Shown: in pieces, positions 1 through 64,000 of the stretch
Numbering within the stretch: the stretch's first letter is position 1
Layout: the number at the start of each line of letters is the position of its first letter
NCBI GenBank assembly: GCA_035693145.1
Contig: DASSHA010000161.1
Location: 12,310 to 76,309 of the forward strand
Origin: Candidatus Limnocylindrales bacterium
GTDB lineage: Bacteria; Chloroflexota; Limnocylindria; Limnocylindrales; CSP1-4
Direction of reading: 5' to 3'
Length of the DNA: 64,000 nucleotides
Made by a program: the position numbers and the translations under genes
The notes under the pieces: generated by a model
Databases searched by the model: none
The model's input: the letters and a program-made list of their open reading frames with translations, nothing else
Told to the model about the DNA's origin: nothing

Positions 1-688
1 CGCAGTGTGCGCAGACGAGCCCGCCGCGTCCGGCCGCGGGGACCGGTCGCTCGATCGCGGTGATCCCGACCGCGTGCTGATTGGCGAGGATGTTCGTCAG
101 CAGCCCGCCGAGCAGCCGCTGGCCGAGGCGATCCGTGTCCCCGCGGACGCCCTTGCCGCCCCAGCCGACGACCGCCCGGACGATCATGTCGCCGGTCGCC
201 TCGTCCCAGTGGGACGCGACGCCGCCGACGATGGCGTTGTACTCGGGATAGCCGGACGTGTCGACCTCCCCGTCGAGCATCGCCGAGCAGAACGTGTCGA
301 ACGCGAGGTCGATCGCGTCGATGCTCTCGAGGACGACGAGCGCATGCCGGGTGATCGGCGAGTGGATGTGATGGGCGTTCAGCCACTGCATCGCCTCGGA
401 TGGGTGGCTGATGACCGGCGTCGCCTGGCTGAACTCGATCGGCAGCGGCTCGACCACCTCGATGTCGCTCTTCGCGAGCCCGGCGAGCATCGACGGCAGC
501 TCCGACATCGCGCGCGGGCCGGCCTTCATCCGGACGCCCTCGCTGCTCTTGCCGGCGTAGTAGAGCTTGAGCTGGTACTCCTGCGCGACGATCTCCTCGG
601 GCAGGCTGACCGATGGCACGGGCATCGGCGGCGGCGCGGCCTCGACGGGCTCGGTCCCCTGGCGGCGCTTGAGGAAGTCGAGTGGCAC
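1..688 (-). CDS. hypothetical protein, 5' part only (gene continues past the left edge)
   Basis: Absent from the ORF track because it has no stop in the window. The reverse frame reads VPLDFLKRRQGTEPVEAAPPPMPVPSVSLPEEIVAQEYQLKLYYAGKSSEG...GITAIERPVPAAGRGGLVCAHC with no stops and GC-rich third positions. GGAG lies 7 nt upstream of GTG 688; ATG 625 is an alternative start. The listed + ORF 5..865 is its Arg/Asp-rich antisense shadow. Family not recognised. Confidence 0.5.
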   Translation of the reverse strand, partial: MPLDFLKRRQGTEPVEAAPPPMPVPSVSLPEEIVAQEYQLKLYYAGKSSEGVRMKAGPRAMSELPSMLAGLAKSDIEVVEPLPIEFSQATPVISHPSEAMQWLNAHHIHSPITRHALVVLESIDAIDLAFDTFCSAMLDGEVDTSGYPEYNAIVGGVASHWDEATGDMIVRAVVGWGGKGVRGDTDRLGQRLLGGLLTNILANQHAVGITAIERPVPAAGRGGLVCAHC

Positions 689-834
689 CCGGTTTCTCCA
701 CGGACCGCGGCGATCGCGCCCCACCACGGAGCCGTGGGCGATCGACGACGGAACGGCCGCCATCGTATCAGCGCCGATCGGGCCTCCGTCAGCGTACGTT
801 CGGGGGAGGCTCGGGAGGGCGAAACCGCCGCGGG

Positions 835-2445
<1,611 letters not shown>

Positions 2446-2476
2446 GCGTGACCTCCTGCTGGAATGGGTCTGAACG

Positions 2477-2506
2477 TTGACACCCACGCGCACCCGACCC
2501 TAGTCT
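2477..2506 (+). promoter_or_regulatory. candidate sigma70-type promoter, TTGACA-N18-TAGTCT, for the sugar ABC operon
   Basis: -35 TTGACA at 2477-2482 and -10 TAGTCT at 2501-2506 with an 18-nt spacer, inside the divergent spacer between the alpha-glucosidase and SBP genes. It would give a leader of about 230 nt. Confidence 0.45.
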
Positions 2507-2534
2507 CATTCCCAATCACGGCGCTTGGCCTCGT

Positions 2535-2562
2535 CCATCGGCGCGCTCGTTCGCGCCGATGG
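2535..2562. promoter_or_regulatory. perfect 11-bp inverted repeat (CCATCGGCGCG-N6-CGCGCCGATGG) in the sugar-operon leader
   Basis: Read directly from the sequence: arms at 2535-2545 and 2552-2562, with a 6-nt centre. No U-tract on either strand, so it looks more like an operator or RNA stem than a terminator. Confidence 0.4.
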
Positions 2563-2740
2563 CACCGCGTCCACCGCCTCGTGCCGGCGGGGTGGAGCGG
2601 CAGTCGGGCAATCGTCGCAGAACGCGAGCTCACTGGGGTTCGGAGAGGAGCCGACCCGGAACCGCCAAGCGATCGCTGATTACGCGTGACAGCGTCGACC
2701 ATGATGGCGAGCTGCCGCGAAACGAATTTGGAGGTGGCCG

Positions 2741-4117
2741 ATGGCCAGAACCCGTCGGGTTCTTTCGCTCATCGCCGGAACGGCACTCTTCGTGACCGCG
2801 TGTTCCGGCGGATCCAGTCCTTCGCCGTCGAGCGGCGCGAGCCAACCGGCGACGAGCAGCGGCGCGTCCGCGCCCGCGTCCGCGCCCGCATCTGCCGCGA
2901 GCTCGCTCCCGGCCGGGACGACGATCACGGTGACGTCCCTGTGGGGCGGCGCCGAGCAGGAGGCGTTCCAGAAGGTCCTCGACGCGTTCAAGGACGCGAC
3001 CGGGGTCACGGCGACCTACCAGGCCCAGCGGACCGACTACGCGACGGTCCTCCAGAGCAAGATCACCGGCGGCAACCCGCCGGACGTCGCGATCATGCCG
3101 GGCCTCGGCTTCCTGCGTCAGTTCGCCCGCTCGGGCGGCATCAAGAAGATCAGTGACCTCGGGATCGACCCGGCGAGCCTCGAAGGCAACTACCCGCCCG
3201 GCATCCTCGACCCGGGCAAGGTCGACGACGACCTGTACGGGCTCATGGTCAAGTTCAACAGCAAGAGCACGTTCTGGTACAGCCCCACGAAGTTTCAGGA
3301 CGCCGGCGTGACCGTGCCGAAGACCTGGGATGACCTCAAGACCGCGCTCGACACCCTCAAGTCCAAGGAAGGCGGTCCGCCGCTCGCGCTGGGCGCGAAG
3401 GACAGCTGGACCGTCGGTGACATGTTCGAGGAGATCTACCTCCGCCAGAACGGCGCCGACGCGTACAACAAGCTCTTCAGCCCGGACGGTGACTGGACGG
3501 ACCCGACCGTCGCGACCGCGATCGGCTCGCTGAAGGAAGTTCTCAACGACAACTACGTCACCGGTGGGATCAAGGCTGCCCTCGGCACGGCCTTCACCGA
3601 CGCCATCGGGCAGACCTTCGGCACGAACCCCAAGTCGTCGCTCTACTACGAGGGCGGGTTCGTCGGCGGCATCGCGACCGGGCAGGTGAACAAGAACCTG
3701 AAGCTCGGGACGGACATCGACTGGTTCCCGTTCCCGACGTTCGCGAACGGCCAGGGCGACACGGCAGCGGAGATCGGCGGCGACGAGATCGCGGCTCTGA
3801 CCGACAAGCCGGGCGTCAAGGAGTTCATCCTGTACATGACGACCGCGGATGCCGGGAACGTCTGGGCCAAGCAGGGCACGATCATCTCGCCGGTCAAGGC
3901 GGTCGATCCCAGCAACTACCCGAATGACCTGGCGAAGAAGGAAGCGGCTCAAATCGCCAATGCCTCTGCCGTCGTGTACGACGGGCAGGACACGCTGCCC
4001 GCAGCCGCTCCGGACATGGGCGCGATGCTCCAGGAAGTGATCCAGGGGAAGGACGTCACGTCGCTCCTGAAGACCTTCAACGACGGAGTCAAGAGCGCCT
4101 GGGCCGGAGAGCAGTAG
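2741..4117 (+). CDS. carbohydrate ABC transporter substrate-binding lipoprotein (family 1 SBP)
   Basis: Lipoprotein signal MARTRRVLSLIAGTALFVTAC-SGG followed by a Ser/Ala/Pro linker and a sugar-SBP-like body. GGAGG lies 7 nt upstream of the ATG. Confidence 0.9.
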   Translation: MARTRRVLSLIAGTALFVTACSGGSSPSPSSGASQPATSSGASAPASAPASAASSLPAGTTITVTSLWGGAEQEAFQKVLDAFKDATGVTATYQAQRTDYATVLQSKITGGNPPDVAIMPGLGFLRQFARSGGIKKISDLGIDPASLEGNYPPGILDPGKVDDDLYGLMVKFNSKSTFWYSPTKFQDAGVTVPKTWDDLKTALDTLKSKEGGPPLALGAKDSWTVGDMFEEIYLRQNGADAYNKLFSPDGDWTDPTVATAIGSLKEVLNDNYVTGGIKAALGTAFTDAIGQTFGTNPKSSLYYEGGFVGGIATGQVNKNLKLGTDIDWFPFPTFANGQGDTAAEIGGDEIAALTDKPGVKEFILYMTTADAGNVWAKQGTIISPVKAVDPSNYPNDLAKKEAAQIANASAVVYDGQDTLPAAAPDMGAMLQEVIQGKDVTSLLKTFNDGVKSAWAGEQ

Positions 4118-4191
4118 ACACGGCCGCCTAGCAAGCCGAGGCGCGGACGGGGCGACCCGTCCGCGCCTCGCATTTCGCGGAGGAATCGATC

Positions 4192-5139
4192 GTGGCGATC
4201 ACTCCTCAACCGATCGAGCTGACGCCTGCCGGTCAGTCGCGAACCGCGGGTGGTGGCGGAAAGCTGCACGTCGAGCGGGACAGTCCGTTCACGCTCGCGA
4301 TCTTCCTGGGCCCCGCCTTCATCCTGCTCCTCGTCTTCCTCATCTACCCGGTCCTCTACACGCTGCGCCTCAGCCTCGACCGGGGCCTCGGCGGGAACTT
4401 CACCCGGTTGGTCGGGCTCGACAACTACGTCAGCCTGCTGAACCAGCCATCGTTCGTCCAGGCGATCGTCAACAACGTCCTCTGGATCGTCTTCTATACG
4501 GGCTTCGTCATCTTCCTCGGGCTGATCATCGCGGTCGTCGCGATGCGTGTCAGGTACGAGGCGATCATCAAGGCGATCGTGTTCATCCCGATGGCGATCG
4601 CCGCGACGGCCCTCGCCGTCATCTGGGGCTTCGTCTACTCGACGGACCCGAACATCGGGCTGCTGAACGCGCTCCTCGGTGCGGTCAACATCGGTCCGAT
4701 CTCGTGGCTCGGCGACACGACGTTCGTGAACTGGGCCCTCATCGCGGTCGGCATCTGGGGCTCGACCGGGTTCGCCACGGTCATCCTGTCGGCCGCCCTC
4801 AAGAGCATTCCGGCGGAGATCCTCGAAGCGGCGCGGACCGACGGAGCGAACGAGCTCCAGATCTTCTGGCGGATCCTCGTCCCGATGGTCAGCCTGCCGA
4901 TCTCCGTCCTCGCCGTCACGCTCATCGTGAACGTCATCAAGCTCTTCGACATCCCGTACGTCATGACCCATGGCGGCCCGGGGACGTCGAGCCGGGTGAT
5001 CGCGTTCGAGATGTACATCCAGGGCTTCCAGTCCGGCCAGTTCGGTCGAGCCGCAGCGGTCGCCGTCGTCATGCTCCTGATCCTGATCCCGGTCATGGTC
5101 TTCAACATCAGACGATTCCGAAGCTCGGCGGTGGTCTAG
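4192..5139 (+). CDS. carbohydrate ABC transporter permease (MalF/UgpA type)
   Basis: Multi-TM protein with EAA-type loop LEAARTDGANELQIFWRILVP. The GTG start is preceded by GGAGGA. Confidence 0.9.
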   Translation: MAITPQPIELTPAGQSRTAGGGGKLHVERDSPFTLAIFLGPAFILLLVFLIYPVLYTLRLSLDRGLGGNFTRLVGLDNYVSLLNQPSFVQAIVNNVLWIVFYTGFVIFLGLIIAVVAMRVRYEAIIKAIVFIPMAIAATALAVIWGFVYSTDPNIGLLNALLGAVNIGPISWLGDTTFVNWALIAVGIWGSTGFATVILSAALKSIPAEILEAARTDGANELQIFWRILVPMVSLPISVLAVTLIVNVIKLFDIPYVMTHGGPGTSSRVIAFEMYIQGFQSGQFGRAAAVAVVMLLILIPVMVFNIRRFRSSAVV

Positions 5140-6036
5140 ATGAGCACGGACGCGATCGCCACCCAGGCGGCACCTCGCGCCAGCGAGGACACGCTCAGCG
5201 CCCGGATCGTCCGCGGCCTCAACCGGACGCCGATCCACATCGCGATGGTGATCGTCGGGGTGATCTGGCTGGCTCCCACGATCGGCCTGCTCATCACCTC
5301 GTTCCGGCCACGGACGGACATCCAGGCGACCGGCTGGTGGGAGACGCTCTCGACCCTCCGCTTCACGCTCGACAACTACGCCCAGGTCATCGGCGCGCAG
5401 AGCATGGGCCGGGCCTTCCTGAACAGCGTCATCATCTCCGTCCCGTCGACGCTCCTGCCGCTGGCCGTCTGCTCGCTCGCGGCCTACGCGTTCGCGTGGC
5501 TCCGCTTCCGGTTCCGGGACACGCTCTTCCTCATCGTCGTCGCGCTGATGATGGTCCCGGTCCAGCTCGGCTTCATCCCGCTGCTCCAGCTGTTCAAGCC
5601 GTTCGGGCTGACGCAGGGGTACGTGGCGGTCTGGCTCGCGCACACGGCGTTCGCGCTGCCATTCGGGATCTTCCTGCTCCGGAACTTCTTCATCACGCTC
5701 CCGCGTGACCTCATCGAGGCCGCCCGAATCGACGGCGCGTCGGTGCTCGGCATCTTCCGGACGATCGTCGTCCCGCTGTCGGTCCCGGCCATCGCGGCCT
5801 ACGGCATCTTCCAGTTCCTGTGGGTCTGGAACGACCTCCTGATGTCGCTGATCTTCGTCCAGACGAACGCGAACTACCCCATGACGATCCAGGTCACGAC
5901 GCTCCTGGGCACGTACGGCACGGAGTGGAACCTGCTCGCGGCCGCCGCGTTCCTCCTGATGGCCGTCCCGCTCGCGGTCTTCTTCAGCCTCCAGCGCTAC
6001 TTCGTCCAGGGCCTGCTCGCAGGCTCCGTCAAGTAG
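5140..6036 (+). CDS. carbohydrate ABC transporter permease (MalG/UgpE type)
   Basis: EAA-type loop IEAARIDGASVLGIFRTIVVP. The ATG directly follows the upstream TAG. Confidence 0.9.
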   Translation: MSTDAIATQAAPRASEDTLSARIVRGLNRTPIHIAMVIVGVIWLAPTIGLLITSFRPRTDIQATGWWETLSTLRFTLDNYAQVIGAQSMGRAFLNSVIISVPSTLLPLAVCSLAAYAFAWLRFRFRDTLFLIVVALMMVPVQLGFIPLLQLFKPFGLTQGYVAVWLAHTAFALPFGIFLLRNFFITLPRDLIEAARIDGASVLGIFRTIVVPLSVPAIAAYGIFQFLWVWNDLLMSLIFVQTNANYPMTIQVTTLLGTYGTEWNLLAAAAFLLMAVPLAVFFSLQRYFVQGLLAGSVK

Positions 6037-6046
6037 CGACGGGCCG

Positions 6047-6931
6047 GTGAGCGATCGTCGATCGCTCACCGTCGCGAGCTGGAACGTCCGCGCGGCGATC
6101 GGCCCCGGCGAGCCGTTCCCGCCGTCGTGGTGGCGGCGAGTCACGCGCGACCGTCTCGAAGCGATCGCCGCGTTCATCGTCGGGCTCGGCGCAGACGTCG
6201 TCGCGCTCCAGGAGGTCGCGCTCGGGAACGTCGACGGCGCGCCGTTCGACCAGCCCGCCGAGCTCGCCCGCCTGACCGACATGGATGTCGCATACGCCGC
6301 GCTCCACCACTACACGCTCGTCGAGCACGACAGTGGTCGCGCGGTCGGCGCCGTGCTCTGGGGCAACGCGCTCCTGTCGCGGCTGCCGGTCGTCGAGCGG
6401 GCCGCGCACGCGCTGCCCGTCCCGGCCGACGACGCGCTCGTCGAACCCCCCGGAACGCGCGATCCTCGGCCGGGATTCGACGGCGACCATCCGCTCTCCG
6501 GAATCCGCTATGCCGATGCCGGAATGGGGCCGCGCGAGGCTCGTTGCGTGCTCGACTGCACGGTGGACGCGCACGGGACCCCGGTTCGCATCCTGTCGAC
6601 CCACCTCGCATACGTCGGGCGCGAGCAGCGACGCGCCCAGGCGGAAGCGATCGTCGGAGTCGCGGCGGGCAGCGAACCGGTCGTCTTCGCGGGCGACCTG
6701 AACGCCGCGATCGACGATCCAGAGCTCGAGCCGCTCCGCGGCGCCTTCGTCGACGCGTTCGCCGCGACGGGCACGCCGCCCGCGAGTCCCGCCCGCGAGT
6801 CGTGCGGTCGCATGGCGATCGATCAGCTCTTCGTGCGCGGGCTCCGGCCGCTCGAATGCCGCGTCGTCCGGGAGTCGGGCGACCGCTCCGATCACTGGCC
6901 GGTCCGCGCCGAACTCGCCCTGGCGGGCTGA
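6047..6931 (+). CDS. endonuclease/exonuclease/phosphatase (EEP) family protein
   Basis: Carries TVASWNVR...ADVVALQEV near the N-terminus, STHL and FAGDLN in the middle, and SDHWPV at the C-terminus. Confidence 0.8.
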   Translation: MSDRRSLTVASWNVRAAIGPGEPFPPSWWRRVTRDRLEAIAAFIVGLGADVVALQEVALGNVDGAPFDQPAELARLTDMDVAYAALHHYTLVEHDSGRAVGAVLWGNALLSRLPVVERAAHALPVPADDALVEPPGTRDPRPGFDGDHPLSGIRYADAGMGPREARCVLDCTVDAHGTPVRILSTHLAYVGREQRRAQAEAIVGVAAGSEPVVFAGDLNAAIDDPELEPLRGAFVDAFAATGTPPASPARESCGRMAIDQLFVRGLRPLECRVVRESGDRSDHWPVRAELALAG

Positions 6932-6971
6932 TCGCGGACTGCCCACCCCGGTCCCGACACCGGCGCGACGG

Positions 6972-9710
6972 TCAGCCCTCGAGTCGGTCCCGGATTCGGG
7001 CGACCTGGTCCGCGAGCTCGGCCTCCCGGGCCCGTGCCCCGGCCACGATGGGCTCCGGGGCCTTCGAGACGAACGCGTCGTTCGCGAGGCGTGCCCGGGC
7101 GGTCGCGAGCAGCCGTTCGGCTTCGGCAAGCTCACGCTCCAGCCGCGTCCGTTCGACCCGCGCCGTCCCGCCGTCGAGCGTTGGCGCGGAGACGACGGCC
7201 TCGATCGGTCCCGCGAGCACGGTGAGCGAGCCAGGGGCGCGTGCAGCGCCGAGGGCCTCGCGGGTGAGCCGGCGTTCGAGCGGCCGCGCGCGGGCGAGGC
7301 GTTCGACGGCGGGTCGGAGCGCTTCGAACGTCGGGCCGAGCCCGACAGGCAGCGCGACGTCGACGCGCAGCTGGACGCGCGGGTCGAACCCCGCCTCGGT
7401 CCGGGCATTCCGGATCCCGCGGACGAGCCCGAGCACGGCCTCGACTTCGCGCTCCGCGGCGGCATCGCCCTCTCCGACGCCGGGCCACCGGGCGACGACG
7501 AGGAGCTCCGGGTCGCTCGCTGCGTGCGGCAGCGACGCCCAGATCGCCTCGGTCACGAAGGGCATGACCGGGTGGAGCAGCCGCAGGTACGTGTCGAGCG
7601 CCTCGACGAGCGTCCACCAGGTCGCGGCCTTCTCCGCGGGCGTCGCGTCGTCCGAGCCCAGCCTGACCTTCGCGAGCTCGAGCGCGGAATCGCAGTATTC
7701 GCTCCAGATCGCCTCGTACAGGATGCGCGTCAGCTCGCCGAACGCGAAGTCGGCGATCGCCCGATCAGCGGCCGCCGTCGTCGCGGCAACCCGGGACCGG
7801 AGCCAGCGCTCGGCGGGCCCGAGATCCGAGGCGAGCGGCGACTCGCGCCTCGCGTCGGCCGGGATCGACACCGGACGCGCGCCGCGAACGAACCGGGCGG
7901 CGTTCCAGAGCTTGTTCGCGAAGTTCCGGCCCTTCTCGATCTTCTCGCGGCTGAGCCGGAGGTCGTTGCCGGCGGTCGTTCCGTCGATCACCGCGAAGCG
8001 GAGCGCGTCGGCGCCGAACTCATCGATCGTCTCGAGCGGATCGACCGAGTTCCCCTTCGTCTTCGACATCTTGCGGCCGAGCGGATCCCGGATGAGGCCG
8101 GACAGGTAGACGGTCCGGAACGGCTCGCGGTCCGTGAGCTGGAGACCGAGCATCATCATCCGGGCGACCCAGAAGAAGAGGATGTCGTAGCCGGTCTCCA
8201 TGACCGACGTCGGGTAGTAGCGCCGCAGGTCCTCGGTGTCGGCAGGCCAGCCGAGCGTCGAGAACGGCCACAGCCCCGAGCTGAACCAGGTGTCGAAGAT
8301 GTCCGTGTCCTGGACCAGCTCGGTCGCCGGGCGGCCGCACGCCTCGCAGGCGGTGGGCCCGTCGGCCGCTGCGGTCACCGTCACATGGCCGTCGGGGCAG
8401 TACCAGGCCGGGATCCGGTGGCCCCACCACAGCTGGCGACTGACGTTCCAGTCGTGGATGTTCGTCAGCCAGTGCTCCCATTCCTTCTCGAATCGGCCGG
8501 GGATGATCCGCGTCCGGCCGCTCCTCGTCGCGTCGAGCGCCCGCTCCGCCAGGGGTCCGACGCGGATGAACCACTGCGTCTTGAGCCGCGGCTCGACGAC
8601 GTCGTTGCTCCGGTCGCAGCGGCCCACGAGCATCTCGTGCGGGACCGCCGACACGAGATCGCCGCGCGTCTCGAGGGCGTCGAGGATGGCGCGCCGAGCG
8701 TCGTAGCGGTCGAGCCCGGCGAAGCCGTCTCCTGCTGCGTTGATCGTCGCGTCGTCGTCGAGGACATTGACGAAGGCCAGCCCGTGTCGTCGGCCGGTCG
8801 CGTAATCGTCGGCGTCGTGGGCCGGTGTGATCTTGACGGCACCGGTGCCGAAGGCCGGATCGACGACCGCGTCGGCGATGATCTCGACGTCGCGCTCGAC
8901 GAACGGGATCCGGACCCGCCGGCCGACGAGCCCGCGGTACCGGGCATCGTCCGGATGGACGGCAACCGCGGTGTCGCCGAGGATGGTCTCGGGCCGGGTC
9001 GTCGCGACGTCGATCCACTCGCCCTCCAGCGGCTCGCCCGTCTCCTCGTCGAGCAGGTGGTACCGGATCGTCCACAGGTTCCCGACCTCTGGCGTCGGGA
9101 TGACTTCGAGATCCGAGACGCTCGTCCGGCAGCCGGGGCACCAGTGGATGAGCGCCTCGGTCCGGTAGGCGAGGCCGGCTCGATACAGGCGAGTGAACGC
9201 CTCGCGGACGGCGACCGCGGAGCCCTCGTCCATCGTGAACCGCAGCCGGCTCCAGTCGAGCGACGCGCCCACCCGGCGCTGCTGGCCGAGCATGATCGGT
9301 CGAGTCTGATCGACGAACTCGCGCATCCGTTCGAGGTACCGCTCGCGACCGAGCGTCGCGCGGCTCTCGCCTTCCCCGGCCAGGATGCGATCGAGGACGA
9401 ACTGGGCCGCGATCGACGCATGGTCGAGGCCCGGCAGGAAGAGCGTCGGCCGACCGAGCATGCGCGCATGCCGGACGACGAGGTCCTCCACCGAGCTGCG
9501 CTGCGCATGCCCGAGATGGAGCGACCCGGTGATGTTCGGCGGCGGCTGGATGACCACGAACGGCGGCAGCTCCGGGTCCGCCGTGGAGCCGGTGCCGTCG
9601 GGCGCGAAAACGTCGGCGGTGACCCACCGCTCGTAGATCGCGCCCTCGAAATCCGCCGGCCGGTAGGTCTTGGGCAGCTCACCCGGGGTCGTCTCGGTCG
9701 TTCCTGTCAT
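6972..9710 (-). CDS. valS: valine--tRNA ligase
   Basis: HIGH motif PNITGSLHLGHA, KMSKS motif KMSKTKGN, and a C-terminal coiled-coil tail. ATG 9710 (MTGTTETTPGELPKTYRP) has an AGGGATGGGA SD-like element. GTG 9734 is the alternative start. Confidence 0.95.
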   Translation of the reverse strand: MTGTTETTPGELPKTYRPADFEGAIYERWVTADVFAPDGTGSTADPELPPFVVIQPPPNITGSLHLGHAQRSSVEDLVVRHARMLGRPTLFLPGLDHASIAAQFVLDRILAGEGESRATLGRERYLERMREFVDQTRPIMLGQQRRVGASLDWSRLRFTMDEGSAVAVREAFTRLYRAGLAYRTEALIHWCPGCRTSVSDLEVIPTPEVGNLWTIRYHLLDEETGEPLEGEWIDVATTRPETILGDTAVAVHPDDARYRGLVGRRVRIPFVERDVEIIADAVVDPAFGTGAVKITPAHDADDYATGRRHGLAFVNVLDDDATINAAGDGFAGLDRYDARRAILDALETRGDLVSAVPHEMLVGRCDRSNDVVEPRLKTQWFIRVGPLAERALDATRSGRTRIIPGRFEKEWEHWLTNIHDWNVSRQLWWGHRIPAWYCPDGHVTVTAAADGPTACEACGRPATELVQDTDIFDTWFSSGLWPFSTLGWPADTEDLRRYYPTSVMETGYDILFFWVARMMMLGLQLTDREPFRTVYLSGLIRDPLGRKMSKTKGNSVDPLETIDEFGADALRFAVIDGTTAGNDLRLSREKIEKGRNFANKLWNAARFVRGARPVSIPADARRESPLASDLGPAERWLRSRVAATTAAADRAIADFAFGELTRILYEAIWSEYCDSALELAKVRLGSDDATPAEKAATWWTLVEALDTYLRLLHPVMPFVTEAIWASLPHAASDPELLVVARWPGVGEGDAAAEREVEAVLGLVRGIRNARTEAGFDPRVQLRVDVALPVGLGPTFEALRPAVERLARARPLERRLTREALGAARAPGSLTVLAGPIEAVVSAPTLDGGTARVERTRLERELAEAERLLATARARLANDAFVSKAPEPIVAGARAREAELADQVARIRDRLEG

Positions 9711-9950
9711 CGGCTGCGTCCCATCCCTGAACACGACGAAAGGCCCGCACGCCCGGCGTCAAGCGTCGCGTGGCGTGGCGTGGCCGCGGCAGTCGAGCGT
9801 CCCCCTCCGCGCCGATGCCGTTCACAGCATATCGGCGCAGACCCGGGACCTCGTGCCTGCCGAAGCCTCACGTGCATGCGCGGCGGCACGACGGCGGCAC
9901 GACCGCGGCTCGGGACACCGCCGAACGCGCCCGGGCGCGGCGTCGTCGGC

Positions 9951-10373
9951 CTACCGATCGCCCTCCTGCTGGCCACGCCACTCGGCGTTCGCCGAGCCGA
10001 GCCAGGACGTCGCCCCGAGCACGATCGGCATGACCGCCGCGAGGAAAAGCCAGGGTCCGAAGGCGAGACCCAGCGCGACGAGCGCGAGGCCTGCCGCGAA
10101 GACGATCGGCGCGAACGTCGGGTTCGGGATCGGACCGCTCTCGTCGCCGAAGGGGCCGTCCGCTCCGTCGCCCGGATCGGCCTCGCGGCGACGCGCGACC
10201 TGGCCGGCGGCAGCGCGTCCGAGGAAGAGCGCCATGACGGCCGACGCGAGCCCGAACCCGAAGAGCAGGACCGATCCCGCCCATTCGTAGCTCACGAACC
10301 AGTAGACGACCGCGATCACCAACGCGAAGACCGCCGACCGGCCGAAGAAGCGGGCCTCCTCGGGAAAGCGCAT
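9951..10373 (-). CDS. ctaF: cytochrome c oxidase subunit IV-like small membrane protein
   Basis: 140 aa with about 4 TM segments. It follows ctaD directly with a 1-nt TGATG stop/start overlap. The call rests on position and topology only. Confidence 0.65.
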   Translation of the reverse strand: MRFPEEARFFGRSAVFALVIAVVYWFVSYEWAGSVLLFGFGLASAVMALFLGRAAAGQVARRREADPGDGADGPFGDESGPIPNPTFAPIVFAAGLALVALGLAFGPWLFLAAVMPIVLGATSWLGSANAEWRGQQEGDR

Positions 10374-12091
10374 CAGGTCGGCCCGGCGTCGTTGGGGTCA
10401 TCTGCGGTGTCGGCCTCGAGCACCTTCGACCCGGGCCCCGTGCCATGCCGGAGGGCGGCGGGATCGACCCCCAGTCGGCGCATTCGCTCGTCGAACACCG
10501 GCCGCTCCGACGTGATCGGTGGCAGGGCGACGAAGTTGTGGTGGGGCGGCGGCGAGCTGGTCGCCCATTCGAGCGAGTTGCCTTCCCACGGGTCCGGACC
10601 TGCCGTCGGCGGTCGGCGGAGCGCGAGCACGATGGCGAGGAAGAACGGGATCGTTCCGAGGCCGAGGATCGTCGCGCCGACGGTCGACAGGACGTTGAGC
10701 GAACCCCATCCGGTCGACGCCGCATAGTCGGCGATCCGGCGGGGCATGCCGTCGACGCCCAGCTGGTACTGCGGGATGAACGTCAGCGTGAACCCGATCA
10801 TCCAGGCGGCCCAGTGGATTCGGCCGAGCCGTTCGTCGAGGAACCGACCGCTCATCTTCGGGAACCAGTAGTAGACACCGGCGAAGGCGCCGAAGACCGT
10901 CGCGCCGATCATCACGTTGTGCATGTGGGCGACGACGAAGTACGTGTCCTGGAAGTCGAAGTCGAGCGGCGCCGAGGCGAGCATGACGCCCGTGACGCCG
11001 CCGACCACGAAGATGTAGATGAGCCCGACCGCGAACAGCAGCGGGGTCGCCAGACGCAACCGACCGCCCCACATCGTGGCCGTCCAGTTGAAGATCTTGA
11101 TGCCGGTCGGCACGGCGATGAGGAACGACATCAGGCTGAAGAACGGCAGGTTGATGAACCCGGTCGTGAACATGTGGTGCGCCCAGACGGTCATCGACAG
11201 ACCCGCGATGGCGATCGTGGCGAGGATGACGAATCGATAGCCGAACAACGGCTTTCGACTGAAGACCGGGAAGATCTCGGAGACGATGCCGAACCCCGGC
11301 AGCGCGATGATGTAGACCTCGGGGTGCCCGAAGAACCAGAACAGGTGCTGGTACAGGACGGGGTCGCCGCCGCGCGCGGGGTCGAAGATGCCACCCGAGA
11401 AGTGCCGATCGATGAAGAGCATCGCGAGCGCGGCGGTCAGGGGCGGGAACGCGAGCAGCATCATGACGGCGGTCACGAGGATGTTCCAGGTGAAGATCGG
11501 CATCCGGAACATCCGCATCCCGGGCGCGCGACGACCGTAGATCGTGGTGATGAGGTTGACCGCGCCGAGGACCGTCGAGACGCCGGTCAGGAGGAGCCCG
11601 GCGATCCACAGGTCGAAGCCGGGGCCCGGCGCGTACGGGTTCTCGCTCAACGGCGCGTAGGCCGTCCAGCCGGTCGCGGCGGCACCGCCCGCGGTCCCGA
11701 AGCCGAGCAACGTGACGATCGCGCCGAACAAAAACATCCAGAACGTGAGCGCGTTGAGTCGGGGGAACGCCATGTCCGCTGCGCCGATCTGGAGCGGGAT
11801 CATGTAGTTCGCGAACCCGATCACGGACGGGGTCGAGAACAGCAGCAGCATGATCGTGCCGTGCATCGTGAACAGCTGGTCGTACGTCGACGTGTCGATC
11901 ACCTGCTGCCCGGGCTGAGCGAGCTCGAGGCGCATGACCTCGGCCATCAGCCCGGCGATGGCGAACAGCGCGAACGACGCCGTCAGGTAGAGCACGCCGA
12001 TCGCCTTGTGATCGGTCGTCGTGAGCCAGCCGACGAGATCGAAGCCCGTCCCTCGACGATCGATTCTCGCGACGTCGGTGACCGCGGCCAT
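10373..12091 (-). CDS. ctaD: cytochrome c oxidase (aa3) subunit I
   Basis: Carries [20 protein letters not shown] and [11 protein letters not shown] motifs. ATG 12091 overlaps the ctaC stop (ATGA). The 37 extra codons of the listed ORF are Arg-rich. Confidence 0.95.
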
Positions 12092-12816
12092 CAGGGCTGA
12101 CTCGACTTGTGCGTGGCGACCCACGCGTCGTACTCGGGACGACTGACGGCGCGGACGGAGAACGTCATCGCGTCGTGGTAGACGCCGCAGAATTCGGCGC
12201 ATTGCCCGCGGTACGTCCCGGCCTCCTCGACGGTGAAGTCGAAATCGGACGTTCGACCGGCGATCGCGTCGCGCTTGAAGAGGAATTGCGGGACCCAGAA
12301 CGCGTGGTTCACGTCCCTCGCGGGCGACATCAGGCTCACGTGCACGGGCTCACCGACCGGAACGACCATCTCCGGGTCGTTCCCGATCTGGCCGACCACG
12401 CGTACGCCGTCCACGGGGTAGTCGAACTGCCACTGCCAACGGAACGCCGTGACGTTGACGGTGATCCCAGTCTCGGGACTTCGGGCCAGCACGGTGTTGA
12501 GCGTCAGGAGGGTGAGGCCGAACAGGCCGAGCACGGCGAGCAGCGGGACGCCGGTCCAGATCGACTCGATCACCGTGTTGCCGACGATCTGCTTCGGCAT
12601 CCCCCGGGCACGTCGACCGCGGATGATCGCGATGGTCACGAGCGTCCAGACGAGGACGGCGACGAAGATGCCGCCCCAGGCGAACACGAGGTAGAGGTTT
12701 CCGATGGCCTTGCCCTGGCTCGTGGGGCTCGCCGGAAGGCACGCCGCAACGCCGACGGCGAGCGCGCCCGCGAGGACGGCGGTGCCCAGCGTTCGGGACC
12801 GGCGCGCAGCGCTCAC
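12091..12816 (-). CDS. ctaC: cytochrome c oxidase subunit II
   Basis: CuA site [14 protein letters not shown], a lipoprotein-like signal (LAVGVAAC) and two TM segments. GTG 12816 overlaps the qcrB stop (GTGA). Confidence 0.9.
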
Positions 12817-14207
12817 GGTCGATCCGCCTCCTCGAACCCACCGCCGGCGTTGCGGCGCAGCCGAGTCCCGGCCGGCGACTCGAGCGTCCCCGCGGGTCGT
12901 GACCGCCGGCCCTTCGCGAGTCGCCAGACGAACAGCCACGTGATGACGGGGACGACGAAGATCAGGATCTGGAGGACCTGCGTGATCGCCTCGGCCGAAA
13001 CCGACAGGAGCACGCCCAGGACGTCGTTCGCGCCGGCGAGCATGACGACGACGAGGAAGGCGATCCCTGCCGCGCCGGTCGCCGTCCGGATCGGCGTCTC
13101 CCATGGCCAGTCGAGCAGGTTGTGCATCCGATGATCACCGGTGATCCGGGCCTCGATGAACGGCCACAGGAGCAGGACGGTGAACAGGATCCCTGGCACG
13201 ACCACCCCCGGCAGGAACGGCGTCGGGATCGTGATCCCGAAGATCGTCGGCTCGATCGCGGGCCCAAGGCGGAGCAGGCCCTCGAGCCAGCCGACGTACC
13301 AGTCCGGCTGGGACGGGCTGCTGACCGTCCACGGCAGGTACGGCCCGTAGAGCCAGACGGGGTTGATCTGGATGAGCCCCGCGAGCAGCGCGACGGCGGC
13401 GGCGATCCCGAAGAACAGCCCGACCGACCGGAAGACCTGGCCCGGCCAGAACGGCAGCCCGACGACGTTGTTCTCGCGGCGCGGGCCGACCTTGTACTGG
13501 GTGTGCTTCTGGACGAACACGAGCAGCAGGTGCGTCCCGATCCCGCCGATGAACAGGCCCGGCAGGAGCATGACGTGGAAGACGAACAGGCGGCTGATGA
13601 GGTCCGGCGTCGGGAACTCGCCGCCGAACAGGAGCGAGGCGACCCAAGGCCCGATGAACGGGATCGAGAGCGCACCCGAGTAGATGATCCGAAGCCCCGT
13701 CCCCGACAGGAGGTCGTCGGGCAGCGAGTAGCCGGTGATCCCCTCGCCCAGCGCGAACAGGAGCAGCCCGATCCCGATCGCCCAGTTGATCTCGCGCGGC
13801 TTGCGGAACGCGCCGGTGAAGAAGACGCGTGCCATGTGGACGCCGATCGAGGCGAGGAACACGAGCGCCGTCCAGTGGTGGATCTGGCGCATGAGGAGGC
13901 CCGCGCGGACCTCGAACGAGAGCCGCATGACCGATGCGAACGCGGCCGACGTCTCGGTCCCGGCCAGCGGCACGTACGGGCCCTGGTAGGTGGTCGGGCG
14001 CGCGTCCGGGGTGTAGAAGAACGTCAGGAACGTGCCCGTCGCGACGAGGATGACGAAGCAGAACAGCGCGACCTCGCCGAGCAGGAACGTCCAATGGTCC
14101 GGGAACACCTTGCGCAGCACCGTTCGCGCGTAGCGCTCCGATCCGGTCCGCTCGTCGAACCAGTTCGCGACCCGCTCGAGCTCGGTCGGTCGATCGTCGG
14201 CGGTCAT
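12813..14207 (-). CDS. qcrB: cytochrome bc (bcc) complex cytochrome b subunit
   Basis: Begins MTADDRPTELERVANWFDERTG...VFPDHWTFLLGEVALF, with a multi-TM cytochrome b body. ATG 14207 overlaps the qcrA stop (ATGA). Confidence 0.9.
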   Translation of the reverse strand: MTADDRPTELERVANWFDERTGSERYARTVLRKVFPDHWTFLLGEVALFCFVILVATGTFLTFFYTPDARPTTYQGPYVPLAGTETSAAFASVMRLSFEVRAGLLMRQIHHWTALVFLASIGVHMARVFFTGAFRKPREINWAIGIGLLLFALGEGITGYSLPDDLLSGTGLRIIYSGALSIPFIGPWVASLLFGGEFPTPDLISRLFVFHVMLLPGLFIGGIGTHLLLVFVQKHTQYKVGPRRENNVVGLPFWPGQVFRSVGLFFGIAAAVALLAGLIQINPVWLYGPYLPWTVSSPSQPDWYVGWLEGLLRLGPAIEPTIFGITIPTPFLPGVVVPGILFTVLLLWPFIEARITGDHRMHNLLDWPWETPIRTATGAAGIAFLVVVMLAGANDVLGVLLSVSAEAITQVLQILIFVVPVITWLFVWRLAKGRRSRPAGTLESPAGTRLRRNAGGGFEEADRP

Positions 14208-15073
14208 CCGTTCGAACCCGAATGAACGTTCCAGAAGCTCGGCCCGATGGGCGCCGGGAAGTCGCCGAGCGCGACGAACGTCCCATCCGCCTGGCGTTGG
14301 ATCGGAAGCTGTGGCAGCGGGCGGACGGCCGGTCCGAACGTCGGTACGGCTCCGCGCAGGACATCGAACGTCGACTGATGGCACGGGCAGATGAGGCTGT
14401 GGATGTTCGCCCGGTACAACGCGACCGGGCAGCCGGCGTGGGTGCATACCTTCGAATAGGCGACGTATCCGTCGGGCGCCCACGCCGCGCGGTCCGACGG
14501 CAGCTCGAGCAGACCCGGGTCGACCCGGATCAGCAGGGTCTGGCCGTCGGCCGAGCCCGGGAATCCCTCCGGGAAGACCGTCAGCACGCCCTCGACCGGA
14601 AGATCGTCCGCGTTCACGGGCGCACCGTCCGGGCCGACGAGGCGAAGACCCCGCTTCCAGGGCGTCTCGAATAGGCTGCTTCCCGGTGCGGGACCGAGCG
14701 ACAGCACGGGGATCGCGAGGGCCGCGGCGAGACCCCCGAACGCTGCGCCGAGCATGCCGAGCAGCGCACGTCGCCGGGTGATCCCCTCGCGGACGACGGT
14801 CGCCGTCGGATCATCCTCGTCGGCCGACGGGCTGGCGAGGGGCTCGCGCTCCTCGATCAGCTCGTGGTCGGGCAGGAGCTCGTGACCCCAGACGACGATG
14901 CCGACCGCGATCCCGCCGAGCGAGAGCATGAGCAGGACGCCCTCGATCTGGGTCTGACCGCCGAGCGCATAGACGATCAGCAGGCAGAGCCCCGCGACGG
15001 CCGCCACGCCAAAGGCGATGGCCACGGTCGCCTCAGCTCTCGATCCGAACGGTGATCGGACGGTCGGGCTCAC
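14204..15073 (-). CDS. qcrA: Rieske iron-sulfur subunit of the bcc complex
   Basis: Rieske boxes CTHAGCP and CPCHQSTF, with N-terminal TM helices. GTG 15073 overlaps the qcrC stop (GTGA). Confidence 0.9.
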   Translation of the reverse strand: MSPTVRSPFGSRAEATVAIAFGVAAVAGLCLLIVYALGGQTQIEGVLLMLSLGGIAVGIVVWGHELLPDHELIEEREPLASPSADEDDPTATVVREGITRRRALLGMLGAAFGGLAAALAIPVLSLGPAPGSSLFETPWKRGLRLVGPDGAPVNADDLPVEGVLTVFPEGFPGSADGQTLLIRVDPGLLELPSDRAAWAPDGYVAYSKVCTHAGCPVALYRANIHSLICPCHQSTFDVLRGAVPTFGPAVRPLPQLPIQRQADGTFVALGDFPAPIGPSFWNVHSGSNG

Positions 15074-15966
15074 TCGTCCGCCCTCGGACCGAGCGGCGCA
15101 TCGCCCGCTCCGTCCGCCTGTCCACGCGCAATCCATCGAGCGAGCGCGAGGAGCGTCAGCAGGCCGACGAAGAGGGCGAGGAAACCTTCGGCAACCGGCC
15201 CGACCTCCGCGACAGCCAGGCCACCGGGGTGTGGCGGGCTCTTGAGCGACTCCACGTACGCGACGAGGTCGTTGAGCTGGTCCTGGGGGAGGTCGAAAAC
15301 GGGCATCGGGCCGGGCCCGCTCACGACGGCCTCGGCGACCGTCCGCGGGTCCGATTGGTAGAGCGGCGGCGCGACGAAGTTCCCGCCGACGGCGCCGCCC
15401 GCGCCCGTCGCACCGTGGCATGCCGCGCAGTTCGCCGTGTAGAGCGATCGACCGGCGGCGAGATCCGTGCCATCCGTCGTCACGTTCGGGATCGCCTTGC
15501 CCGCGCCGAGCGAGCTCACGTACGCGACGACGGCGTCGATCGATGCAGCGTCGAGCACCGGGGGACCACGCCGGACGGGCTGATTCGGGTCGGCGAGCGG
15601 CATTCGCCCGGTCCGCAGGACGAAATCCGTGAGCGCTGCCCCGGCGTCGGCGATGGCCGGCGCGCTCGGGCCGCCCTCCCCCTGCGCGCCGTGGCACGCG
15701 GCGCACGTCTGGAGAAAGATCGAGCGGCCGGCCGCCGCCGTCGTCACCGTTCCGCTCGCCCCCGGTCCGGTCGCACCCGGGCTCGCCGACGGATCGGCGC
15801 CCTGGACGCCGGTCGGGCCGAACACACCGAACGCGACGATCGCGGCACCGGCAACCAGCGCCGCGGCGGCGAGGAGCCCGCGGATCCCTCCCCCGCGCGG
15901 ACGGGCGGTTACGCTCCGCGCGATGGACGACTCAGCGTCGCGCGCGACGTGATCACGTCCGCCCAT
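15070..15966 (-). CDS. qcrC: dihaem cytochrome c subunit of the bcc complex
   Basis: Two CxxCH sites (CAACHGAQ and CAACHGAT), an N-terminal TM segment and a C-terminal TM anchor. ATG 15966 is the first start after the junk-like upstream part of the listed ORF. Confidence 0.85.
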   Translation of the reverse strand: MGGRDHVARDAESSIARSVTARPRGGGIRGLLAAAALVAGAAIVAFGVFGPTGVQGADPSASPGATGPGASGTVTTAAAGRSIFLQTCAACHGAQGEGGPSAPAIADAGAALTDFVLRTGRMPLADPNQPVRRGPPVLDAASIDAVVAYVSSLGAGKAIPNVTTDGTDLAAGRSLYTANCAACHGATGAGGAVGGNFVAPPLYQSDPRTVAEAVVSGPGPMPVFDLPQDQLNDLVAYVESLKSPPHPGGLAVAEVGPVAEGFLALFVGLLTLLALARWIARGQADGAGDAPLGPRADE

Positions 15967-16308
15967 GCGTGGCTGGCTGCCGGAACGGCGGTGGCCTGCG
16001 CGGCGCTGCTCTTGGGCGCGGTCTCGCTCCGCTTCGGGTCGACCGGCGCGCGCTTCCTGGTGGACCGCGCGATCCTCGTCGGCGTGGCGCTCGTCGCGAT
16101 CGACGCCCTGGTCGGCATCGCGCTCCTGGCGGTCGGTCACGCTCCGATGGACCTCCTCCACGTCGTCTATGGAGGCGTCGCGCTCGTCGTGCTCCCGGCG
16201 GCGAGGTGGGCCGGTCGTTCGAGCGATCTGCGACGCCGCGCATTGTGGGTCGCTGCGGGCTGCGTGGTCCTGCTCGGGGTGCTGCTCCGGCTCGCACAGA
16301 CGGGCTGA
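15949..16308 (+). CDS. small hydrophobic membrane protein (about 119 aa), start uncertain
   Basis: This is the C-terminal part of listed ORF 15052..16308: VITSAHAWLAAGTAVACAALLLGAVSL...VVLLGVLLRLAQTG. It has 3-4 predicted TM segments and strongly GC-rich third positions. All reverse frames here look like junk. GTG 15949 overlaps the qcrC 5' end by 18 nt on the opposite strand; later starts (about 15991, or ATG about 16147) are possible. Confidence 0.45.
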   Translation: MITSAHAWLAAGTAVACAALLLGAVSLRFGSTGARFLVDRAILVGVALVAIDALVGIALLAVGHAPMDLLHVVYGGVALVVLPAARWAGRSSDLRRRALWVAAGCVVLLGVLLRLAQTG

Positions 16309-16440
16309 GCCGCTCCTGATCCTCACCCTGGCGAGTCCGAGGCTACTGCGCGGGGCACGATCCGCGCCTTGCACCGGGCTATCAGCCGGATGGGCGGGCG
16401 GGTGCGCCGATCCGAGCTCCGGTGTCGCTGCGACCCGGGC

Positions 16441-16500
16441 GCGCGTGGCAGGCGCGTGGTTGGGCGCGTGGCGGGCGCGTGGCGGGCGCGTGGCGTGGCG
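16441..16500. repeat. tandem repeat, about 5 copies of an 11-12-nt unit GCGCGTGGCGG
   Basis: Read directly: GCGCGTGGCAG GCGCGTGGTTGG GCGCGTGGCGG GCGCGTGGCGG GCGCGTGGCGTGGCG. Confidence 0.8.
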
Positions 16501-16714
16501 TACCCGGGGCGGGCCGCGGGCGGCGCCGCGTCAACGAGGCAGCGTTGCCTCACGGGTCATGAATTCGACACCGTGCGGGCCGGTTGTTCTCTGCCGGGCA
16601 CCGTCACGACACGCAGCCGCCGTGCGTGACGTCGCTCCGTGACTCCACAGGCAACGTTCGTGCCCGCCGACGTCGAGATCGTGCCATGCCGTGCAACGCC
16701 GGCGGCAAGGGGGC

Positions 16715-16832
16715 GGCCACGGGAGCGAGTCGGCCGAGAGGGTGCAGGCAGGGATCAGGCGTTGACGGGACGGGCGCCGGCCGCGGGTGCCGGCCACGGG
16801 AGCGGGTCGGCCGAGAGGGGCCGCCGCCGGGA

Positions 16833-16839
<7 letters not shown>
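16715..16839. repeat. direct repeat of 47/48 nt (16715-16761 and 16792-16839)
   Basis: Consensus GGCCACGGGAGCG[A/G]GTCGGCCGAGAGGG...GGGATCAGGCG. The first 28 nt differ at 1 position, the last 11 nt are identical and the central 8-9 nt have diverged. Copy 2 contains the clpX stop codon. Confidence 0.8.
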
Positions 16840-18142
<1,303 letters not shown>

Positions 18143-18146
<4 letters not shown>

Positions 18147-18835
18147 CGCGTCGCCCCCTCGTCCTTCGCCCGCTTCGGCGATGGCCCGGCGTCCTCAACG
18201 ACGGCCGGCTCCACTTCGGTCGCCTCGGAGTCGTGATGCTGCGCCGTCAGCGAGTCCCAAGTGACCGAATAGACGGCGTCGATGATGCCATAGTCCTTCG
18301 CCTCGTCGGGAGACATGAAATAGTCCCGATCGGTGTCCTTGACGACCTTGTCGAGCGGCTGGCCGGTGTGCTTGGCGAGGATCTCGTGGTTGCGCTGAAC
18401 GAGGAACTCCCATTCCTTCATCTGGATCATCGCGTCGGGCGCGTTGCCACGGAAGCCACCCGATCCCTGGTGGATCATCACCCGCCCGTTCGGCAGGGCG
18501 AACCGCTTGCCCTTCGCGCCGGCGGACAGGAGCACGGCTGCCATCGAGGCTGCCATCCCGATGCAGATCGTGCTGACCGGCGCTCGGACGTACTGCATCG
18601 TGTCGTAGATCGCGAGCCCGGCGGTGACGACGCCGCCCGGCGAGTTGATGTACAGGTAGATGTCCTTCTCCGGGTCCTCCGAATCGAGGAACAGGAGCTG
18701 GGCGATGATCAGGTTGGCGACGTGATCCTCGACCGCGTCGCCGAGGAAGATGATCCGCTCCCGAAGCAGCCGCGAGTAGATGTCGTACGCGCGCTCACCA
18801 CGGCTGGTGGACTCGATGACCATCGGGACGAGCAT
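18143..18835 (-). CDS. clpP: ATP-dependent Clp protease proteolytic subunit, with a C-terminal extension of about 40 aa
   Basis: Carries [33 protein letters not shown] and [14 protein letters not shown] lies upstream of ATG 18835. Confidence 0.95.
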
Positions 18836-18880
18836 CTGACGCTCCTTCGGGCGGGCGGCTGAGGCAGGAGGCGAACGGCG

Positions 18881-20404
18881 TCAGCCCGGCCGGGCGTGCG
18901 CCGGCTCCTCCGTCGGTTCGACTTCGCGTTCGTGGACGTGCTCGGCGGACTCGTCGTCGTGCAGGTGGTCGTGCTCGTGCGCCGACAGCGGATGGCCCTC
19001 GTCGGCCATCACCGAGCCCGGATCCGTCGCACCGATCGACGCCGCGGAGCGGACGGCGTCCGCATCGATCGCCGACGGCCGGTCGTCCTCGAGGTGCGGC
19101 AGCGCCGGATGATCCGGGTGCGCCGCAAGCCAGTCGTCGATCAGCTTCTCGACGACGCGGGTCCGCCGAAGGGTGCTGCGGATGAAACTCCGGCCACGCT
19201 CGCTCTCGAAGTAGCGGATGAGCCGGGGGTTGCCCTCGTAGCGCTGGCGCGCCTGTTCGATCTCGCCCTCGACGGCCTCGTCGGGGACCGTCATGCCGAG
19301 TGTCTCGGCGATCTTCGACAGCACGAGCAGCACCTTCACGCGTTGCTCGGCCTGTGGCCGGAACTCCGCGTGGAGATCCTTGTCCGTCTTCTCGGTCGCC
19401 TTGAGATACGCCTCCTCGGTGATCCCCTGGCGCGCGAGGCTCGCCCGGAACTCGTCGTGCATCACCTCGACCTCCTGGTCGATGAGCACGTCCGGCAGCT
19501 CGAGCGTCGCGTTCGCGACGGCGTAGTCGATGATCCGATCCGCGAACTCGTGACGGGCGCGGTCGAGCGCGTTCCGCTCGAGGCGCTTCCGGATCTCGTC
19601 GCGGACCTCCGCAAGGTCGCTGAAGTCCCCGACCGAACGGGCGAGATCGTCGTCCTCGGGTGGCAGAACCTTCTCGCGGAGCTCGGTGAGGTGGACGGCG
19701 AACTGCGCGGCCTTGCCGGCGAGGTCCGGGACCGGGTAGTCGTCGGGGAAGGTGATGTCGAATTCGGTCGACTCACCCGGCCGCAGCCCGACGAGATGTG
19801 CCTCGAAGCCCGGGATGAGTCGCTCTTCGCCGATCACCAGCGGCATCCGCTCCGACGAGCCGCCCTCGAAGGGGACGCCGTCGCGGGTTCCCTCGTAGCC
19901 GATGACGGCATAGTCGCCCTCCTGCGCGCCGCGATCCTCGACGGCGCTGAGCGTCGCCTGCTGGTCGCGCAGGTCGTCGACGACCTTCTGGACCTTCTCG
20001 TCATCGATCGTCTGGATGTCGGGTCGGAAGTTGAAGTTCGTGTAGTCGCCCAGCGCGACCTCCGGGCGGACCGGCACGGTCGCCTTGAAGATGACCGGCT
20101 TGCCCTCCTCGGCCTGGACGATCTCGACGTCCCCGTTTGCGAGGGGGAGGATCGCCTTCTCGACGAGCGCCGCTCGGTACGCGTCCTGGACGAGATGCTC
20201 GACCGCCTCGTCCAGGACGACACCGGGGCCAAGGACGCGCTCGAGCATCGCGCGCGGCGCCTTGCCCGGCCGAAACCCGGCGACCTTCGTGCGGCGCCCG
20301 AGGCGCTGGACGGCCTGGTCGACGGCCCGACTCAGTCGCTCCGGCGGCAGCTCGACCTCGACGAGGACGGCGCTCTTCGGGGCAGGCGTGGTGGTGACGT
20401 TCAT
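18881..20404 (-). CDS. tig: trigger factor with a His/Asp/Glu-rich C-terminal tail
   Basis: Begins MNVTTTPAPKSAVLVEVELPPERL...FRPGKAPRAMLE, with an FKBP-type middle domain. The start is ATG 20404; the listed ORF start at 20503 would run into the tRNA gene. Confidence 0.9.
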   Translation of the reverse strand: MNVTTTPAPKSAVLVEVELPPERLSRAVDQAVQRLGRRTKVAGFRPGKAPRAMLERVLGPGVVLDEAVEHLVQDAYRAALVEKAILPLANGDVEIVQAEEGKPVIFKATVPVRPEVALGDYTNFNFRPDIQTIDDEKVQKVVDDLRDQQATLSAVEDRGAQEGDYAVIGYEGTRDGVPFEGGSSERMPLVIGEERLIPGFEAHLVGLRPGESTEFDITFPDDYPVPDLAGKAAQFAVHLTELREKVLPPEDDDLARSVGDFSDLAEVRDEIRKRLERNALDRARHEFADRIIDYAVANATLELPDVLIDQEVEVMHDEFRASLARQGITEEAYLKATEKTDKDLHAEFRPQAEQRVKVLLVLSKIAETLGMTVPDEAVEGEIEQARQRYEGNPRLIRYFESERGRSFIRSTLRRTRVVEKLIDDWLAAHPDHPALPHLEDDRPSAIDADAVRSAASIGATDPGSVMADEGHPLSAHEHDHLHDDESAEHVHEREVEPTEEPAHARPG

Positions 20405-20457
20405 CGGACGGTGGAGTGTACCGTCGGCCGGCGACGGCGGATGCGAGCCGGTCAGCT

Positions 20458-20545
20458 TGGTAGGCGAGGTCGGGGTCGAACCGACACGTCCCTCACGGGA
20501 CACCGGCTCCTAAGGCCGGCGCGTCTGCCATTCCGCCACTCGCCC
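20458..20545 (-). tRNA. tRNA-Leu (anticodon UAG), 88 nt, CCA encoded
   Basis: Manual cloverleaf. Acceptor stem GGGCGAG/CTCGCCT, anticodon stem CCGGC/GCCGG with loop CTTAGGA, long variable arm GTCCC-GTGA-GGGAC, T arm GTCGG-TTCGACC-CCGAC, then discriminator A and CCA. Confidence 0.9.
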
Positions 20546-20607
20546 AGCTCGAACCCTACCGACAAACCCGCACGAGCGACCGCCCATTCGGACTGCACCG
20601 GCCGCGG

Positions 20608-21216
20608 TCAGCGCGCGGGTCGTGTCCCGTCCGCTGGCGTTCTGCCGGCCGAGCCCGTCGTCGTCCCCGCCGAACCGGTCGATCCGCCGCTCGGCGCTCG
20701 CCGGCTGCGAATCGCCGACAGCGCTTCCTGGAAGTCCGGCGACTCCGGGGAGAACAGGCGCTCGGCGAGCTGCCTGCCTGCTCTCTGCGTGAGCGGACCC
20801 AGGACGCTTCCGGCGAGCAGCGAGGCAGTCGCTCCGAGGTCGCGCTTGCGGCGTTCCTCCCGGTGCGCCTCGAGATAGTCGGCGAACTCCTTGTCGAGGA
20901 CGCGGCGCACCGCGTCGCCGTCCGATCCGAGGTGCGAGAGGACGCGGTCGACGTCCTTCGGCAGCAGCCGCGCGGGAAGGTCCGCCTCGGGCCCGCGGAC
21001 GGCACGTTTTGCGCGGTGCCACAGGCGGCCCGGGCCGCCGGCGAGGAGGAACACCGCGCCGGCGGCAACGCCCGCGGTCTTCGCCGGCGCGCGCCGGACC
21101 TTCGCCGGGATGTCCACGGCGGCACGTCCGGCGCTCTCGAGCCGGTCGACCTCGTTGAGCAGCTCGGCGCGAGCCGCTACGACTTCCGCCCGAGCGGCGT
21201 CCGTTCGCGCACCCAC
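20608..21216 (-). CDS. hypothetical protein with N-terminal coiled coil and one TM segment (DUF3618-like); start uncertain
   Basis: The C-terminal two-thirds of listed ORF 20608..21765 looks coding (AEVVAARAELLNEVDRLESAGR...GVAAGAVFLLAGG...DKEFADYLEAHREERRK). GTG 21216 overlaps the upstream gene by 40 nt; GTG 21117 is the alternative start. Confidence 0.45.
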   Translation of the reverse strand: MGARTDAARAEVVAARAELLNEVDRLESAGRAAVDIPAKVRRAPAKTAGVAAGAVFLLAGGPGRLWHRAKRAVRGPEADLPARLLPKDVDRVLSHLGSDGDAVRRVLDKEFADYLEAHREERRKRDLGATASLLAGSVLGPLTQRAGRQLAERLFSPESPDFQEALSAIRSRRAPSGGSTGSAGTTTGSAGRTPADGTRPAR

Positions 21217-22115
21217 TCGATGGTCTCCTTCGTTGTGTCGATGGTCTCGCTCGGGTAGAAGCGCGACTTCAGGTCGTCGAACGAGATGCCACGGGCCTCG
21301 AGCGCTGCCAGCGCGATCCAGACACCGAGCCCGACCGCGACGCCGATCGCGGCGGCCACCTCCGGGCTGAACGTGATCGCCGAGAGTGCGCCGAGCAGCG
21401 CTCCGATGACGGCGCCGACGATGAGCGCGCCGATCGCGCCGCCCGCGCCAGCCCGGCTCAGGATGCCGGCCACGAGGCCGAGCACGCCGAGGACGATCGC
21501 CGTGACGACGATCGCGAGGACGAGGATCCGCCACTCCGGCGCGACCGCCGGCTGGAGCTGGTCGGCCAGGGCGGACCAGCCCCGGTTCGGAAGGTTGAGC
21601 CCGAGGAGCACGGCGACGACGACGCCGACGACGAGGCCGACGAAGAACGCCCGCACCTGGCCCGACGTCCGGGTCCCGAGGCCGATCATGACCAGGCTGA
21701 CCGCAAGCGCGATGAACAGCTCCGTTCCCAGCAGGACGCCCCACCCGATCGAGCCGAACCACCATTCGCCAAGCCAGAGGATCGATCCGATCGAGGCGAG
21801 CATCGCCGCGAAGAGCACGAGCGCGATCGCCATCCCGACGAACGCCGCGACGCGCTTGGCGTTGTCGATGATCTCGCCGAGCTCCGCCTTGGCGAGGTCG
21901 GCGTGGGCTCGGACGAGCCGAAGCGCGGATCCGCGTGTCCGGCCAAGCTCCTCGCGCAGGCCCGGGGCCTCGGGCGGGCTCCCCGACGGCGTGCCGGCCC
22001 CGGTCGGGGGCCGTCCGGGCGGTGGCATCGCGCCGGGCACGGCGGCGAGTCGTTCAGGCGCCGTCGAGCCGGACGTGGTCGAGCCGTCGGCGCCGGGGCG
22101 CGGAGCGCCGGTCAT
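21177..22115 (-). CDS. polytopic membrane protein with a Holin-X-like N-terminal helix
   Basis: LRLVRAHADLAKAELGEIIDNAKRVAAFVGMAIALVLF, followed by about 6 TM segments. It starts at ATG 22115 and has a Pro/Gly/Ser-rich N-terminus. Confidence 0.6.
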   Translation of the reverse strand: MTGAPRPGADGSTTSGSTAPERLAAVPGAMPPPGRPPTGAGTPSGSPPEAPGLREELGRTRGSALRLVRAHADLAKAELGEIIDNAKRVAAFVGMAIALVLFAAMLASIGSILWLGEWWFGSIGWGVLLGTELFIALAVSLVMIGLGTRTSGQVRAFFVGLVVGVVVAVLLGLNLPNRGWSALADQLQPAVAPEWRILVLAIVVTAIVLGVLGLVAGILSRAGAGGAIGALIVGAVIGALLGALSAITFSPEVAAAIGVAVGLGVWIALAALEARGISFDDLKSRFYPSETIDTTKETIEWVRERTPLGRKS

Positions 22116-22239
22116 GCCAGCGGGCCTCGTCGGCAGGTCGTCCAGGGCTGGGCTCCCGGGGTGGTCGAGATGGACGTGAAGTGGGCGGATGATACTGCCG
22201 GCGCCCGACACTGCCCGCCGACACACCTGCGCGACGACG

Positions 22240-22890
22240 TCATGCCGCGCCGAAGGCCCGCCAGCCGAGCCGGTCGGCCGCGTCGAAGAAGCCGTAGGCG
22301 CGCCGGAACGCCGGATCCGTCGCCGCCTTCGGCGGTCTCGTCGCTGTCAGCCACAACAGCCGCTCGAGCTCCGCGACGCGCTCGGCCAGCTCCGCAGGTC
22401 CACGCGGGGCGGCGATGTCGGCGTAGCTCCGACGGATCGACGGGAACCGCACCTCGTCCTCAGGGAGCCGGGGCAGGAAGGCGAGCACGACGCGCGCGTG
22501 CGCAAGCGCCACGAGATCGGACGTCCGTGCCGCCCGGATCGCCGGGCGGGCCACGGCCGGGAGCCGGTCGCCGATGGCGCGCTCGAGCCATCGTTCGCGG
22601 GTCTCTGCCTCTCGCTCGGCCTCGCTGCCGGGCGATCCGACCCGCATCGCGGCGGCGAGCGTGAGCAGGTAATGGAGCTCGGCGAGCGGCACGCCCTCCG
22701 ATCGGAGCCATCCCTGGAACCCGGCACGGACACCTTCGAGGTGCGGCAGCGTCGCGTCGGCGAGGTAGTCGGCGCCGCCGGCCGGGAGCTCGCCCTCGTC
22801 CGCCACCGCGTCGAGCAGCTCGCGCGTCCGTCGGACCAGATCGAGGAGCCGGTCGAAGTCGAGAAAGCCGCTGCCGTCGAGGTCGGTCAT
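22240..22890 (-). CDS. hypothetical protein (216 aa, predicted all-helical)
   Basis: Clean ORF with normal amino-acid composition and GC-rich third positions. No motif recognised. Confidence 0.6.
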   Translation of the reverse strand: MTDLDGSGFLDFDRLLDLVRRTRELLDAVADEGELPAGGADYLADATLPHLEGVRAGFQGWLRSEGVPLAELHYLLTLAAAMRVGSPGSEAEREAETRERWLERAIGDRLPAVARPAIRAARTSDLVALAHARVVLAFLPRLPEDEVRFPSIRRSYADIAAPRGPAELAERVAELERLLWLTATRPPKAATDPAFRRAYGFFDAADRLGWRAFGAA

Positions 22891-23083
22891 GCCTGCTCCC
22901 GTTCGGTGCGAACGAGCGTCCGGCGCGTCGGCGGATCGTGCGAGCGGCGCGATCGTCGCGCGTCGATGTGCCCGATCGTACCGGCCGTGGGATCGCCGCC
23001 GCTTGCGATCGGCGGCCGGCGGCTATCGGCGAACGGTCAGGTCGGCGGGAGCAGGCCCGTCGGCTGCGCTAGGCTGCCGCACG

Positions 23084-24319
23084 ATGACCAGCTCGACGAC
23101 CTCGCCCACGGGCCGTTCCGACAGGGCGCATGCCCGCCGGCTCGAGCGCGCCGAGCTCCTCGCGGTGGGCAGCGAGCTGACGACCGGCGAGACGCGGGAC
23201 ACGAACGCGGGCGACCTGGCACGGTCGCTCAGCGAGCACGGGCTTCGAGTCACCCGGCTCATCGAGCTCCCGGACGAGCAGACCACCGTCGCCGACGCGG
23301 TCCGCGACGCGCTCGGCCGAGCGGATCTCGTCGTCGTGACCGGGGGCCTCGGACCCACCCCCGATGACCTGACCCGCGAATCGATCGGCGCTGCGCTCGG
23401 TGAGACGCCATCGGTCGATCCGGCGCTCGAACGCTGGGTGCGCGGGCTCTGGCAGCGGCGGCGGCTGCCGTTTCCGGAATCGAACATCAAGCAGGCCTGG
23501 CTCATCCCGTCGGCGAGCGCGATCCCGAACGACCACGGGACCGCTCCCGGGTGGTGGGTCGACGCGCCCGACGGCCGCGTCATCGTCGCGCTGCCCGGGC
23601 CGCCGCGCGAGATGCACGCGATGTGGGAGGTTGGCGTCCTGCCCAGGCTTCGCCGCCGCGCCTTCGGTCGGCCGCGCGTGACGCGGACCTTCCGGCTGAC
23701 CGGGATCGGCGAATCGCAGGCCGCCGATGCAATCGGACGAGACCTGCTCGCGGCCGAGCACCCGCTCGTCGCGACCTACGCCCGGCCCGACTCGGTCGAC
23801 GTCCGGGTGACGGCCTTCGCCGACGACGACGATACGGCCCGGCGGATCGTCGAATCGGCGGTCGCGACGATCGAGGCGGCCGTCGGCGAACACGTCTGGG
23901 CCGAAGGCTCCGCGACGTGGGCAGACGTCGTCGAGGCGGAGCTATCGCGGACGGGCCGGCGACTGCGGATCGACGAGACGGGCACGAACGGGGCACTCGT
24001 CGCGCTTCTGGGCGGTGTCGGGCGGCTCGTCGGTGCCGCCGTCCGGCCCCTCGGATCGACCGCGGCCACGACGCCCATCGATACCTTCGAGGCGTCGGCG
24101 GTGGGGCGCGACGTCGTCAACGTCGCGCTCACCGCGGGCGCAACGGGCGAGGGTGGCGACCTGGCGGTGTCGCTCCTGATCCGGGGCGACGGCATCACCG
24201 TGGATGAGCTCGGGGTGGCGTTCCTGCGCGACGATCAGGGGCGTGCCCGTGCGGCCGTCTTCGCCTCCTGGGCTCTGGTTCGGGCCCTTCGCGGCCTGCC
24301 GGACGCCCTGCGGGACTGA
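23084..24319 (+). CDS. cinA: CinA-family competence/damage-inducible protein (MoCF-binding domain plus CinA C-terminal domain)
   Basis: Carries AELLAVGSELTTGETRDTNAG...DLVVVTGGLGPTPDDLTRE. ATG 23084 is an internal start of listed ORF 22889..24319. Confidence 0.85.
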   Translation: MTSSTTSPTGRSDRAHARRLERAELLAVGSELTTGETRDTNAGDLARSLSEHGLRVTRLIELPDEQTTVADAVRDALGRADLVVVTGGLGPTPDDLTRESIGAALGETPSVDPALERWVRGLWQRRRLPFPESNIKQAWLIPSASAIPNDHGTAPGWWVDAPDGRVIVALPGPPREMHAMWEVGVLPRLRRRAFGRPRVTRTFRLTGIGESQAADAIGRDLLAAEHPLVATYARPDSVDVRVTAFADDDDTARRIVESAVATIEAAVGEHVWAEGSATWADVVEAELSRTGRRLRIDETGTNGALVALLGGVGRLVGAAVRPLGSTAATTPIDTFEASAVGRDVVNVALTAGATGEGGDLAVSLLIRGDGITVDELGVAFLRDDQGRARAAVFASWALVRALRGLPDALRD

Positions 24320-24786
24320 TGGTCGACGTCGCCGAGCTTGCGCCGTTCGAGCTCCTGCACGATTTGCCGGCGGCCGACCTCGAACGGTTGGCGGCCGGCG
24401 CATCGGCTCGTCACCTCGATCCCGGTGAGCCGCTCTTCAACGCCGGCGAGCCTGCGGCATCGATGTTCGGCGTCCGGGCCGGCGAGATCGCGCTGCGTGC
24501 GTCCGCCGGCGAACGGTCGACGATCGTCATGACCGCGCGCAGCGGGGAGCTGTTGGGCTGGTCGGCGCTGCGGGAGGATGCGCGCTGGCTGACGACCGGG
24601 CGCGCCGTCGGATCCGCCGACGTCGTGATCGTTCCGGTCGAGACCGTCCTCGGTCTCCTGGGATCGGGCTCGGACGCCGCTCGCGTCCTGATCCGGCGGC
24701 TCTTCGGGCTCGCCGCAGCGCACCTCGACGAGACGCAGGCGCAGCTCCTGCGCCCGGGTCACGAGGGCCCGATCACGGGAGGCTGA
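24319..24786 (+). CDS. cyclic-nucleotide-binding domain protein (effector domain only, no DNA-binding domain)
   Basis: Carries FELLHDLPAADLERLA...GEPLFNAGEPAASMFGVRAGEIALR...GELLGWSAL. The start overlaps the cinA stop by 1 nt (TGATG). Confidence 0.75.
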   Translation: MVDVAELAPFELLHDLPAADLERLAAGASARHLDPGEPLFNAGEPAASMFGVRAGEIALRASAGERSTIVMTARSGELLGWSALREDARWLTTGRAVGSADVVIVPVETVLGLLGSGSDAARVLIRRLFGLAAAHLDETQAQLLRPGHEGPITGG

Positions 24787-24837
24787 CCGGATCCGCTCCG
24801 CGTCCCCCCTACGCCACGCGTGCCCCGCGCGCCGGGG

Positions 24838-25917
24838 TCAGTGGACGGACAGGACGGGCTGCAGGCTCGATTCGGCGCGAACGCTCATCCGGGCGGCGAC
24901 GATGCTCGCCAGCTGCCGGAGCGCAACGGCCGCCGGACCGGGCTCGCGCTGGGCGACGGCCGGGACGCCGACGTCGCCGCCCTGGCGGACGGTCACGTCG
25001 AGCGGGACGCCGCCGAGGTAGTCGATCCCCTGCTCCTGCGCGAACCGCTCGCCGCCGCCGCGACCGAAGATCTCCGTCTCCTCGCCGCAGTGCGGGCAGA
25101 CGAACGCGCTCATGTTCTCGACGATCCCGATGATCGGGACGTTCATCCGCCGCAGCATCGCCGTCGCCTTGCGGACGTCGGACAGGGCGACCTCCTGTGG
25201 CGTGGTGACAAGGACGGTGCCCGAGACGGGGACGGACTGGGCGAGCGTGAGCTGCGCGTCGGAGGTGCCCGGCGGGAGGTCGATGACGAGGTAATCGAGC
25301 TCGCCCCAGTCGACGTCGCGCAGGAACTGCTGGATCGCGCCCCCGACGAGCGGGCCGCGCCACACGATCGGCTGACCTTCCGGCACGAAGAACTGGATCG
25401 AGATGACCTTCACGCCGTGGCGCTCGAGCGGCGTGATCTTGTTCGATTCCGACGCCTTCGGCTGTCCGTCGACGCCGAGCATCTGGGGGATGTTCGGGCC
25501 CGTGATGTCCGCATCGAGGAGGCCGACAGACGCGCCGGCCTGGGCGAGCGCGACGGCGAGGTTGACGCTGATCGTGCTCTTGCCGACGCCGCCCTTGCCG
25601 GACGCAACGGCGATGATGTTCTTCACGCCCGGCAGCAGCTGCTCGGGCCGCGGAGCGGCAGCTCGACGGACCGTTGCCGACCACCCGACCTGCACGTCGG
25701 TCGCGCCGAGCGGCGCGAGGACCGTTCGGACGTTGGACTCGATCTCGTCCTTGAGCGGACAGGCGGGCGTCGTGAGCTCGATCGTGAACGCGACGCGGCC
25801 GCCGTCGATCGCGAGGTCGCGGATCATGTTGCGGGTGACGAGGTCGCCGCCGAGCTCGGGCTCCTGCACCTGCCGGAGCGCATCGAGGACGGCAGCCTCG
25901 CTCAGGGTCGTCATCAT
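24838..25917 (-). CDS. apbC: Mrp/ApbC-type iron-sulfur cluster carrier ATPase
   Basis: N-terminal DUF59-like domain (VLDALRQVQEPELGGDLV...TTPACPLKD), P-loop ASGKGGVGKSTISVNLA and CPHCG. The start is ATG 25917 (MMTTLSE). Confidence 0.9.
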   Translation of the reverse strand: MMTTLSEAAVLDALRQVQEPELGGDLVTRNMIRDLAIDGGRVAFTIELTTPACPLKDEIESNVRTVLAPLGATDVQVGWSATVRRAAAPRPEQLLPGVKNIIAVASGKGGVGKSTISVNLAVALAQAGASVGLLDADITGPNIPQMLGVDGQPKASESNKITPLERHGVKVISIQFFVPEGQPIVWRGPLVGGAIQQFLRDVDWGELDYLVIDLPPGTSDAQLTLAQSVPVSGTVLVTTPQEVALSDVRKATAMLRRMNVPIIGIVENMSAFVCPHCGEETEIFGRGGGERFAQEQGIDYLGGVPLDVTVRQGGDVGVPAVAQREPGPAAVALRQLASIVAARMSVRAESSLQPVLSVH

Positions 25918-26076
25918 CTTGGGTAGGTCATCCGTGCGGAGAGTCGGCCAGAGCCGCGCCTCACATCGTACCCCCGTGTCCCCGATCGCCCGGCAGCAGC
26001 GACTCGGGTCCGGGACAGCGCGAATTTCGCACCGATTGGCCGATTTCCGCACGAACTCCGCCCGCGCCTGCGGTCC

Positions 26077-26105
26077 TTGACACCCCTTTTCCTCGGACCT
26101 ACGAT
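26077..26105 (+). promoter_or_regulatory. candidate sigma70-type promoter, TTGACA-N17-TACGAT, for the potADBC-aminotransferase operon
   Basis: -35 at 26077-26082 and -10 at 26100-26105, with exactly 17 nt between them. It lies about 105 nt upstream of GTG 26210. Confidence 0.5.
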
Positions 26106-26209
26106 CCCGCCACCGTCGGGCCGGAGCGCGCGGGGGTCCGCGGCCTTGGGACGAGGTCGGCCCGGGTCGCGGCCGGACTCCCACGCGAGGACGAGGAGAG
26201 CGAGGGAAC

Positions 26210-27379
26210 GTGCCCGCCGTCCGCCTGGTCGACGTCACGAAGCAGTTCGGCGACGTCGTCGCCGTCGACGGGATCAACCTCGAGGTCGACGACGGCGAGT
26301 TCTTCTCGCTCCTCGGGCCCTCGGGCTGCGGCAAGACCACGACCCTCCGGATGATCGGCGGGTTCGAGCAGCCGACGGGCGGGCTCATCGAGCTCCAGGG
26401 TCGTGACGTCACCTGGCTGCCGCCGTACCAGCGCAATGTCAACACGGTCTTCCAGAGCTACGCGCTCTTTCCCCATTTGTCGATCTTCGAGAACGTCGCG
26501 TTCGGGCTGCGCCGTCGCGGCGTGGCCGGCGCGGAGGTTCGGGCGCGCGTCGGCGAGATGCTCGAGCTCGTCGAGCTGCCGGGCTACGAGAAGCGCAAGC
26601 CGAACCAGATCTCGGGCGGCCAGGCCCAGCGGGTCGCGCTCGCTCGCGCGCTCATCAATCGGCCGGCCGTCCTGCTCCTCGACGAGCCGCTCGGCGCGCT
26701 CGATCTCAAGCTCCGGAAGCAGATGCAGGTCGAGCTCAAGCGGATCCAGCGGGAGGTCGGGATCACGTTCATCTACGTGACCCACGACCAGGAGGAGGCG
26801 CTCACGATGTCGGACCGGATCGCGGTGATGAACCGCGGCCGGTACGAGCAGCTTGGCGATTGCGAGTCGCTCTACGAACGCCCCTCCACGAGGTTCGTCG
26901 CGGGCTTCCTCGGCGTGAGCAACCTCCTCCCGGTGACGATCGAGGGAACCGACGGCGAGTACGCGATCGGCCGCATCGACGCTGGCTCGACCCTCCGGCT
27001 GCCGCGCACGCTGGCGAACGGTCACCGCCAGGTCGAGCTCGGCGTTCGACCCGAGAAGATCCGGCTGCACGAGCCGAGCGAGGAGCTGGTGGCCGGCCTG
27101 AACCGGCTCGCGGGTGTCATCCGCGACGCGTCCTACACGGGCGCCAGCACGCAGTACATCGTCCAGACCGCGAGCGGTGCCGAGCTGACCGTGTACGAGC
27201 AGAACGTCGAGCGGGCCAGCCGCGCCGAGCTGTGGGCGGCCGGCGAGGACGTCGTCCTCGGCTGGCTCCCCGAGCACACCTTCGTCGTCGCGGGCGACGA
27301 CGATCCGACCGAACCGCTCGAACCGCCAGCCGAACCCTCCCAAGCGGTGTCTGCGCAGAGTGCAAGAGGAGACGCATGA
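26210..27379 (+). CDS. potA: polyamine-type ABC transporter ATP-binding protein
   Basis: Walker A GPSGCGKTT, signature ISGGQAQRVALARAL and Walker B LLLDEP, with a C-terminal TOBE-like domain. The GTG start is preceded by GAGGAGAGCGAGGGA. Confidence 0.9.
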   Translation: MPAVRLVDVTKQFGDVVAVDGINLEVDDGEFFSLLGPSGCGKTTTLRMIGGFEQPTGGLIELQGRDVTWLPPYQRNVNTVFQSYALFPHLSIFENVAFGLRRRGVAGAEVRARVGEMLELVELPGYEKRKPNQISGGQAQRVALARALINRPAVLLLDEPLGALDLKLRKQMQVELKRIQREVGITFIYVTHDQEEALTMSDRIAVMNRGRYEQLGDCESLYERPSTRFVAGFLGVSNLLPVTIEGTDGEYAIGRIDAGSTLRLPRTLANGHRQVELGVRPEKIRLHEPSEELVAGLNRLAGVIRDASYTGASTQYIVQTASGAELTVYEQNVERASRAELWAAGEDVVLGWLPEHTFVVAGDDDPTEPLEPPAEPSQAVSAQSARGDA

Positions 27380-28641
27380 GCGACCTGGATCCACGGCTTC
27401 AGACGGCGATCAGCCGGCGGGCAGTCCTCAAGGGCGGGGCCCTCGCCGGGTTCGGCGCGTTCCTGGCGGCCTGCGCCGGCGTCGACACCTCGGGCGCGCC
27501 GAGCACGAGCAGCGGGACGGGCTCCGTCGGGGTGCCGACACCACCGCCCGTCTCGGTCGCGCCGTCCGTCGCCCCCACGGCGAAGACCGTCACGGGACCG
27601 CTCAAGTTCGCCAACTGGGCCGCCTACATCGACCTGACCGGAAAGGCGGCCGACGAGGAGAAGTACGCACCCGGCTCGTCGCCGTCACTCGAGGAGTTCA
27701 AGAAGAAATACAAGGTCGACGTCGATTACGAGGAGAAGATCGAGGACAATCCCTCGTTCCTCAGCCAGATCCAGCCCGCGTTCGTCGCCAACGTGCCGAC
27801 AGGCTGGGATCTGATCGTCATGACGGACTCGTTCGCGGCCGAGATCATCAGCAAGGGCTGGGCGGAGAAGATCGACCAGGAGAACGTCCCGAACTGCACC
27901 GGCAACCTGCGCGACGCCCTCCGCAACCAGCCCTGGGATCCGGGCAACGACTATCACTACCCGTGGCAGTCGGGCATGACCGGCGTCGGCTACAACGCCA
28001 AGGCGCTGAAGGACAACGGCATCGCCGCGCCCAAGAAGATCGCCGACCTCTGGAACATGCCGGCCAACAAGGTCGAGTTCCTGACCGAGGCGCGCGACAC
28101 CTTCGGGCTCACGCTGCTCAAGCTAGGGATCGATCCGGACCCGGCGAAGGTGACCGCCGACGATCTCCAGAAGGTCCACGACGACATCCAGCCGCTCGTC
28201 GACAAGGGCCTGAAGTTCCTCGGCCAGGGCTATCTCGAGTCGTTCGGTGCGAAGAACGTCTGGGCGGGCTACGTCTGGTCCGGCGACCTCGCGTCCTCGG
28301 GCGGCGAGGACGACATGTTCGTCTTCCCGGACGAAGGCGTGATGATCTGGACGGACAACATGATCATCCCGAAGGGCGCCGCGAACAAGTACACGGCGGA
28401 GCTCATGATGAACTGGGTCTACGATCCGAAGGTCGCCGCGGACATCGCCGACTACGTCTACTACGTGTCGCCGGTGAAGGACATCGGCGACCTGATCAAG
28501 AAGCTCGATCCGGGCGCCGAGAGCAATCCCCTCCTCTTTCCCGACGACGCCGTCGTCGCCAAGTCGCACAGCTTCCAGTTCATGAGCCCCGAGCTCGAAT
28601 CGAAGATGAACGACCTGTTCGCGGACCTGCGCGGGACGTGA
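27376..28641 (+). CDS. potD: polyamine-type (PotD/PotF-like) substrate-binding lipoprotein with Tat-like signal
   Basis: Begins MSDLDPRLQTAISRRAVLKGGALAGFGAFLAAC-AG. ATG 27376 overlaps the potA stop (ATGA). Confidence 0.85.
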   Translation: MSDLDPRLQTAISRRAVLKGGALAGFGAFLAACAGVDTSGAPSTSSGTGSVGVPTPPPVSVAPSVAPTAKTVTGPLKFANWAAYIDLTGKAADEEKYAPGSSPSLEEFKKKYKVDVDYEEKIEDNPSFLSQIQPAFVANVPTGWDLIVMTDSFAAEIISKGWAEKIDQENVPNCTGNLRDALRNQPWDPGNDYHYPWQSGMTGVGYNAKALKDNGIAAPKKIADLWNMPANKVEFLTEARDTFGLTLLKLGIDPDPAKVTADDLQKVHDDIQPLVDKGLKFLGQGYLESFGAKNVWAGYVWSGDLASSGGEDDMFVFPDEGVMIWTDNMIIPKGAANKYTAELMMNWVYDPKVAADIADYVYYVSPVKDIGDLIKKLDPGAESNPLLFPDDAVVAKSHSFQFMSPELESKMNDLFADLRGT

Positions 28642-28666
28642 TCGTTCGCCAGCGTCTCGCGCAGCG

Positions 28667-29560
28667 GTGACGACCGCCGCCGCGCCGCCCGCCAGCGGCC
28701 GCATGCGTCGCCGGGTCCTGCACCTGACGCCGTACCTCCTCCTCGTGCCCGGGCTGCTCTGGCTGCTCGTGTTCTTCGTTCTGCCGATGATCCAGATGTT
28801 CACCTATTCGGTGGCCAGGGGGTCGCTCGACACCGGCGGATTCCGGCTCGTCTGGACCGCCGACAACTACGCCGCGGCCATCGCCCGGTACGGCCGTCAG
28901 TTCGTCAACTCGATCACGTTCGGTGGGCTCGCGACGATCCTGACGCTCGCGATCGGCTTCCCGGTGGCCTACACGATCGCGTTCCGCGGTGGGCGCTTCA
29001 AGAACCTCCTGCTGTTCGTCGTCATCGCGCCGTTCTTCACGAGCTTCCTGATCCGGACGATCTCGTGGAAGATCCTGCTCGGCGACGAAGGGCCGGTGCT
29101 CGGGCCGCTCAAGCACGTCTTCAACGTCCTGCCGGGCGACTTCTCGGTCATCTTCACGCCGGTTTCGCAGCTCGCCGGGCTCACCTACAACTTCCTGCCG
29201 TTCATGATCCTGCCGCTCTATGTCGCGCTCGAGAAGATCGACCCGCGCCTCATCGAGGCCGCGCAGGATCTGTACGCCAGCAACGTCGGTGCGTTCCGGC
29301 GGGTGACCCTGCCGCTCGCGCTGCCCGGCGTCTTCGCCGGGACGCTGCTGACGTTCATCCCGGCGATGGGTGACTACGTCAACGCCGAGCTGCTCGGGAG
29401 CCCCCGGACGCAGATGATCGGCAACGTCATCCAGGACCGGCTGATCATCCAGGGCGACTATCCCATCGGATCGGCGCTCTCGTTCATCCTGATGGTCGGA
29501 ATCGTCGTGGCCGTGGCGGTCTACGCCCGGCTGCTCGGCACCGAGCAGCTGACGGGCTGA
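28667..29560 (+). CDS. potB: ABC transporter permease (PotB-like)
   Basis: 6-TM permease with EAA-type loop LIEAAQDLYASNVGAFRRVTLP. ATG 28703 is an alternative start. Confidence 0.85.
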   Translation: MTTAAAPPASGRMRRRVLHLTPYLLLVPGLLWLLVFFVLPMIQMFTYSVARGSLDTGGFRLVWTADNYAAAIARYGRQFVNSITFGGLATILTLAIGFPVAYTIAFRGGRFKNLLLFVVIAPFFTSFLIRTISWKILLGDEGPVLGPLKHVFNVLPGDFSVIFTPVSQLAGLTYNFLPFMILPLYVALEKIDPRLIEAAQDLYASNVGAFRRVTLPLALPGVFAGTLLTFIPAMGDYVNAELLGSPRTQMIGNVIQDRLIIQGDYPIGSALSFILMVGIVVAVAVYARLLGTEQLTG

Positions 29561-29569
29561 GCGGCTGGC

Positions 29570-30466
29570 GTGACCGCGACGACGCTCGAACCACTCACGA
29601 CGACGGCGCGCGGTCGCGGTCGCGGTCGCGGGATCCGGCGAACGCTCGCCCGCTGGGCGCTGCCGACGTTCACGGGGCTCGCGATCGTGTACCTGCTCAT
29701 CCCGATCGCCGTGATGTTCCTGTTCAGCTTCAACCGGCTCGACCAGTCCCTCGGCGACGGGCGCTCGAACTACCAGTGGCACGCCTTCAGCCTCGACGCC
29801 TGGGCCCACCCGTTCGACTGGCCGGGCCTCGCCGATTCGATCCGGATCAGCCTGACGATCGCCGCGCTGTCCACCGTCGGCTCGACGATCCTCGGCACGC
29901 TCATCGGCCTGTCGCTGACGCGCTACTCGTTCCGGGGCCGCGGCCTCATCAACGGGCTCATCTTCCTGCCGATGGCGACGCCCGAGGTGGTGATGGGTGC
30001 GAGCCTCCTCACGCTGTTCGTCGCGACCGTCCTGCCGCCGCTCCGTGGAACGGCGCCGGCGCTCTACCCGACCGGCTTCCTGACGATCCTCATCGCCCAC
30101 GTCATGTTCAACATCAGCTACGTCGTCGTGACGGTGAAGGCGCGTCTCGCCGGGTTCGACCGCCGGCTCGAGGAGGCCGCGATGGACCTCGGCGCGAACG
30201 AGTGGACGACCTTCTGGCGGGTGACATTCCCGCTCATCCTGCCCGGCATCCTCGCGGCGGCGCTGCTGGCCTTCAGCCTCTCGATCGACGACTTCGTCAT
30301 CACGAGCTTCGTGTCGGGTACGACGAACACGTTCCCGATCCTCGTCTACAGCATCCAGAAGAACGCCCTGCCGGTGCAGATCAACGTCATCGGCTCGGTC
30401 ATCTTCTTCGCCGCTGTCGCGGTCGTCGCGGTGACGACACTCGTCCAGGCCCGGCGCAACCGATGA
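29570..30466 (+). CDS. potC: ABC transporter permease (PotC-like)
   Basis: EAA-type loop LEEAAMDLGANEWTTFWRVTFP. Confidence 0.85.
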   Translation: MTATTLEPLTTTARGRGRGRGIRRTLARWALPTFTGLAIVYLLIPIAVMFLFSFNRLDQSLGDGRSNYQWHAFSLDAWAHPFDWPGLADSIRISLTIAALSTVGSTILGTLIGLSLTRYSFRGRGLINGLIFLPMATPEVVMGASLLTLFVATVLPPLRGTAPALYPTGFLTILIAHVMFNISYVVVTVKARLAGFDRRLEEAAMDLGANEWTTFWRVTFPLILPGILAAALLAFSLSIDDFVITSFVSGTTNTFPILVYSIQKNALPVQINVIGSVIFFAAVAVVAVTTLVQARRNR

Positions 30467-31770
30467 CCGCGGTCACTCCGGCCGCCTGGCCCGATCCGTC
30501 CGCGCTGCCGGCGGTCTGGAGTCGGATCACGAATCTCCGCGTCGACCGCGGCGCCGGCAGCTGGCTGTTCACGACCGACGGGAGGCGCTACCTCGACTAC
30601 AGCTCCGGGATCGGCGTCACGAGCACCGGCCATGCACATCCGCGCGTCGTCGCCGCCGTTCAGGCACAGGCGGCCAAGCTGCTCCACGGCCAGCAGAACA
30701 TCGTCTACCACGAACCGGGGCTGCGGCTGTACGACCGGCTATCGCGGCTGCTGCCCGGCGGGCCATGGGGCGCGTTCCTGTCGAACTCGGGGGCAGAGGC
30801 CGTCGAGGCCGCCGTCAAGCTCGCCCGTGTCGCAACCGGCCGGCCGGCGATCCTTGCCTTCCGCTACGGCTTTCACGGCCGGACGGCGCAGACGATGGCC
30901 CTCACGTCCGCCAAGGACGTCTACCGTGGGCACTTCGAGCCGCTCCCAGGCAGCGTCTACCACACGGCCTATCCGTACTGCTACCGGGCCTCCGGCGGGC
31001 CGCACGACCCTGCCGCCTGCACCTGCGACTGGGAAGAGCAGCTGGAGCTGACGTTCCACCAGCTCATCTACCCCGAGCACGTGGCGGCGATCGTCATCGA
31101 GCCGGTGCTCGGCGAGGGCGGCTACATCGTCCCGCCGCCGGGCTTCCTGCCCCGCCTCCGTGAGATCACGCGCCGCCACGGGATCCTGCTCGTCGCCGAC
31201 GAGGTCCAGACGGGTTTCGGCCGAACGGGCGAGATGTTCGCTGTGCGGCACTGGGACATCGAGCCGGACATCCTCGTCGTCGCGAAGGGGATCGCGTCGG
31301 GGCTCCCGCTGAGCGGGATCATCGCCCGGCGCGAGATCCTCGACCGCTTCCCGCCCGGGACCCACGGCGGAACGTACGGCGGCAACGTCGTGTCATGCGC
31401 GGCCGCGAACGCGACGCTCGACGTCATCGAGGACGAGGGGTTGGTTTCGAACGCGCGCGAGCGCGGCCGCCAGCTGCTCGACGGGTTGCGGGCGATTGCT
31501 CCGCGCTACGGCGCGATCGGCGACGTCCGCGGCCTGGGCCTGATGGTCGCGCTCGAGCTGGTCCGGCCGGGCGAGGGTGACGGCCGCGTCCCGGATGCCG
31601 CGCTGACGAAGCGCGTCCAGTCCGAGGCGCTGGATCGTGGGCTCATCGTGCTGACCGCTGGCACGTACGTGAACGTCATCCGCATCATCCCGCCGCTCGT
31701 TACGACGACCGACGAGGTCGACCTCGCGCTCCGAACGCTCAGCGAGAGCCTCGACGCCGCCGGAGCCTGA
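30463..31770 (+). CDS. class III (GabT/putrescine-type) PLP aminotransferase
   Basis: Carries SSGIGVTSTGHAHPRVV, LLVADEVQTGFGRTG and VVAKGIASGLPLSG. ATG 30463 overlaps the potC stop (ATGA). Confidence 0.9.
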   Translation: MTAVTPAAWPDPSALPAVWSRITNLRVDRGAGSWLFTTDGRRYLDYSSGIGVTSTGHAHPRVVAAVQAQAAKLLHGQQNIVYHEPGLRLYDRLSRLLPGGPWGAFLSNSGAEAVEAAVKLARVATGRPAILAFRYGFHGRTAQTMALTSAKDVYRGHFEPLPGSVYHTAYPYCYRASGGPHDPAACTCDWEEQLELTFHQLIYPEHVAAIVIEPVLGEGGYIVPPPGFLPRLREITRRHGILLVADEVQTGFGRTGEMFAVRHWDIEPDILVVAKGIASGLPLSGIIARREILDRFPPGTHGGTYGGNVVSCAAANATLDVIEDEGLVSNARERGRQLLDGLRAIAPRYGAIGDVRGLGLMVALELVRPGEGDGRVPDAALTKRVQSEALDRGLIVLTAGTYVNVIRIIPPLVTTTDEVDLALRTLSESLDAAGA

Positions 31771-31992
31771 GCGCGCGGTGGCGCGAGGCGGACGGTCGCG
31801 CTGCTTCGCGGCGTTGTCCAGCCGGCAATGACTTCGGCCTCGCCAGCTCGCGTCGTGGCCTGGTGAGACCGAACCACCCGACTTTCGGCCCGAAGAGGCC
31901 TCGTGATCGTCGCCCTGGGACCTGGCAGGCAGCGATCGGACCGGTGAGCGCCGGAACGATGGCCTGCGGGGCAACGCCGCGGCGAGGGCGGC

Positions 31993-32958
31993 TCAGGCCG
32001 GCTCGAGCGGCGGTCGCTCTCCCGGTGCACGGGTCGTGGCGAGGATGTCCCGCGCGACCGATGCCGACTCCTCGACACCGGCGAGCGGATCGTCGGTTCG
32101 GTCCTCGTGCTCGATGCTGAGGCTCCGACCGTAGCCGACCTCCGCCAGTGCCCGAACGAACGCGGTCCAGAACGCGCGATCGTGGCCGCGACCGACCGTT
32201 CGGAAGTTCCACGCACGGCGCGCCGGGTTCTCGAACGAGCGGACGTCGAGGACGCCGGCCAGGGCGACCTCGCCGGGCACGAGCGCGGTGTCCTTGAGGT
32301 GGACGTGGTGGACGGCCGGCCCGAGGGCCGCGATGCAGGCGAGCGGATCCATCTGCTGCCAGAACAGGTGCGACGGGTCGAGGTTTGCGCCGATGGTCTC
32401 GCCGACCTCCGCGCGCAGCTCGAGGAGCGTCGGGACGTTGAACACGAGCTGGAGCGGGTGGAGCTCGAGCGCGACCCTGACGCCGTGATCGGCGGCGACA
32501 GGGGCGAGCGAACGCCACAGCGTGACCATCTCGTCCCATTGCCGCCGTCGCAGGTCGACGAGCTCGTCCGGCCACGGGTAGACCGGCCAGTTGACGGTCG
32601 TCGCCGACGTGCCGTCGCCCGGGCACCCGGACATCGTCACGACCCGGTCGACCCCGAGCAGCTCAGCCAGGATGAACGTCTCCTCGACGATCGCCCGCTG
32701 GGCGGCCGCGGTCCGCGGATGGAGGAGCCAGGCGGAGCAATTGAGCGCGGCCAGGTGGAGTCCGCGACTCGCGAGGGCGTCGAGGAGGCGCGCCCGCTCA
32801 TCCGGCGATCGCAGCAGGCGCGAGCGGTCGAGGTGCGGCGCCGACGACTGCCCGCCGGTCGAGATCTCGATCGCCGTCGCTCCGATGCGGACGGCGACGT
32901 CGAGCACGCTCTCGCGCTCGAGGTGCGCGAGCGAATCGGTGTACAGCCCAAGCTCCAT
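31993..32958 (-). CDS. sugar phosphate isomerase/epimerase (xylose-isomerase-like TIM barrel; IolE/IolI-like)
   Basis: Begins MELGLYTDSL...IGATAIEISTGG, then ELHPLQLV and SIEHED. AAGGAG lies upstream of ATG 32958. Confidence 0.85.
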   Translation of the reverse strand: MELGLYTDSLAHLERESVLDVAVRIGATAIEISTGGQSSAPHLDRSRLLRSPDERARLLDALASRGLHLAALNCSAWLLHPRTAAAQRAIVEETFILAELLGVDRVVTMSGCPGDGTSATTVNWPVYPWPDELVDLRRRQWDEMVTLWRSLAPVAADHGVRVALELHPLQLVFNVPTLLELRAEVGETIGANLDPSHLFWQQMDPLACIAALGPAVHHVHLKDTALVPGEVALAGVLDVRSFENPARRAWNFRTVGRGHDRAFWTAFVRALAEVGYGRSLSIEHEDRTDDPLAGVEESASVARDILATTRAPGERPPLEPA

Positions 32959-32969
32959 GGATGGCTCCT

Positions 32970-34196
32970 TCAGTCCAGCGGGCCGCCTACGCCGAACACG
33001 CCGCGACGGCCGATCGTCGATCCCGTCGCAATGTCGAGCTCGGCGAGACCGGCGATGCCACGGCGATGGACAGGGTGGTCCGCGGGCAGGGGCAGGTCGA
33101 CGGACCGTCCGGTCGCGGCCGAGACGTACGCACCGAGTGTCGCGTCGAGCGCACGCGCCCCGTCCTCGACGGTTGCGCCCGCCGGCCGCCCGTCGATCAG
33201 ACCCGAGATCAGCTCGCGGAAGGTCTCGAGCAGGCGGACGTTGATCGTCCCGGGTGGGTCGGTGACGACCGGCGTTCGATCCTCGATCGTGCCGTCCCGG
33301 CCGATGGATCGGACCGACGCCAGCGGGGCGAACGGGCCCGTGCCACCGCCGGCATACGCGATCTCGACCCGGCCCAGCGGACCGGACACCGTCATCCCGC
33401 CCGGACCGACGCCCCAGCCGACGTTGACGAGCGCGATCGAACGGTCGGCCTCGTAGCGGCAGAGCGCGACGTCCTCGACCGGCGCGTGATCCGTCCTGGC
33501 GAGGATCTCCGCCGAGACGCGCCGGAACGGCCCGCCGGCGAGCGCCTCGGCAATGTAGACGAGGTGGAGCATGTCCATCAGGACGCCGCCGCCGCTCACG
33601 GCCGCGTCGTGCCGCCAGCCCGGACGCCAGGCCCCGCTTCCAGGCCGATCCTCGACCCCGAGCGCGTTGACGATCGCGATCTCCGGCTCGCCGATGACGC
33701 CGGCGGTGATCGCTGCCCGCGCAGAGAGGATCTCGGGCAGGTGCAGGTAGTTGTGGATCATCGCGACCGGCACGCCGACGTCGGCCGCGGCCGCCACGAG
33801 CGCGTCGGCATCAGCGGGAGCGATTGCGAGGGGCTTCTCGCAGATGACAGCTCGCCCCGCCGCGACCGCGCGTCGAGCGAGCGCCACCCGGATGCTCGGC
33901 GGCGTCGCGAGGTCGACGACGTCGACGTCGGCGTCCGCGATGAGAGCCTCGGGCGAGGCGTACGTCGCGGCGTCGCCGAGGCCGAGCCGTTCGGCCGCCT
34001 CCGCGCGTCGGTCCGGCGCGGGGTCCGCGACGGCGGTGACCCGGACGAGCTCGGGCAGCGACTCGAGCGCCGGGAGGTGGTGACCGAGTCCGACGTTGCC
34101 GAGCCCGACGAGCCCGAGGCGGACCGGCACCGTGCGGGGTCGCCAGCGCGGCGCCCGGTGTCGGGCGCGCGGAGATGAGACGTTCGCGTCGTTCAC
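32970..34196 (-). CDS. Gfo/Idh/MocA family NAD(P)-dependent oxidoreductase
   Basis: Rossmann N-terminus VRLGLVGLGNVGLGHHLPAL...VTAVADP, then ICEKPLA. GTG 34196 overlaps the GDPD stop (GTGA). GTG at about 34132 is the alternative start. Confidence 0.85.
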   Translation of the reverse strand: MNDANVSSPRARHRAPRWRPRTVPVRLGLVGLGNVGLGHHLPALESLPELVRVTAVADPAPDRRAEAAERLGLGDAATYASPEALIADADVDVVDLATPPSIRVALARRAVAAGRAVICEKPLAIAPADADALVAAAADVGVPVAMIHNYLHLPEILSARAAITAGVIGEPEIAIVNALGVEDRPGSGAWRPGWRHDAAVSGGGVLMDMLHLVYIAEALAGGPFRRVSAEILARTDHAPVEDVALCRYEADRSIALVNVGWGVGPGGMTVSGPLGRVEIAYAGGGTGPFAPLASVRSIGRDGTIEDRTPVVTDPPGTINVRLLETFRELISGLIDGRPAGATVEDGARALDATLGAYVSAATGRSVDLPLPADHPVHRRGIAGLAELDIATGSTIGRRGVFGVGGPLD

Positions 34197-34978
34197 GCCG
34201 CCGAAGCGTCCCGCCCGACGAGCCGGACCATGGCCGCGACATCGTCGCCCATGACCCCATCGACGCCGGCGGCGAGGCTCACCTCGATCGCCTCCTGTTC
34301 GGTCGTCGGCCACGCCCAGATGGCGATCCCGCGGCTCTGCAGGCTATCGACGAGCTCCGGGGTCAGGAACCGCCAATGGTTCTGGAGGACCGCCGCATCC
34401 AGCGCCGTCGCCTGGCGGATCGCGTCGGGCGGGTCGGGCGGGACGTCGTCGGGCAGCCGCTCGGGCGCGAGAAGGAGGTCCGGGACCTTCGCCTTCGCCA
34501 CGGCGAGGGCCGCGTGGTCGTAGCTCGACATGAACGCCCATCCGATGGCGTCCTTGGCGACGAGCAGGTCGACGAGCGCGTCGGCGACGCGACGGTAGCT
34601 GGCCGGCGTCTCGCCCTTGACCTCGAAGCACATGAAAATCCCCGCCTCGTGCGCGAGATCGATCGTCTCCGCCGTCGTTGGGACGCGTGCACCCGCGTAC
34701 GCCGGATCGAAGCGGGACCCCGCGTCGAGCCGCCGGATCTCGTCGAGCGTCAGGTCCTCGACGCGACCTGATCCGTCCGTGGTTCGATCCAGCGTCCAGT
34801 CGTGGATCATCACCAGCTCGCCATCGCGCGTCATGTTGACGTCGCATTCGATCATCTCGGCCCCGAGGGCGATCGCCCGGCGGTACGCCTCGAGCGTGTT
34901 CTCCGGGACCTCGATCGAGTGTCCGCGGTGGGCGATGACGAGCGGCCGCTCGCGCCGCAGCCAGGGATTGGCGGACAT
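34193..34978 (-). CDS. glycerophosphodiester phosphodiesterase (GDPD family), copy 1
   Basis: Carries PLVIAHRGHSIEVPENTLEAYRRAIALGAEMIECDVNMTRDGELVMIHDWTLDRTT. GAGGAGG lies upstream of the ATG. Confidence 0.9.
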   Translation of the reverse strand: MSANPWLRRERPLVIAHRGHSIEVPENTLEAYRRAIALGAEMIECDVNMTRDGELVMIHDWTLDRTTDGSGRVEDLTLDEIRRLDAGSRFDPAYAGARVPTTAETIDLAHEAGIFMCFEVKGETPASYRRVADALVDLLVAKDAIGWAFMSSYDHAALAVAKAKVPDLLLAPERLPDDVPPDPPDAIRQATALDAAVLQNHWRFLTPELVDSLQSRGIAIWAWPTTEQEAIEVSLAAGVDGVMGDDVAAMVRLVGRDASAA

Positions 34979-35104
34979 CGCGGGTTCCTCCTCGAACCGG
35001 GGGGTCGGCGTGCGAATGGCGCCGCGACCGTCGAGCTTCGCTCGCTCGACCGATCGGCGAAACCCGGTCCCCCTCTAGGCGACCGCGCAAACCGAACGTA
35101 AATG

Positions 35105-35133
35105 GTCAGACGTATGATGTCAAGGCGAGAGCG
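35105..35133 (-). promoter_or_regulatory. candidate promoter, TTGACA-N17-TACGTT, with a GTCNGAC box in the spacer (GDPD-oxidoreductase-isomerase unit)
   Basis: On the reverse strand: -35 at 35133-35128 and -10 at 35110-35105. The box ACGTCTGACC (35123-35114) lies inside the spacer. It sits directly downstream of the GntR gene at 35252..36040. Confidence 0.55.
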
Positions 35134-35251
35134 ACGAGGGGACGGGCGCGGCACCGGTCGCTGCGAGCGGCCCGTCGAGTGGAGCGCACCGGGCGCGCCG
35201 CGTTCGAGCGAACGCGCACTCGCCCGCGCGCGCGGGGCTGCGACCGTCGGG

Positions 35252-36040
35252 TCAGGCGACCGGGCCCGGTCCTCGGCGGAACACGCGCAGCTCGATGACC
35301 GCGGTCACATGCCACTCGTCGGACACCATCACGGGCCGACCGTCGAGGTCGTAGTCGATCTGACGCAGCTTCTGGATCGGCGTACCGGCCGCGACGTCGA
35401 GCACGCGGGCGAGGTCCCGGTCGGCGACCGTCGGGCTGAGGACCGCTTCGGCGTGCTCGATCGGATGACCTGCGGCCGTGAGGATCCGGTAAAGGGAGCC
35501 GGCGTAGTCCGTCCTGTCGAGCTCGGCGTCGAGCAGCTCGGCCGGCATCCGGTCGACCGAATAGATCGCCGGCCGCCCGTCCGCCGTCCGAACGCGGCGG
35601 ACCTCGCGAAGCGGCGTCCCGGGCTCCACGCCGAGCGCCTCGACGTCCTCGGCCGACGCGGGGATGGTCCGCAGGCCCAGGAGCTTGCGCCCGGGACGGA
35701 AGCCTGACGCCTGGAAGTGATCCGTGTAGCTGAAGTTGGTGTCGAGCGAGTTGCGGATGAGCGGGCGGCGGGTGACGAAGGTCCCCGACCCGTGGCGGCG
35801 AACGACGAGGCCGTCGTCGATGAGGCCACGAACGGCCTCGCGGATGGTGACGCGGCTCACGCCGAACCGCTCGCACAGGCGGTCCTCGTTCGGGAGCTTC
35901 GACCCGACGTCGAACTCGCCACCGAGGATCAGGCGCTTCAGCTCGCTTCGGACGACGTCGGCGAGGAGCGGCCGCCCGCGCGGGGCGCCGATCGTCACGA
36001 GTGGCCGATCGGGCGTCGAGTGGGCATCGGACGCCATCAT
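35252..36040 (-). CDS. GntR family transcriptional regulator, HutC/UTRA subfamily (paralogue 1)
   Basis: wHTH LPNEDRLCERFGVSRVTIREAVRGLIDDGLVVRRHGSGTFV followed by a UTRA-like C-terminal domain. Confidence 0.9.
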   Translation of the reverse strand: MMASDAHSTPDRPLVTIGAPRGRPLLADVVRSELKRLILGGEFDVGSKLPNEDRLCERFGVSRVTIREAVRGLIDDGLVVRRHGSGTFVTRRPLIRNSLDTNFSYTDHFQASGFRPGRKLLGLRTIPASAEDVEALGVEPGTPLREVRRVRTADGRPAIYSVDRMPAELLDAELDRTDYAGSLYRILTAAGHPIEHAEAVLSPTVADRDLARVLDVAAGTPIQKLRQIDYDLDGRPVMVSDEWHVTAVIELRVFRRGPGPVA

Positions 36041-36083
36041 AGAAATGATCGGAGCCGACTGCGTTCCAGCGCCGTGCGCCCCC

Positions 36084-36947
36084 TCAGCGCTGCCCGACCT
36101 CCACCGTCGCGCGCTTGGAGAACGCGAACAGGATGATGAGCGAGATCAGCCAGCTGATCGCAAAACCGATGATGACCATGACGGTTGTCTTGTGCGGCTG
36201 GTCGTCCCAGATCGCGACGGTCCAGACGCCCGACGTCTTCCACGCGTCGCCGACGATGAACGACGAGAGCGTGAACTCCCCGAACGAGACGGAGAAGACG
36301 AGCAGCGCTCCGGCCGCGATGCCCGTCGAGATGTTCGGCAGGATGATCCGGCGGAGCGTCGTCCAGCGCGATGCGCCGAGCGTCGCCGACGCCTCGCTGA
36401 GGCCCTGGGTGTCCATGGCTCGCAGGCTGTTGTCGAGCGCCCGGTACATGAACGGCAAGCCAGTCACGACGTACGACAGGATCAACAGCGTCGGCGTCCC
36501 GGACAGGACGATCGGTGGCGACGAATACGTGCGGATCAGCGACAGGGCGAGCACGATCGTCGGCAGCGCGAACGGCAGGAGCGACAGGAACTCGACGACC
36601 GGGCGCATCCGCGGCGCCGCGACGTGGAGCAGGAACATCATCGGCGTCATGAGCACGACGCTCACGATGATCGTCGCGATCGCCGCGATCAGCGAGCGGC
36701 CGGTCGTCGGGATGAAGAGCGGATCGTTGATCGTCTCCATGACGTGGTCGAGGGTGTAGCCGACGGGCAGGATCGTGTCGAACCACGTCGTCGCGAGCGA
36801 GAACAGGAAGACGCCGATGATCGGGATCAGCATGTAGGCGGTGAACACCGCGAACATCAGGATGAAGCCGAGCTCGCCGCCACGCCGGCGCGGAGTGACC
36901 GCCTCCGACGTCGCGAGCGCGGCGGGTGCGTCGCTGAGAACGCTCAT
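36084..36947 (-). CDS. ABC transporter permease (PotC-like)
   Basis: 6-TM permease. ATG 36947 (MSVLSD) overlaps the upstream permease stop (ATGA). The listed ORF begins 4 codons earlier. Confidence 0.85.
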   Translation of the reverse strand: MSVLSDAPAALATSEAVTPRRRGGELGFILMFAVFTAYMLIPIIGVFLFSLATTWFDTILPVGYTLDHVMETINDPLFIPTTGRSLIAAIATIIVSVVLMTPMMFLLHVAAPRMRPVVEFLSLLPFALPTIVLALSLIRTYSSPPIVLSGTPTLLILSYVVTGLPFMYRALDNSLRAMDTQGLSEASATLGASRWTTLRRIILPNISTGIAAGALLVFSVSFGEFTLSSFIVGDAWKTSGVWTVAIWDDQPHKTTVMVIIGFAISWLISLIILFAFSKRATVEVGQR

Positions 36948-37804
36948 GCCTTGATCCACCGTTGGGCGCGTCGCTGGATGAGGTGGTATGCGAGGACGGA
37001 CAGCGCGACCATGAACAAGAGCACGACGGCCATCGCGTCCGCTTGCGCCGGCTGATACAGGATCTCGCCGCGACGAAGGATCGAGATCTGGATCGTCATC
37101 AGGTTGATCCGGCTGCCGATCAACGCCTGGGCCGTCGCGTAGGCACCCATCGAGCTCACGAACAGGAGCACCGTGCCCGCCACGATCGACGGCATGAGCA
37201 CCGGGATCCCGATGCGCCGCCAGTAGTCACGACTGTTGCCGCCGAGCGAGTCGGACGCCTCCGCCCAGTCACGCTGCAGCCCGGCGAACGCGGGCAGCAT
37301 CAGCACGATCATCAGCGGGATCTGGAAGTAGAGATAGACGACGATGAGGCCGATGACCGTGTAGATCGAGAAGAACGACAGCAGGTCGATCCCGAACGAT
37401 CGGAGCAGGATCGTGATCATCCCGGCCGAGCCGAGGATCGTGATGAACGCGAAGCCGAGCCCCACGCCGCCGGCGTTCGAGCTGATCGAAGCGAGCGCGA
37501 TCAAGGCGCTCCTGATCCGCGTACGACTCGTGCGCATCATCCCGTAGCCGATGGCCGTCCCGAGGACCGCGCCGAGCAGCGAGCTCGTGACCGACAGCAG
37601 CAGCGAGTTGAAGATCGACTTCTGGAAGATCGGGTTCGTGAAGACCTTCGCGATCCACTCGAGGCTGTGGCGGTCGATCCCGCCGATGCTGCCGAGCAGA
37701 AGCGCGACGACCGGGATCAGCTCGAACATCGCGCAGAAGACGAGGAACGGCAGAAACGCGATAAGCAGCCCGATCCGGTTGATCGAACGGCCCGACAGTG
37801 TCAC
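36944..37804 (-). CDS. ABC transporter permease (PotB-like)
   Basis: 6-TM permease with EAA-type loop WAEASDSLGGNSRDYWRRIGIPVL. GTG start. Confidence 0.85.
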   Translation of the reverse strand: MTLSGRSINRIGLLIAFLPFLVFCAMFELIPVVALLLGSIGGIDRHSLEWIAKVFTNPIFQKSIFNSLLLSVTSSLLGAVLGTAIGYGMMRTSRTRIRSALIALASISSNAGGVGLGFAFITILGSAGMITILLRSFGIDLLSFFSIYTVIGLIVVYLYFQIPLMIVLMLPAFAGLQRDWAEASDSLGGNSRDYWRRIGIPVLMPSIVAGTVLLFVSSMGAYATAQALIGSRINLMTIQISILRRGEILYQPAQADAMAVVLLFMVALSVLAYHLIQRRAQRWIKA

Positions 37805-37884
37805 TCACTCAACCTCGCGCTGCAGGCGCGGGACGTGCCCGCCGCCACATTGGCGGCGGGCACGCACTCCGCAGGAGGAGAGGG

Positions 37885-39015
37885 CTAGGTCCCGACTTCG
37901 ATCGTCCACTCCGTCGCGAGCCTGGAGATCGCGTCGGCCGCGGCCTTCCAGTCCTTGATCGGCTTGACCCCGGCGTCGTAGTCGGCCTGCGGCGGGAACT
38001 TTGCGGCCAGATCGGCGGGGATCTGGACGCCCTTGACGAGCGGCCGCGCGTACTTCTCGGCCTGGAGGATCTGGACCTCGTCGGTCAGGATGAACTCGCG
38101 GAAGAGCTTGGCGGCATTGGGATGCGCCGCGTACTTGTTCATGATGTGGCAGTACGGCGCCTGCGTCGTCCCGTCGCTCGGGATGACGACCTGGATCGGC
38201 ACGGCCGGGCTCTTGGCGGCGAGGTCGTCGCGCATCGGCAGGGCGTTGTAGTCCCACAGGATCGCGATCTTCGCCTCGCCCTTCTCGACGTTCGCCTTGC
38301 TCGGAGCGACCGAAGTCAGGTTGCCGAGCGTGTTCAGCTCCTCGAAGTACTTCAGCCCCGGGTCGATGTTCGTCTCGCTTCCGCCGTTGGCGAGCGCCGC
38401 CGCAAGCACGGTCATCGAGCCCTGGGCGGCGTTGCGCGGATCACTGATCGCGACCATGCCCTTGTATTCGGGCTTCTTGAGATCCGCCCAGCTCTTCGGC
38501 ACGTTCGGGACGAGCGCGGTGTTGACGGCGAACGCGAGCGTCCCCGTGTACCAGCACATCCAGTTGCCGTCTGGATCCTTCGCGTAGTCGGGGATGAGGT
38601 CCCAACGGGTTGGCTTGTACGGTGCGACGGTGCCCGACGAGACGGCCACCGGCCCGAACTGGATCCCGATGTCGCCCTGGTCGGCGACGGGGTTGTTCTT
38701 CTCCGCGTCGAACTTCTGGATCTCCTCGGCACTCGACATGTCGGTGTCGGTGTGTGTCAGGCCGTACTTCGGCAGGAACTTGTCCCAGATCGCCCCGAAG
38801 TTCGTCCAGTCGGGCGGCATGCCGTAGCTGTTGAGCGCGCCCTCGGCCTTGGCCTTGGTCTCGAGATCGGCGATGACCGCCGAAGGATCAGCCGCGGCCG
38901 AAGGGCCGCTGCTGCTCGTCCCACCGGACGCCGGCGGCGGCGTCGATCCGCCACACGCGGCGACGAGCACGGTCGTCAGCCCGATGGCCGCGAGGGTTGA
39001 GCGTGGTCGGTGCAT
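37885..39015 (-). CDS. ABC transporter substrate-binding lipoprotein (PotD/AfuA-type, ligand unknown)
   Basis: Lipoprotein signal LAAIGLTTVLVAAC-GG. GAGGAGGAGG lies upstream of ATG 39015. Confidence 0.85.
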   Translation of the reverse strand: MHRPRSTLAAIGLTTVLVAACGGSTPPPASGGTSSSGPSAAADPSAVIADLETKAKAEGALNSYGMPPDWTNFGAIWDKFLPKYGLTHTDTDMSSAEEIQKFDAEKNNPVADQGDIGIQFGPVAVSSGTVAPYKPTRWDLIPDYAKDPDGNWMCWYTGTLAFAVNTALVPNVPKSWADLKKPEYKGMVAISDPRNAAQGSMTVLAAALANGGSETNIDPGLKYFEELNTLGNLTSVAPSKANVEKGEAKIAILWDYNALPMRDDLAAKSPAVPIQVVIPSDGTTQAPYCHIMNKYAAHPNAAKLFREFILTDEVQILQAEKYARPLVKGVQIPADLAAKFPPQADYDAGVKPIKDWKAAADAISRLATEWTIEVGT

Positions 39016-39146
39016 TCGTCCTCCTCCTCAGGTTTGCCTCGCTGGGTCAGCTGGTCGGCCCGCGGTCGTGGCGGTGGCGCCACGCCCGGGCGGGATGCGC
39101 GTCGGCCGTCTCGTGGGTCTTCAGGGCCCACGGGCGGCGCGTCGAC

Positions 39147-39935
39147 TCATCCGCTCGGTCGGGCCGGCCGGGCCCGAGTCGGGAGGGCTTCGAGAGCCGG
39201 CCCTCGACGATGGACGCTGAACTCGAACGTGTCGGCGACGTAGGACTCCACCGAGAACAGGACTGGCTCGCCCTCGGCCGTCGCGTCGACCTGTTCGAGT
39301 CGCAGGATGGCGCTCCCGGGCTTGATCCCGAGGCGATCCGCGACGAGGCTGTCGGCGCGGGTGACGCTGATCGATGCCTGGCCATCGGTGATCGATCGCC
39401 CCAGGCGCTCCGCGTACAGCCGGTACAGCGACAGCGCCGGATCGAGGAGCTCCTCGGGATCGACCCCGGCCTCGCGGAACAGCACCGCCGGGATGACGTC
39501 GACCGTGAAGATCACGCGCCGTCCGTCGGCGGTCCGAACGCGCTCGAGACGGATGACGGGCGCTCCGCGTTCGAGCCCCAACCGCTCGGCGACCTCGTCC
39601 TCGACGCTGACCCGCTCGATTCGCGCGTGGCTCGTTCCCGGCTCCATCGCGTGGCCGCGGATGACCTCGCTCGCGCTGAGGTTGACGTTCAGGCTGCCGC
39701 GAAGGCGCGCCGCGGACCGAACGAACGTGCCGTGACCATGGCGGCGGATGAGCAGCCCTTCCTGCTCGAGCTGCAGGAGCGCCTCGCGCACGGTGGTCCG
39801 GCTGACGCCCAGTGACGTCGCGAGCTCGACCTCGGGCGGGAGCTGCAGGCCGTCGGAGAATCGGCCGTCGCGAATCCGGTCGCGGACCTCCTCGCGGACG
39901 CGCGATGCGAGCTTCGCCTGGCCAATGACGGTCAC
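39147..39935 (-). CDS. GntR family transcriptional regulator, HutC/UTRA subfamily (paralogue 2)
   Basis: wHTH LPPEVELATSLGVSRTTVREALLQLEQEGLLIRRHGHGTFV followed by a UTRA-like domain. GTG start. Confidence 0.9.
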   Translation of the reverse strand: MTVIGQAKLASRVREEVRDRIRDGRFSDGLQLPPEVELATSLGVSRTTVREALLQLEQEGLLIRRHGHGTFVRSAARLRGSLNVNLSASEVIRGHAMEPGTSHARIERVSVEDEVAERLGLERGAPVIRLERVRTADGRRVIFTVDVIPAVLFREAGVDPEELLDPALSLYRLYAERLGRSITDGQASISVTRADSLVADRLGIKPGSAILRLEQVDATAEGEPVLFSVESYVADTFEFSVHRRGPALEALPTRARPARPSG

Positions 39936-40012
39936 GTTCGGCAGGGGCCTCTCAGTCCGGGGCAGCCACTGGATGGAATGACGGTGCTGGTCGCGAAGAC
40001 ATATGAGGTATA

Positions 40013-40038
40013 ACGTCCGACCTCGGTAACGCTACACT
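40013..40038 (+). promoter_or_regulatory. GTCNGAC box (ACGTCCGACC) and possible -10 TACACT in the lower-GC divergent spacer
   Basis: Box at 40013-40022 and TACACT at 40033-40038, with a weak -35. TTGACA is present on the reverse strand at 40047-40042. Confidence 0.35.
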
Positions 40039-40076
40039 CCGTGTCAAGCCAGCCGTCGATGAGAGGGGAGCGGACC

Positions 40077-41177
40077 GTGAGCCAGCTCGAGATCCAGCAG
40101 CTGCGCAAGACATTCGGCCACGTGGTCGCCGTCGACAACCTCGACCTGGAGATCGATCGCGGCGAGCTCGTCTCGCTCGTCGGTCCCAGCGGGTGTGGCA
40201 AGACGACCACGCTGCGGATGGTTGCCGGTCTCGCCGAGGCCGACCGTGGCCGCATCCTCCTCGAGGGCCGCGACGTCACCCACGACCCCGCAAGCCGGCG
40301 AGGCATGGGCGTCGTCTTCCAGTCCTACGCCCTGTTCCCGAACATGACCGCGGCCGAGAACATCGCCTACGGGCTGGTCGTCCGGAAGCGCAAGTCGTCC
40401 GACGTCAAGCGAAAGGTCGCGGAGCTCGTCGAGCTGATCCAGATCGGCGACGGGGCCGAGCGGTACCCGCACCAGCTGTCCGGCGGCCAGCAGCAGCGGG
40501 TCGCCCTCGCCCGTGCGCTCGCCATCGAGCCACCCGTCCTGCTGCTCGACGAGCCCCTGTCCGCCCTCGACGCGGCCGTGCGCCTGACCCTTCGACTCGA
40601 GATCCGGCGCATCCAGCGCAGCCTCGGGATCGCGACGATGTACATCACCCACGACCAGGAGGAGGCGCTGTCGATCTCCGACCGGGTCGCGGTCATGCGC
40701 GACGGCCGCGTGGAGCAGCTCGGCACGCCCGAGGAGATCTACACGACGCCGGCGAACGACTACGTTGCCCGCTTCGTCGGCACGTCGAACAGGCTGCCCG
40801 TCCGGGTCCTCGACGGTGACGGATCGCTCGTCGAGTGGCAGGGCCGGCAGGTGGTGATCGCACCCAACGACCGGTTCCCGTCGGGCAGCACCGCGGCGAT
40901 GGTCGTCCGTCCGGAGCGCATCCACGTCAGCCCGCGGATGAACGGCGGCGACGCGGGCAGCTGGCCCGGGACGGTGGTCGAACGGACCTTCCTCGGCGCC
41001 GTTACCCGGTTCACGGTTCGCGTCGGCGAGGAACTCCTGCTGGCCGACGTTCCCGGCGAGGCGACCGCCGCCGTTCGCCTCACGATCAACGATCCCGTCG
41101 CGGTCGCGTTCGAGCCCGGTGGCGGCCGCCTCATCCCGCTCTCTGCCTCCTCCCCGGTCGACGTCGCGACGGCATGA
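40077..41177 (+). CDS. ABC transporter ATP-binding protein (PotA/MalK-like), probable partner of the divergent SBP and permease genes
   Basis: Walker A GPSGCGKTT, signature LSGGQQQRVALARAL and Walker B LLLDEP. GTG 40077 has GGGGAG 7 nt upstream. The listed ORF begins at 40041. Confidence 0.9.
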   Translation: MSQLEIQQLRKTFGHVVAVDNLDLEIDRGELVSLVGPSGCGKTTTLRMVAGLAEADRGRILLEGRDVTHDPASRRGMGVVFQSYALFPNMTAAENIAYGLVVRKRKSSDVKRKVAELVELIQIGDGAERYPHQLSGGQQQRVALARALAIEPPVLLLDEPLSALDAAVRLTLRLEIRRIQRSLGIATMYITHDQEEALSISDRVAVMRDGRVEQLGTPEEIYTTPANDYVARFVGTSNRLPVRVLDGDGSLVEWQGRQVVIAPNDRFPSGSTAAMVVRPERIHVSPRMNGGDAGSWPGTVVERTFLGAVTRFTVRVGEELLLADVPGEATAAVRLTINDPVAVAFEPGGGRLIPLSASSPVDVATA

Positions 41178-41974
41178 CCCGGCGGGAGGGCAGCGCGCCG
41201 CGGCGCTCCCCGCTGGTGATCGCCCATCGCGGCCAGCGGGCGAGCTTCCCCGAGCAGACGCTCGAGGCGTACGAGGCCGCGATCCGCCTCGGCGCGGAAG
41301 CGATCGAGACGGACGTCCAGCGCACGCGAGACGGCCGGCTGGCGATGATGCACGACCTCACGCTCGACCGGACGACGAACGGCCGCGGCCCGATCGCGGA
41401 TCTCGACTGGGCCGCCGTTCGAGCGCTCGACGCGGGCAGCTGGTTCGGCGCGGGGTTCGGCGGTTGCCGGGTCCCGTCGCTCGACGAGACGATCGACCTC
41501 GTGGTCGGCGCCGGATGCGGGCTCTGCGTCGAGATCAAGGGCTCGGCCGCGGACGCACCGACGACCGCCACCGCGGTCGCGCGACTGCTGCGCGAGCGTG
41601 CCGTGCTCGACCGGGTCTACGTCTCGTCGTTCGACCACCTCGCGCTGGCGGCGGCGAGGGCCGAGGTCGACGGCCTGCTCCTCGCCCCCGAGCGCCTGCC
41701 CGAGGCCGGCCCGTCGGACCCGCCGGCCGCGGCGGCGCAGGCGGTCGCGCTCGGCGCGGCCGCGCTCCAGCACCGCTGGGAGGACCTGACGCCTGACGTC
41801 GTCGACGCCGTCCACGCCGTCGGCACGGCGGTCTGGGCCTGGCCGATCGACACGCTCGAGTCGATCCGACACAGCGTCGCGGTCGGAGCCGATGCGATCA
41901 TCGGCGACGACGTCGTGCTGCTCGTCGCAGGTCTCCGCGGATCCGTCCCGCCGGCCACCTCCGTCCCGTCGTGA
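41174..41974 (+). CDS. glycerophosphodiester phosphodiesterase (GDPD family), copy 2
   Basis: Carries PLVIAHRGQRASFPEQTLEAYEAAIRLGAEAIETDVQRTRDGRLAMMHDLTLDRTT. ATG 41174 overlaps the ATPase stop (ATGA). Confidence 0.9.
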   Translation: MTRREGSAPRRSPLVIAHRGQRASFPEQTLEAYEAAIRLGAEAIETDVQRTRDGRLAMMHDLTLDRTTNGRGPIADLDWAAVRALDAGSWFGAGFGGCRVPSLDETIDLVVGAGCGLCVEIKGSAADAPTTATAVARLLRERAVLDRVYVSSFDHLALAAARAEVDGLLLAPERLPEAGPSDPPAAAAQAVALGAAALQHRWEDLTPDVVDAVHAVGTAVWAWPIDTLESIRHSVAVGADAIIGDDVVLLVAGLRGSVPPATSVPS

Positions 41975-42783
41975 CGAGGACCCGGCAGGCGGCCGATCCG
42001 CCGCTCGTCGTCCTCGTCGACTTCGACGGCACGATCGCCCGACTCGACCTGAGCGACGAGGTCATGCGGCGCTATGCCGATGTCGCGGCCTGGACGCCGC
42101 TCGAAGCCGCGTACCTGGATGGCCGGATCGGGTCTCGCACGCTGCTCAGCCGCCAGGCAGCACTCCTGGGCGGCGAGACCGAGCGGATCGCCGGCATGGT
42201 CGAGGGCGAGGAGCTCGATCCGGAGTTCCGACCGTTCGTCGACGAGCTCCGCGAGCGCCGCGTGAGCGTCGAGGTCGTGAGCGACGGCTTCGGGTTCTTC
42301 GTCCGCCCGTCGCTCGAGCGTGTCGGCCTCGGCGATCTCCCGGTCTTCACCGCCAGGACGTCATTCCCGGCCGGCGTCGTGAGCATCGACTTCCCCGCCG
42401 GGCATCCGCGCTGTCGCGTCTGCGGGACGTGCAAGCGCGAGCGAATCCTCGCCCACCAGGCGGCGGGCCGGTTCACGATCTTCGTCGGCGACGGGTTCAG
42501 CGATCTCTACGCCGCCGCCCACGCGGATCTCGTCTTCGCGAAGGACCATCTCGCGGCCCTGTGCGCGGATCGCGACTGGCCGTACGAAGCCTGGACCACG
42601 TTCGCCGACATCCGCCTGGTGGTTGCGGAGCTCCTCGAGCGTGGCGTTCCGGAGCCGCGGCTCCGGCCGTTCGTCTGCGGCCCCGAGGTCTGGCCGCCCG
42701 GGACGGGCGAGCCGCTCTGGGACCGCCCACCGGCGCCCCGACCGCTCGACGCGGCGCCCCGACCGCTCGACGCGGCGCGCTGA
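41971..42783 (+). CDS. HAD-IB phosphatase, MtnX-like (2-hydroxy-3-keto-5-methylthiopentenyl-1-phosphate phosphatase family)
   Basis: Carries VLVDFDGTI, the Cys cluster CRVCGTCKRE, and FVGDGFSDLYAAAHADLVFAKDHL. This layout matches my recollection of Bacillus MtnX. GTG 41971 overlaps the GDPD stop (GTGA). Confidence 0.75.
   Translation: MTRTRQAADPPLVVLVDFDGTIARLDLSDEVMRRYADVAAWTPLEAAYLDGRIGSRTLLSRQAALLGGETERIAGMVEGEELDPEFRPFVDELRERRVSVEVVSDGFGFFVRPSLERVGLGDLPVFTARTSFPAGVVSIDFPAGHPRCRVCGTCKRERILAHQAAGRFTIFVGDGFSDLYAAAHADLVFAKDHLAALCADRDWPYEAWTTFADIRLVVAELLERGVPEPRLRPFVCGPEVWPPGTGEPLWDRPPAPRPLDAAPRPLDAAR
42731..42772 (+). repeat. perfect 21-bp tandem duplication, in frame, in the HAD phosphatase C-terminus
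   Basis: CGGCGCCCCGACCGCTCGACG appears twice (42731-42751 and 42752-42772), followed by a partial third copy CGGCGC. It encodes ...APRPLDAAPRPLDAAR. Confidence 0.9.
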
Positions 42784-42789
42784 CCGCGT

Positions 42790-42808
42790 GGGCAGGCGGG
42801 ACCTGCCC
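42790..42808. terminator. GC hairpin between convergent genes (GGGCAGG-CGGGA-CCTGCCC), a possible bidirectional terminator
   Basis: 7-bp stem with a 5-nt loop in the 39-nt convergent spacer between 42783 and 42823. No U-tract. Confidence 0.35.
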
Positions 42809-42822
42809 GCTGGTCGTGTCGG

Positions 42823-43323
42823 TCAACCGGCCCCCGTCGACAGGCGCTGCTCCAGCCGGTCGATCTTGGCGACCTTGCGCGTCGACGCGCCGCCCGCGAA
42901 CTCGGACTCGAGCCAGGCGTGCACGACGGTCTTGGCCGACTCCGGCCCGATCACCCGCGCGCCGAGCGTGAGGATCTGGGCGTCGTTGCTCTTCCGGGCA
43001 CGCTCGGCCGAGTAGACATCGTGCGCGAGAGCGGCCCGAACGCCGGGCACCTTGTTCGCCGCGATCGCCATCCCGATCCCCGTCCCGCAGATGAGGATGC
43101 CCCGATCCGACAGGCCATCGCGGATGGCGCACGCGACGCGCTCGGCGACGTCGGGGTAGTCGATCTCGCTGCCGTCGACCGAGCGGTCGGTCGCCCCGTC
43201 CAGCTCGTCGGGCCGAAACGTCCGGACGTCGTGGCCCATGGCCACGAGGTCGGCGGCAATGACGTCGAGAAGCTCCACGCCGGCGTCGTCGGCGCCGATG
43301 AGGATCGGGTGCAGCGTCGCCAT
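42823..43323 (-). CDS. rpiB: RpiB/LacA/LacB family sugar-phosphate isomerase
   Basis: Begins MATLHPILIGADDAGVELL and carries GILICGTGIGMAIAANKVPGVRAAL. ATG 43323 lies 1 nt after the TIM-paralogue stop. The upstream part of the listed ORF is junk. Confidence 0.85.
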   Translation of the reverse strand: MATLHPILIGADDAGVELLDVIAADLVAMGHDVRTFRPDELDGATDRSVDGSEIDYPDVAERVACAIRDGLSDRGILICGTGIGMAIAANKVPGVRAALAHDVYSAERARKSNDAQILTLGARVIGPESAKTVVHAWLESEFAGGASTRKVAKIDRLEQRLSTGAG

Positions 43324-43324
43324 G

Positions 43325-44113
43325 TCAGGCGCTCCTCTCGTGCATTCGTGTGGTGAGTGGGTCGTGCGGGATCGGCGACGCGGCGATCGACGCGAAGCGG
43401 CGGGGATCGAGCGCAGCCCGCCCGACGAACAGACCGGCCACCGCCGGAATGGCCAGGAGATCGACCGTGCTCGCCTCGTCGACGCTGCCGCCGTAGACCA
43501 CACGGCGGACCGTCGCGCCGCGGTCGGCGAGCCAGCGGTCGATGGCGGCGTGGACCCGCTCGACGTGGTCGGGAGCCGCGGGCGTGGCCCCCTCCCCGAT
43601 GGCCCAGACGGGCTCATAGGCGACGATCACGCGGTCCAGGTCAGCTGGGGCGAGCGTGCCGAGCGCCCCGACGAGCTGCCGCTCGACGACCCGGCGCGCC
43701 TGACCAGCGGGTCCCTCCGTGCGCTCACCGATGCAGACCACGGGGATGAGGTCCCAGCGCAGGGCCGCGCCAACCTTCGCGCGAATGACCGCGTCCGACT
43801 CGGCGTGGTCGCGTCGTCGCTCGGAGTGTCCGACCTCGGCGTAGCGGCAGCCGAGGTCGGCGAGCATCGGCGCGGAGACGTCGCCGGTGTGTGCGCCGGC
43901 ATCCTCGGGATGGACGTCCTGGCCGCCGAACCCGATGCGCGAACCGGCGAGGGCCTGCCGGGCGACGAAGAGCGCCGGGAACGGCGGCAGCACGAAGAGA
44001 TCGCGCGTCGCGGTCAACGGGTCGAGGAGGGGCCGCGCCTCGGCGAACCAGCGCGCGGCCTCGCTCGGGGTCAGGTTCATCTTCCAGCTGGTGCCGATCA
44101 CGGGGCGCGTCAC
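43325..44113 (-). CDS. triosephosphate isomerase family protein (operon-embedded paralogue)
   Basis: Carries IGTSWKMN, AEVGHSERR, VVCIGE, AYEPVWAIGEG and VYGGSV. GTG 44113 overlaps the RLP stop (GTGA). The listed 818-aa ORF is a frame artefact upstream of this point. Confidence 0.85.
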   Translation of the reverse strand: MTRPVIGTSWKMNLTPSEAARWFAEARPLLDPLTATRDLFVLPPFPALFVARQALAGSRIGFGGQDVHPEDAGAHTGDVSAPMLADLGCRYAEVGHSERRRDHAESDAVIRAKVGAALRWDLIPVVCIGERTEGPAGQARRVVERQLVGALGTLAPADLDRVIVAYEPVWAIGEGATPAAPDHVERVHAAIDRWLADRGATVRRVVYGGSVDEASTVDLLAIPAVAGLFVGRAALDPRRFASIAASPIPHDPLTTRMHERSA

Positions 44114-45375
44114 GCGGTGCCCCGCCCGCCTCCGGCGCGCATCGTCCGGTCGGCGTCGCCGTGCCGGAGCACGGCCTCGGCAATGGCCGCCTGGATCGCT
44201 CGTCCGCCCGCGGCCGCACCGTCGGGGTGACCCTGGATCGCGCCGCCCACGGCCACGATGACGTCGCACCCGAGAGCCGCGACGAGCTGGTCGACGTGAT
44301 CGGCCGTGATCCCGCCGCCGGCCATCGGCATCGTGGCCGCGACGCGCCCACCGGCAACGGGCTCGCGCAGACCCGCGATCGTGGCACGGTAGGCCCCGTC
44401 CGACAGCGGTCGTGGCGCGTGTGGCGTGCTGGTGAGCACCGCATCGGCGCCCGCGAGCCGGAGGATCCGCGCCAGCGCCCCGTGAGCGATCCCACCCTCG
44501 GCCGCGCCTGTCCACGTCTCGATGCCCGCGACATGGGCGAGGATCGGGACGCCGGCCGCGGCTGCCAGCTCGGCAAGCGCGTCCAGCCCGAGGGTCAGCG
44601 GCGTCACCATGACGGCGGCGGCGCCGGCCTCGACGGCGGCACGCGCGGTCGCCGTCAGGCGGCTCGGCGTCGTGGTCACGTGGGCGACGTAACGCGTCCG
44701 GTGTCCGGTCGTCGCGGCGACGGCATCGATCGCGGCGACGTACGCCCTCGTCCGGTCGGCAACCCGCGAGAAGCCGGGGTCCGCGAGCAGCTCGTCGTCC
44801 TTGATCAGGTCGACACCGCCCCGTGCGCTCTCGGCCGCGAACTCGGCCCCGACCTCCGGCGGAAAGCCGGTGCACGGCTTGATCATGTTCAGCAGCAGCG
44901 GCCGGTCGTCGATGCCCGTGATCGCCCGCCAGCCCGCGACGCCGAAACGCGGTCCGGGGAAGCCGTCGACGAACCGGGCAGGAACGTCGACGCCGACGAC
45001 GTGCATCGCGATCGAGGTCGACGGGTCGTTGCCGATCGTGGTCGTGAGCAGCATCGCGAGCGATTCGCCGAGGTTGGCGAGCGGGAAGGCGACGGCCAGC
45101 AGCCAGCGGCCGCGAGCCGGGACGCCGGCGACCTCCTCGTCGCGCTCGGTCCGCCGGAGCTGCACCACTCGGGCGCCGTGCCGACGCCGCATCTCGTCGG
45201 TGATGCCGGGGACCGTCTTCCACGTCCCGAGGCTCTGGCCGAGGGCGAACGCGTCGGCGGCGGCGATTGCCGCGCTCTCGTCGGCGGGCAGCCCGGCGAG
45301 ATAGGTCACGACGACGTCCTCTCGCGGCTCGGGCCCCGCGATCGGCGGCCGACGCTGTGCCGAACCGTCGGTCAT
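44110..45375 (-). CDS. RuBisCO large-subunit-like protein (form IV RLP)
   Basis: Carries DRPLLLNMIKPCTG (K175 loop, with Cys at the K177 position), GGVDLIKDDE (K201/D203/E204 motif), PMAGGGIT and VGGAIQGHPDG. ATG 45375 overlaps the kinase stop (ATGA). Confidence 0.85.
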   Translation of the reverse strand: MTDGSAQRRPPIAGPEPREDVVVTYLAGLPADESAAIAAADAFALGQSLGTWKTVPGITDEMRRRHGARVVQLRRTERDEEVAGVPARGRWLLAVAFPLANLGESLAMLLTTTIGNDPSTSIAMHVVGVDVPARFVDGFPGPRFGVAGWRAITGIDDRPLLLNMIKPCTGFPPEVGAEFAAESARGGVDLIKDDELLADPGFSRVADRTRAYVAAIDAVAATTGHRTRYVAHVTTTPSRLTATARAAVEAGAAAVMVTPLTLGLDALAELAAAAGVPILAHVAGIETWTGAAEGGIAHGALARILRLAGADAVLTSTPHAPRPLSDGAYRATIAGLREPVAGGRVAATMPMAGGGITADHVDQLVAALGCDVIVAVGGAIQGHPDGAAAGGRAIQAAIAEAVLRHGDADRTMRAGGGRGTA

Positions 45376-46988
45376 GGCGCGACGGTCCTCGCCGGCTGTG
45401 GGCCGAGCGCAGTGGTCGCCGTCGGAAGGAGCGTCGACCGCGGAGCGATCGTCGCTGGCAGGGCGTCGACCTCGGCCGGGGCGGCGACCGGCTGGTCCAC
45501 GATGAACAGTGGCGCGAGCGCGGCATACAGCCGGCGGAACCGCTCGAAGCCGGCGTCCAGCCGGCCCCGGCGCTCGGGGTCGGGCACGAAGGTCCGCTCG
45601 ACGGCGACGATGTCACGGACGAACCGGAGGTCGCGCTGGGCGCCGATCCCGACGAGCGCGCACGCGGCCGCGCCCACCGCGGCGGCGTCCTGAGGCTGCC
45701 GGATGGATGCGATCGGTCGATCGAGGACGTCGGCGATGATCTGCGTCCAGGCCGCACCGATGAAGCCGCCGCCGACGCCACGCACCTCGCCGATGGGCGT
45801 GCCGAAGGCGGCGCCGTACTCGAGGGCCCAGCGCATCTGGTACGCGACCCCCTCCATGAGTGCGCGCAGCAGATGGCCTCGTCGATGCCGCAGCCCGAGA
45901 CCGACGAACGCGCCGCGGACCCGGTCGTCGAAGACCGGCACCCGCTCCCCGCTCAGCCACGGGGCGAACACGAGGTCGTCCATCTCGTCGACGACGGCCC
46001 CGACCTCGGCGTCGAGACGCGCCAGCTCCGCAGCAGATGGGTCGCTGCCGTCGCCGAGTGCCCGGAGCAGCCAGGAAAGCGCGCCGCCGCCCGTCGCGAC
46101 CTCGAGCCAGAGGATCCAGTGCCGCGGATCGGCGTGACCGATGACCCCGAGCTGGCCGGCCGGATCCGCCACGGGCTGATCGACCGTGACGCCGAAGTAG
46201 ACGGCCGTGCCGAGGCTGACGTGCGCGTCGCCGGGGTCGGTCGCGCCGGCACCGAGCTGGCTCGCCGGAACGTCACCCGTTCCGACGACGACCGGGATCC
46301 CGCTGCGTAACCCGAGGCGGCGCGCGACCGAGGGCTGCAGCTGGCCGGCGATCGCGGTCGCCGGCTCCACGGCGGGGAGGCGCTCGATCGGCACGCCCGC
46401 CGCCGCGCAGGCCTCCGCGGACCAGCGCCGTTCGATCGGATCGTAGAGCCGGAAGGCGAGGGCGCCGGCGGGGTCGATGACGGCGCGGCCCGTGAGTCGG
46501 AGGACGATCGCCTCCTTGCAGTCGAGCAGCCAGCGGGTCCTGTCCCATGCGTCCGGCCGGCGGTCGCGGAGCCACTCGATCTTCGGGACGACGTCCTTGG
46601 CCGTGATGATCGAGCCGAACAAGCGTGTCTGGGCACGCCGGTCGAGCCGATGAGCCAGCGCCTCGGCTTCGCGGACGGCGCGCTGATCGAGCCAGCTGAG
46701 CATCGGGATCGTCTGGCCGCCGGCCGCGTCGACCGGCGCCAGGTCGAACATCTGCGCGGTCAGCCCGATCGCCTCGACGTCGCCCGCGCTGGCCCCACCG
46801 GCGCCGAACAGCTCGAGCGTCGCCGCCTCGATCGCTCGCTCGATCTCGTCCAGATCCTGGTGGACCGCGCCGTCCTCGCCGGTGACGAGTTGATAGTCGC
46901 GCCGGGCAGAGCGGACGATCCGACCGTCGCGGCCGACGACGACCGCCTTGACCCCGCTCGTCCCGATGTCCCAGGCGAGAACCGTCAC
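45372..46988 (-). CDS. FGGY family carbohydrate kinase
   Basis: Begins VTVLAWDIGTSGVKAVVV, then GLTAQMF, VVVGTGDVPASQLGAG and GVGGGFIGAAWTQIIADVL. GTG 46988 overlaps the aminotransferase stop (GTGA). Confidence 0.85.
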   Translation of the reverse strand: MTVLAWDIGTSGVKAVVVGRDGRIVRSARRDYQLVTGEDGAVHQDLDEIERAIEAATLELFGAGGASAGDVEAIGLTAQMFDLAPVDAAGGQTIPMLSWLDQRAVREAEALAHRLDRRAQTRLFGSIITAKDVVPKIEWLRDRRPDAWDRTRWLLDCKEAIVLRLTGRAVIDPAGALAFRLYDPIERRWSAEACAAAGVPIERLPAVEPATAIAGQLQPSVARRLGLRSGIPVVVGTGDVPASQLGAGATDPGDAHVSLGTAVYFGVTVDQPVADPAGQLGVIGHADPRHWILWLEVATGGGALSWLLRALGDGSDPSAAELARLDAEVGAVVDEMDDLVFAPWLSGERVPVFDDRVRGAFVGLGLRHRRGHLLRALMEGVAYQMRWALEYGAAFGTPIGEVRGVGGGFIGAAWTQIIADVLDRPIASIRQPQDAAAVGAAACALVGIGAQRDLRFVRDIVAVERTFVPDPERRGRLDAGFERFRRLYAALAPLFIVDQPVAAPAEVDALPATIAPRSTLLPTATTALGPQPARTVAP

Positions 46989-48199
46989 GACGTCACCGCG
47001 GTGGGCAGTCGCGCGGCCGGGGCGGCGGCATCGCCGTCGCCGGCGTTCGCGCCCGGGGCGAGGTGCGTCATCGCCCCGCCCGTGTCCGCCGGGGCGGGGA
47101 CGTACGGACCGCCGGCGATCGCCCGCCCGAAGACATCGATGAAGCGATCGTTCTGGTCGACCGTCCCGATCGTGACCCGCACGAAGGCGTCCTGCAGGCG
47201 ATGGGCCGTCATCGCCCGCAGCAGCATGCTCTCGCGGCGCGCGAACTCGACGATCTCGCCGCTCGTCCGGCCCGTTCCGGACACGTCGATGAGGATGAAG
47301 TTGCCCTCCGACGGAAACGGGCGCACGCCGTCCATCCCGAGGAGCGCGGCCATCACCCGCTCCCGCTCGCTCGAGATGAACGACCGGCGCTCTTCGAGCT
47401 CCTCCGGGTGCTCCATCGCCGCGAGTCCCGCCCGGAGCGCGACCAGGCTGAGGCTGAACGGGATCCGAAGCCGGAGGAGGGCATCGACGAGCGTCGGCGA
47501 AGCGATGCCGTAGCCGAGCCGCAGCGCGGCGAGCCCGAACGCCTTGGACATCGTCCGGGTGACGATGAGGTTCGGGTGCCGGGCGACGAGGTCCGCGAAC
47601 GAGGGCGACCGGCCGCACTCGAGATACGCCTGGTCGACGATCGTCGGTGCGCCCGTCCGAAGCACCCGTTCGAGGTCGGCCTCGGTCCAGCTGTTGCCGG
47701 TCGGGTTGTTCGGACTGCACAGGAAGATCGCCTTGGTCCGCTCGTTGACGGCGTCGACGATCGCATCGACGTCGAAGCCGAACTCCTCGGTCATCGGAAT
47801 GAGCAGGGGCTCACCTCCGTAGAGCCGGGTCTGCGACTCGAAGAAGGCGTACGTCGGCACCGAGATCACCACCTCGTCGCCGAACCCCACGAACGCCCGG
47901 GTGACGACGTCGAGCACCTCGGTCGAGCCGTTGCCGAGGATGACGCTCGAGGCGTCGACCCCGTTGAACGCCGCGATCGCATGGCGAAGGTCCTCGCCCG
48001 AGTTCGGATAGAAGTTCGAGATCTGGAGCGCCGCCGCCGCCGCGGCGATGACCGTCGGCGACGGCGGCAGCGGGCACTCGTTGGACATGAGCCGATCCAG
48101 CTCGCGGTGCCGCCAGGCGAAATCGTGATGCCGCGCGTCGTATGGCGACGCGGATGCGATGCCGGGCCGCAGGTAGTCCTCGATCGGGATGGGGCTCAT
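46985..48199 (-). CDS. class I/II PLP aminotransferase, HisC-like (histidinol-phosphate aminotransferase / CobD family)
   Basis: Carries MSNECPLPPSP, LCSPNNPTGN, and TRTMSKAFGLAALRLGY with the PLP lysine. GAGGAG lies upstream of the ATG. Confidence 0.85.
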   Translation of the reverse strand: MSPIPIEDYLRPGIASASPYDARHHDFAWRHRELDRLMSNECPLPPSPTVIAAAAAALQISNFYPNSGEDLRHAIAAFNGVDASSVILGNGSTEVLDVVTRAFVGFGDEVVISVPTYAFFESQTRLYGGEPLLIPMTEEFGFDVDAIVDAVNERTKAIFLCSPNNPTGNSWTEADLERVLRTGAPTIVDQAYLECGRSPSFADLVARHPNLIVTRTMSKAFGLAALRLGYGIASPTLVDALLRLRIPFSLSLVALRAGLAAMEHPEELEERRSFISSERERVMAALLGMDGVRPFPSEGNFILIDVSGTGRTSGEIVEFARRESMLLRAMTAHRLQDAFVRVTIGTVDQNDRFIDVFGRAIAGGPYVPAPADTGGAMTHLAPGANAGDGDAAAPAARLPTAVTS

Positions 48200-48218
48200 C
48201 GATCTCCTCGAGAAGGGC

Positions 48219-48246
48219 GGCCGCCCGGCTGGGGGTCCGGGCGGCC
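48219..48246 (-). other. intercistronic perfect 10-bp GC hairpin (GGCCGCCCGG-N8-CCGGGCGGCC)
   Basis: Read directly. It lies between the permease stop (48264) and the aminotransferase SD/ATG (48199). No clear U-tract. Confidence 0.4.
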
Positions 48247-48263
48247 TTGGGTCGGGATGCGGG

Positions 48264-49763
48264 TCAGACGGCGGCCTCGGCGACGGCCGGTGGCGCCTCG
48301 GCGTCAGCTGCGCCCGGCACGCCGGCTTCTCCGCGAAGCAGCCGCCTCCGGAGCACGGCGGCGTACCAGACGGCCGCGATGACGAAGAAGCCGCCGGCCA
48401 TGAGGGCCGTCTGCTGGTTCGCCTCGGGGATCGTCAGGACCGCGATGACGGCGAGCGACCAGACGAACGCGATCGTGCGGATCGGGTTCGCCCAACGGCC
48501 GAGGTCGAACGAGCTGCGACCGGTCAGCAGCCCTCGCCGCGCGGCGAGGATGGCGCCGAGGATCGTGAGCGCGTAGACCGCGTAGTACCCGACGGACGCC
48601 ATTCCGACGATCAACGACATCGCCTGCGCCGCGATCGTCGAGCCGATCAGGACGAGCGCGATCGACAGGCTCGCGGCGACGAGCAGCGAGCCGGACGGCG
48701 AGCCCGTCGTTCGGGACACGCGTGCCAGCGTCGGCGACGCCGGCAGCATGTTGTCGCGGGACAGGGAGAAGATCAGTCGCGACGAGGCTGCCATGTTCGC
48801 GAGCCCACCCGCGTAGAGGGCGACCATGGCAACGACCTCGAAGATCAACGCACCGGTCGAGCCGAGAGCGCCTTCGAGGACGTGGACGATCGGCACGGCC
48901 GCCGATGTCGTCGCACCGAGATCCTGGATGTTGATCGTCAGAGCGATCAGCATGAAGAACCCGATGACGACGGCCAGGATCAGCGACGTCACGACCGCCT
49001 TCGGGACGTTCCGCCGCGCGCCCTGTGTCTCCTCGGCGAGGTCGGCCGCTCCCTCGAAGCCGGTCAGGACCCAGATCCCGAGCAGGCCGGACAGGAGGAA
49101 CGCGGTCAGGAAGCCCGCGTCGCCCGGAACGGACGTCGTGAGGAAGCCGAGGTTCTGGACCGGGTGGGTGATGAACCCGACGACGAGCAGGATCAGGGTC
49201 AGCACGACCGACAGGCCGAGCTCGGCCGTGTAGGCCGCGATGTTGTTGATCCGGGAGGCGATCCGGACGCCGGCGAGGTTGATCAACAGCTGGGAGACGG
49301 TCAACAGGATCGTCGTGACGGCGATCGTCCCGACGTTGATGTCGACACCCAGCCGGTTCAGGAGGATCGGCGACAGGCCCAGGTTCAGCCCGGTGAAGCC
49401 GGGCGTGAACGCCATGAGACCCGCCCAGCCGGTAAACCAGCCGTAGTGCGAGTTGACGAGTCGGCTCGTCCACTGGAAGGCGTAGCCGCTGAGCGGCATT
49501 CGGCCGGCCAGGTCGGCGAGCACGAGGGCGACGACGATCTGCCCGATCGCGACGATCGGCCAGGTCCAGATGAACGCCGGACCGACCGTGCCGAGCGAAT
49601 ACGCGTAGACGGTGAAGATCCCGGCCGTGATGCACATGCACGAGATCGAGATCGAAAGCGAGCTGAACAGGCCCATCGAGCGGTTCAGCTGTGGCTCGTA
49701 GCCGAAGGACCGCAGCTCGCGGTCGTCATCGTGCTCCGCCTGGGACGCGCGGGACAGGGACAT
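48264..49763 (-). CDS. APC superfamily amino acid/amine permease
   Basis: About 12 TM segments, with GLFSSLSISISCMCITAGIF...GRMPLSGYAFQW. ATG 49763 (MSLSRASQ) is preceded by GAGGAGGAGG. The listed ORF starts 15 codons earlier. Confidence 0.85.
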   Translation of the reverse strand: MSLSRASQAEHDDDRELRSFGYEPQLNRSMGLFSSLSISISCMCITAGIFTVYAYSLGTVGPAFIWTWPIVAIGQIVVALVLADLAGRMPLSGYAFQWTSRLVNSHYGWFTGWAGLMAFTPGFTGLNLGLSPILLNRLGVDINVGTIAVTTILLTVSQLLINLAGVRIASRINNIAAYTAELGLSVVLTLILLVVGFITHPVQNLGFLTTSVPGDAGFLTAFLLSGLLGIWVLTGFEGAADLAEETQGARRNVPKAVVTSLILAVVIGFFMLIALTINIQDLGATTSAAVPIVHVLEGALGSTGALIFEVVAMVALYAGGLANMAASSRLIFSLSRDNMLPASPTLARVSRTTGSPSGSLLVAASLSIALVLIGSTIAAQAMSLIVGMASVGYYAVYALTILGAILAARRGLLTGRSSFDLGRWANPIRTIAFVWSLAVIAVLTIPEANQQTALMAGGFFVIAAVWYAAVLRRRLLRGEAGVPGAADAEAPPAVAEAAV

Positions 49764-49888
49764 GGATGCGTCCTCCTCCTCATCGCTGATACCGCGCGGT
49801 CCGGCCACTCCGGCGCGCGGCCCATCACCCCGGGCTGTCGGTCATCGGCCCTCCTGCGACAGCTGCGGTGGTTCGGTCGACCGGCCTT

Positions 49889-50641
49889 CTAGCGCGCATC
49901 GGCCGGGCGGGCGTGGCGGATGCGGCGGACGCTCACGTTCAGGACGGTCGGGACGTAGTGCTCGGTCGAATGGAGGACCGGTCGATCCGCGGTCGACCGC
50001 TCGACCTGGTCCATCCGGAGGAGCGGTTGTCCGTCGGCGACGCCGAGCAGGACGGCGAGGTCCGCGTCGGCCGAGACCGCGGTGAGCTCGGCGAACCCGC
50101 CGACGAGCTCCACGCCGCAGCGCTCCTCGAGAAACCGATAGACCGACCCTCCGTCGTACGCAACGGATCCGACGATCGCGGCCGGGATCGCGTCGATCGC
50201 ATGTGCCGCCGGCACGTCGTTCACGCGGATGACGCGCTCGATCCACAGCACCGTCGCGTCGTCGGCGAGCTCGAGCCGCTCGGCGATCGGGTCCGGTGCC
50301 CGCGCGAGATTCGCCCGCACGAGCTCCACGCCGAGCTGCTGGCGCGCCGCCGCCACCGCCTCGGTGACCCCGATGTCCAGGTCGAACCGGCTCGAGACGG
50401 TGGGCGGCACCTGGGTCACGAACGTTCCGACGCCGTGGACGCGCCGGACGAGGCCGTCCCCTTCGAGGCTGCGGAGGACTTCCCGGATCGTCGGTCTGCT
50501 GACGCCGTAGGCGCTGGCGAGCTCCGGCTCGGATGGCAGCCGGTCGCCCGGGCGGTAGCTGTCGGCGAGGTCCGTGAGCACCTCGCCCCGGACGGCGACG
50601 AAGCGTGGCGTCCGGGTGCGGCGGCGAGCCTGAGCCGTCAT
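49889..50641 (-). CDS. GntR family transcriptional regulator, HutC/UTRA subfamily (paralogue 3)
   Basis: wHTH LPSEPELASAYGVSRPTIREVLRSLEGDGLVRRVHGVGTFV followed by a UTRA-like domain. Confidence 0.9.
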   Translation of the reverse strand: MTAQARRRTRTPRFVAVRGEVLTDLADSYRPGDRLPSEPELASAYGVSRPTIREVLRSLEGDGLVRRVHGVGTFVTQVPPTVSSRFDLDIGVTEAVAAARQQLGVELVRANLARAPDPIAERLELADDATVLWIERVIRVNDVPAAHAIDAIPAAIVGSVAYDGGSVYRFLEERCGVELVGGFAELTAVSADADLAVLLGVADGQPLLRMDQVERSTADRPVLHSTEHYVPTVLNVSVRRIRHARPADAR

Positions 50642-50648
50642 AGGACGT

Positions 50649-50678
50649 AAGATGTCAGACGACTAACGCCGATGTCAA
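50649..50678 (-). promoter_or_regulatory. candidate promoter, TTGACA-N18-CATCTT, 7 nt upstream of ATG 50641 (possibly leaderless), with a GTCNGAC box
   Basis: On the reverse strand: -35 at 50678-50673 and -10-like CATCTT at 50654-50649. The box CGTCTGAC abuts the -10. There is no SD before the ATG. ATGTCA direct repeats occur on the + strand at 50652, 50672 and 50691. Confidence 0.45.
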
Positions 50679-50693
50679 TCCAGCGCGAATATG

Positions 50694-51551
50694 TCAGTCG
50701 GTCGGGCCGAGCTCCCCCAGCACGGCCTCGTGGAGCCGTCCGTTCGTTGCCAGGCCTTCGCCGCGCTCGAGGCTCCGACGCCCGTCGAAATCGGTGATCC
50801 GGCCGCCGGCTTCCTCGACGAGGATCCACGGGGCGGCCAGGTCCCAGGGATGGAGATCCTGCTCGAGCATCGCCTCGGCGGTGCCGTCGGCGATGAGCGT
50901 GTAGCCCCAGAAATCGCCGAACCCGCGCTCACGCCACGCGGCATGGATCAATCGCTCGAAGCCCGCGGCCACCCGAGACGCCTCCATGTCCCGAATGGAA
51001 CGGAACAGGACCTGCGACGCGTCGAGACGTTCGACGTTCGACACGGCGAGCCGGCGCGGCCCGTCAGGGTTCGCCGGTCCACCGGCGACCCACGCGCCGC
51101 CACCCCGCATCGCCCACCAGCGCTGGCCGAGCGCCGGCGCGCTGATCATCCCGACCTGGATCTCACCGTCGCGCTCCACCGCGATGAGCGTTGCGAACAA
51201 CGGCAGTCCGCGCATGAAGTTGTGCGTGCCGTCGATCGGATCGATGTACCAGCGCTCGCCGCCGGTTCCAGCCTCCGCCTCGCCGTACTCCTCGCCCACG
51301 AGGCCGTGCGCGGGATAGCGGCTCGCGATCCGGTCGCGAATCGTCCGCTCCACGGCGCGGTCGGCCGCGGTGACGTACGAGCCGTCGGCCTTGCGGTCGA
51401 CGCCGAGCTCCGTGCGAAACGCGCCGAGCGCGATCGCGTCGGCCTCGTCGCATGTCGCATGACAGAAGGAGAGCCACTCGTCGAGCTCACGGGCATCGCC
51501 GCGGCGCCGAGTGGCGGACCATTCGACGCCGGTGGCCGGGACGTCGTCCAT
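50694..51551 (-). CDS. inositol monophosphatase family phosphatase (IMPase / HisN-like)
   Basis: Carries VTAADRAVERTIRDRI, GEEYG and WYIDPIDGTHNFMRGLP. Confidence 0.85.
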   Translation of the reverse strand: MDDVPATGVEWSATRRRGDARELDEWLSFCHATCDEADAIALGAFRTELGVDRKADGSYVTAADRAVERTIRDRIASRYPAHGLVGEEYGEAEAGTGGERWYIDPIDGTHNFMRGLPLFATLIAVERDGEIQVGMISAPALGQRWWAMRGGGAWVAGGPANPDGPRRLAVSNVERLDASQVLFRSIRDMEASRVAAGFERLIHAAWRERGFGDFWGYTLIADGTAEAMLEQDLHPWDLAAPWILVEEAGGRITDFDGRRSLERGEGLATNGRLHEAVLGELGPTD

Positions 51552-51574
51552 CGGGGGCGCGTCCCGCCGCGCCG

Positions 51575-53023
51575 TCAGCTTGCGGCAGGCACGCGCGACC
51601 GAAGCGACGCCGGCAGCGGCCGATCGTGGTCCAGCGACCGGGCGTACCGGTCCACCATCTCGCGGCTGCCGACGACCTTCAGCTGCTCGAACAGGAACGC
51701 GACCTTCTTCGCCTGGTCGGCGAGAATCTCATCCTTCGTGGCCAGGTCCCACAGCTCGCGCTTGAACGGCCCGATCGTCTTCTTGCGGGTCGTGTAGACG
51801 AACTGCCGGTCCGTCTGGTCGGCCTTGCGCTCCTCGGCCGCTTCGGCGAAGCACCAGTGGTCCATCCGGTCGCGCAGCTCGGCCGGGAAGGCGGGATGGT
51901 CGAACAGCAGGTTCTGGAAGCCGGTGGCCAGGTGGATCTCGGCGGTCTCGACCGCCGGGAACTTGTGGAACGCCTCGTCCGGCAGGGTCGAGGCGCCGTG
52001 CTGGACCGTTCCCGCCAGCCCATGCTCGCGGGCGACTGCGCCGAGCTTCTCGTGGACGGTGAAGTCGACCGCGACGCTCGCGACGGTGCCGTCCGGCAGG
52101 ACGACGCCACCGTGGCTCGTGCCGGTCTGGACGCTCACCTTGCTGATCCCGGGCTTGCCCGCCGCCTTCCGAGCGAGCTCCGCGCCGTAGCCGGCGAGGT
52201 ACGCCCGGAGCTCCTCGACCGTCGAGTTCTCCTTGCCGACCTCCCCGATCTCGCCGCCGACGCTGATCGTCACACCGTCCGGCTCGAGCGAGCGGATGAG
52301 CGCCGTCATGTCGGCCGTCTGCGTGTAGTTCGCCCGCTGCTGTTCGTCGACGGAGGGCTTCGAGAGGTCGACGAGCGTGGAGCTGTCGATGTCGATGTTC
52401 GCGTAGCCGGCGTCGATGGCGAGCCGGCAGGCCCGTCGGATCTCCTCGGTCATCGCCTCGGGATCGGCAGCGTACTTCTTGGCGTTGAACTGGTAGTGGT
52501 CGCCCTGGATGAAGACGGGCCCGCGCCAGCCGGCGGCGATCGCACCGGCGAGGACGTTGGTTGCATATTCGGTCGGTCGCTGGAACGTGTACGTCTGCTC
52601 GCTCCTCGCGAGCTCGAGGATGACGGCGCCGACGTCGTGCGCAGATGCGGTTTCGAAGATCGTCCTCGCCATGTCGAACGTCTGGGCACGGATGTTGATC
52701 GCCGGCACCGTGAAGCCGTTGACCTCGCCGCGTCCGCGCGCCCGGTAGAGCTCCTCGATCGAGGCGCTCCGCGCGCCGAGCGCCTGCGCCGCCTGCCACA
52801 CGATCCAGCGAGCCGCCGCCGTCTGCTCCGACTCGTCGGGGGAGAACGTCGCGGTCCAGGCCAGCGTCCGGATACCGCGGTCACGGAGCGCGGCCTCGTC
52901 CTCGACGACCAGCGACTCCCCGTCGACGCGGACGACGCCCCGGAGTGCGTCGAGCAGCTCGTCGACGGAACCCGCGACGAGGTGGGCGGCCGGCGGCTCG
53001 GATCTCTCGTGAACGTGCGGCAT
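51575..53023 (-). CDS. class II (metal-dependent) fructose/ketose-bisphosphate aldolase family protein, long form (about 480 aa)
   Basis: Carries GFTVPAINIR, IQGDHYQ, QTGTSHGG and VQHGASTLP. ATG 53023 is preceded by GGAGG at a 6-nt spacing. The listed start, GTG 53053, lies upstream of that SD. Confidence 0.8.
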   Translation of the reverse strand: MPHVHERSEPPAAHLVAGSVDELLDALRGVVRVDGESLVVEDEAALRDRGIRTLAWTATFSPDESEQTAAARWIVWQAAQALGARSASIEELYRARGRGEVNGFTVPAINIRAQTFDMARTIFETASAHDVGAVILELARSEQTYTFQRPTEYATNVLAGAIAAGWRGPVFIQGDHYQFNAKKYAADPEAMTEEIRRACRLAIDAGYANIDIDSSTLVDLSKPSVDEQQRANYTQTADMTALIRSLEPDGVTISVGGEIGEVGKENSTVEELRAYLAGYGAELARKAAGKPGISKVSVQTGTSHGGVVLPDGTVASVAVDFTVHEKLGAVAREHGLAGTVQHGASTLPDEAFHKFPAVETAEIHLATGFQNLLFDHPAFPAELRDRMDHWCFAEAAEERKADQTDRQFVYTTRKKTIGPFKRELWDLATKDEILADQAKKVAFLFEQLKVVGSREMVDRYARSLDHDRPLPASLRSRVPAAS

Positions 53024-53267
53024 CGGGCGCCTCCGGTTGGTTCTGGTCGTCACGCTTCGTCGCGTTCATGGTAGCCGCGCCGCTCATCGGGCCTCGTCGG
53101 TCGCCGGTCACGCGCGGCCCCGACGACCCGTCATGATCCGGACAGTGCGGGAGGGTCATGCGCGAGCGACACGGGTTCCAGGCAACAGGCCGCATCTCCA
53201 CTCGCCGGGGGGCCGGTTCCGTAGCGTTTCGTCGCCCTGACGCCCCGGCCTTGACGGCATTCGGTTC

Positions 53268-53861
53268 GTGACAGCTCCGCCGAACACTTCCGGGACCACC
53301 GGCGTCTGGACCGATGAGGGGCACGGGAGGAACGAGCTGGACGAGGTTCGGCGGGCACAGCAGGGTGAGCACGACGCGTTCGATCGACTCGCGGAGCAGC
53401 ATGCGGCCGAGCTCTACCGGGTCGCGGTCGTCATCGTCGGTCCCGACGACGCCGCCGACGCGACCCAGGACGCGCTCCTGTCGGCGTGGCGGGAGCTGCC
53501 GCGCCTTCGGGATCCCGACCGATTTGGAGCCTGGCTCCGGCGGATTCTCGTGAACGGCTGCCGCGACCGGCTGCGCACGGCGCGTCGGAGCGTCCGCGAG
53601 ATCCGTGTCGTCCCGATCGACGATCAGCTCGCCATCGCGGCGCCCGATCAGCACGGTCGTGTCGAAACCGGAGCCGCGCTCGGGCCGGCGGTCGCCCGTC
53701 TCGTCGCCGACCATCGCGCCGTCGTCGCTCTTCACTACGCAGCTGACCTGTCGATCCGCGAAGTCGCCGAGGCGCTCGACATACCGGTCGGGACCGCCAA
53801 ATCGCGCCTCGCCGCCGCGCTCACGGCGCTTCGGGCCGAGATCGGCGAGGAAGAGCGATGA
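53268..53861 (+). CDS. ECF (group IV) RNA polymerase sigma factor
   Basis: Region 2 FDRLAEQHAAELYRVAVVIVG...DATQDALLSAWRELPRLRDPDRFGAWLRRILVN and region 4 LSIREVAEALDIPVGTAKSRL. Confidence 0.85.
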   Translation: MTAPPNTSGTTGVWTDEGHGRNELDEVRRAQQGEHDAFDRLAEQHAAELYRVAVVIVGPDDAADATQDALLSAWRELPRLRDPDRFGAWLRRILVNGCRDRLRTARRSVREIRVVPIDDQLAIAAPDQHGRVETGAALGPAVARLVADHRAVVALHYAADLSIREVAEALDIPVGTAKSRLAAALTALRAEIGEEER

Positions 53862-55777
53862 CCACGCGATCGATCGACCCACAGCGCCGATTGGAGGACC
53901 GTCTCCGGATCGAGCTGGGCCGCCCGGTCCCGCCGGCGACGCTTGTCCCGAACGTCCGCGCCGCGATCCGTTCGACCGGACAAGCCACTGCGCATCGGCT
54001 GCCGACGCGGCCGCTCCTGCTCGCCGCTGCAGTCCTCGTCGGCGCCGCCGCGCTCGCGGTCGGTTCGGCTCGCCTGCGTTCGGTCGACCCGCCGCCGACC
54101 CCGGTGGCGTCGCCTCCGCTTTCGACATCGTCGCCGAGGGCGAGCGTCAGCCCGTTGACGGTAGCCGACCTGCGGGCCGGCGCGACGCTGCTCGCCATCG
54201 GGTACATCGCCATGCGAGACGGCGACGAGCGGCTGCTTGCGTGGAAGGGCGAGCGGCTGTATGTCATCGCGGGGCCGTCCGCAGGCGCGGGCGGCGACGT
54301 CGAGGTCCAATGGTTCGGCAGCCTCGACCATGGGTACACGCCGACGGGTCGAACCGCTGCCGTCCCGATGTCGGAGCTCCTCCCTCGTGCGGTCCCCTAC
54401 ACCCCCGACTGCCCGACCGAACCGGTCGATCCCGGCGCGTTGGGCCGGCTTCTCCCGTTCGAGCGCCTCGTCTGCTTCGGGGCGCGAACGATCACGCTCT
54501 CGCCCGTCATGCTCCGTCCCGCGCCGGACGACCACGTCGCCGCGTGGCGCTTGACGGGTGATGGGTCCGCGGACCCGATCGCCAGCGTCGCCGCGATCGC
54601 GCCGCCCGGGACGTCGGCACCGGAGGGTCGATGGCTCGAGGTCTCGGGCTCGTTCGACTCCGCGCCCAGCGACTGCCGCGGCTCGGACAACGACGTGATC
54701 CTCCGGTGTCGCGAGTTGTTCGTCGTCGTCTCGAGCCGCGAGATCCCGGCTCCGGTCTTTGCGTTGGATGCTCAATGGGGGCAGATCCCCGACGCGCCTA
54801 TCCGCGGAGCGTTCGCACAGGCGATCGCGTGGACCGGAAGCGAGATGCTCACCTGGGGTGGAGTGCCATCGTCGAATGGCGCAGCACGCGTCGACGTGCC
54901 CGAGAACGGCGCTGCCTATGACCCGACGACGAGGTCGTGGCGGACGCTGCCCGCGGCGCCCATCGGCCCACGGTTCGATACGGTTTCGGCCTGGACTGGC
55001 CATGAGCTGCTGGTCTGGGGTGGATCGTGGCCGTGGGGCGATCCGAAGCCCTTGGCCGACGGTGCCGCGTTCGACCCGGCGACGAACCGCTGGCGGCGCA
55101 TCCCGCACACGCCGATCAAGCCGTCGTTCGGCTCCGTCGGCACCTGGACCGGATCGGAGCTCGTCGTTGCCGCGCTGCCCGGGCCTCGGGGAGGCGAAGC
55201 CGAGGTCGCCGCATTCAACCGGGCGACGAACCGGTGGCGAACCCTTCCCGACCTTCCGCTCCGGGGTGGCTTCGCGGAGCTGGTCGCCGTCGGCGACCGG
55301 ATTGTCGCGATCGATCGGTCGGACGGCGAACTCGTCGGCATCCGGACGCTCGCGCCCGACGACGACGCCTGGCACGACGTGGACACGTCGAACGTTCCGC
55401 CCTCGTCACCGCTCGGCGTCGTTTCCACCGGTGAAGAACTGCTGGTGCTCGGCGAGCTGCCGTCAACGACAGGCGGACCGACCGTCTCGGTCGTCCGGCG
55501 CTACGACCCGCTGGCGGGCACGTGGCGGATCGGCGCACCATCGCCCGCGTGGGACAGCTCGAGCGGGCTCTGGACCGGCTCCCTCGTCCTCTATGGCTCG
55601 CTCGCGTACGACCCAGGAGCCGATCGCTGGCTGGCGATCGCGCCCGACGACGCGGACGAGGGCCTCCACGGCGGGAAGGCCGTTTGGGCCGGCGACCGTC
55701 TCATCCAATGGAGCGGTCTCGAGGGTGAGTCGGTCGTCGCACCGCGGGGCGGGGTCGAGCTCGTGCTCCTCCCTTGA
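53858..55777 (+). CDS. single-pass membrane protein with extracytoplasmic Kelch-like beta-propeller repeats; putative anti-sigma or sensor partner
   Basis: ATGA overlap with the sigma factor gene. It has an N-terminal cytoplasmic segment of about 50 aa and one TM segment (LLLAAAVLVGAAALAV). Repeated W-T-G-x-E-hydrophobic...WGG motifs are present (AWTGSEMLTWGG, AWTGHELLVWGG, TWTGSELVV, LWTGSLVLYG, VWAGDRLIQWSG). Confidence 0.7.
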   Translation: MTTRSIDPQRRLEDRLRIELGRPVPPATLVPNVRAAIRSTGQATAHRLPTRPLLLAAAVLVGAAALAVGSARLRSVDPPPTPVASPPLSTSSPRASVSPLTVADLRAGATLLAIGYIAMRDGDERLLAWKGERLYVIAGPSAGAGGDVEVQWFGSLDHGYTPTGRTAAVPMSELLPRAVPYTPDCPTEPVDPGALGRLLPFERLVCFGARTITLSPVMLRPAPDDHVAAWRLTGDGSADPIASVAAIAPPGTSAPEGRWLEVSGSFDSAPSDCRGSDNDVILRCRELFVVVSSREIPAPVFALDAQWGQIPDAPIRGAFAQAIAWTGSEMLTWGGVPSSNGAARVDVPENGAAYDPTTRSWRTLPAAPIGPRFDTVSAWTGHELLVWGGSWPWGDPKPLADGAAFDPATNRWRRIPHTPIKPSFGSVGTWTGSELVVAALPGPRGGEAEVAAFNRATNRWRTLPDLPLRGGFAELVAVGDRIVAIDRSDGELVGIRTLAPDDDAWHDVDTSNVPPSSPLGVVSTGEELLVLGELPSTTGGPTVSVVRRYDPLAGTWRIGAPSPAWDSSSGLWTGSLVLYGSLAYDPGADRWLAIAPDDADEGLHGGKAVWAGDRLIQWSGLEGESVVAPRGGVELVLLP

Positions 55778-56093
55778 CCGCGACCGCCCCTCTGCTGAGC
55801 GCATCCGCGCCAGCTAGTCACGGGGTGACTGGTAGCAGAGCCGAGCGGTGCGAGCGCTTCCGGAATCTGAATGCCTATTCGGACCCGTGGATACGACATG
55901 GCTCCGAATCCTGCTAGATGCATACCTATGCGAGTAGCGGCCCGCGTCGGCGCCTCCAGCGTTGACTAGCAGTCAGCCGGCGAATATTCGGCGCAAGCCG
56001 ACCTGAGTCGGCGCACCCGACCAGGCTGCGGTCCGGCGGGAAGCGCGCGTCGGCGCGCCCGGCTGAGGTCCGCCCGGACCACTGCTGGCCCCG

Positions 56094-56582
56094 CTAGAAC
56101 GCGGGCTTCACCACCATCAGGAACACGATCACGAGGATCATGATCCCGAGGAACATTCCGCCGCGCTGGACCCGCTGGACGGCTTCGGGGACGCCGGGTG
56201 GCGGGCCGGCCGGAGCGCCGGGCGGCGGCCCGCCGGCGGGCATCGTCGTCAGCTCGATGACGCGCTTGACCGAATTCGTTTGAACGGCCATCGCAAACGC
56301 GAGCGCGATGACATAGAGGATGATCCCAAGCAGCAGCCAGTGCGATTCGATCAGGTTGAAGCCGGCGAACCAGATGAGCCCGATCCCGGTCACGGCCTGG
56401 AAGAGCGCCAGCGGGACGATGATCCGCTCCTCGATCTGGAGCGTCACGCGCGTCGCGAAGTTCGCGTGCATCGGTTCCTTGCCGCCCATCGCACCAATGA
56501 TCGGCATCGCGAACGACGGGCCGAAGGCGATGATCGCCCCGGCCACGTGCAGGAACAGCAGGATCGCAACGATCGGACTCAT
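56094..56582 (-). CDS. small integral membrane protein (DUF2269-like, 4 TM)
   Basis: Begins MSPIVAILLFLHVAGAIIAFGPSF. GGAGGG lies 5 nt upstream of ATG 56582. The upstream part of the listed ORF is junk. Confidence 0.75.
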   Translation of the reverse strand: MSPIVAILLFLHVAGAIIAFGPSFAMPIIGAMGGKEPMHANFATRVTLQIEERIIVPLALFQAVTGIGLIWFAGFNLIESHWLLLGIILYVIALAFAMAVQTNSVKRVIELTTMPAGGPPPGAPAGPPPGVPEAVQRVQRGGMFLGIMILVIVFLMVVKPAF

Positions 56583-56680
56583 GGAACCCTCCGGTCGCCG
56601 GACCCTCTGACCGGCTCCGCCGGAATCTAACGGACCGCGTGGCCGCCCGTCAGGTGGCTGCCTCGTGACAAGGGGCTGCC

Positions 56681-57196
56681 TCAGACATACCGAGCCGTCG
56701 CCATCATGACCACGGCCACACCGAGCAGGAGCAGGTCGGCCTTGCCGAACAGCTCGAGCCGGGCGCGAAGGGCGTCGACCGCCTCGCGCTGCGTCCCGGT
56801 CGCGACGCCGCCCGAGGCCGCGATCTCCATGCCGATCGCCTCGAGCTTCTGCGTCGTCGGGCCGACCATCGTCCCGCCCCACACGAGCGACACGATGGCG
56901 GCACTCGCCCCGATCGTGAACCCGATCCCGGTCGGCGATGTGATCCAGCCGAGCTGGAGTCCGCTCGAGGCGCGCAGGTAGAGCAGCGCACCCGCGACGA
57001 CGGTCGTGAGCGCGATCAGCTCGAAGTACTTCGCGCCGCGGCCGACGGTCATGAGCCGCGAGAAGAACTCCTCGCCCTCCGCGCCGGACAGTTTCGCGGT
57101 CCGCGACACGATGAGGATCATGAGGAACGCGCCACCGACCCACGACGCGCCGGCGACGACGTGCGCGAGCCGAAGAACGATGAGGCCGAGGTCCAT
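56681..57196 (-). CDS. small integral membrane protein (4 TM), hypothetical
   Basis: Begins MDLGLIVLRLAHVVAGASWVGGAFLMILIV. Its topology resembles that of the downstream neighbour. Confidence 0.7.
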   Translation of the reverse strand: MDLGLIVLRLAHVVAGASWVGGAFLMILIVSRTAKLSGAEGEEFFSRLMTVGRGAKYFELIALTTVVAGALLYLRASSGLQLGWITSPTGIGFTIGASAAIVSLVWGGTMVGPTTQKLEAIGMEIAASGGVATGTQREAVDALRARLELFGKADLLLLGVAVVMMATARYV

Positions 57197-57349
57197 GGTT
57201 CGAATCTCCCGCGCTGATGGGCGAAACCCCGATGGACCGAACGATCGCCCGGCTGACGGCCGCGCACTACCGCTGAACGACCGAACCCGACCTCGACGGA
57301 TGACGACGTCTGGACCGGGCCAGTCCGCCGAGCGCGCTGGCGCCGGCGG

Positions 57350-59503
57350 TCAGCCGACCCGCTTCGTCCGGCGGCTCACGAAGTCGACGAGGACGTACTC
57401 CCCCAGCCGCTCCGGCGTCGCGTAGAAGGCGCGGCCGCGGTTGAGCCGCGTGACGAGCGCAACGAACTCGGCCAGCGAGCGCGACCGCTCCAGCATGAAC
57501 GTGTTGATCGTGATGCCGTCCTTCGTGCAGCGGACGACCTCACGGAGGGTTTCCTGGATCGTTCGGCGCGTGGGCGGGTAGCTGAACTCGACCTGGCCGT
57601 CCTCGAAATGGGCCGTCGGCTCGCCGTCGGTGATGACGACGATCTCCTTGTTCCCGCCATGCGTTCGGGCCAGGAAGCGCCGGGCGAGCATGAGCCCGTG
57701 CTGGAGATTCGTGCCGTACTCGTAGCCGTGCCATGAGAGCTCTGCGAGGCTGTCCGGGCGGATCTCACGGGCGTAGTAGGCGAAGCCGATGACGGCGAGG
57801 TCGTCGCGGGGAAACTCGGTCCGGATGAGCGTGCTGAGCGCAACGGCGACCTTCTTGGCGGCGACGAAGCAGCCGCGCAGGAGCATCGAGCGGCTCATGT
57901 CGACGAGCAGGACCGTCGAGCTCTTCGTCAGCTCCTCGGTCCGGTAGACGGCGAAGTCGTCCGGCGACAGCCGAAGCCCCGGCCCGGCCCGCCGGCCCGG
58001 TGCGTTCTCCTCGCGGGCCATCGCGTTCGCGAGGGTCGCCCGCAGGTCGAGGTGAAACGCATCGCCGAACTCGTACGGCTTTGATGTCTCCTCGCGCTCC
58101 CCTCCCCGTCCTGAACGGTCAACCCGGTGGCCGCCGAACGCGTCGCGACGAAGCTTCGCGAACAGGTCGTCGAGGACCTTCTGGCCGATCCGCCTGGTGC
58201 CTCGCGCAGTCAGCTCGAGCCGGTCGCCGTCACGGGTCAGGTATCCGGCTTCCTCGAGCCGGCGCGCGAGGTCGTTGAGCGCGTCCAGGTCACGGGCAGA
58301 TTCGGGGCCCAGCAGCTCACGGACCTCGTTGCGGTCGAGGTCGGCGAGGTCGCCCAGCGATTCGACCCCACCCAGGGACGCCTCGAGGCCGTCCAGCCGC
58401 TGGAGCGCGTCGAGCTGCTGCAGTGCACTCTCGAGCCCGAGCGGCTCGTCGCCCGAGAACCGGACCCGTTCGCCGAGCCCGCCGGGCACCAGCTGGTCGA
58501 GCGTCGCGGCGAGCTGGGCGAGATCCCAGCGCAGCCGATCGTCACGGAGGAGCGAATCCATCATCGATTGGAGCTCCGCTCGCTGCTCCGGGGTCATCGA
58601 TCGCAGCAGCGACTGCATCGAGGCCATCCGGTCGGCGAGCCGCTCGATCACGTCGTCGAGCGACTGGGCGCCCGGGAAGTACCGCCCGAATCGCGACAGG
58701 AAGGACGATGCATCGGGATCGCCGCCGGCCAACCGTTCCTGGAGGAGCTGGTTGAGCTCGCGGACCATCTCCCGGCTTTGGGCAAGGTCCTCGGGCTGCA
58801 TCCCCTTGATCGCGTCGGCCATGCCCTGGACATAGCGATCGAGGACCGTCTTGCGCAGCCGCTCGACGAGCTCCTCGAACCGCTCGCGTGCCGCCGGCTC
58901 GAGGAAGTCGTAGTCCTCGAGGCCGCGAATGCGGGCTCCGACGTCCCGCGGCAACGATTCGAGCTGGTCGAGTCGCTTCGCGGCGGCGTCGCGAAGCATT
59001 CTGCGGAGGGCGGCATCATCGAGGGGCTGGGGTTCGGTTCTCGGCGGAGTGTCACCGGCACGGCCGTCAGGCGCCTCGGATGCCGGCCGCGCGGCCTCGT
59101 CGAGACGGCGCTCGATGCCGGCTCGCTCGCTCGACACGATCTCGTCGAGCTCCCGCCGGACATCGGCGAAGACGTCGCCCAGCTTGTGCCGCTCGGTGAC
59201 GTCGCGGCGCGCCCCTCGGAGCCGCTCGAGCAGGTCGTGCAGACCCGGCAGGTCCGGCCGGGTCGTGTCGTTCGAACGCCAGCCGCGTTCGGCCAGCCGA
59301 CGCAGTGCCTCCCCTACGTCGCCCTCGGCCATGACGTCGTCGGCGAGCGCGTCGATGATCTCGTCCGCGTCGAGATCCGGAAGCTGCTGGCTGCCGTCCC
59401 AGCGCGAGTAGCGAGCGCGCCGGAGAAGCTCGTCGGTCGGCCGCGGGTCCGGCCGCAGCACATCGCGGAGGTCGCGCCGGTTGGGCGTGAAGAAGCCGGT
59501 CAT
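57350..59503 (-). CDS. VWA domain protein with a long acidic/coiled-coil N-terminal region (CoxE/ChlD-like)
   Basis: C-terminal VWA domain with MIDAS-like VLLVDMSRSM and VVITDGEPT. It begins 16 nt downstream of the AAA+ gene. Confidence 0.85.
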   Translation of the reverse strand: MTGFFTPNRRDLRDVLRPDPRPTDELLRRARYSRWDGSQQLPDLDADEIIDALADDVMAEGDVGEALRRLAERGWRSNDTTRPDLPGLHDLLERLRGARRDVTERHKLGDVFADVRRELDEIVSSERAGIERRLDEAARPASEAPDGRAGDTPPRTEPQPLDDAALRRMLRDAAAKRLDQLESLPRDVGARIRGLEDYDFLEPAARERFEELVERLRKTVLDRYVQGMADAIKGMQPEDLAQSREMVRELNQLLQERLAGGDPDASSFLSRFGRYFPGAQSLDDVIERLADRMASMQSLLRSMTPEQRAELQSMMDSLLRDDRLRWDLAQLAATLDQLVPGGLGERVRFSGDEPLGLESALQQLDALQRLDGLEASLGGVESLGDLADLDRNEVRELLGPESARDLDALNDLARRLEEAGYLTRDGDRLELTARGTRRIGQKVLDDLFAKLRRDAFGGHRVDRSGRGGEREETSKPYEFGDAFHLDLRATLANAMAREENAPGRRAGPGLRLSPDDFAVYRTEELTKSSTVLLVDMSRSMLLRGCFVAAKKVAVALSTLIRTEFPRDDLAVIGFAYYAREIRPDSLAELSWHGYEYGTNLQHGLMLARRFLARTHGGNKEIVVITDGEPTAHFEDGQVEFSYPPTRRTIQETLREVVRCTKDGITINTFMLERSRSLAEFVALVTRLNRGRAFYATPERLGEYVLVDFVSRRTKRVG

Positions 59504-59519
59504 CGCTCCGCGCGCGCGC

Positions 59520-60989
59520 TCATCGTCGGTAGACGACGGTCCCCGCCGTTCGGTCCTTGTTCACGCGGCGCTGGAGGTGCAGCCCCTCGAGGAGGAACTC
59601 GAGGGCGGAGGCGACGAGCGGCGGTTCGGCCGCCGCATCCGCCCCGTTGAGCACGCCGAGGCGACGAATCGCGTCGCCGAGCCCCGGGATCTCGGCCATC
59701 CAGCGAACGTATTCGCGCGATGCGACGCGGTCGCCGGTCTCGACGACGAGGCCGTCGTCGAACGCGCTCACGACCTCGTCGAGCTCGTCGAGCGAGGCAT
59801 GCCGGTTCCAGGTCGCGTAGACGGCTTTCGTGATGAGTCGCTCGACGACCCGTTCCTCGGGCGTGTCGTCACCAACCGTCTCGAGCTCGATCTTGCCGAC
59901 GGTCGACGCGACCACGGCACCGAGGTCCGAGATCCGCGGGACGCCGACCTCCTCGCCAAGCCGGACGGCTCGCTTGAGTGCCGCCGCCTCGAGCACCTCG
60001 GCGTTGGCGACGCTCACCCGGACGGAGACACCGCTCCGCTGGCTGATCTCGGGAGCACGACGCGCCAGCTGCGTGATCTCGGCGACGAGCTCGTCGACGA
60101 AGCGTGGCGTGATCAGCCGGGGTGTCCGCTCGTCCGCCGCGAACGTCAGCTTCTCCTGGTGGACGATGGCGATCTCGTCGTCGATCGTGCGCGGATAGTG
60201 CGTCCGGATCTGCGATCCGAGGCGGTCCTTGAGCGGCGTGATGATCCGACCGCGACTCGTGTAGTCCTCCGGGTTCGCCGACGCGACGACGAACAGGTCG
60301 AGTGGGAGGCGGACGTGGAAGCCGCGGATCTGGACGTCGCGCTCCTCGAGGATGTTCAGCAGGCCGACCTGGATGCGCTCGGCCAGATCCGGCAGCTCGT
60401 TGATCGCGAAGATCCCGCGATTCGAATGCGGGATGAGCCCGTAGTGGAGCGTTCGCTCGTCGGACAGGTAGCGGCCCTCGGCGACCTTCACCGGGTCGAC
60501 CTCGCCGATGAGGTCGGCGATCGTGATGTCCGGCGTCGCGAGCTTCTCGCCGTAGCGGCGGGAGCGATGGAGCCATGCGATCGGGGTGGCCTCGCCCTTG
60601 GCGTCGACGAGCGCGCGAGCGACGGCGCTCACGGGCTCGTACGGATCGTCGTTCAGCTCCCCGTCCTCCACGACCGGCAGCCACTCGTCGAGCAGGCCGA
60701 CGAGGAGGCGCGCCATCCGGGTCTTTGCCTGGCCGCGCTCGCCGAGGAACACGAGATCCTGGCCGGCGAGGATCGCATTCTCGACCGCGGGCAGGACGGT
60801 GTCCTCGTAGCCGATGACCCCCGGGAAGACGGGCCGGCCCTCGCCCAGCCGGCCGAGCAGGTTCGAGCGCAGCTCCTCCTTCACCGTGCGGCTGCGCCAG
60901 CCCAGCGAACGGAGCTCGCGGATCGTGCGCGGGACGTCGGGCGGCGGGGCGTCCGGCGACGAGAAGGCGGCGGGAACGCTGGGATCCAC
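59520..60989 (-). CDS. AAA+ ATPase of the MoxR / Mg-chelatase subunit I type
   Basis: Walker A-like FLGERGQAKT, Walker B-like GIFAINELPDL, and VASANPEDY. GTG 60989 is preceded by GGAG. The listed ORF extends to 61274 across the opposite-strand SDR start. Confidence 0.8.
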   Translation of the reverse strand: MDPSVPAAFSSPDAPPPDVPRTIRELRSLGWRSRTVKEELRSNLLGRLGEGRPVFPGVIGYEDTVLPAVENAILAGQDLVFLGERGQAKTRMARLLVGLLDEWLPVVEDGELNDDPYEPVSAVARALVDAKGEATPIAWLHRSRRYGEKLATPDITIADLIGEVDPVKVAEGRYLSDERTLHYGLIPHSNRGIFAINELPDLAERIQVGLLNILEERDVQIRGFHVRLPLDLFVVASANPEDYTSRGRIITPLKDRLGSQIRTHYPRTIDDEIAIVHQEKLTFAADERTPRLITPRFVDELVAEITQLARRAPEISQRSGVSVRVSVANAEVLEAAALKRAVRLGEEVGVPRISDLGAVVASTVGKIELETVGDDTPEERVVERLITKAVYATWNRHASLDELDEVVSAFDDGLVVETGDRVASREYVRWMAEIPGLGDAIRRLGVLNGADAAAEPPLVASALEFLLEGLHLQRRVNKDRTAGTVVYRR

Positions 60990-61179
60990 GGACGGGGCTC
61001 CGGGCTGACGGTGGACGTGAGGCAGAGCCCGGACGAGCGACGCCGGCCGGGAGGCGAGGCTACGCCCGGCCCCTGGGAGCGTCAAACACGGCTGGCGACC
61101 GCGCGTGAGGCGGGCTTCGGCTCGAATCGGGGTGCCGTCGCATACTCCGCCGAACTGGCGACGCACCCTGGAGGCGAGC

Positions 61180-61893
61180 GTGAACCCACCGGAGCGGACC
61201 GTTCTCGTGACCGGAGCGACGGGCGGCCTCGGCCGAGTCGCCGTCCGGCAGCTGGCCGCTGGCGGGGCACGCATCGGGATCGTCAGCTCAAATCGCGAAC
61301 GGCTCGACGCGCTCGCGCGCGAGGCCTCGCTCGCGCCCGACCGGTCGCAGATCGCCGTCGCCGATTTGGGCGACCCGGACCAGGCGCGGTCGGCAGTGCG
61401 GGCGATCGAGCACAGCCTCGGTGGCGTCGACGTTGCGATCCACCTCGTCGGCGGCTATCGGAGCGGGACGCCTGTGGTCGACCTCACCGACACCGACGTC
61501 ACCGAGATGCTCGAGCATCACCTCTGGACGACGCTCCACGTCGCCCGCGCCGTCGTACCCGGGATGGTCGAGCGCGGCTTCGGGCGGATGATCGCGGTCT
61601 CCATTCCCAACGCCGGAACGCCCGGCGCGAACATGGGTGCCTACGCCGTCGGCAAGGCCGCCCAGGAATCGCTCCTGCTCGCGCTCTCCCGCGAGGTCGC
61701 CGGCTCGGGCGTCACCGTGAACGTGCTGCAGGTCCGGGCGATCGACGTTGCGCACGAACGCGATCGCGAGCGGACGAACCGGAACGCATCGTGGACGACG
61801 CCGGAGGAGATCGTCGCTGCGATCGCGTTCCTCGCATCGGACGCCGCGCGTTCGATCAACGGGGCGCGGATCCCGCTCTACGGCGCGGGCTGA
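61180..61893 (+). CDS. short-chain dehydrogenase/reductase (SDR)
   Basis: Carries TVLVTGATGGLGRVAV and YAVGKAAQ. GTG 61180 is preceded by GGAGG at a 6-nt spacing. Confidence 0.85.
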   Translation: MNPPERTVLVTGATGGLGRVAVRQLAAGGARIGIVSSNRERLDALAREASLAPDRSQIAVADLGDPDQARSAVRAIEHSLGGVDVAIHLVGGYRSGTPVVDLTDTDVTEMLEHHLWTTLHVARAVVPGMVERGFGRMIAVSIPNAGTPGANMGAYAVGKAAQESLLLALSREVAGSGVTVNVLQVRAIDVAHERDRERTNRNASWTTPEEIVAAIAFLASDAARSINGARIPLYGAG

Positions 61894-61900
61894 GGTCGGA

Positions 61901-62845
61901 TCATGCGCGAGCCGGCGGCCGCCCGAGATAGCTGCTGATCGCGGCGCCGACCTCGTCCTCGCCGAGGACCCCGCCGGCGACGAGCGCCTCGAGCCACTCC
62001 GTCCGGCGGTCAACCTCGAGCTCGAGATCTCCCGGCCGCCGGCCGATGCGTGCGGCGAGCTCCGGCAGCACGCCCCACGAGAAGTCCTCGAACGTGTCAA
62101 CGACGGGGTCCCAGGTGGACAGCACGGCCGGCGGCAGCCGCTGGACGTGGCCCTCGGCGTCGCGGGCCAGCGGACGGACGAAGTGCGCGGCGACGACCCG
62201 CCGCCGGCCGCGTTCGTCGAGCCGCCCGTCGACCGCCCGAAGGACGAGCACGAGCCCGATCGCCGACAGCTCGTCCGGCGTCGCTCCGACGCCCGGTCCG
62301 CCGAGCTCGTCGAGCACCTCGCCGAGCGAATCGGCGTGAATCGTCGCGCCGAGGCCATAGCCCATCGATGCCAGCCTGATCGCCGTCCGCGCGATGCTGC
62401 CCCAGGAATACCCAGGCAGGTGCATCGAGAACTCGGGCACGACGACGACGCCCTCGCTCACTTCGAGCGGTCGAGCGTCCGGCTTCGCCCGCTCGGTGGC
62501 GCCGAAGGCGACGACACCGAGCTCGGCGCGCACCGCTGCGGGCAGCCAGCCCCAGGTTTCCCAGGCGCCGGCGACAGTCGCGATCTGCGCCGCCGGTGGA
62601 AGGAATGCGAGGAGCGCCCGGAGGAGCACGGTCTTGCCCGTTCCGCTGGGTCCCGCCGCGACGACGAGCGGGACGCGAGCCCCCACGAGCAGCCACGCGA
62701 GCGACGCCAGCCGAGCGTCGAGGACGCCATCGGCAATGAGCCGGACGATCGAACGGCGATCCCGCTCGGGACCGAGGTCGAGGCGCGTCACGTCCACCGG
62801 CCGAGGATATCGAGCGGTCGACTCGACCCGACCGTCGGCCGGCAC
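61901..62845 (-). CDS. orphan P-loop ATPase resembling the type II/IV secretion (VirB11/CpaF, T2SSE) family
   Basis: Walker A AAGPSGTGKTVLL, Walker B-like VVVVPEF and His-box-like GLGATIHADS. GTG 62845 is one possible start and GTG at about 62797 is another. Confidence 0.6.
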   Translation of the reverse strand: MPADGRVESTARYPRPVDVTRLDLGPERDRRSIVRLIADGVLDARLASLAWLLVGARVPLVVAAGPSGTGKTVLLRALLAFLPPAAQIATVAGAWETWGWLPAAVRAELGVVAFGATERAKPDARPLEVSEGVVVVPEFSMHLPGYSWGSIARTAIRLASMGYGLGATIHADSLGEVLDELGGPGVGATPDELSAIGLVLVLRAVDGRLDERGRRRVVAAHFVRPLARDAEGHVQRLPPAVLSTWDPVVDTFEDFSWGVLPELAARIGRRPGDLELEVDRRTEWLEALVAGGVLGEDEVGAAISSYLGRPPARA

Positions 62846-62876
62846 GTCGGAACGGCGGTCACGTCGGAACGGCGGT
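62843..62876. repeat. perfect 17-nt tandem duplication (CACGTCGGAACGGCGGT, two copies) abutting a -35 element
   Basis: Read directly: 62843-62859 and 62860-62876. The last T is the first base of TTGACA. Confidence 0.9.
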
Positions 62877-62905
62877 TGACAGGCCGGACGCGGCCCGCCT
62901 AGACT
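62876..62905 (+). promoter_or_regulatory. candidate sigma70-type promoter, TTGACA-N18-TAGACT
   Basis: -35 at 62876-62881 and -10 at 62900-62905. It lies about 55 nt upstream of the SD and ATG of the small ORF. Confidence 0.5.
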
Positions 62906-62964
62906 CCGCCCTCGGTGCGCGCCGAGGCGCCCCGAATGTCCAGCTCAAAGGAGGGCGACTCCGA

Positions 62965-63045
62965 ATGAGAACACCGTTCACCCTTCGCCGGACGCCGCCT
63001 GCCAAGGCCGGCGTTGGCGGGAGAGCTGTGCCCACTTCGAGCTAG
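62965..63045 (+). CDS. candidate 26-aa small ORF or leader peptide (MRTPFTLRRTPPAKAGVGGRAVPTSS)
   Basis: AAAGGAGGG lies 8-9 nt upstream of the ATG. The ORF sits between a near-consensus promoter and a terminator-like hairpin. Its codon usage is atypical for this genome (AGA twice, ACA, CTT, CCT, GTT, GCT, ACT), so a non-coding or regulatory role is equally possible. Confidence 0.35.
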   Translation: MRTPFTLRRTPPAKAGVGGRAVPTSS

Positions 63046-63072
63046 GACGCGGGCGGTAGGACCGCCCCTCCG

Positions 63073-63117
63073 GAAGCCACGAGCCGTGGGCCAGATCGGG
63101 CCCGCGGCTTCTTTGTT
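63073..63117 (+). terminator. intrinsic-terminator-like hairpin plus T-rich tract (GAAGCCACGAGCC...GGGCCCGCGGCTTC TTTGTT)
   Basis: 11 of 13 positions pair in the stem. TTTGTT follows at 63112-63117, which is unusual in a 70% GC background. It is flanked by two more GC hairpins (63051-63067 and 63118-63133). Confidence 0.45.
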
Positions 63118-63243
63118 GCCCCTCGCGAGGGGCGAACCCAGAGCCGCCGGCCCAACTCGTCGTCAGCGAACGACACCGGCCCGCGGCTCGTTCCATGCCG
63201 CGCCGGTGCCGCCTCCGACCGAAACCATACAGGAGCGACACCC

Positions 63244-64000
63244 GTGACCGCGACCCTCCATCCCGAACAGAAGACGACACGATCGGACGCGCCACCCGTG
63301 GTCCGGCCGGCCGCCCCAGGGCTGGACCTGAGCGCGGACCGACGAGTCGAACGGCACGCGGACGCGGTGCCGGCGCTGCTCGTCGAGCACGTGACCAAGC
63401 GCTTCCGGGTCGATCGGAAGAAGCCTCCGGTCACCGCGATCGACGACGTGAGCGTCCGCGTCGAGCGTGGCGAGATCCTCGGCGTCCTCGGGGCGAACGG
63501 CTCCGGCAAGTCGACCCTCATCCGGCTCGTCAGCGGGCTGCTCACGCTCGACACGGGACGGGTCGAGGTCTTCGGCCTCGACCTCACGCGTGACGAGCTC
63601 GCCGTCAAGCGACTGATCAACCGCGTCTCCGTCGACGCCGCGTTCTTCAAGAAGCTCAGCCCGATGGAGAACCTGCTCTTCGCCGCACGCCTGTACGGGC
63701 TCGACGGGAAGCAGGCACGACGCGACGCCGTCGCGATCCTCGGCCGGCTGGGCATCGCCGAGAAGCGTGTCGGACGGCCGGTCGAGCAGATGAGCCGCGG
63801 GATGCAGCAGAAAGTCGCGATCGCGCGGGCACTGCTGACCAGCCCGTCGCTCCTCCTGCTCGACGAACCGACGACCGGGCTCGACCCGCGCAGCAAGCTC
63901 GACGTCCAGACCTTCGTCGAGGAGGTCCGCGACGAGCACGGGGCGTCGATCGTGCTCACGACGCACGACCTCGCCGAGGCGGAGCGGCTGTGCGATCGGA
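63244..64000 (+). CDS. ABC transporter ATP-binding protein (ABC-2 / DrrA-like exporter type), 3' end beyond the window
   Basis: Absent from the ORF track because it has no stop in the window. Walker A GANGSGKST, signature MSRGMQQKVAIARAL and Walker B LLLDEPTTGLD. GTG 63244 is preceded by AGGAG. A later GTG at about 63367 is possible. Confidence 0.85.
   Translation, partial: MTATLHPEQKTTRSDAPPVVRPAAPGLDLSADRRVERHADAVPALLVEHVTKRFRVDRKKPPVTAIDDVSVRVERGEILGVLGANGSGKSTLIRLVSGLLTLDTGRVEVFGLDLTRDELAVKRLINRVSVDAAFFKKLSPMENLLFAARLYGLDGKQARRDAVAILGRLGIAEKRVGRPVEQMSRGMQQKVAIARALLTSPSLLLLDEPTTGLDPRSKLDVQTFVEEVRDEHGASIVLTTHDLAEAERLCDR

Follow-up and report, generated by a model that had tools for sequence, protein, structure and literature searches.

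D-apionate catabolism is said, in work by Carter from 2018, to employ a RuBisCO-like protein (RLP) that feeds two isomerases, LerI and DerI. The route, running from the RLP through L-erythrulose-1-phosphate to LerI and then DerI, is summarised in PMC6302742, and the reactions of LerI, DerI and EryC, a D-erythrulose-1-phosphate 3-epimerase, are defined in PMC10733421. Here we describe an operon from a soil/freshwater Chloroflexota, a Candidatus Limnocylindrales metagenome-assembled genome, in which an RLP gene stands next to genes for a LerI-type paralogue of triose-phosphate isomerase (TIM) and an RpiB homologue, behind those for an aminotransferase and an FGGY kinase. An earlier note on this DNA knew of no RLP pathway with such a gene set, and no published description of it was found in the searchable literature.

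Layout and control region of the operon

The window, that is, the whole stretch of 64,000 nucleotides analysed, carries seven ORFs on the minus strand between 42823 and 50641. All are present in the order and on the strand given earlier, and Pfam and NCBIfam profile searches agree with the families assigned then, although a conserved HisN-like phosphatase gene just 5′ of the regulator had been overlooked. In the direction of transcription, the features are:

50694..51551, minus strand: HisN-like phosphatase of the IMPase family (Inositol_P), directly upstream of GntR
50647..50678, minus strand: candidate promoter/operator, read in the sequence of the 52-nt spacer that precedes GntR
49889..50641, minus strand: GntR/HutC-subfamily regulator (GntR+UTRA), HTH plus UTRA effector domain; first operon gene
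48264..49763 (ORF to 49808), minus strand: APC permease (AA_permease_2), by Pfam and NCBIfam, with its likely start
46985..48199, minus strand: HisC-type aminotransferase (Aminotran_1_2), by Pfam and TIGR01141
45372..46988, minus strand: FGGY kinase (FGGY_N+FGGY_C), by Pfam and NCBIfam
44110..45375, minus strand: RLP assigned to form IV (RuBisCO_large_N + RuBisCO_large) by Pfam, residue mapping and context
43325..44113, minus strand: TIM paralogue (TIM), by Pfam and residues common with PDB 11ef
42823..43323, minus strand: RpiB-family isomerase (LacAB_rpiB), by Pfam and NCBIfam

The five genes from the aminotransferase to RpiB are joined by three overlaps and one 1-nt gap, and direct reading matched the earlier account at all four junctions: GTGA at 46988-46985, where the GTG start of the kinase overlaps the aminotransferase stop codon; ATGA at 45375-45372 between kinase and RLP; GTGA at 44113-44110 between RLP and TIM; and TGA at 43327-43325 followed, after one nucleotide, by the ATG of RpiB at 43323-43321. 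The RLP is translationally coupled to its neighbours. As also stated before, neither prk nor a small-subunit gene occurs among the neighbours scanned. The operon has no dehydrogenase gene. The order HisN-like, GntR, (permease), aminotransferase, FGGY, RLP, TIM, RpiB is repeated in more than 15 independent contigs, with RLPs 53-83% identical, and therefore does not reflect chance juxtaposition.

The regulator matches Pfam GntR (69 bits) and UTRA (89 bits), stays under all NCBIfam equivalog cutoffs and keeps its position in related loci (L numbers below). The spacer upstream of it contains TTGACA at 50678-50673 and an imperfect palindrome, AGTCGTC-T-GACATCT, at 50664-50650. This block, a candidate promoter/operator judging from its motifs, is conserved 5′ of GntR in L001, L004, L006, L007, L010, L086, L093, L094 and L022, and its exact 14-mer GTCTGACATCTTAC occurs only once in the window. 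The permease ORF spans 48264-49808; the ATG at 49763 sits behind a ribosome-binding site, AGGAGGAGGA, which together with the 500-aa orthologue in L001 makes it the likely true start. The permease (AA_permease_2, 152 bits; TIGR03428, 192 bits, and TIGR00907, 163 bits, both sub-cutoff) is closest in type to amino acid/choline transporters of the APC superfamily and is present only in the subclade to which this operon belongs. The HisN-like phosphatase (Inositol_P, 174 bits; TIGR02067 HisN, 247.9 bits, under its cutoff of 275) is found 5′ of GntR in every aminotransferase-containing locus with enough flank, irrespective of whether the operon is of the RLP type or of the Dak type described below. 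It is associated with the operon but lies outside the translationally coupled block, and it probably forms a transcription unit of its own.

The RuBisCO-like protein and its isomerase partners

The RLP, which is 100% identical to HET7028246.1, matches Pfam RuBisCO_large with 113 bits, and all four motifs quoted earlier as RuBisCO large-subunit hallmarks (NMIKPCTG, GGVDLIKDDE, PMAGGGIT and VGGAIQGHPDG) were found. The metal/carbamate triad K192, D194 and E195 is kept in 82-83 of 83 family members, as are K166 (K175), N116 (N123), H281 (H294) and the P1-phosphate glycines with T51/W52; NMIKPCTG was one scan pattern for the family, so that the invariance of Cys168 is partly ascertainment. The positions equivalent to H327 and K334, on which the earlier note had based its assignment to form IV, are not conserved, nor are those of R295 and H298, and E60 is lost too. 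The protein is a form IV RLP and not a carboxylase. What has been lost are the second-phosphate and carboxylation residues, a pattern that fits a mono-phosphorylated substrate resembling RuBP at C1-C3. Identity with MtnW was rejected, since the catalytic base Lys98 is Asn and the MtnW model scores 221 bits against a cutoff of 409; the apionate enzyme OiaX was rejected at 168 bits against 700, lower than the MtnW model. The family, named here 'NMIKPCTG' after its motif and found in at least 528 species, is without NCBIfam assignment.

The RLP adjoins the TIM paralogue and RpiB across three phyla, one or the other lying within 8 kb of it in 43 of the 58 loci whose flanks reach 5 kb or more on both sides. 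This operon shares the trio with many other loci, as the conserved centre of a large RLP family that spans phyla; the one part confined to Limnocylindria-like Chloroflexota is the aminotransferase/kinase front end. The gene set put forward earlier is distinctive in its front end, whereas its core turned out, on neighbourhood analysis of relatives, to be widespread. Several clades have other contexts, namely E1/E2 plus SDR (L015, L016, L018, L021), UPF0261 (L025, L035, L051), and PTS plus a class II aldolase-like gene in Bacillota, and the family may therefore not be isofunctional. Genes for a DMGDH-like demethylase and a choline/APH-type kinase occur near some related loci.

The TIM paralogue (Pfam TIM, 229 bits) is under the NCBIfam TIM equivalog cutoffs. 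It has Ser9, Glu174 and Arg232 in common with PDB 11ef, a solved L-erythrulose-1-phosphate isomerase, in place of the Asn, Thr and Gly of canonical TIM; the residue pattern is S-K-H-E-E-R in both, as against N-K-H-E-T-G, and the loop-8 Arg is present in 49/49 RLP-linked paralogues. Counting against a LerI reading, the match to Thermus TIM (204 bits) exceeds that to 11ef (164 bits). RpiB (LacAB_rpiB, 157 bits; best PDB match 5ifz) is over the NCBIfam RpiB subfamily cutoff (165.9 bits, cutoff 135) and under those of the DerI equivalog (165.6 bits, 240) and of actinobacterial RPI (129.5 bits, 168). As the DerI cutoff is not reached, it could be a ribose-5-phosphate isomerase. The earlier view of the pair as the tetrulose-phosphate kind (LerI/DerI, EryH/EryI) is supported; the 11ef-type substitutions of the TIM paralogue and the score of RpiB on the DerI model speak for such an end of the pathway.

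A proposed route and its alternatives

The aminotransferase (Aminotran_1_2, 178 bits) has only histidinol-phosphate aminotransferases as top PDB matches, and its gene is always followed by an FGGY gene, in RLP-type and Dak-type operons alike, including the distant L098/L099. HisC and HisN families act on 2-amino-alcohol 1-phosphates. The reaction predicted for the enzyme leads from a 2-amino-polyol 1-phosphate to a 2-ketose 1-phosphate. The kinase (FGGY_N, 143 bits; FGGY_C, 102 bits; best NCBIfam XylB, 289 bits, under the 380 cutoff), which shares only 24-35% identity with the FGGY kinases encoded in actinobacterial erythritol-like RLP loci, is a predicted amino-polyol kinase. Given the substrates of HisC-type enzymes, phosphorylation most likely precedes transamination, the reverse of the order proposed earlier.

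With a confidence that falls somewhat short of even, we favour a GntR/HutC-controlled catabolic operon that takes a small amino-polyol to erythrose-4-phosphate, with the RLP as a 3-epimerase acting ahead of LerI and DerI. The substrate we infer is most likely a 2-amino-2-deoxy-tetritol (2-aminobutane-1,3,4-triol), and we know of no natural 2-amino-tetritol as an environmental compound. The amine would be taken up by the permease, phosphorylated by the FGGY kinase at the primary hydroxyl beside the amino carbon, and converted by the aminotransferase from 2-amino-1-phosphate to 2-keto-1-phosphate, D-erythrulose-1-phosphate. Using the carbamate/Mg2+ machinery of RuBisCO, the RLP would enolise this 1-phospho-2-keto-3-hydroxy compound at C3 and reprotonate it from the opposite face, yielding L-erythrulose-1-phosphate (the EryC reaction); the TIM paralogue would form D-erythrulose-4-phosphate, and the RpiB homologue D-erythrose-4-phosphate, as input to the pentose phosphate pathway. 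The earlier idea of an imported amino compound funnelled to erythrose-4-phosphate is kept as the best reading. Such a kinase-first catabolic route gives the conserved HisN-like phosphatase no role.

Two sister operons, L085 and L087, keep HisN-like, GntR, aminotransferase (64%), FGGY (56%) and RpiB genes, and have a HAD phosphatase and a Dak1/Dak2 kinase in place of RLP and TIM, with no decarboxylase. Dak-family kinases phosphorylate erythrulose (PMC5992420). The swap implies that RLP plus TIM equal a dephosphorylation and a rephosphorylation, from erythrulose 1-phosphate to the RpiB substrate. It disfavours the decarboxylase function that had been offered as an option for the RLP. In that scheme, which we consider unlikely, the RLP would act on a carboxylated C5 amino-acid-derived keto phosphate, like the D-apionate 3-oxo-isoapionate-4-phosphate decarboxylase, and pass L-erythrulose-1-phosphate to LerI/DerI. 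The apionate precedent, a significant if far sub-threshold OiaX match and the possibility of an amino acid as permease cargo speak for it, but that match is weaker than the one to MtnW, neither a DUF1537 kinase nor a PdxA-type oxidoisomerase is among the neighbours scanned, L085/L087 with their orthologous front end still end in RpiB, and the polyol kinase and GlpD-like dehydrogenase of actinobacterial loci yield uncarboxylated ketose phosphates. Quite unlikely, too, is a C5 route in which kinase and aminotransferase turn an amino-pentitol into pentulose-1-phosphate, the RLP migrates the carbonyl to form pentulose-5-phosphate, as the Rhodospirillum rubrum RLP isomerises 5-methylthio-ribulose-1-phosphate, and the RpiB homologue makes ribose-5-phosphate. 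The R. rubrum enzyme takes a 1-phospho-2-keto pentose substrate, according to what is cited in PMC10176493, the RpiB scores would agree, and the DMGDH-like and choline/APH-type kinase genes would suit N-methylated amino-polyol head groups. However, the TIM paralogue with all three LerI-specific substitutions would have no obvious role, the Dak variant and the actinobacterial ery-like loci indicate C4, and PDB 3qfw, the RLP from R. rubrum, belongs with 107 bits to the weaker RLP matches.

It is improbable that the genes for the aminotransferase and the IMPase-family protein represent housekeeping hisC and hisN beside an ordinary tetritol/tetrulose operon, with FGGY an erythrulose/erythritol kinase and no amino substrate. 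TIGR01141 hisC is just exceeded (284.8 bits, cutoff 276.55), PGAP names the protein histidinol-phosphate transaminase, and HisN is the top match of the phosphatase; yet the aminotransferase stop overlaps the FGGY start, the two are adjacent in every variant, a HutC-type repressor and a permease precede the gene, the ORFs scanned (~30.7-59.6 kb) include no further his genes, the two his-like proteins score at or below equivalog cutoffs, and the operon would be left with no keto-forming enzyme. Operation in the biosynthetic direction, from erythrose-4-phosphate through erythrulose-4-phosphate and erythrulose-1-phosphate to amination and dephosphorylation by the HisC-like and HisN-like enzymes, seems more improbable still; its product would be an amino-tetritol serving as solute or lipid head group. 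The phosphatase would be explained, the pair corresponds to the final two steps of histidinol formation, and the isomerase/epimerase steps are reversible (PMC10733421). Against this, the ATP-dependent kinase and the uptake permease would have no role, the HAD plus Dak variant makes sense only towards erythrulose-4-phosphate, and the phosphatase is not part of the coupled block. HutC/UTRA repressors, moreover, usually target catabolic operons.

Comparison with known systems

Actinomycetota loci of the RLP family (L041, L053, L070, L082 and L039) hold FGGY, GlpD-like dehydrogenase, DeoR, TIM, RLP and RpiB genes, with Dak also in L039, a combination that corresponds to the ery gene set of Brucella. 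No AP_endonuc_2/EryC-like gene was recognised in them by one tblastn query and ORF clustering, a weak test. Under the catabolic route to erythrose-4-phosphate favoured here, the RLP is predicted from residues and context to be a D-erythrulose-1-phosphate 3-epimerase and a functional analogue of EryC; if true, it would catalyse a type of reaction that no RuBisCO-like protein has so far been reported to carry out. The proposed aminotransferase step mirrors that of HisC, which interconverts histidinol phosphate and imidazole-acetol phosphate. The RLP of D-apionate catabolism is likewise said to feed LerI and DerI, but belongs to a different RLP clade.

Operon structure and control region

The earlier note had read seven minus-strand ORFs at 42823-50641, joined at four places by overlapping or nearly touching stop and start codons, and both the genes and the junctions were recovered. 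The translations matched their families by Pfam/NCBIfam profiles (matches in brackets below), and with the adjoining control block and phosphatase gene the locus reads:

42823-43323, minus strand, RpiB-family isomerase (LacAB_rpiB)
43325-44113, minus strand, TIM paralogue (TIM)
44110-45375, minus strand, RuBisCO-like protein, RLP (RuBisCO_large_N/RuBisCO_large)
45372-46988, minus strand, FGGY kinase (FGGY_N/FGGY_C)
46985-48199, minus strand, HisC-type aminotransferase (Aminotran_1_2)
48264-49763, minus strand, APC permease (AA_permease_2)
49889-50641, minus strand, GntR regulator (GntR+UTRA)
50647-50678, minus strand, block TTGACAT...GTCTGACATCTTAC, candidate promoter/operator
50694-51551, minus strand, HisN-like IMPase-family phosphatase

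The junctions are GTGA at 46988-46985, ATGA at 45375-45372, GTGA at 44113-44110, and TGA/1 base/ATG at 43327-43321, and ATG 49763, which is preceded by a putative ribosome-binding site, AGGAGGAGGA, is the most likely start of the permease. In the neighbourhoods of RLP homologues that are 57-83% identical, a comparison proposed earlier as a check, the same gene order recurs, namely HisN-like, GntR, (APC permease), aminotransferase, FGGY, RLP, TIM, RpiB. Directly 5′ of the HisN-like gene, a 492-aa ORF (51575-53053, minus strand) matched class II fructose-bisphosphate aldolase only weakly (46.8 bits) and was discarded as a member of the system, having a homologue in 0 of 83 related loci.

In a window of about 70% G+C, the 52-nt spacer 5′ of the GntR gene is AT-richer and contains TTGACA and an imperfect palindrome around GTCTGACATCTTAC, a 14-mer that occurs once in the window. 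The block at 50647-50678 is kept 5′ of GntR in nine of the related loci that we compared, which are designated by L-numbers (L001, L004, L006, L007, L010, L086, L093, L094 and L022); its palindromic core in L001 is AGATGTC-T-GACATCT, and related GTC(C/T)GACAAC repeats are found in the 58%-identity clade and in the Dak-variant loci. Judged by these sequence features, the block is a candidate autoregulated promoter/HutC-type operator, in which the operator would overlap the promoter. A consensus scan of 41500-53500 found no promoter-like sites, and the three terminator-like matches in that region, all on the plus strand, were not above shuffle level. The permease stop and the aminotransferase start are 64 nt apart, and in this spacer lies a G+C-rich hairpin, GGCCGCCCGG-8 nt-CCGGGCGGCC, at 48219-48246 (minus strand), which is without a T tract and could be an intercistronic processing/stability element or a partial attenuator.

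A cluster at 36944-42783 is convergent with the RLP operon, and the synteny of the two is kept in many of the related loci (L001, L003, L004, L006-L008, L010, L019, L086). The cluster may supply head-group alcohols from glycerophosphodiesters, and its members are:

37885-39015, minus strand, SBP_bac_6 protein
39147-39935, minus strand, GntR regulator
within 36944-42783, minus strand, permease
40041-41177, plus strand, ABC ATPase
41174-41974, plus strand, GDPD
41971-42783, plus strand, SerB-like HAD protein

Another unit, at 31993-36040 (minus strand), encodes an oxidoreductase of the GFO/IDH/MocA type, an AP_endonuc_2 (xylose-isomerase-like) protein, a second GDPD and a third GntR/UTRA regulator, and looks like a gene set for using glycerophospho-inositol head groups; at 35098-35111 it includes a weak version of the operator-like motif (GTCTGACCATTTAC). 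The AP_endonuc_2 gene (31993-32958) belongs to this separate GDPD/MocA operon, 10 kb from the RLP operon.

Class, active site and gene contexts of the RLP

The RLP sequence is that of HET7028246.1 (100% identity), a protein encoded on an 85 kb contig of a Candidatus Limnocylindrales MAG and named by PGAP only 'RuBisCO large subunit C-terminal-like domain-containing protein'. It scores 113 bits on PF00016 and 28 bits on PF02788. The earlier assignment to form IV, rather than to the carboxylases, stood up in an alignment of the protein with 83 relatives and two PDB sequences (2oek, 4nas): K192/D194/E195 are invariant in 83/83 relatives, and the carboxylation and second-phosphate residues are gone. 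In spinach RbcL numbering, which we take to correspond by known motifs and conserved spacing (e.g. 26 residues from K175 to K201 in both), the family keeps K166 (K175), K192/D194/E195 (K201/D203/E204), H281 (H294), T51/W52 (T65/W66) and the P1-phosphate glycines, and has lost E60, R295, H298, H327 and the loop-6 Lys (K334). The window RLP has G46, V282, I285 and L314 at the first four of these lost positions, and its loop-6 Lys is absent. Cys168, at the K177 position, is invariant in the family, in part by ascertainment since NMIKPCTG was a scan pattern. The family thus retains the enolisation machinery and one phosphate site, without a second such site or the residues for carboxylation, which fits a substrate with one phosphate.

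Two assigned RLP functions had to be weighed against this protein. MtnW, the name given automatically by JGI, is also the best NCBIfam match, and, among solved structures, the Alicyclobacillus RLP 4nas and the Geobacillus MtnW 2oek come closest (E ~1e-50). The scores are nevertheless far below cutoff (221.6 bits vs 409 for NF007095, and 188.3 vs 513.6 for the second model, TIGR03332), and in a HMMER alignment the general base of MtnW, Lys98 in G. kaustophilus numbering, corresponds to Asn116 of the window RLP; Asn occupies this position in 82 of 83 family members, and Lys in 2oek and 4nas. Methionine-salvage genes (mtnK, mtnA, mtnB, mtnX, mtnD) were found neither around the RLP in the window nor in the related loci. 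An MtnW identity is thus ruled out by score, by the missing catalytic Lys and by gene context; and in a neighbour-joining tree rooted on 2oek, a kind of check that the earlier note had proposed, the family forms a separate branch with 2oek and 4nas outside it. OiaX, the RLP of the apionate pathway, is likewise ruled out by its model (NF042437, 168.2 bits vs a cutoff of 700), and neither DUF1537 kinase nor PdxA-like genes were found near the window RLP or in the related loci scanned. No model in NCBIfam release 20 claims the protein.

The TIM paralogue falls below the canonical TIM equivalog cutoffs of NCBIfam and aligns with PDB 11ef, deposited as 'L-erythrulose-1-phosphate isomerase'. Both have Ser for the catalytic Asn11 of canonical TIM (GTSWKMN in both), Glu in loop 6 for the Thr of IGTG, and Arg in loop 8 for the second Gly of GGASL, which gives the residue pattern SKHEER in both as against NKHETG in the Thermus TIM, with the catalytic K, H and E kept. 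These three substitutions rule out a housekeeping canonical TIM and, with one solved structure for comparison, we infer that Ser, Glu and Arg may be family-defining marks. The loop-8 Arg is present in 49/49 RLP-linked TIM paralogues, accompanied by the Ser in those of Chloroflexota and Actinomycetota; those of Bacillota keep Asn11. The RpiB protein scores 165.9 bits on the RpiB subfamily model (>135), 129.5 on the actinobacterial RPI equivalog (<168), and 165.6 on the model for DerI, which isomerises D-erythrulose 4-phosphate, NF051858 (cutoff 240), which was built on Rhizobiales sequences.

With one genome scanned per species, RLP relatives bearing NMIKPCTG or DL[IV]KDDEL turned up in at least 528 species, spread over Chloroflexota, Actinomycetota and Bacillota, together with one Bathyarchaeia MAG; cultured carriers include Enterocloster lavalensis, Clostridium lamae, Agrococcus jejuensis, Branchiibius cervicis and Cnuibacter sp. 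Among the 80 loci kept, RLP identity is 53-83% in Limnocylindria-like Chloroflexota and 37-50% in Actinomycetota, Bacillota, other Chloroflexota and one Bathyarchaeon. Where at least 5 kb of sequence flanked the RLP on each side (58 loci), the TIM paralogue or RpiB lay within 8 kb of it in 43 and both did in 35. A supposed RLP-TIM fusion, the RLP-related protein P0057 (ENA contig, 8.6 kb), was rejected as evidence of coupling, its TIM part being out of frame and of low complexity after about 100 residues, i.e. a frameshift artefact.

The rest of the gene set varies with phylum. The aminotransferase is restricted to the Chloroflexota clade of RLP loci. In Actinomycetota loci (L041, L053, L070, L082, L039, L031, L036), the RLP is accompanied by TIM and RpiB, by FGGY kinase(s) and a GlpD-like FAD dehydrogenase, and by a sugar ABC transporter and a DeoR regulator; L039 (Nakamurella) has a Dak1/Dak2 kinase in addition. 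The gene set of these loci matches the erythritol locus of Brucella (EryA, EryB, EryD, EryH, EryI), except that an EryC-type gene was not found and the RLP is the sole enzyme without an assignment; a tblastn search of all loci with the window's AP_endonuc_2 protein found no EryC-like gene, which is a weak negative. Bacillota loci (e.g. L029, L034, L048, L058, L071, from gut/anaerobe Firmicutes) combine RpiB-TIM-RLP with a Gat/Asc-type PTS (IIA, IIB, IIC), a class II aldolase-family protein like FucA/OtnC, a DeoR regulator and often UPF0261 (PRK02399). With gene contexts this varied, the members of the family need not all share one function. In one Chloroflexota subclade (L015, L016, L018 and L021), the RLP (52-57% identical to that of the window) is accompanied by an APC permease, E1-alpha/E1-beta/E2 proteins (acetoin/pyruvate dehydrogenase-like) and an SDR, and TIM and RpiB are for the most part missing; these RLPs may have a different function inside the same clade.

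A predicted route to erythrose-4-phosphate

The aminotransferase passes the hisC model TIGR01141 marginally (284.8 bits vs a cutoff of 276.55) and fails all more specific hisC models. Its close PDB relatives are all histidinol-phosphate aminotransferases, followed by threonine-phosphate decarboxylases, enzymes that bind a phosphate ester on the carbon adjoining the amine; two C-terminal Arg align with those of 8bj1, which is consistent with phosphate-ester binding and is no test of specificity. Those parts of the 64-kb window that were scanned showed no his genes, the context of the aminotransferase being a sugar-phosphate operon, and the HisN-like gene best matches the HisN histidinol-phosphatase model (247.9 bits vs a cutoff of 275). 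The relatives of the aminotransferase and its HisN-like neighbour suggest that the kinase acts first and that the aminotransferase then works on a 2-amino-polyol 1-phosphate. Transamination of an imported amine followed by phosphorylation had been proposed before; the transamination is retained, and the order appears to be the reverse. A cationic amino alcohol would be a fitting cargo for the permease, whose closest match is the amino acid/choline type.

Parts of this front end also occur elsewhere. A distant version in L098 (3528-10720) and L099 comprises a GntR/UTRA regulator, an APC permease, two ORFs without Pfam match (329 and 260 aa), an aminotransferase (46%) and an FGGY kinase (41%), with no RLP, TIM or RpiB after them; since the pair occurs here without the isomerase module, it is suggestive of a portable 'amino-polyol entry' module. 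In L095 (5981-7258) and L096, an aminotransferase 63-65% identical to the window's, and inside the RLP-type clade of the aminotransferase tree, is solitary, without FGGY or RLP, and adjoins a luciferase-like monooxygenase.

L085 (7344-14575) and L087 (6363-13601) are two independent contigs found via aminotransferase homologues, with a mutual protein identity of 76-89%. Their order is HisN-like, GntR, aminotransferase (64% to the window's), FGGY (56%), a PGMB-type HAD phosphatase, a Dak1/Dak2 kinase in a single chain (NF011049, 666 bits) and RpiB; RLP and TIM paralogue are absent from both operons, and the aminotransferases form a sister clade of those of the RLP-type operons. DerK of M. smegmatis is reportedly a Dak-family erythrulose kinase. 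Kinases of this family act on erythrulose in other tetritol pathways (PMC5992420). The simplest reading is that both versions turn the aminotransferase product, an erythrulose 1-phosphate, into D-erythrulose 4-phosphate (D-Eu4P), either by dephosphorylation and rephosphorylation or by RLP plus LerI, which isomerises L-erythrulose 1-phosphate. Since LerI uses the L isomer and a DerK-type kinase D-erythrulose, the aminotransferase product is probably D-erythrulose 1-phosphate (D-Eu1P), and the RLP would supply the D-to-L epimerisation. The swap also argues for a catabolic direction and against a decarboxylase; of the earlier note's suggestion that the RLP rearranges or decarboxylates its substrate, it is rearrangement, as a predicted epimerisation, that we keep.

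RuBisCO begins its reaction by taking the C3 proton from a 1-phospho-2-keto-3-hydroxy substrate, and a known side reaction, misprotonation, yields the C3 epimer (xylulose bisphosphate), so an RLP epimerase would be mechanistically economical. From gene context and active-site residues, we infer a D-Eu1P 3-epimerase function. In the proposed route, an amino-tetritol would be phosphorylated to its 1-phosphate by the FGGY kinase and converted to D-Eu1P by the aminotransferase; the RLP would epimerise D-Eu1P to L-erythrulose 1-phosphate (L-Eu1P), the LerI-type TIM paralogue would turn this into D-Eu4P, and RpiB would yield erythrose-4-phosphate (E4P). Weak points are that no natural amino-tetritol is known to us, that the HisN-like phosphatase is without a role in the route, that RpiB scores below the DerI cutoff, and that there are RLP clades with unrelated gene contexts. 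That the operon is catabolic and ends via LerI/DerI-type steps at E4P we regard as likely; the whole route from amino-tetritol to E4P, with the RLP as D-Eu1P 3-epimerase, is finely balanced and leans slightly towards doubt. More tentative again is the generalisation that 'NMIKPCTG' RLPs are ketose-1-phosphate 3-epimerases, a new RuBisCO-superfamily reaction class replacing EryC in tetritol catabolism, and that Limnocylindria catabolise an unrecognised natural 2-amino-tetritol.

In line with the earlier claim of novelty, full-text searches of the literature turned up no account of the RLP family or of the gene set, and a 2023 review (PMC10176493) gives enolase, isomerase, decarboxylase and oxygenase as the only RLP functions. 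Each new RLP function has so far clarified the evolution of RuBisCO chemistry. Were an RLP to do no more than enolise and reprotonate a RuBP-like substrate with one phosphate, this would be a fifth reaction type and would put the RuBisCO active site to its simplest possible use, with enolisation and the misprotonation side reaction turned into the main reaction; a large RLP family of soil, freshwater and gut bacteria would gain a function, and the synthetic erythrulose-monophosphate formaldehyde-assimilation cycle (PMC10733421) would gain alternatives to EryC. The aminotransferase/kinase front end suggests in addition an amino-polyol nutrient class for the abundant, uncultured Limnocylindria.

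Comparison with known systems

The pathway logic is that of a variant of known tetritol catabolism. In the erythritol catabolism of Brucella/Rhizobium, too, a single operon leading to E4P encodes an FGGY kinase (EryA) together with isomerases of the TIM family (EryH/TpiA2, for L-Eu1P) and of the RpiB family (EryI/RpiB); the window TIM paralogue has the LerI/EryH diagnostic residues, and a GlpD/EryB-like dehydrogenase is present in the actinobacterial RLP loci as well. In contrast, neither an EryB (GlpD-like) dehydrogenase nor EryC (AP_endonuc_2, a xylose-isomerase-like barrel) was found in the window operon, where the HisC-type aminotransferase would make the keto group and the RLP stands in the place of EryC, and where an APC permease with a GntR/HutC regulator is found instead of a sugar ABC transporter. 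The tetritol pathways of M. smegmatis, said to have been described by Huang in 2015 with LerK, LerI, DerK and DerI, resemble the window operon in pairing a LerI-type isomerase with one that is here putatively DerI-type, and their DerK/DerI branch resembles L085/L087 in pairing a Dak-family kinase with RpiB. They are entered through a polyol dehydrogenase and an erythrulose kinase, unlike the predicted amine, kinase and transaminase of the window, and are not known to use an RLP. The reactions assigned in PMC10733421, where the M. smegmatis enzymes LerI and DerI were used, are D-Eu1P 3-epimerisation for EryC, L-Eu1P to D-Eu4P for LerI and D-Eu4P to E4P for DerI.

An RLP feeding LerI and DerI has a precedent in D-apionate catabolism, where, reportedly according to Carter in 2018, the decarboxylase of 3-oxo-isoapionate-4-phosphate (OiaX/OiaC) is an RLP whose product enters these two steps. 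The likeness lies in the conversion of the RLP product L-Eu1P to E4P by TIM-family and RpiB-family isomerases; OiaX/OiaC, however, belongs to a different RLP clade, and the pathway, summarised in PMC6302742, has a DUF1537 kinase, a PdxA-like enzyme and a carboxylated substrate, the first two of which the window operon is without and the last of which it does not imply. With MtnW/YkrW, the 2,3-diketo-5-methylthiopentyl-1-phosphate enolase (2oek, 2zvi), and with 4nas, the window RLP has the Mg/carbamate triad and the single phosphate site in common, but it differs from MtnW/YkrW in having Asn for the base and no methionine-salvage neighbours. Finally, HisC and HisN of histidine biosynthesis belong to the same enzyme families as the aminotransferase and the HisN-like protein, and their chemistry, interconversion of a 2-amino-alcohol 1-phosphate and a 2-keto 1-phosphate plus dephosphorylation, is that predicted here, with a diol side chain in place of the imidazole. 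Unlike the genes of histidine biosynthesis, those of the window lie in a repressor-controlled sugar-phosphate operon with no his genes nearby, translationally coupled to a kinase.
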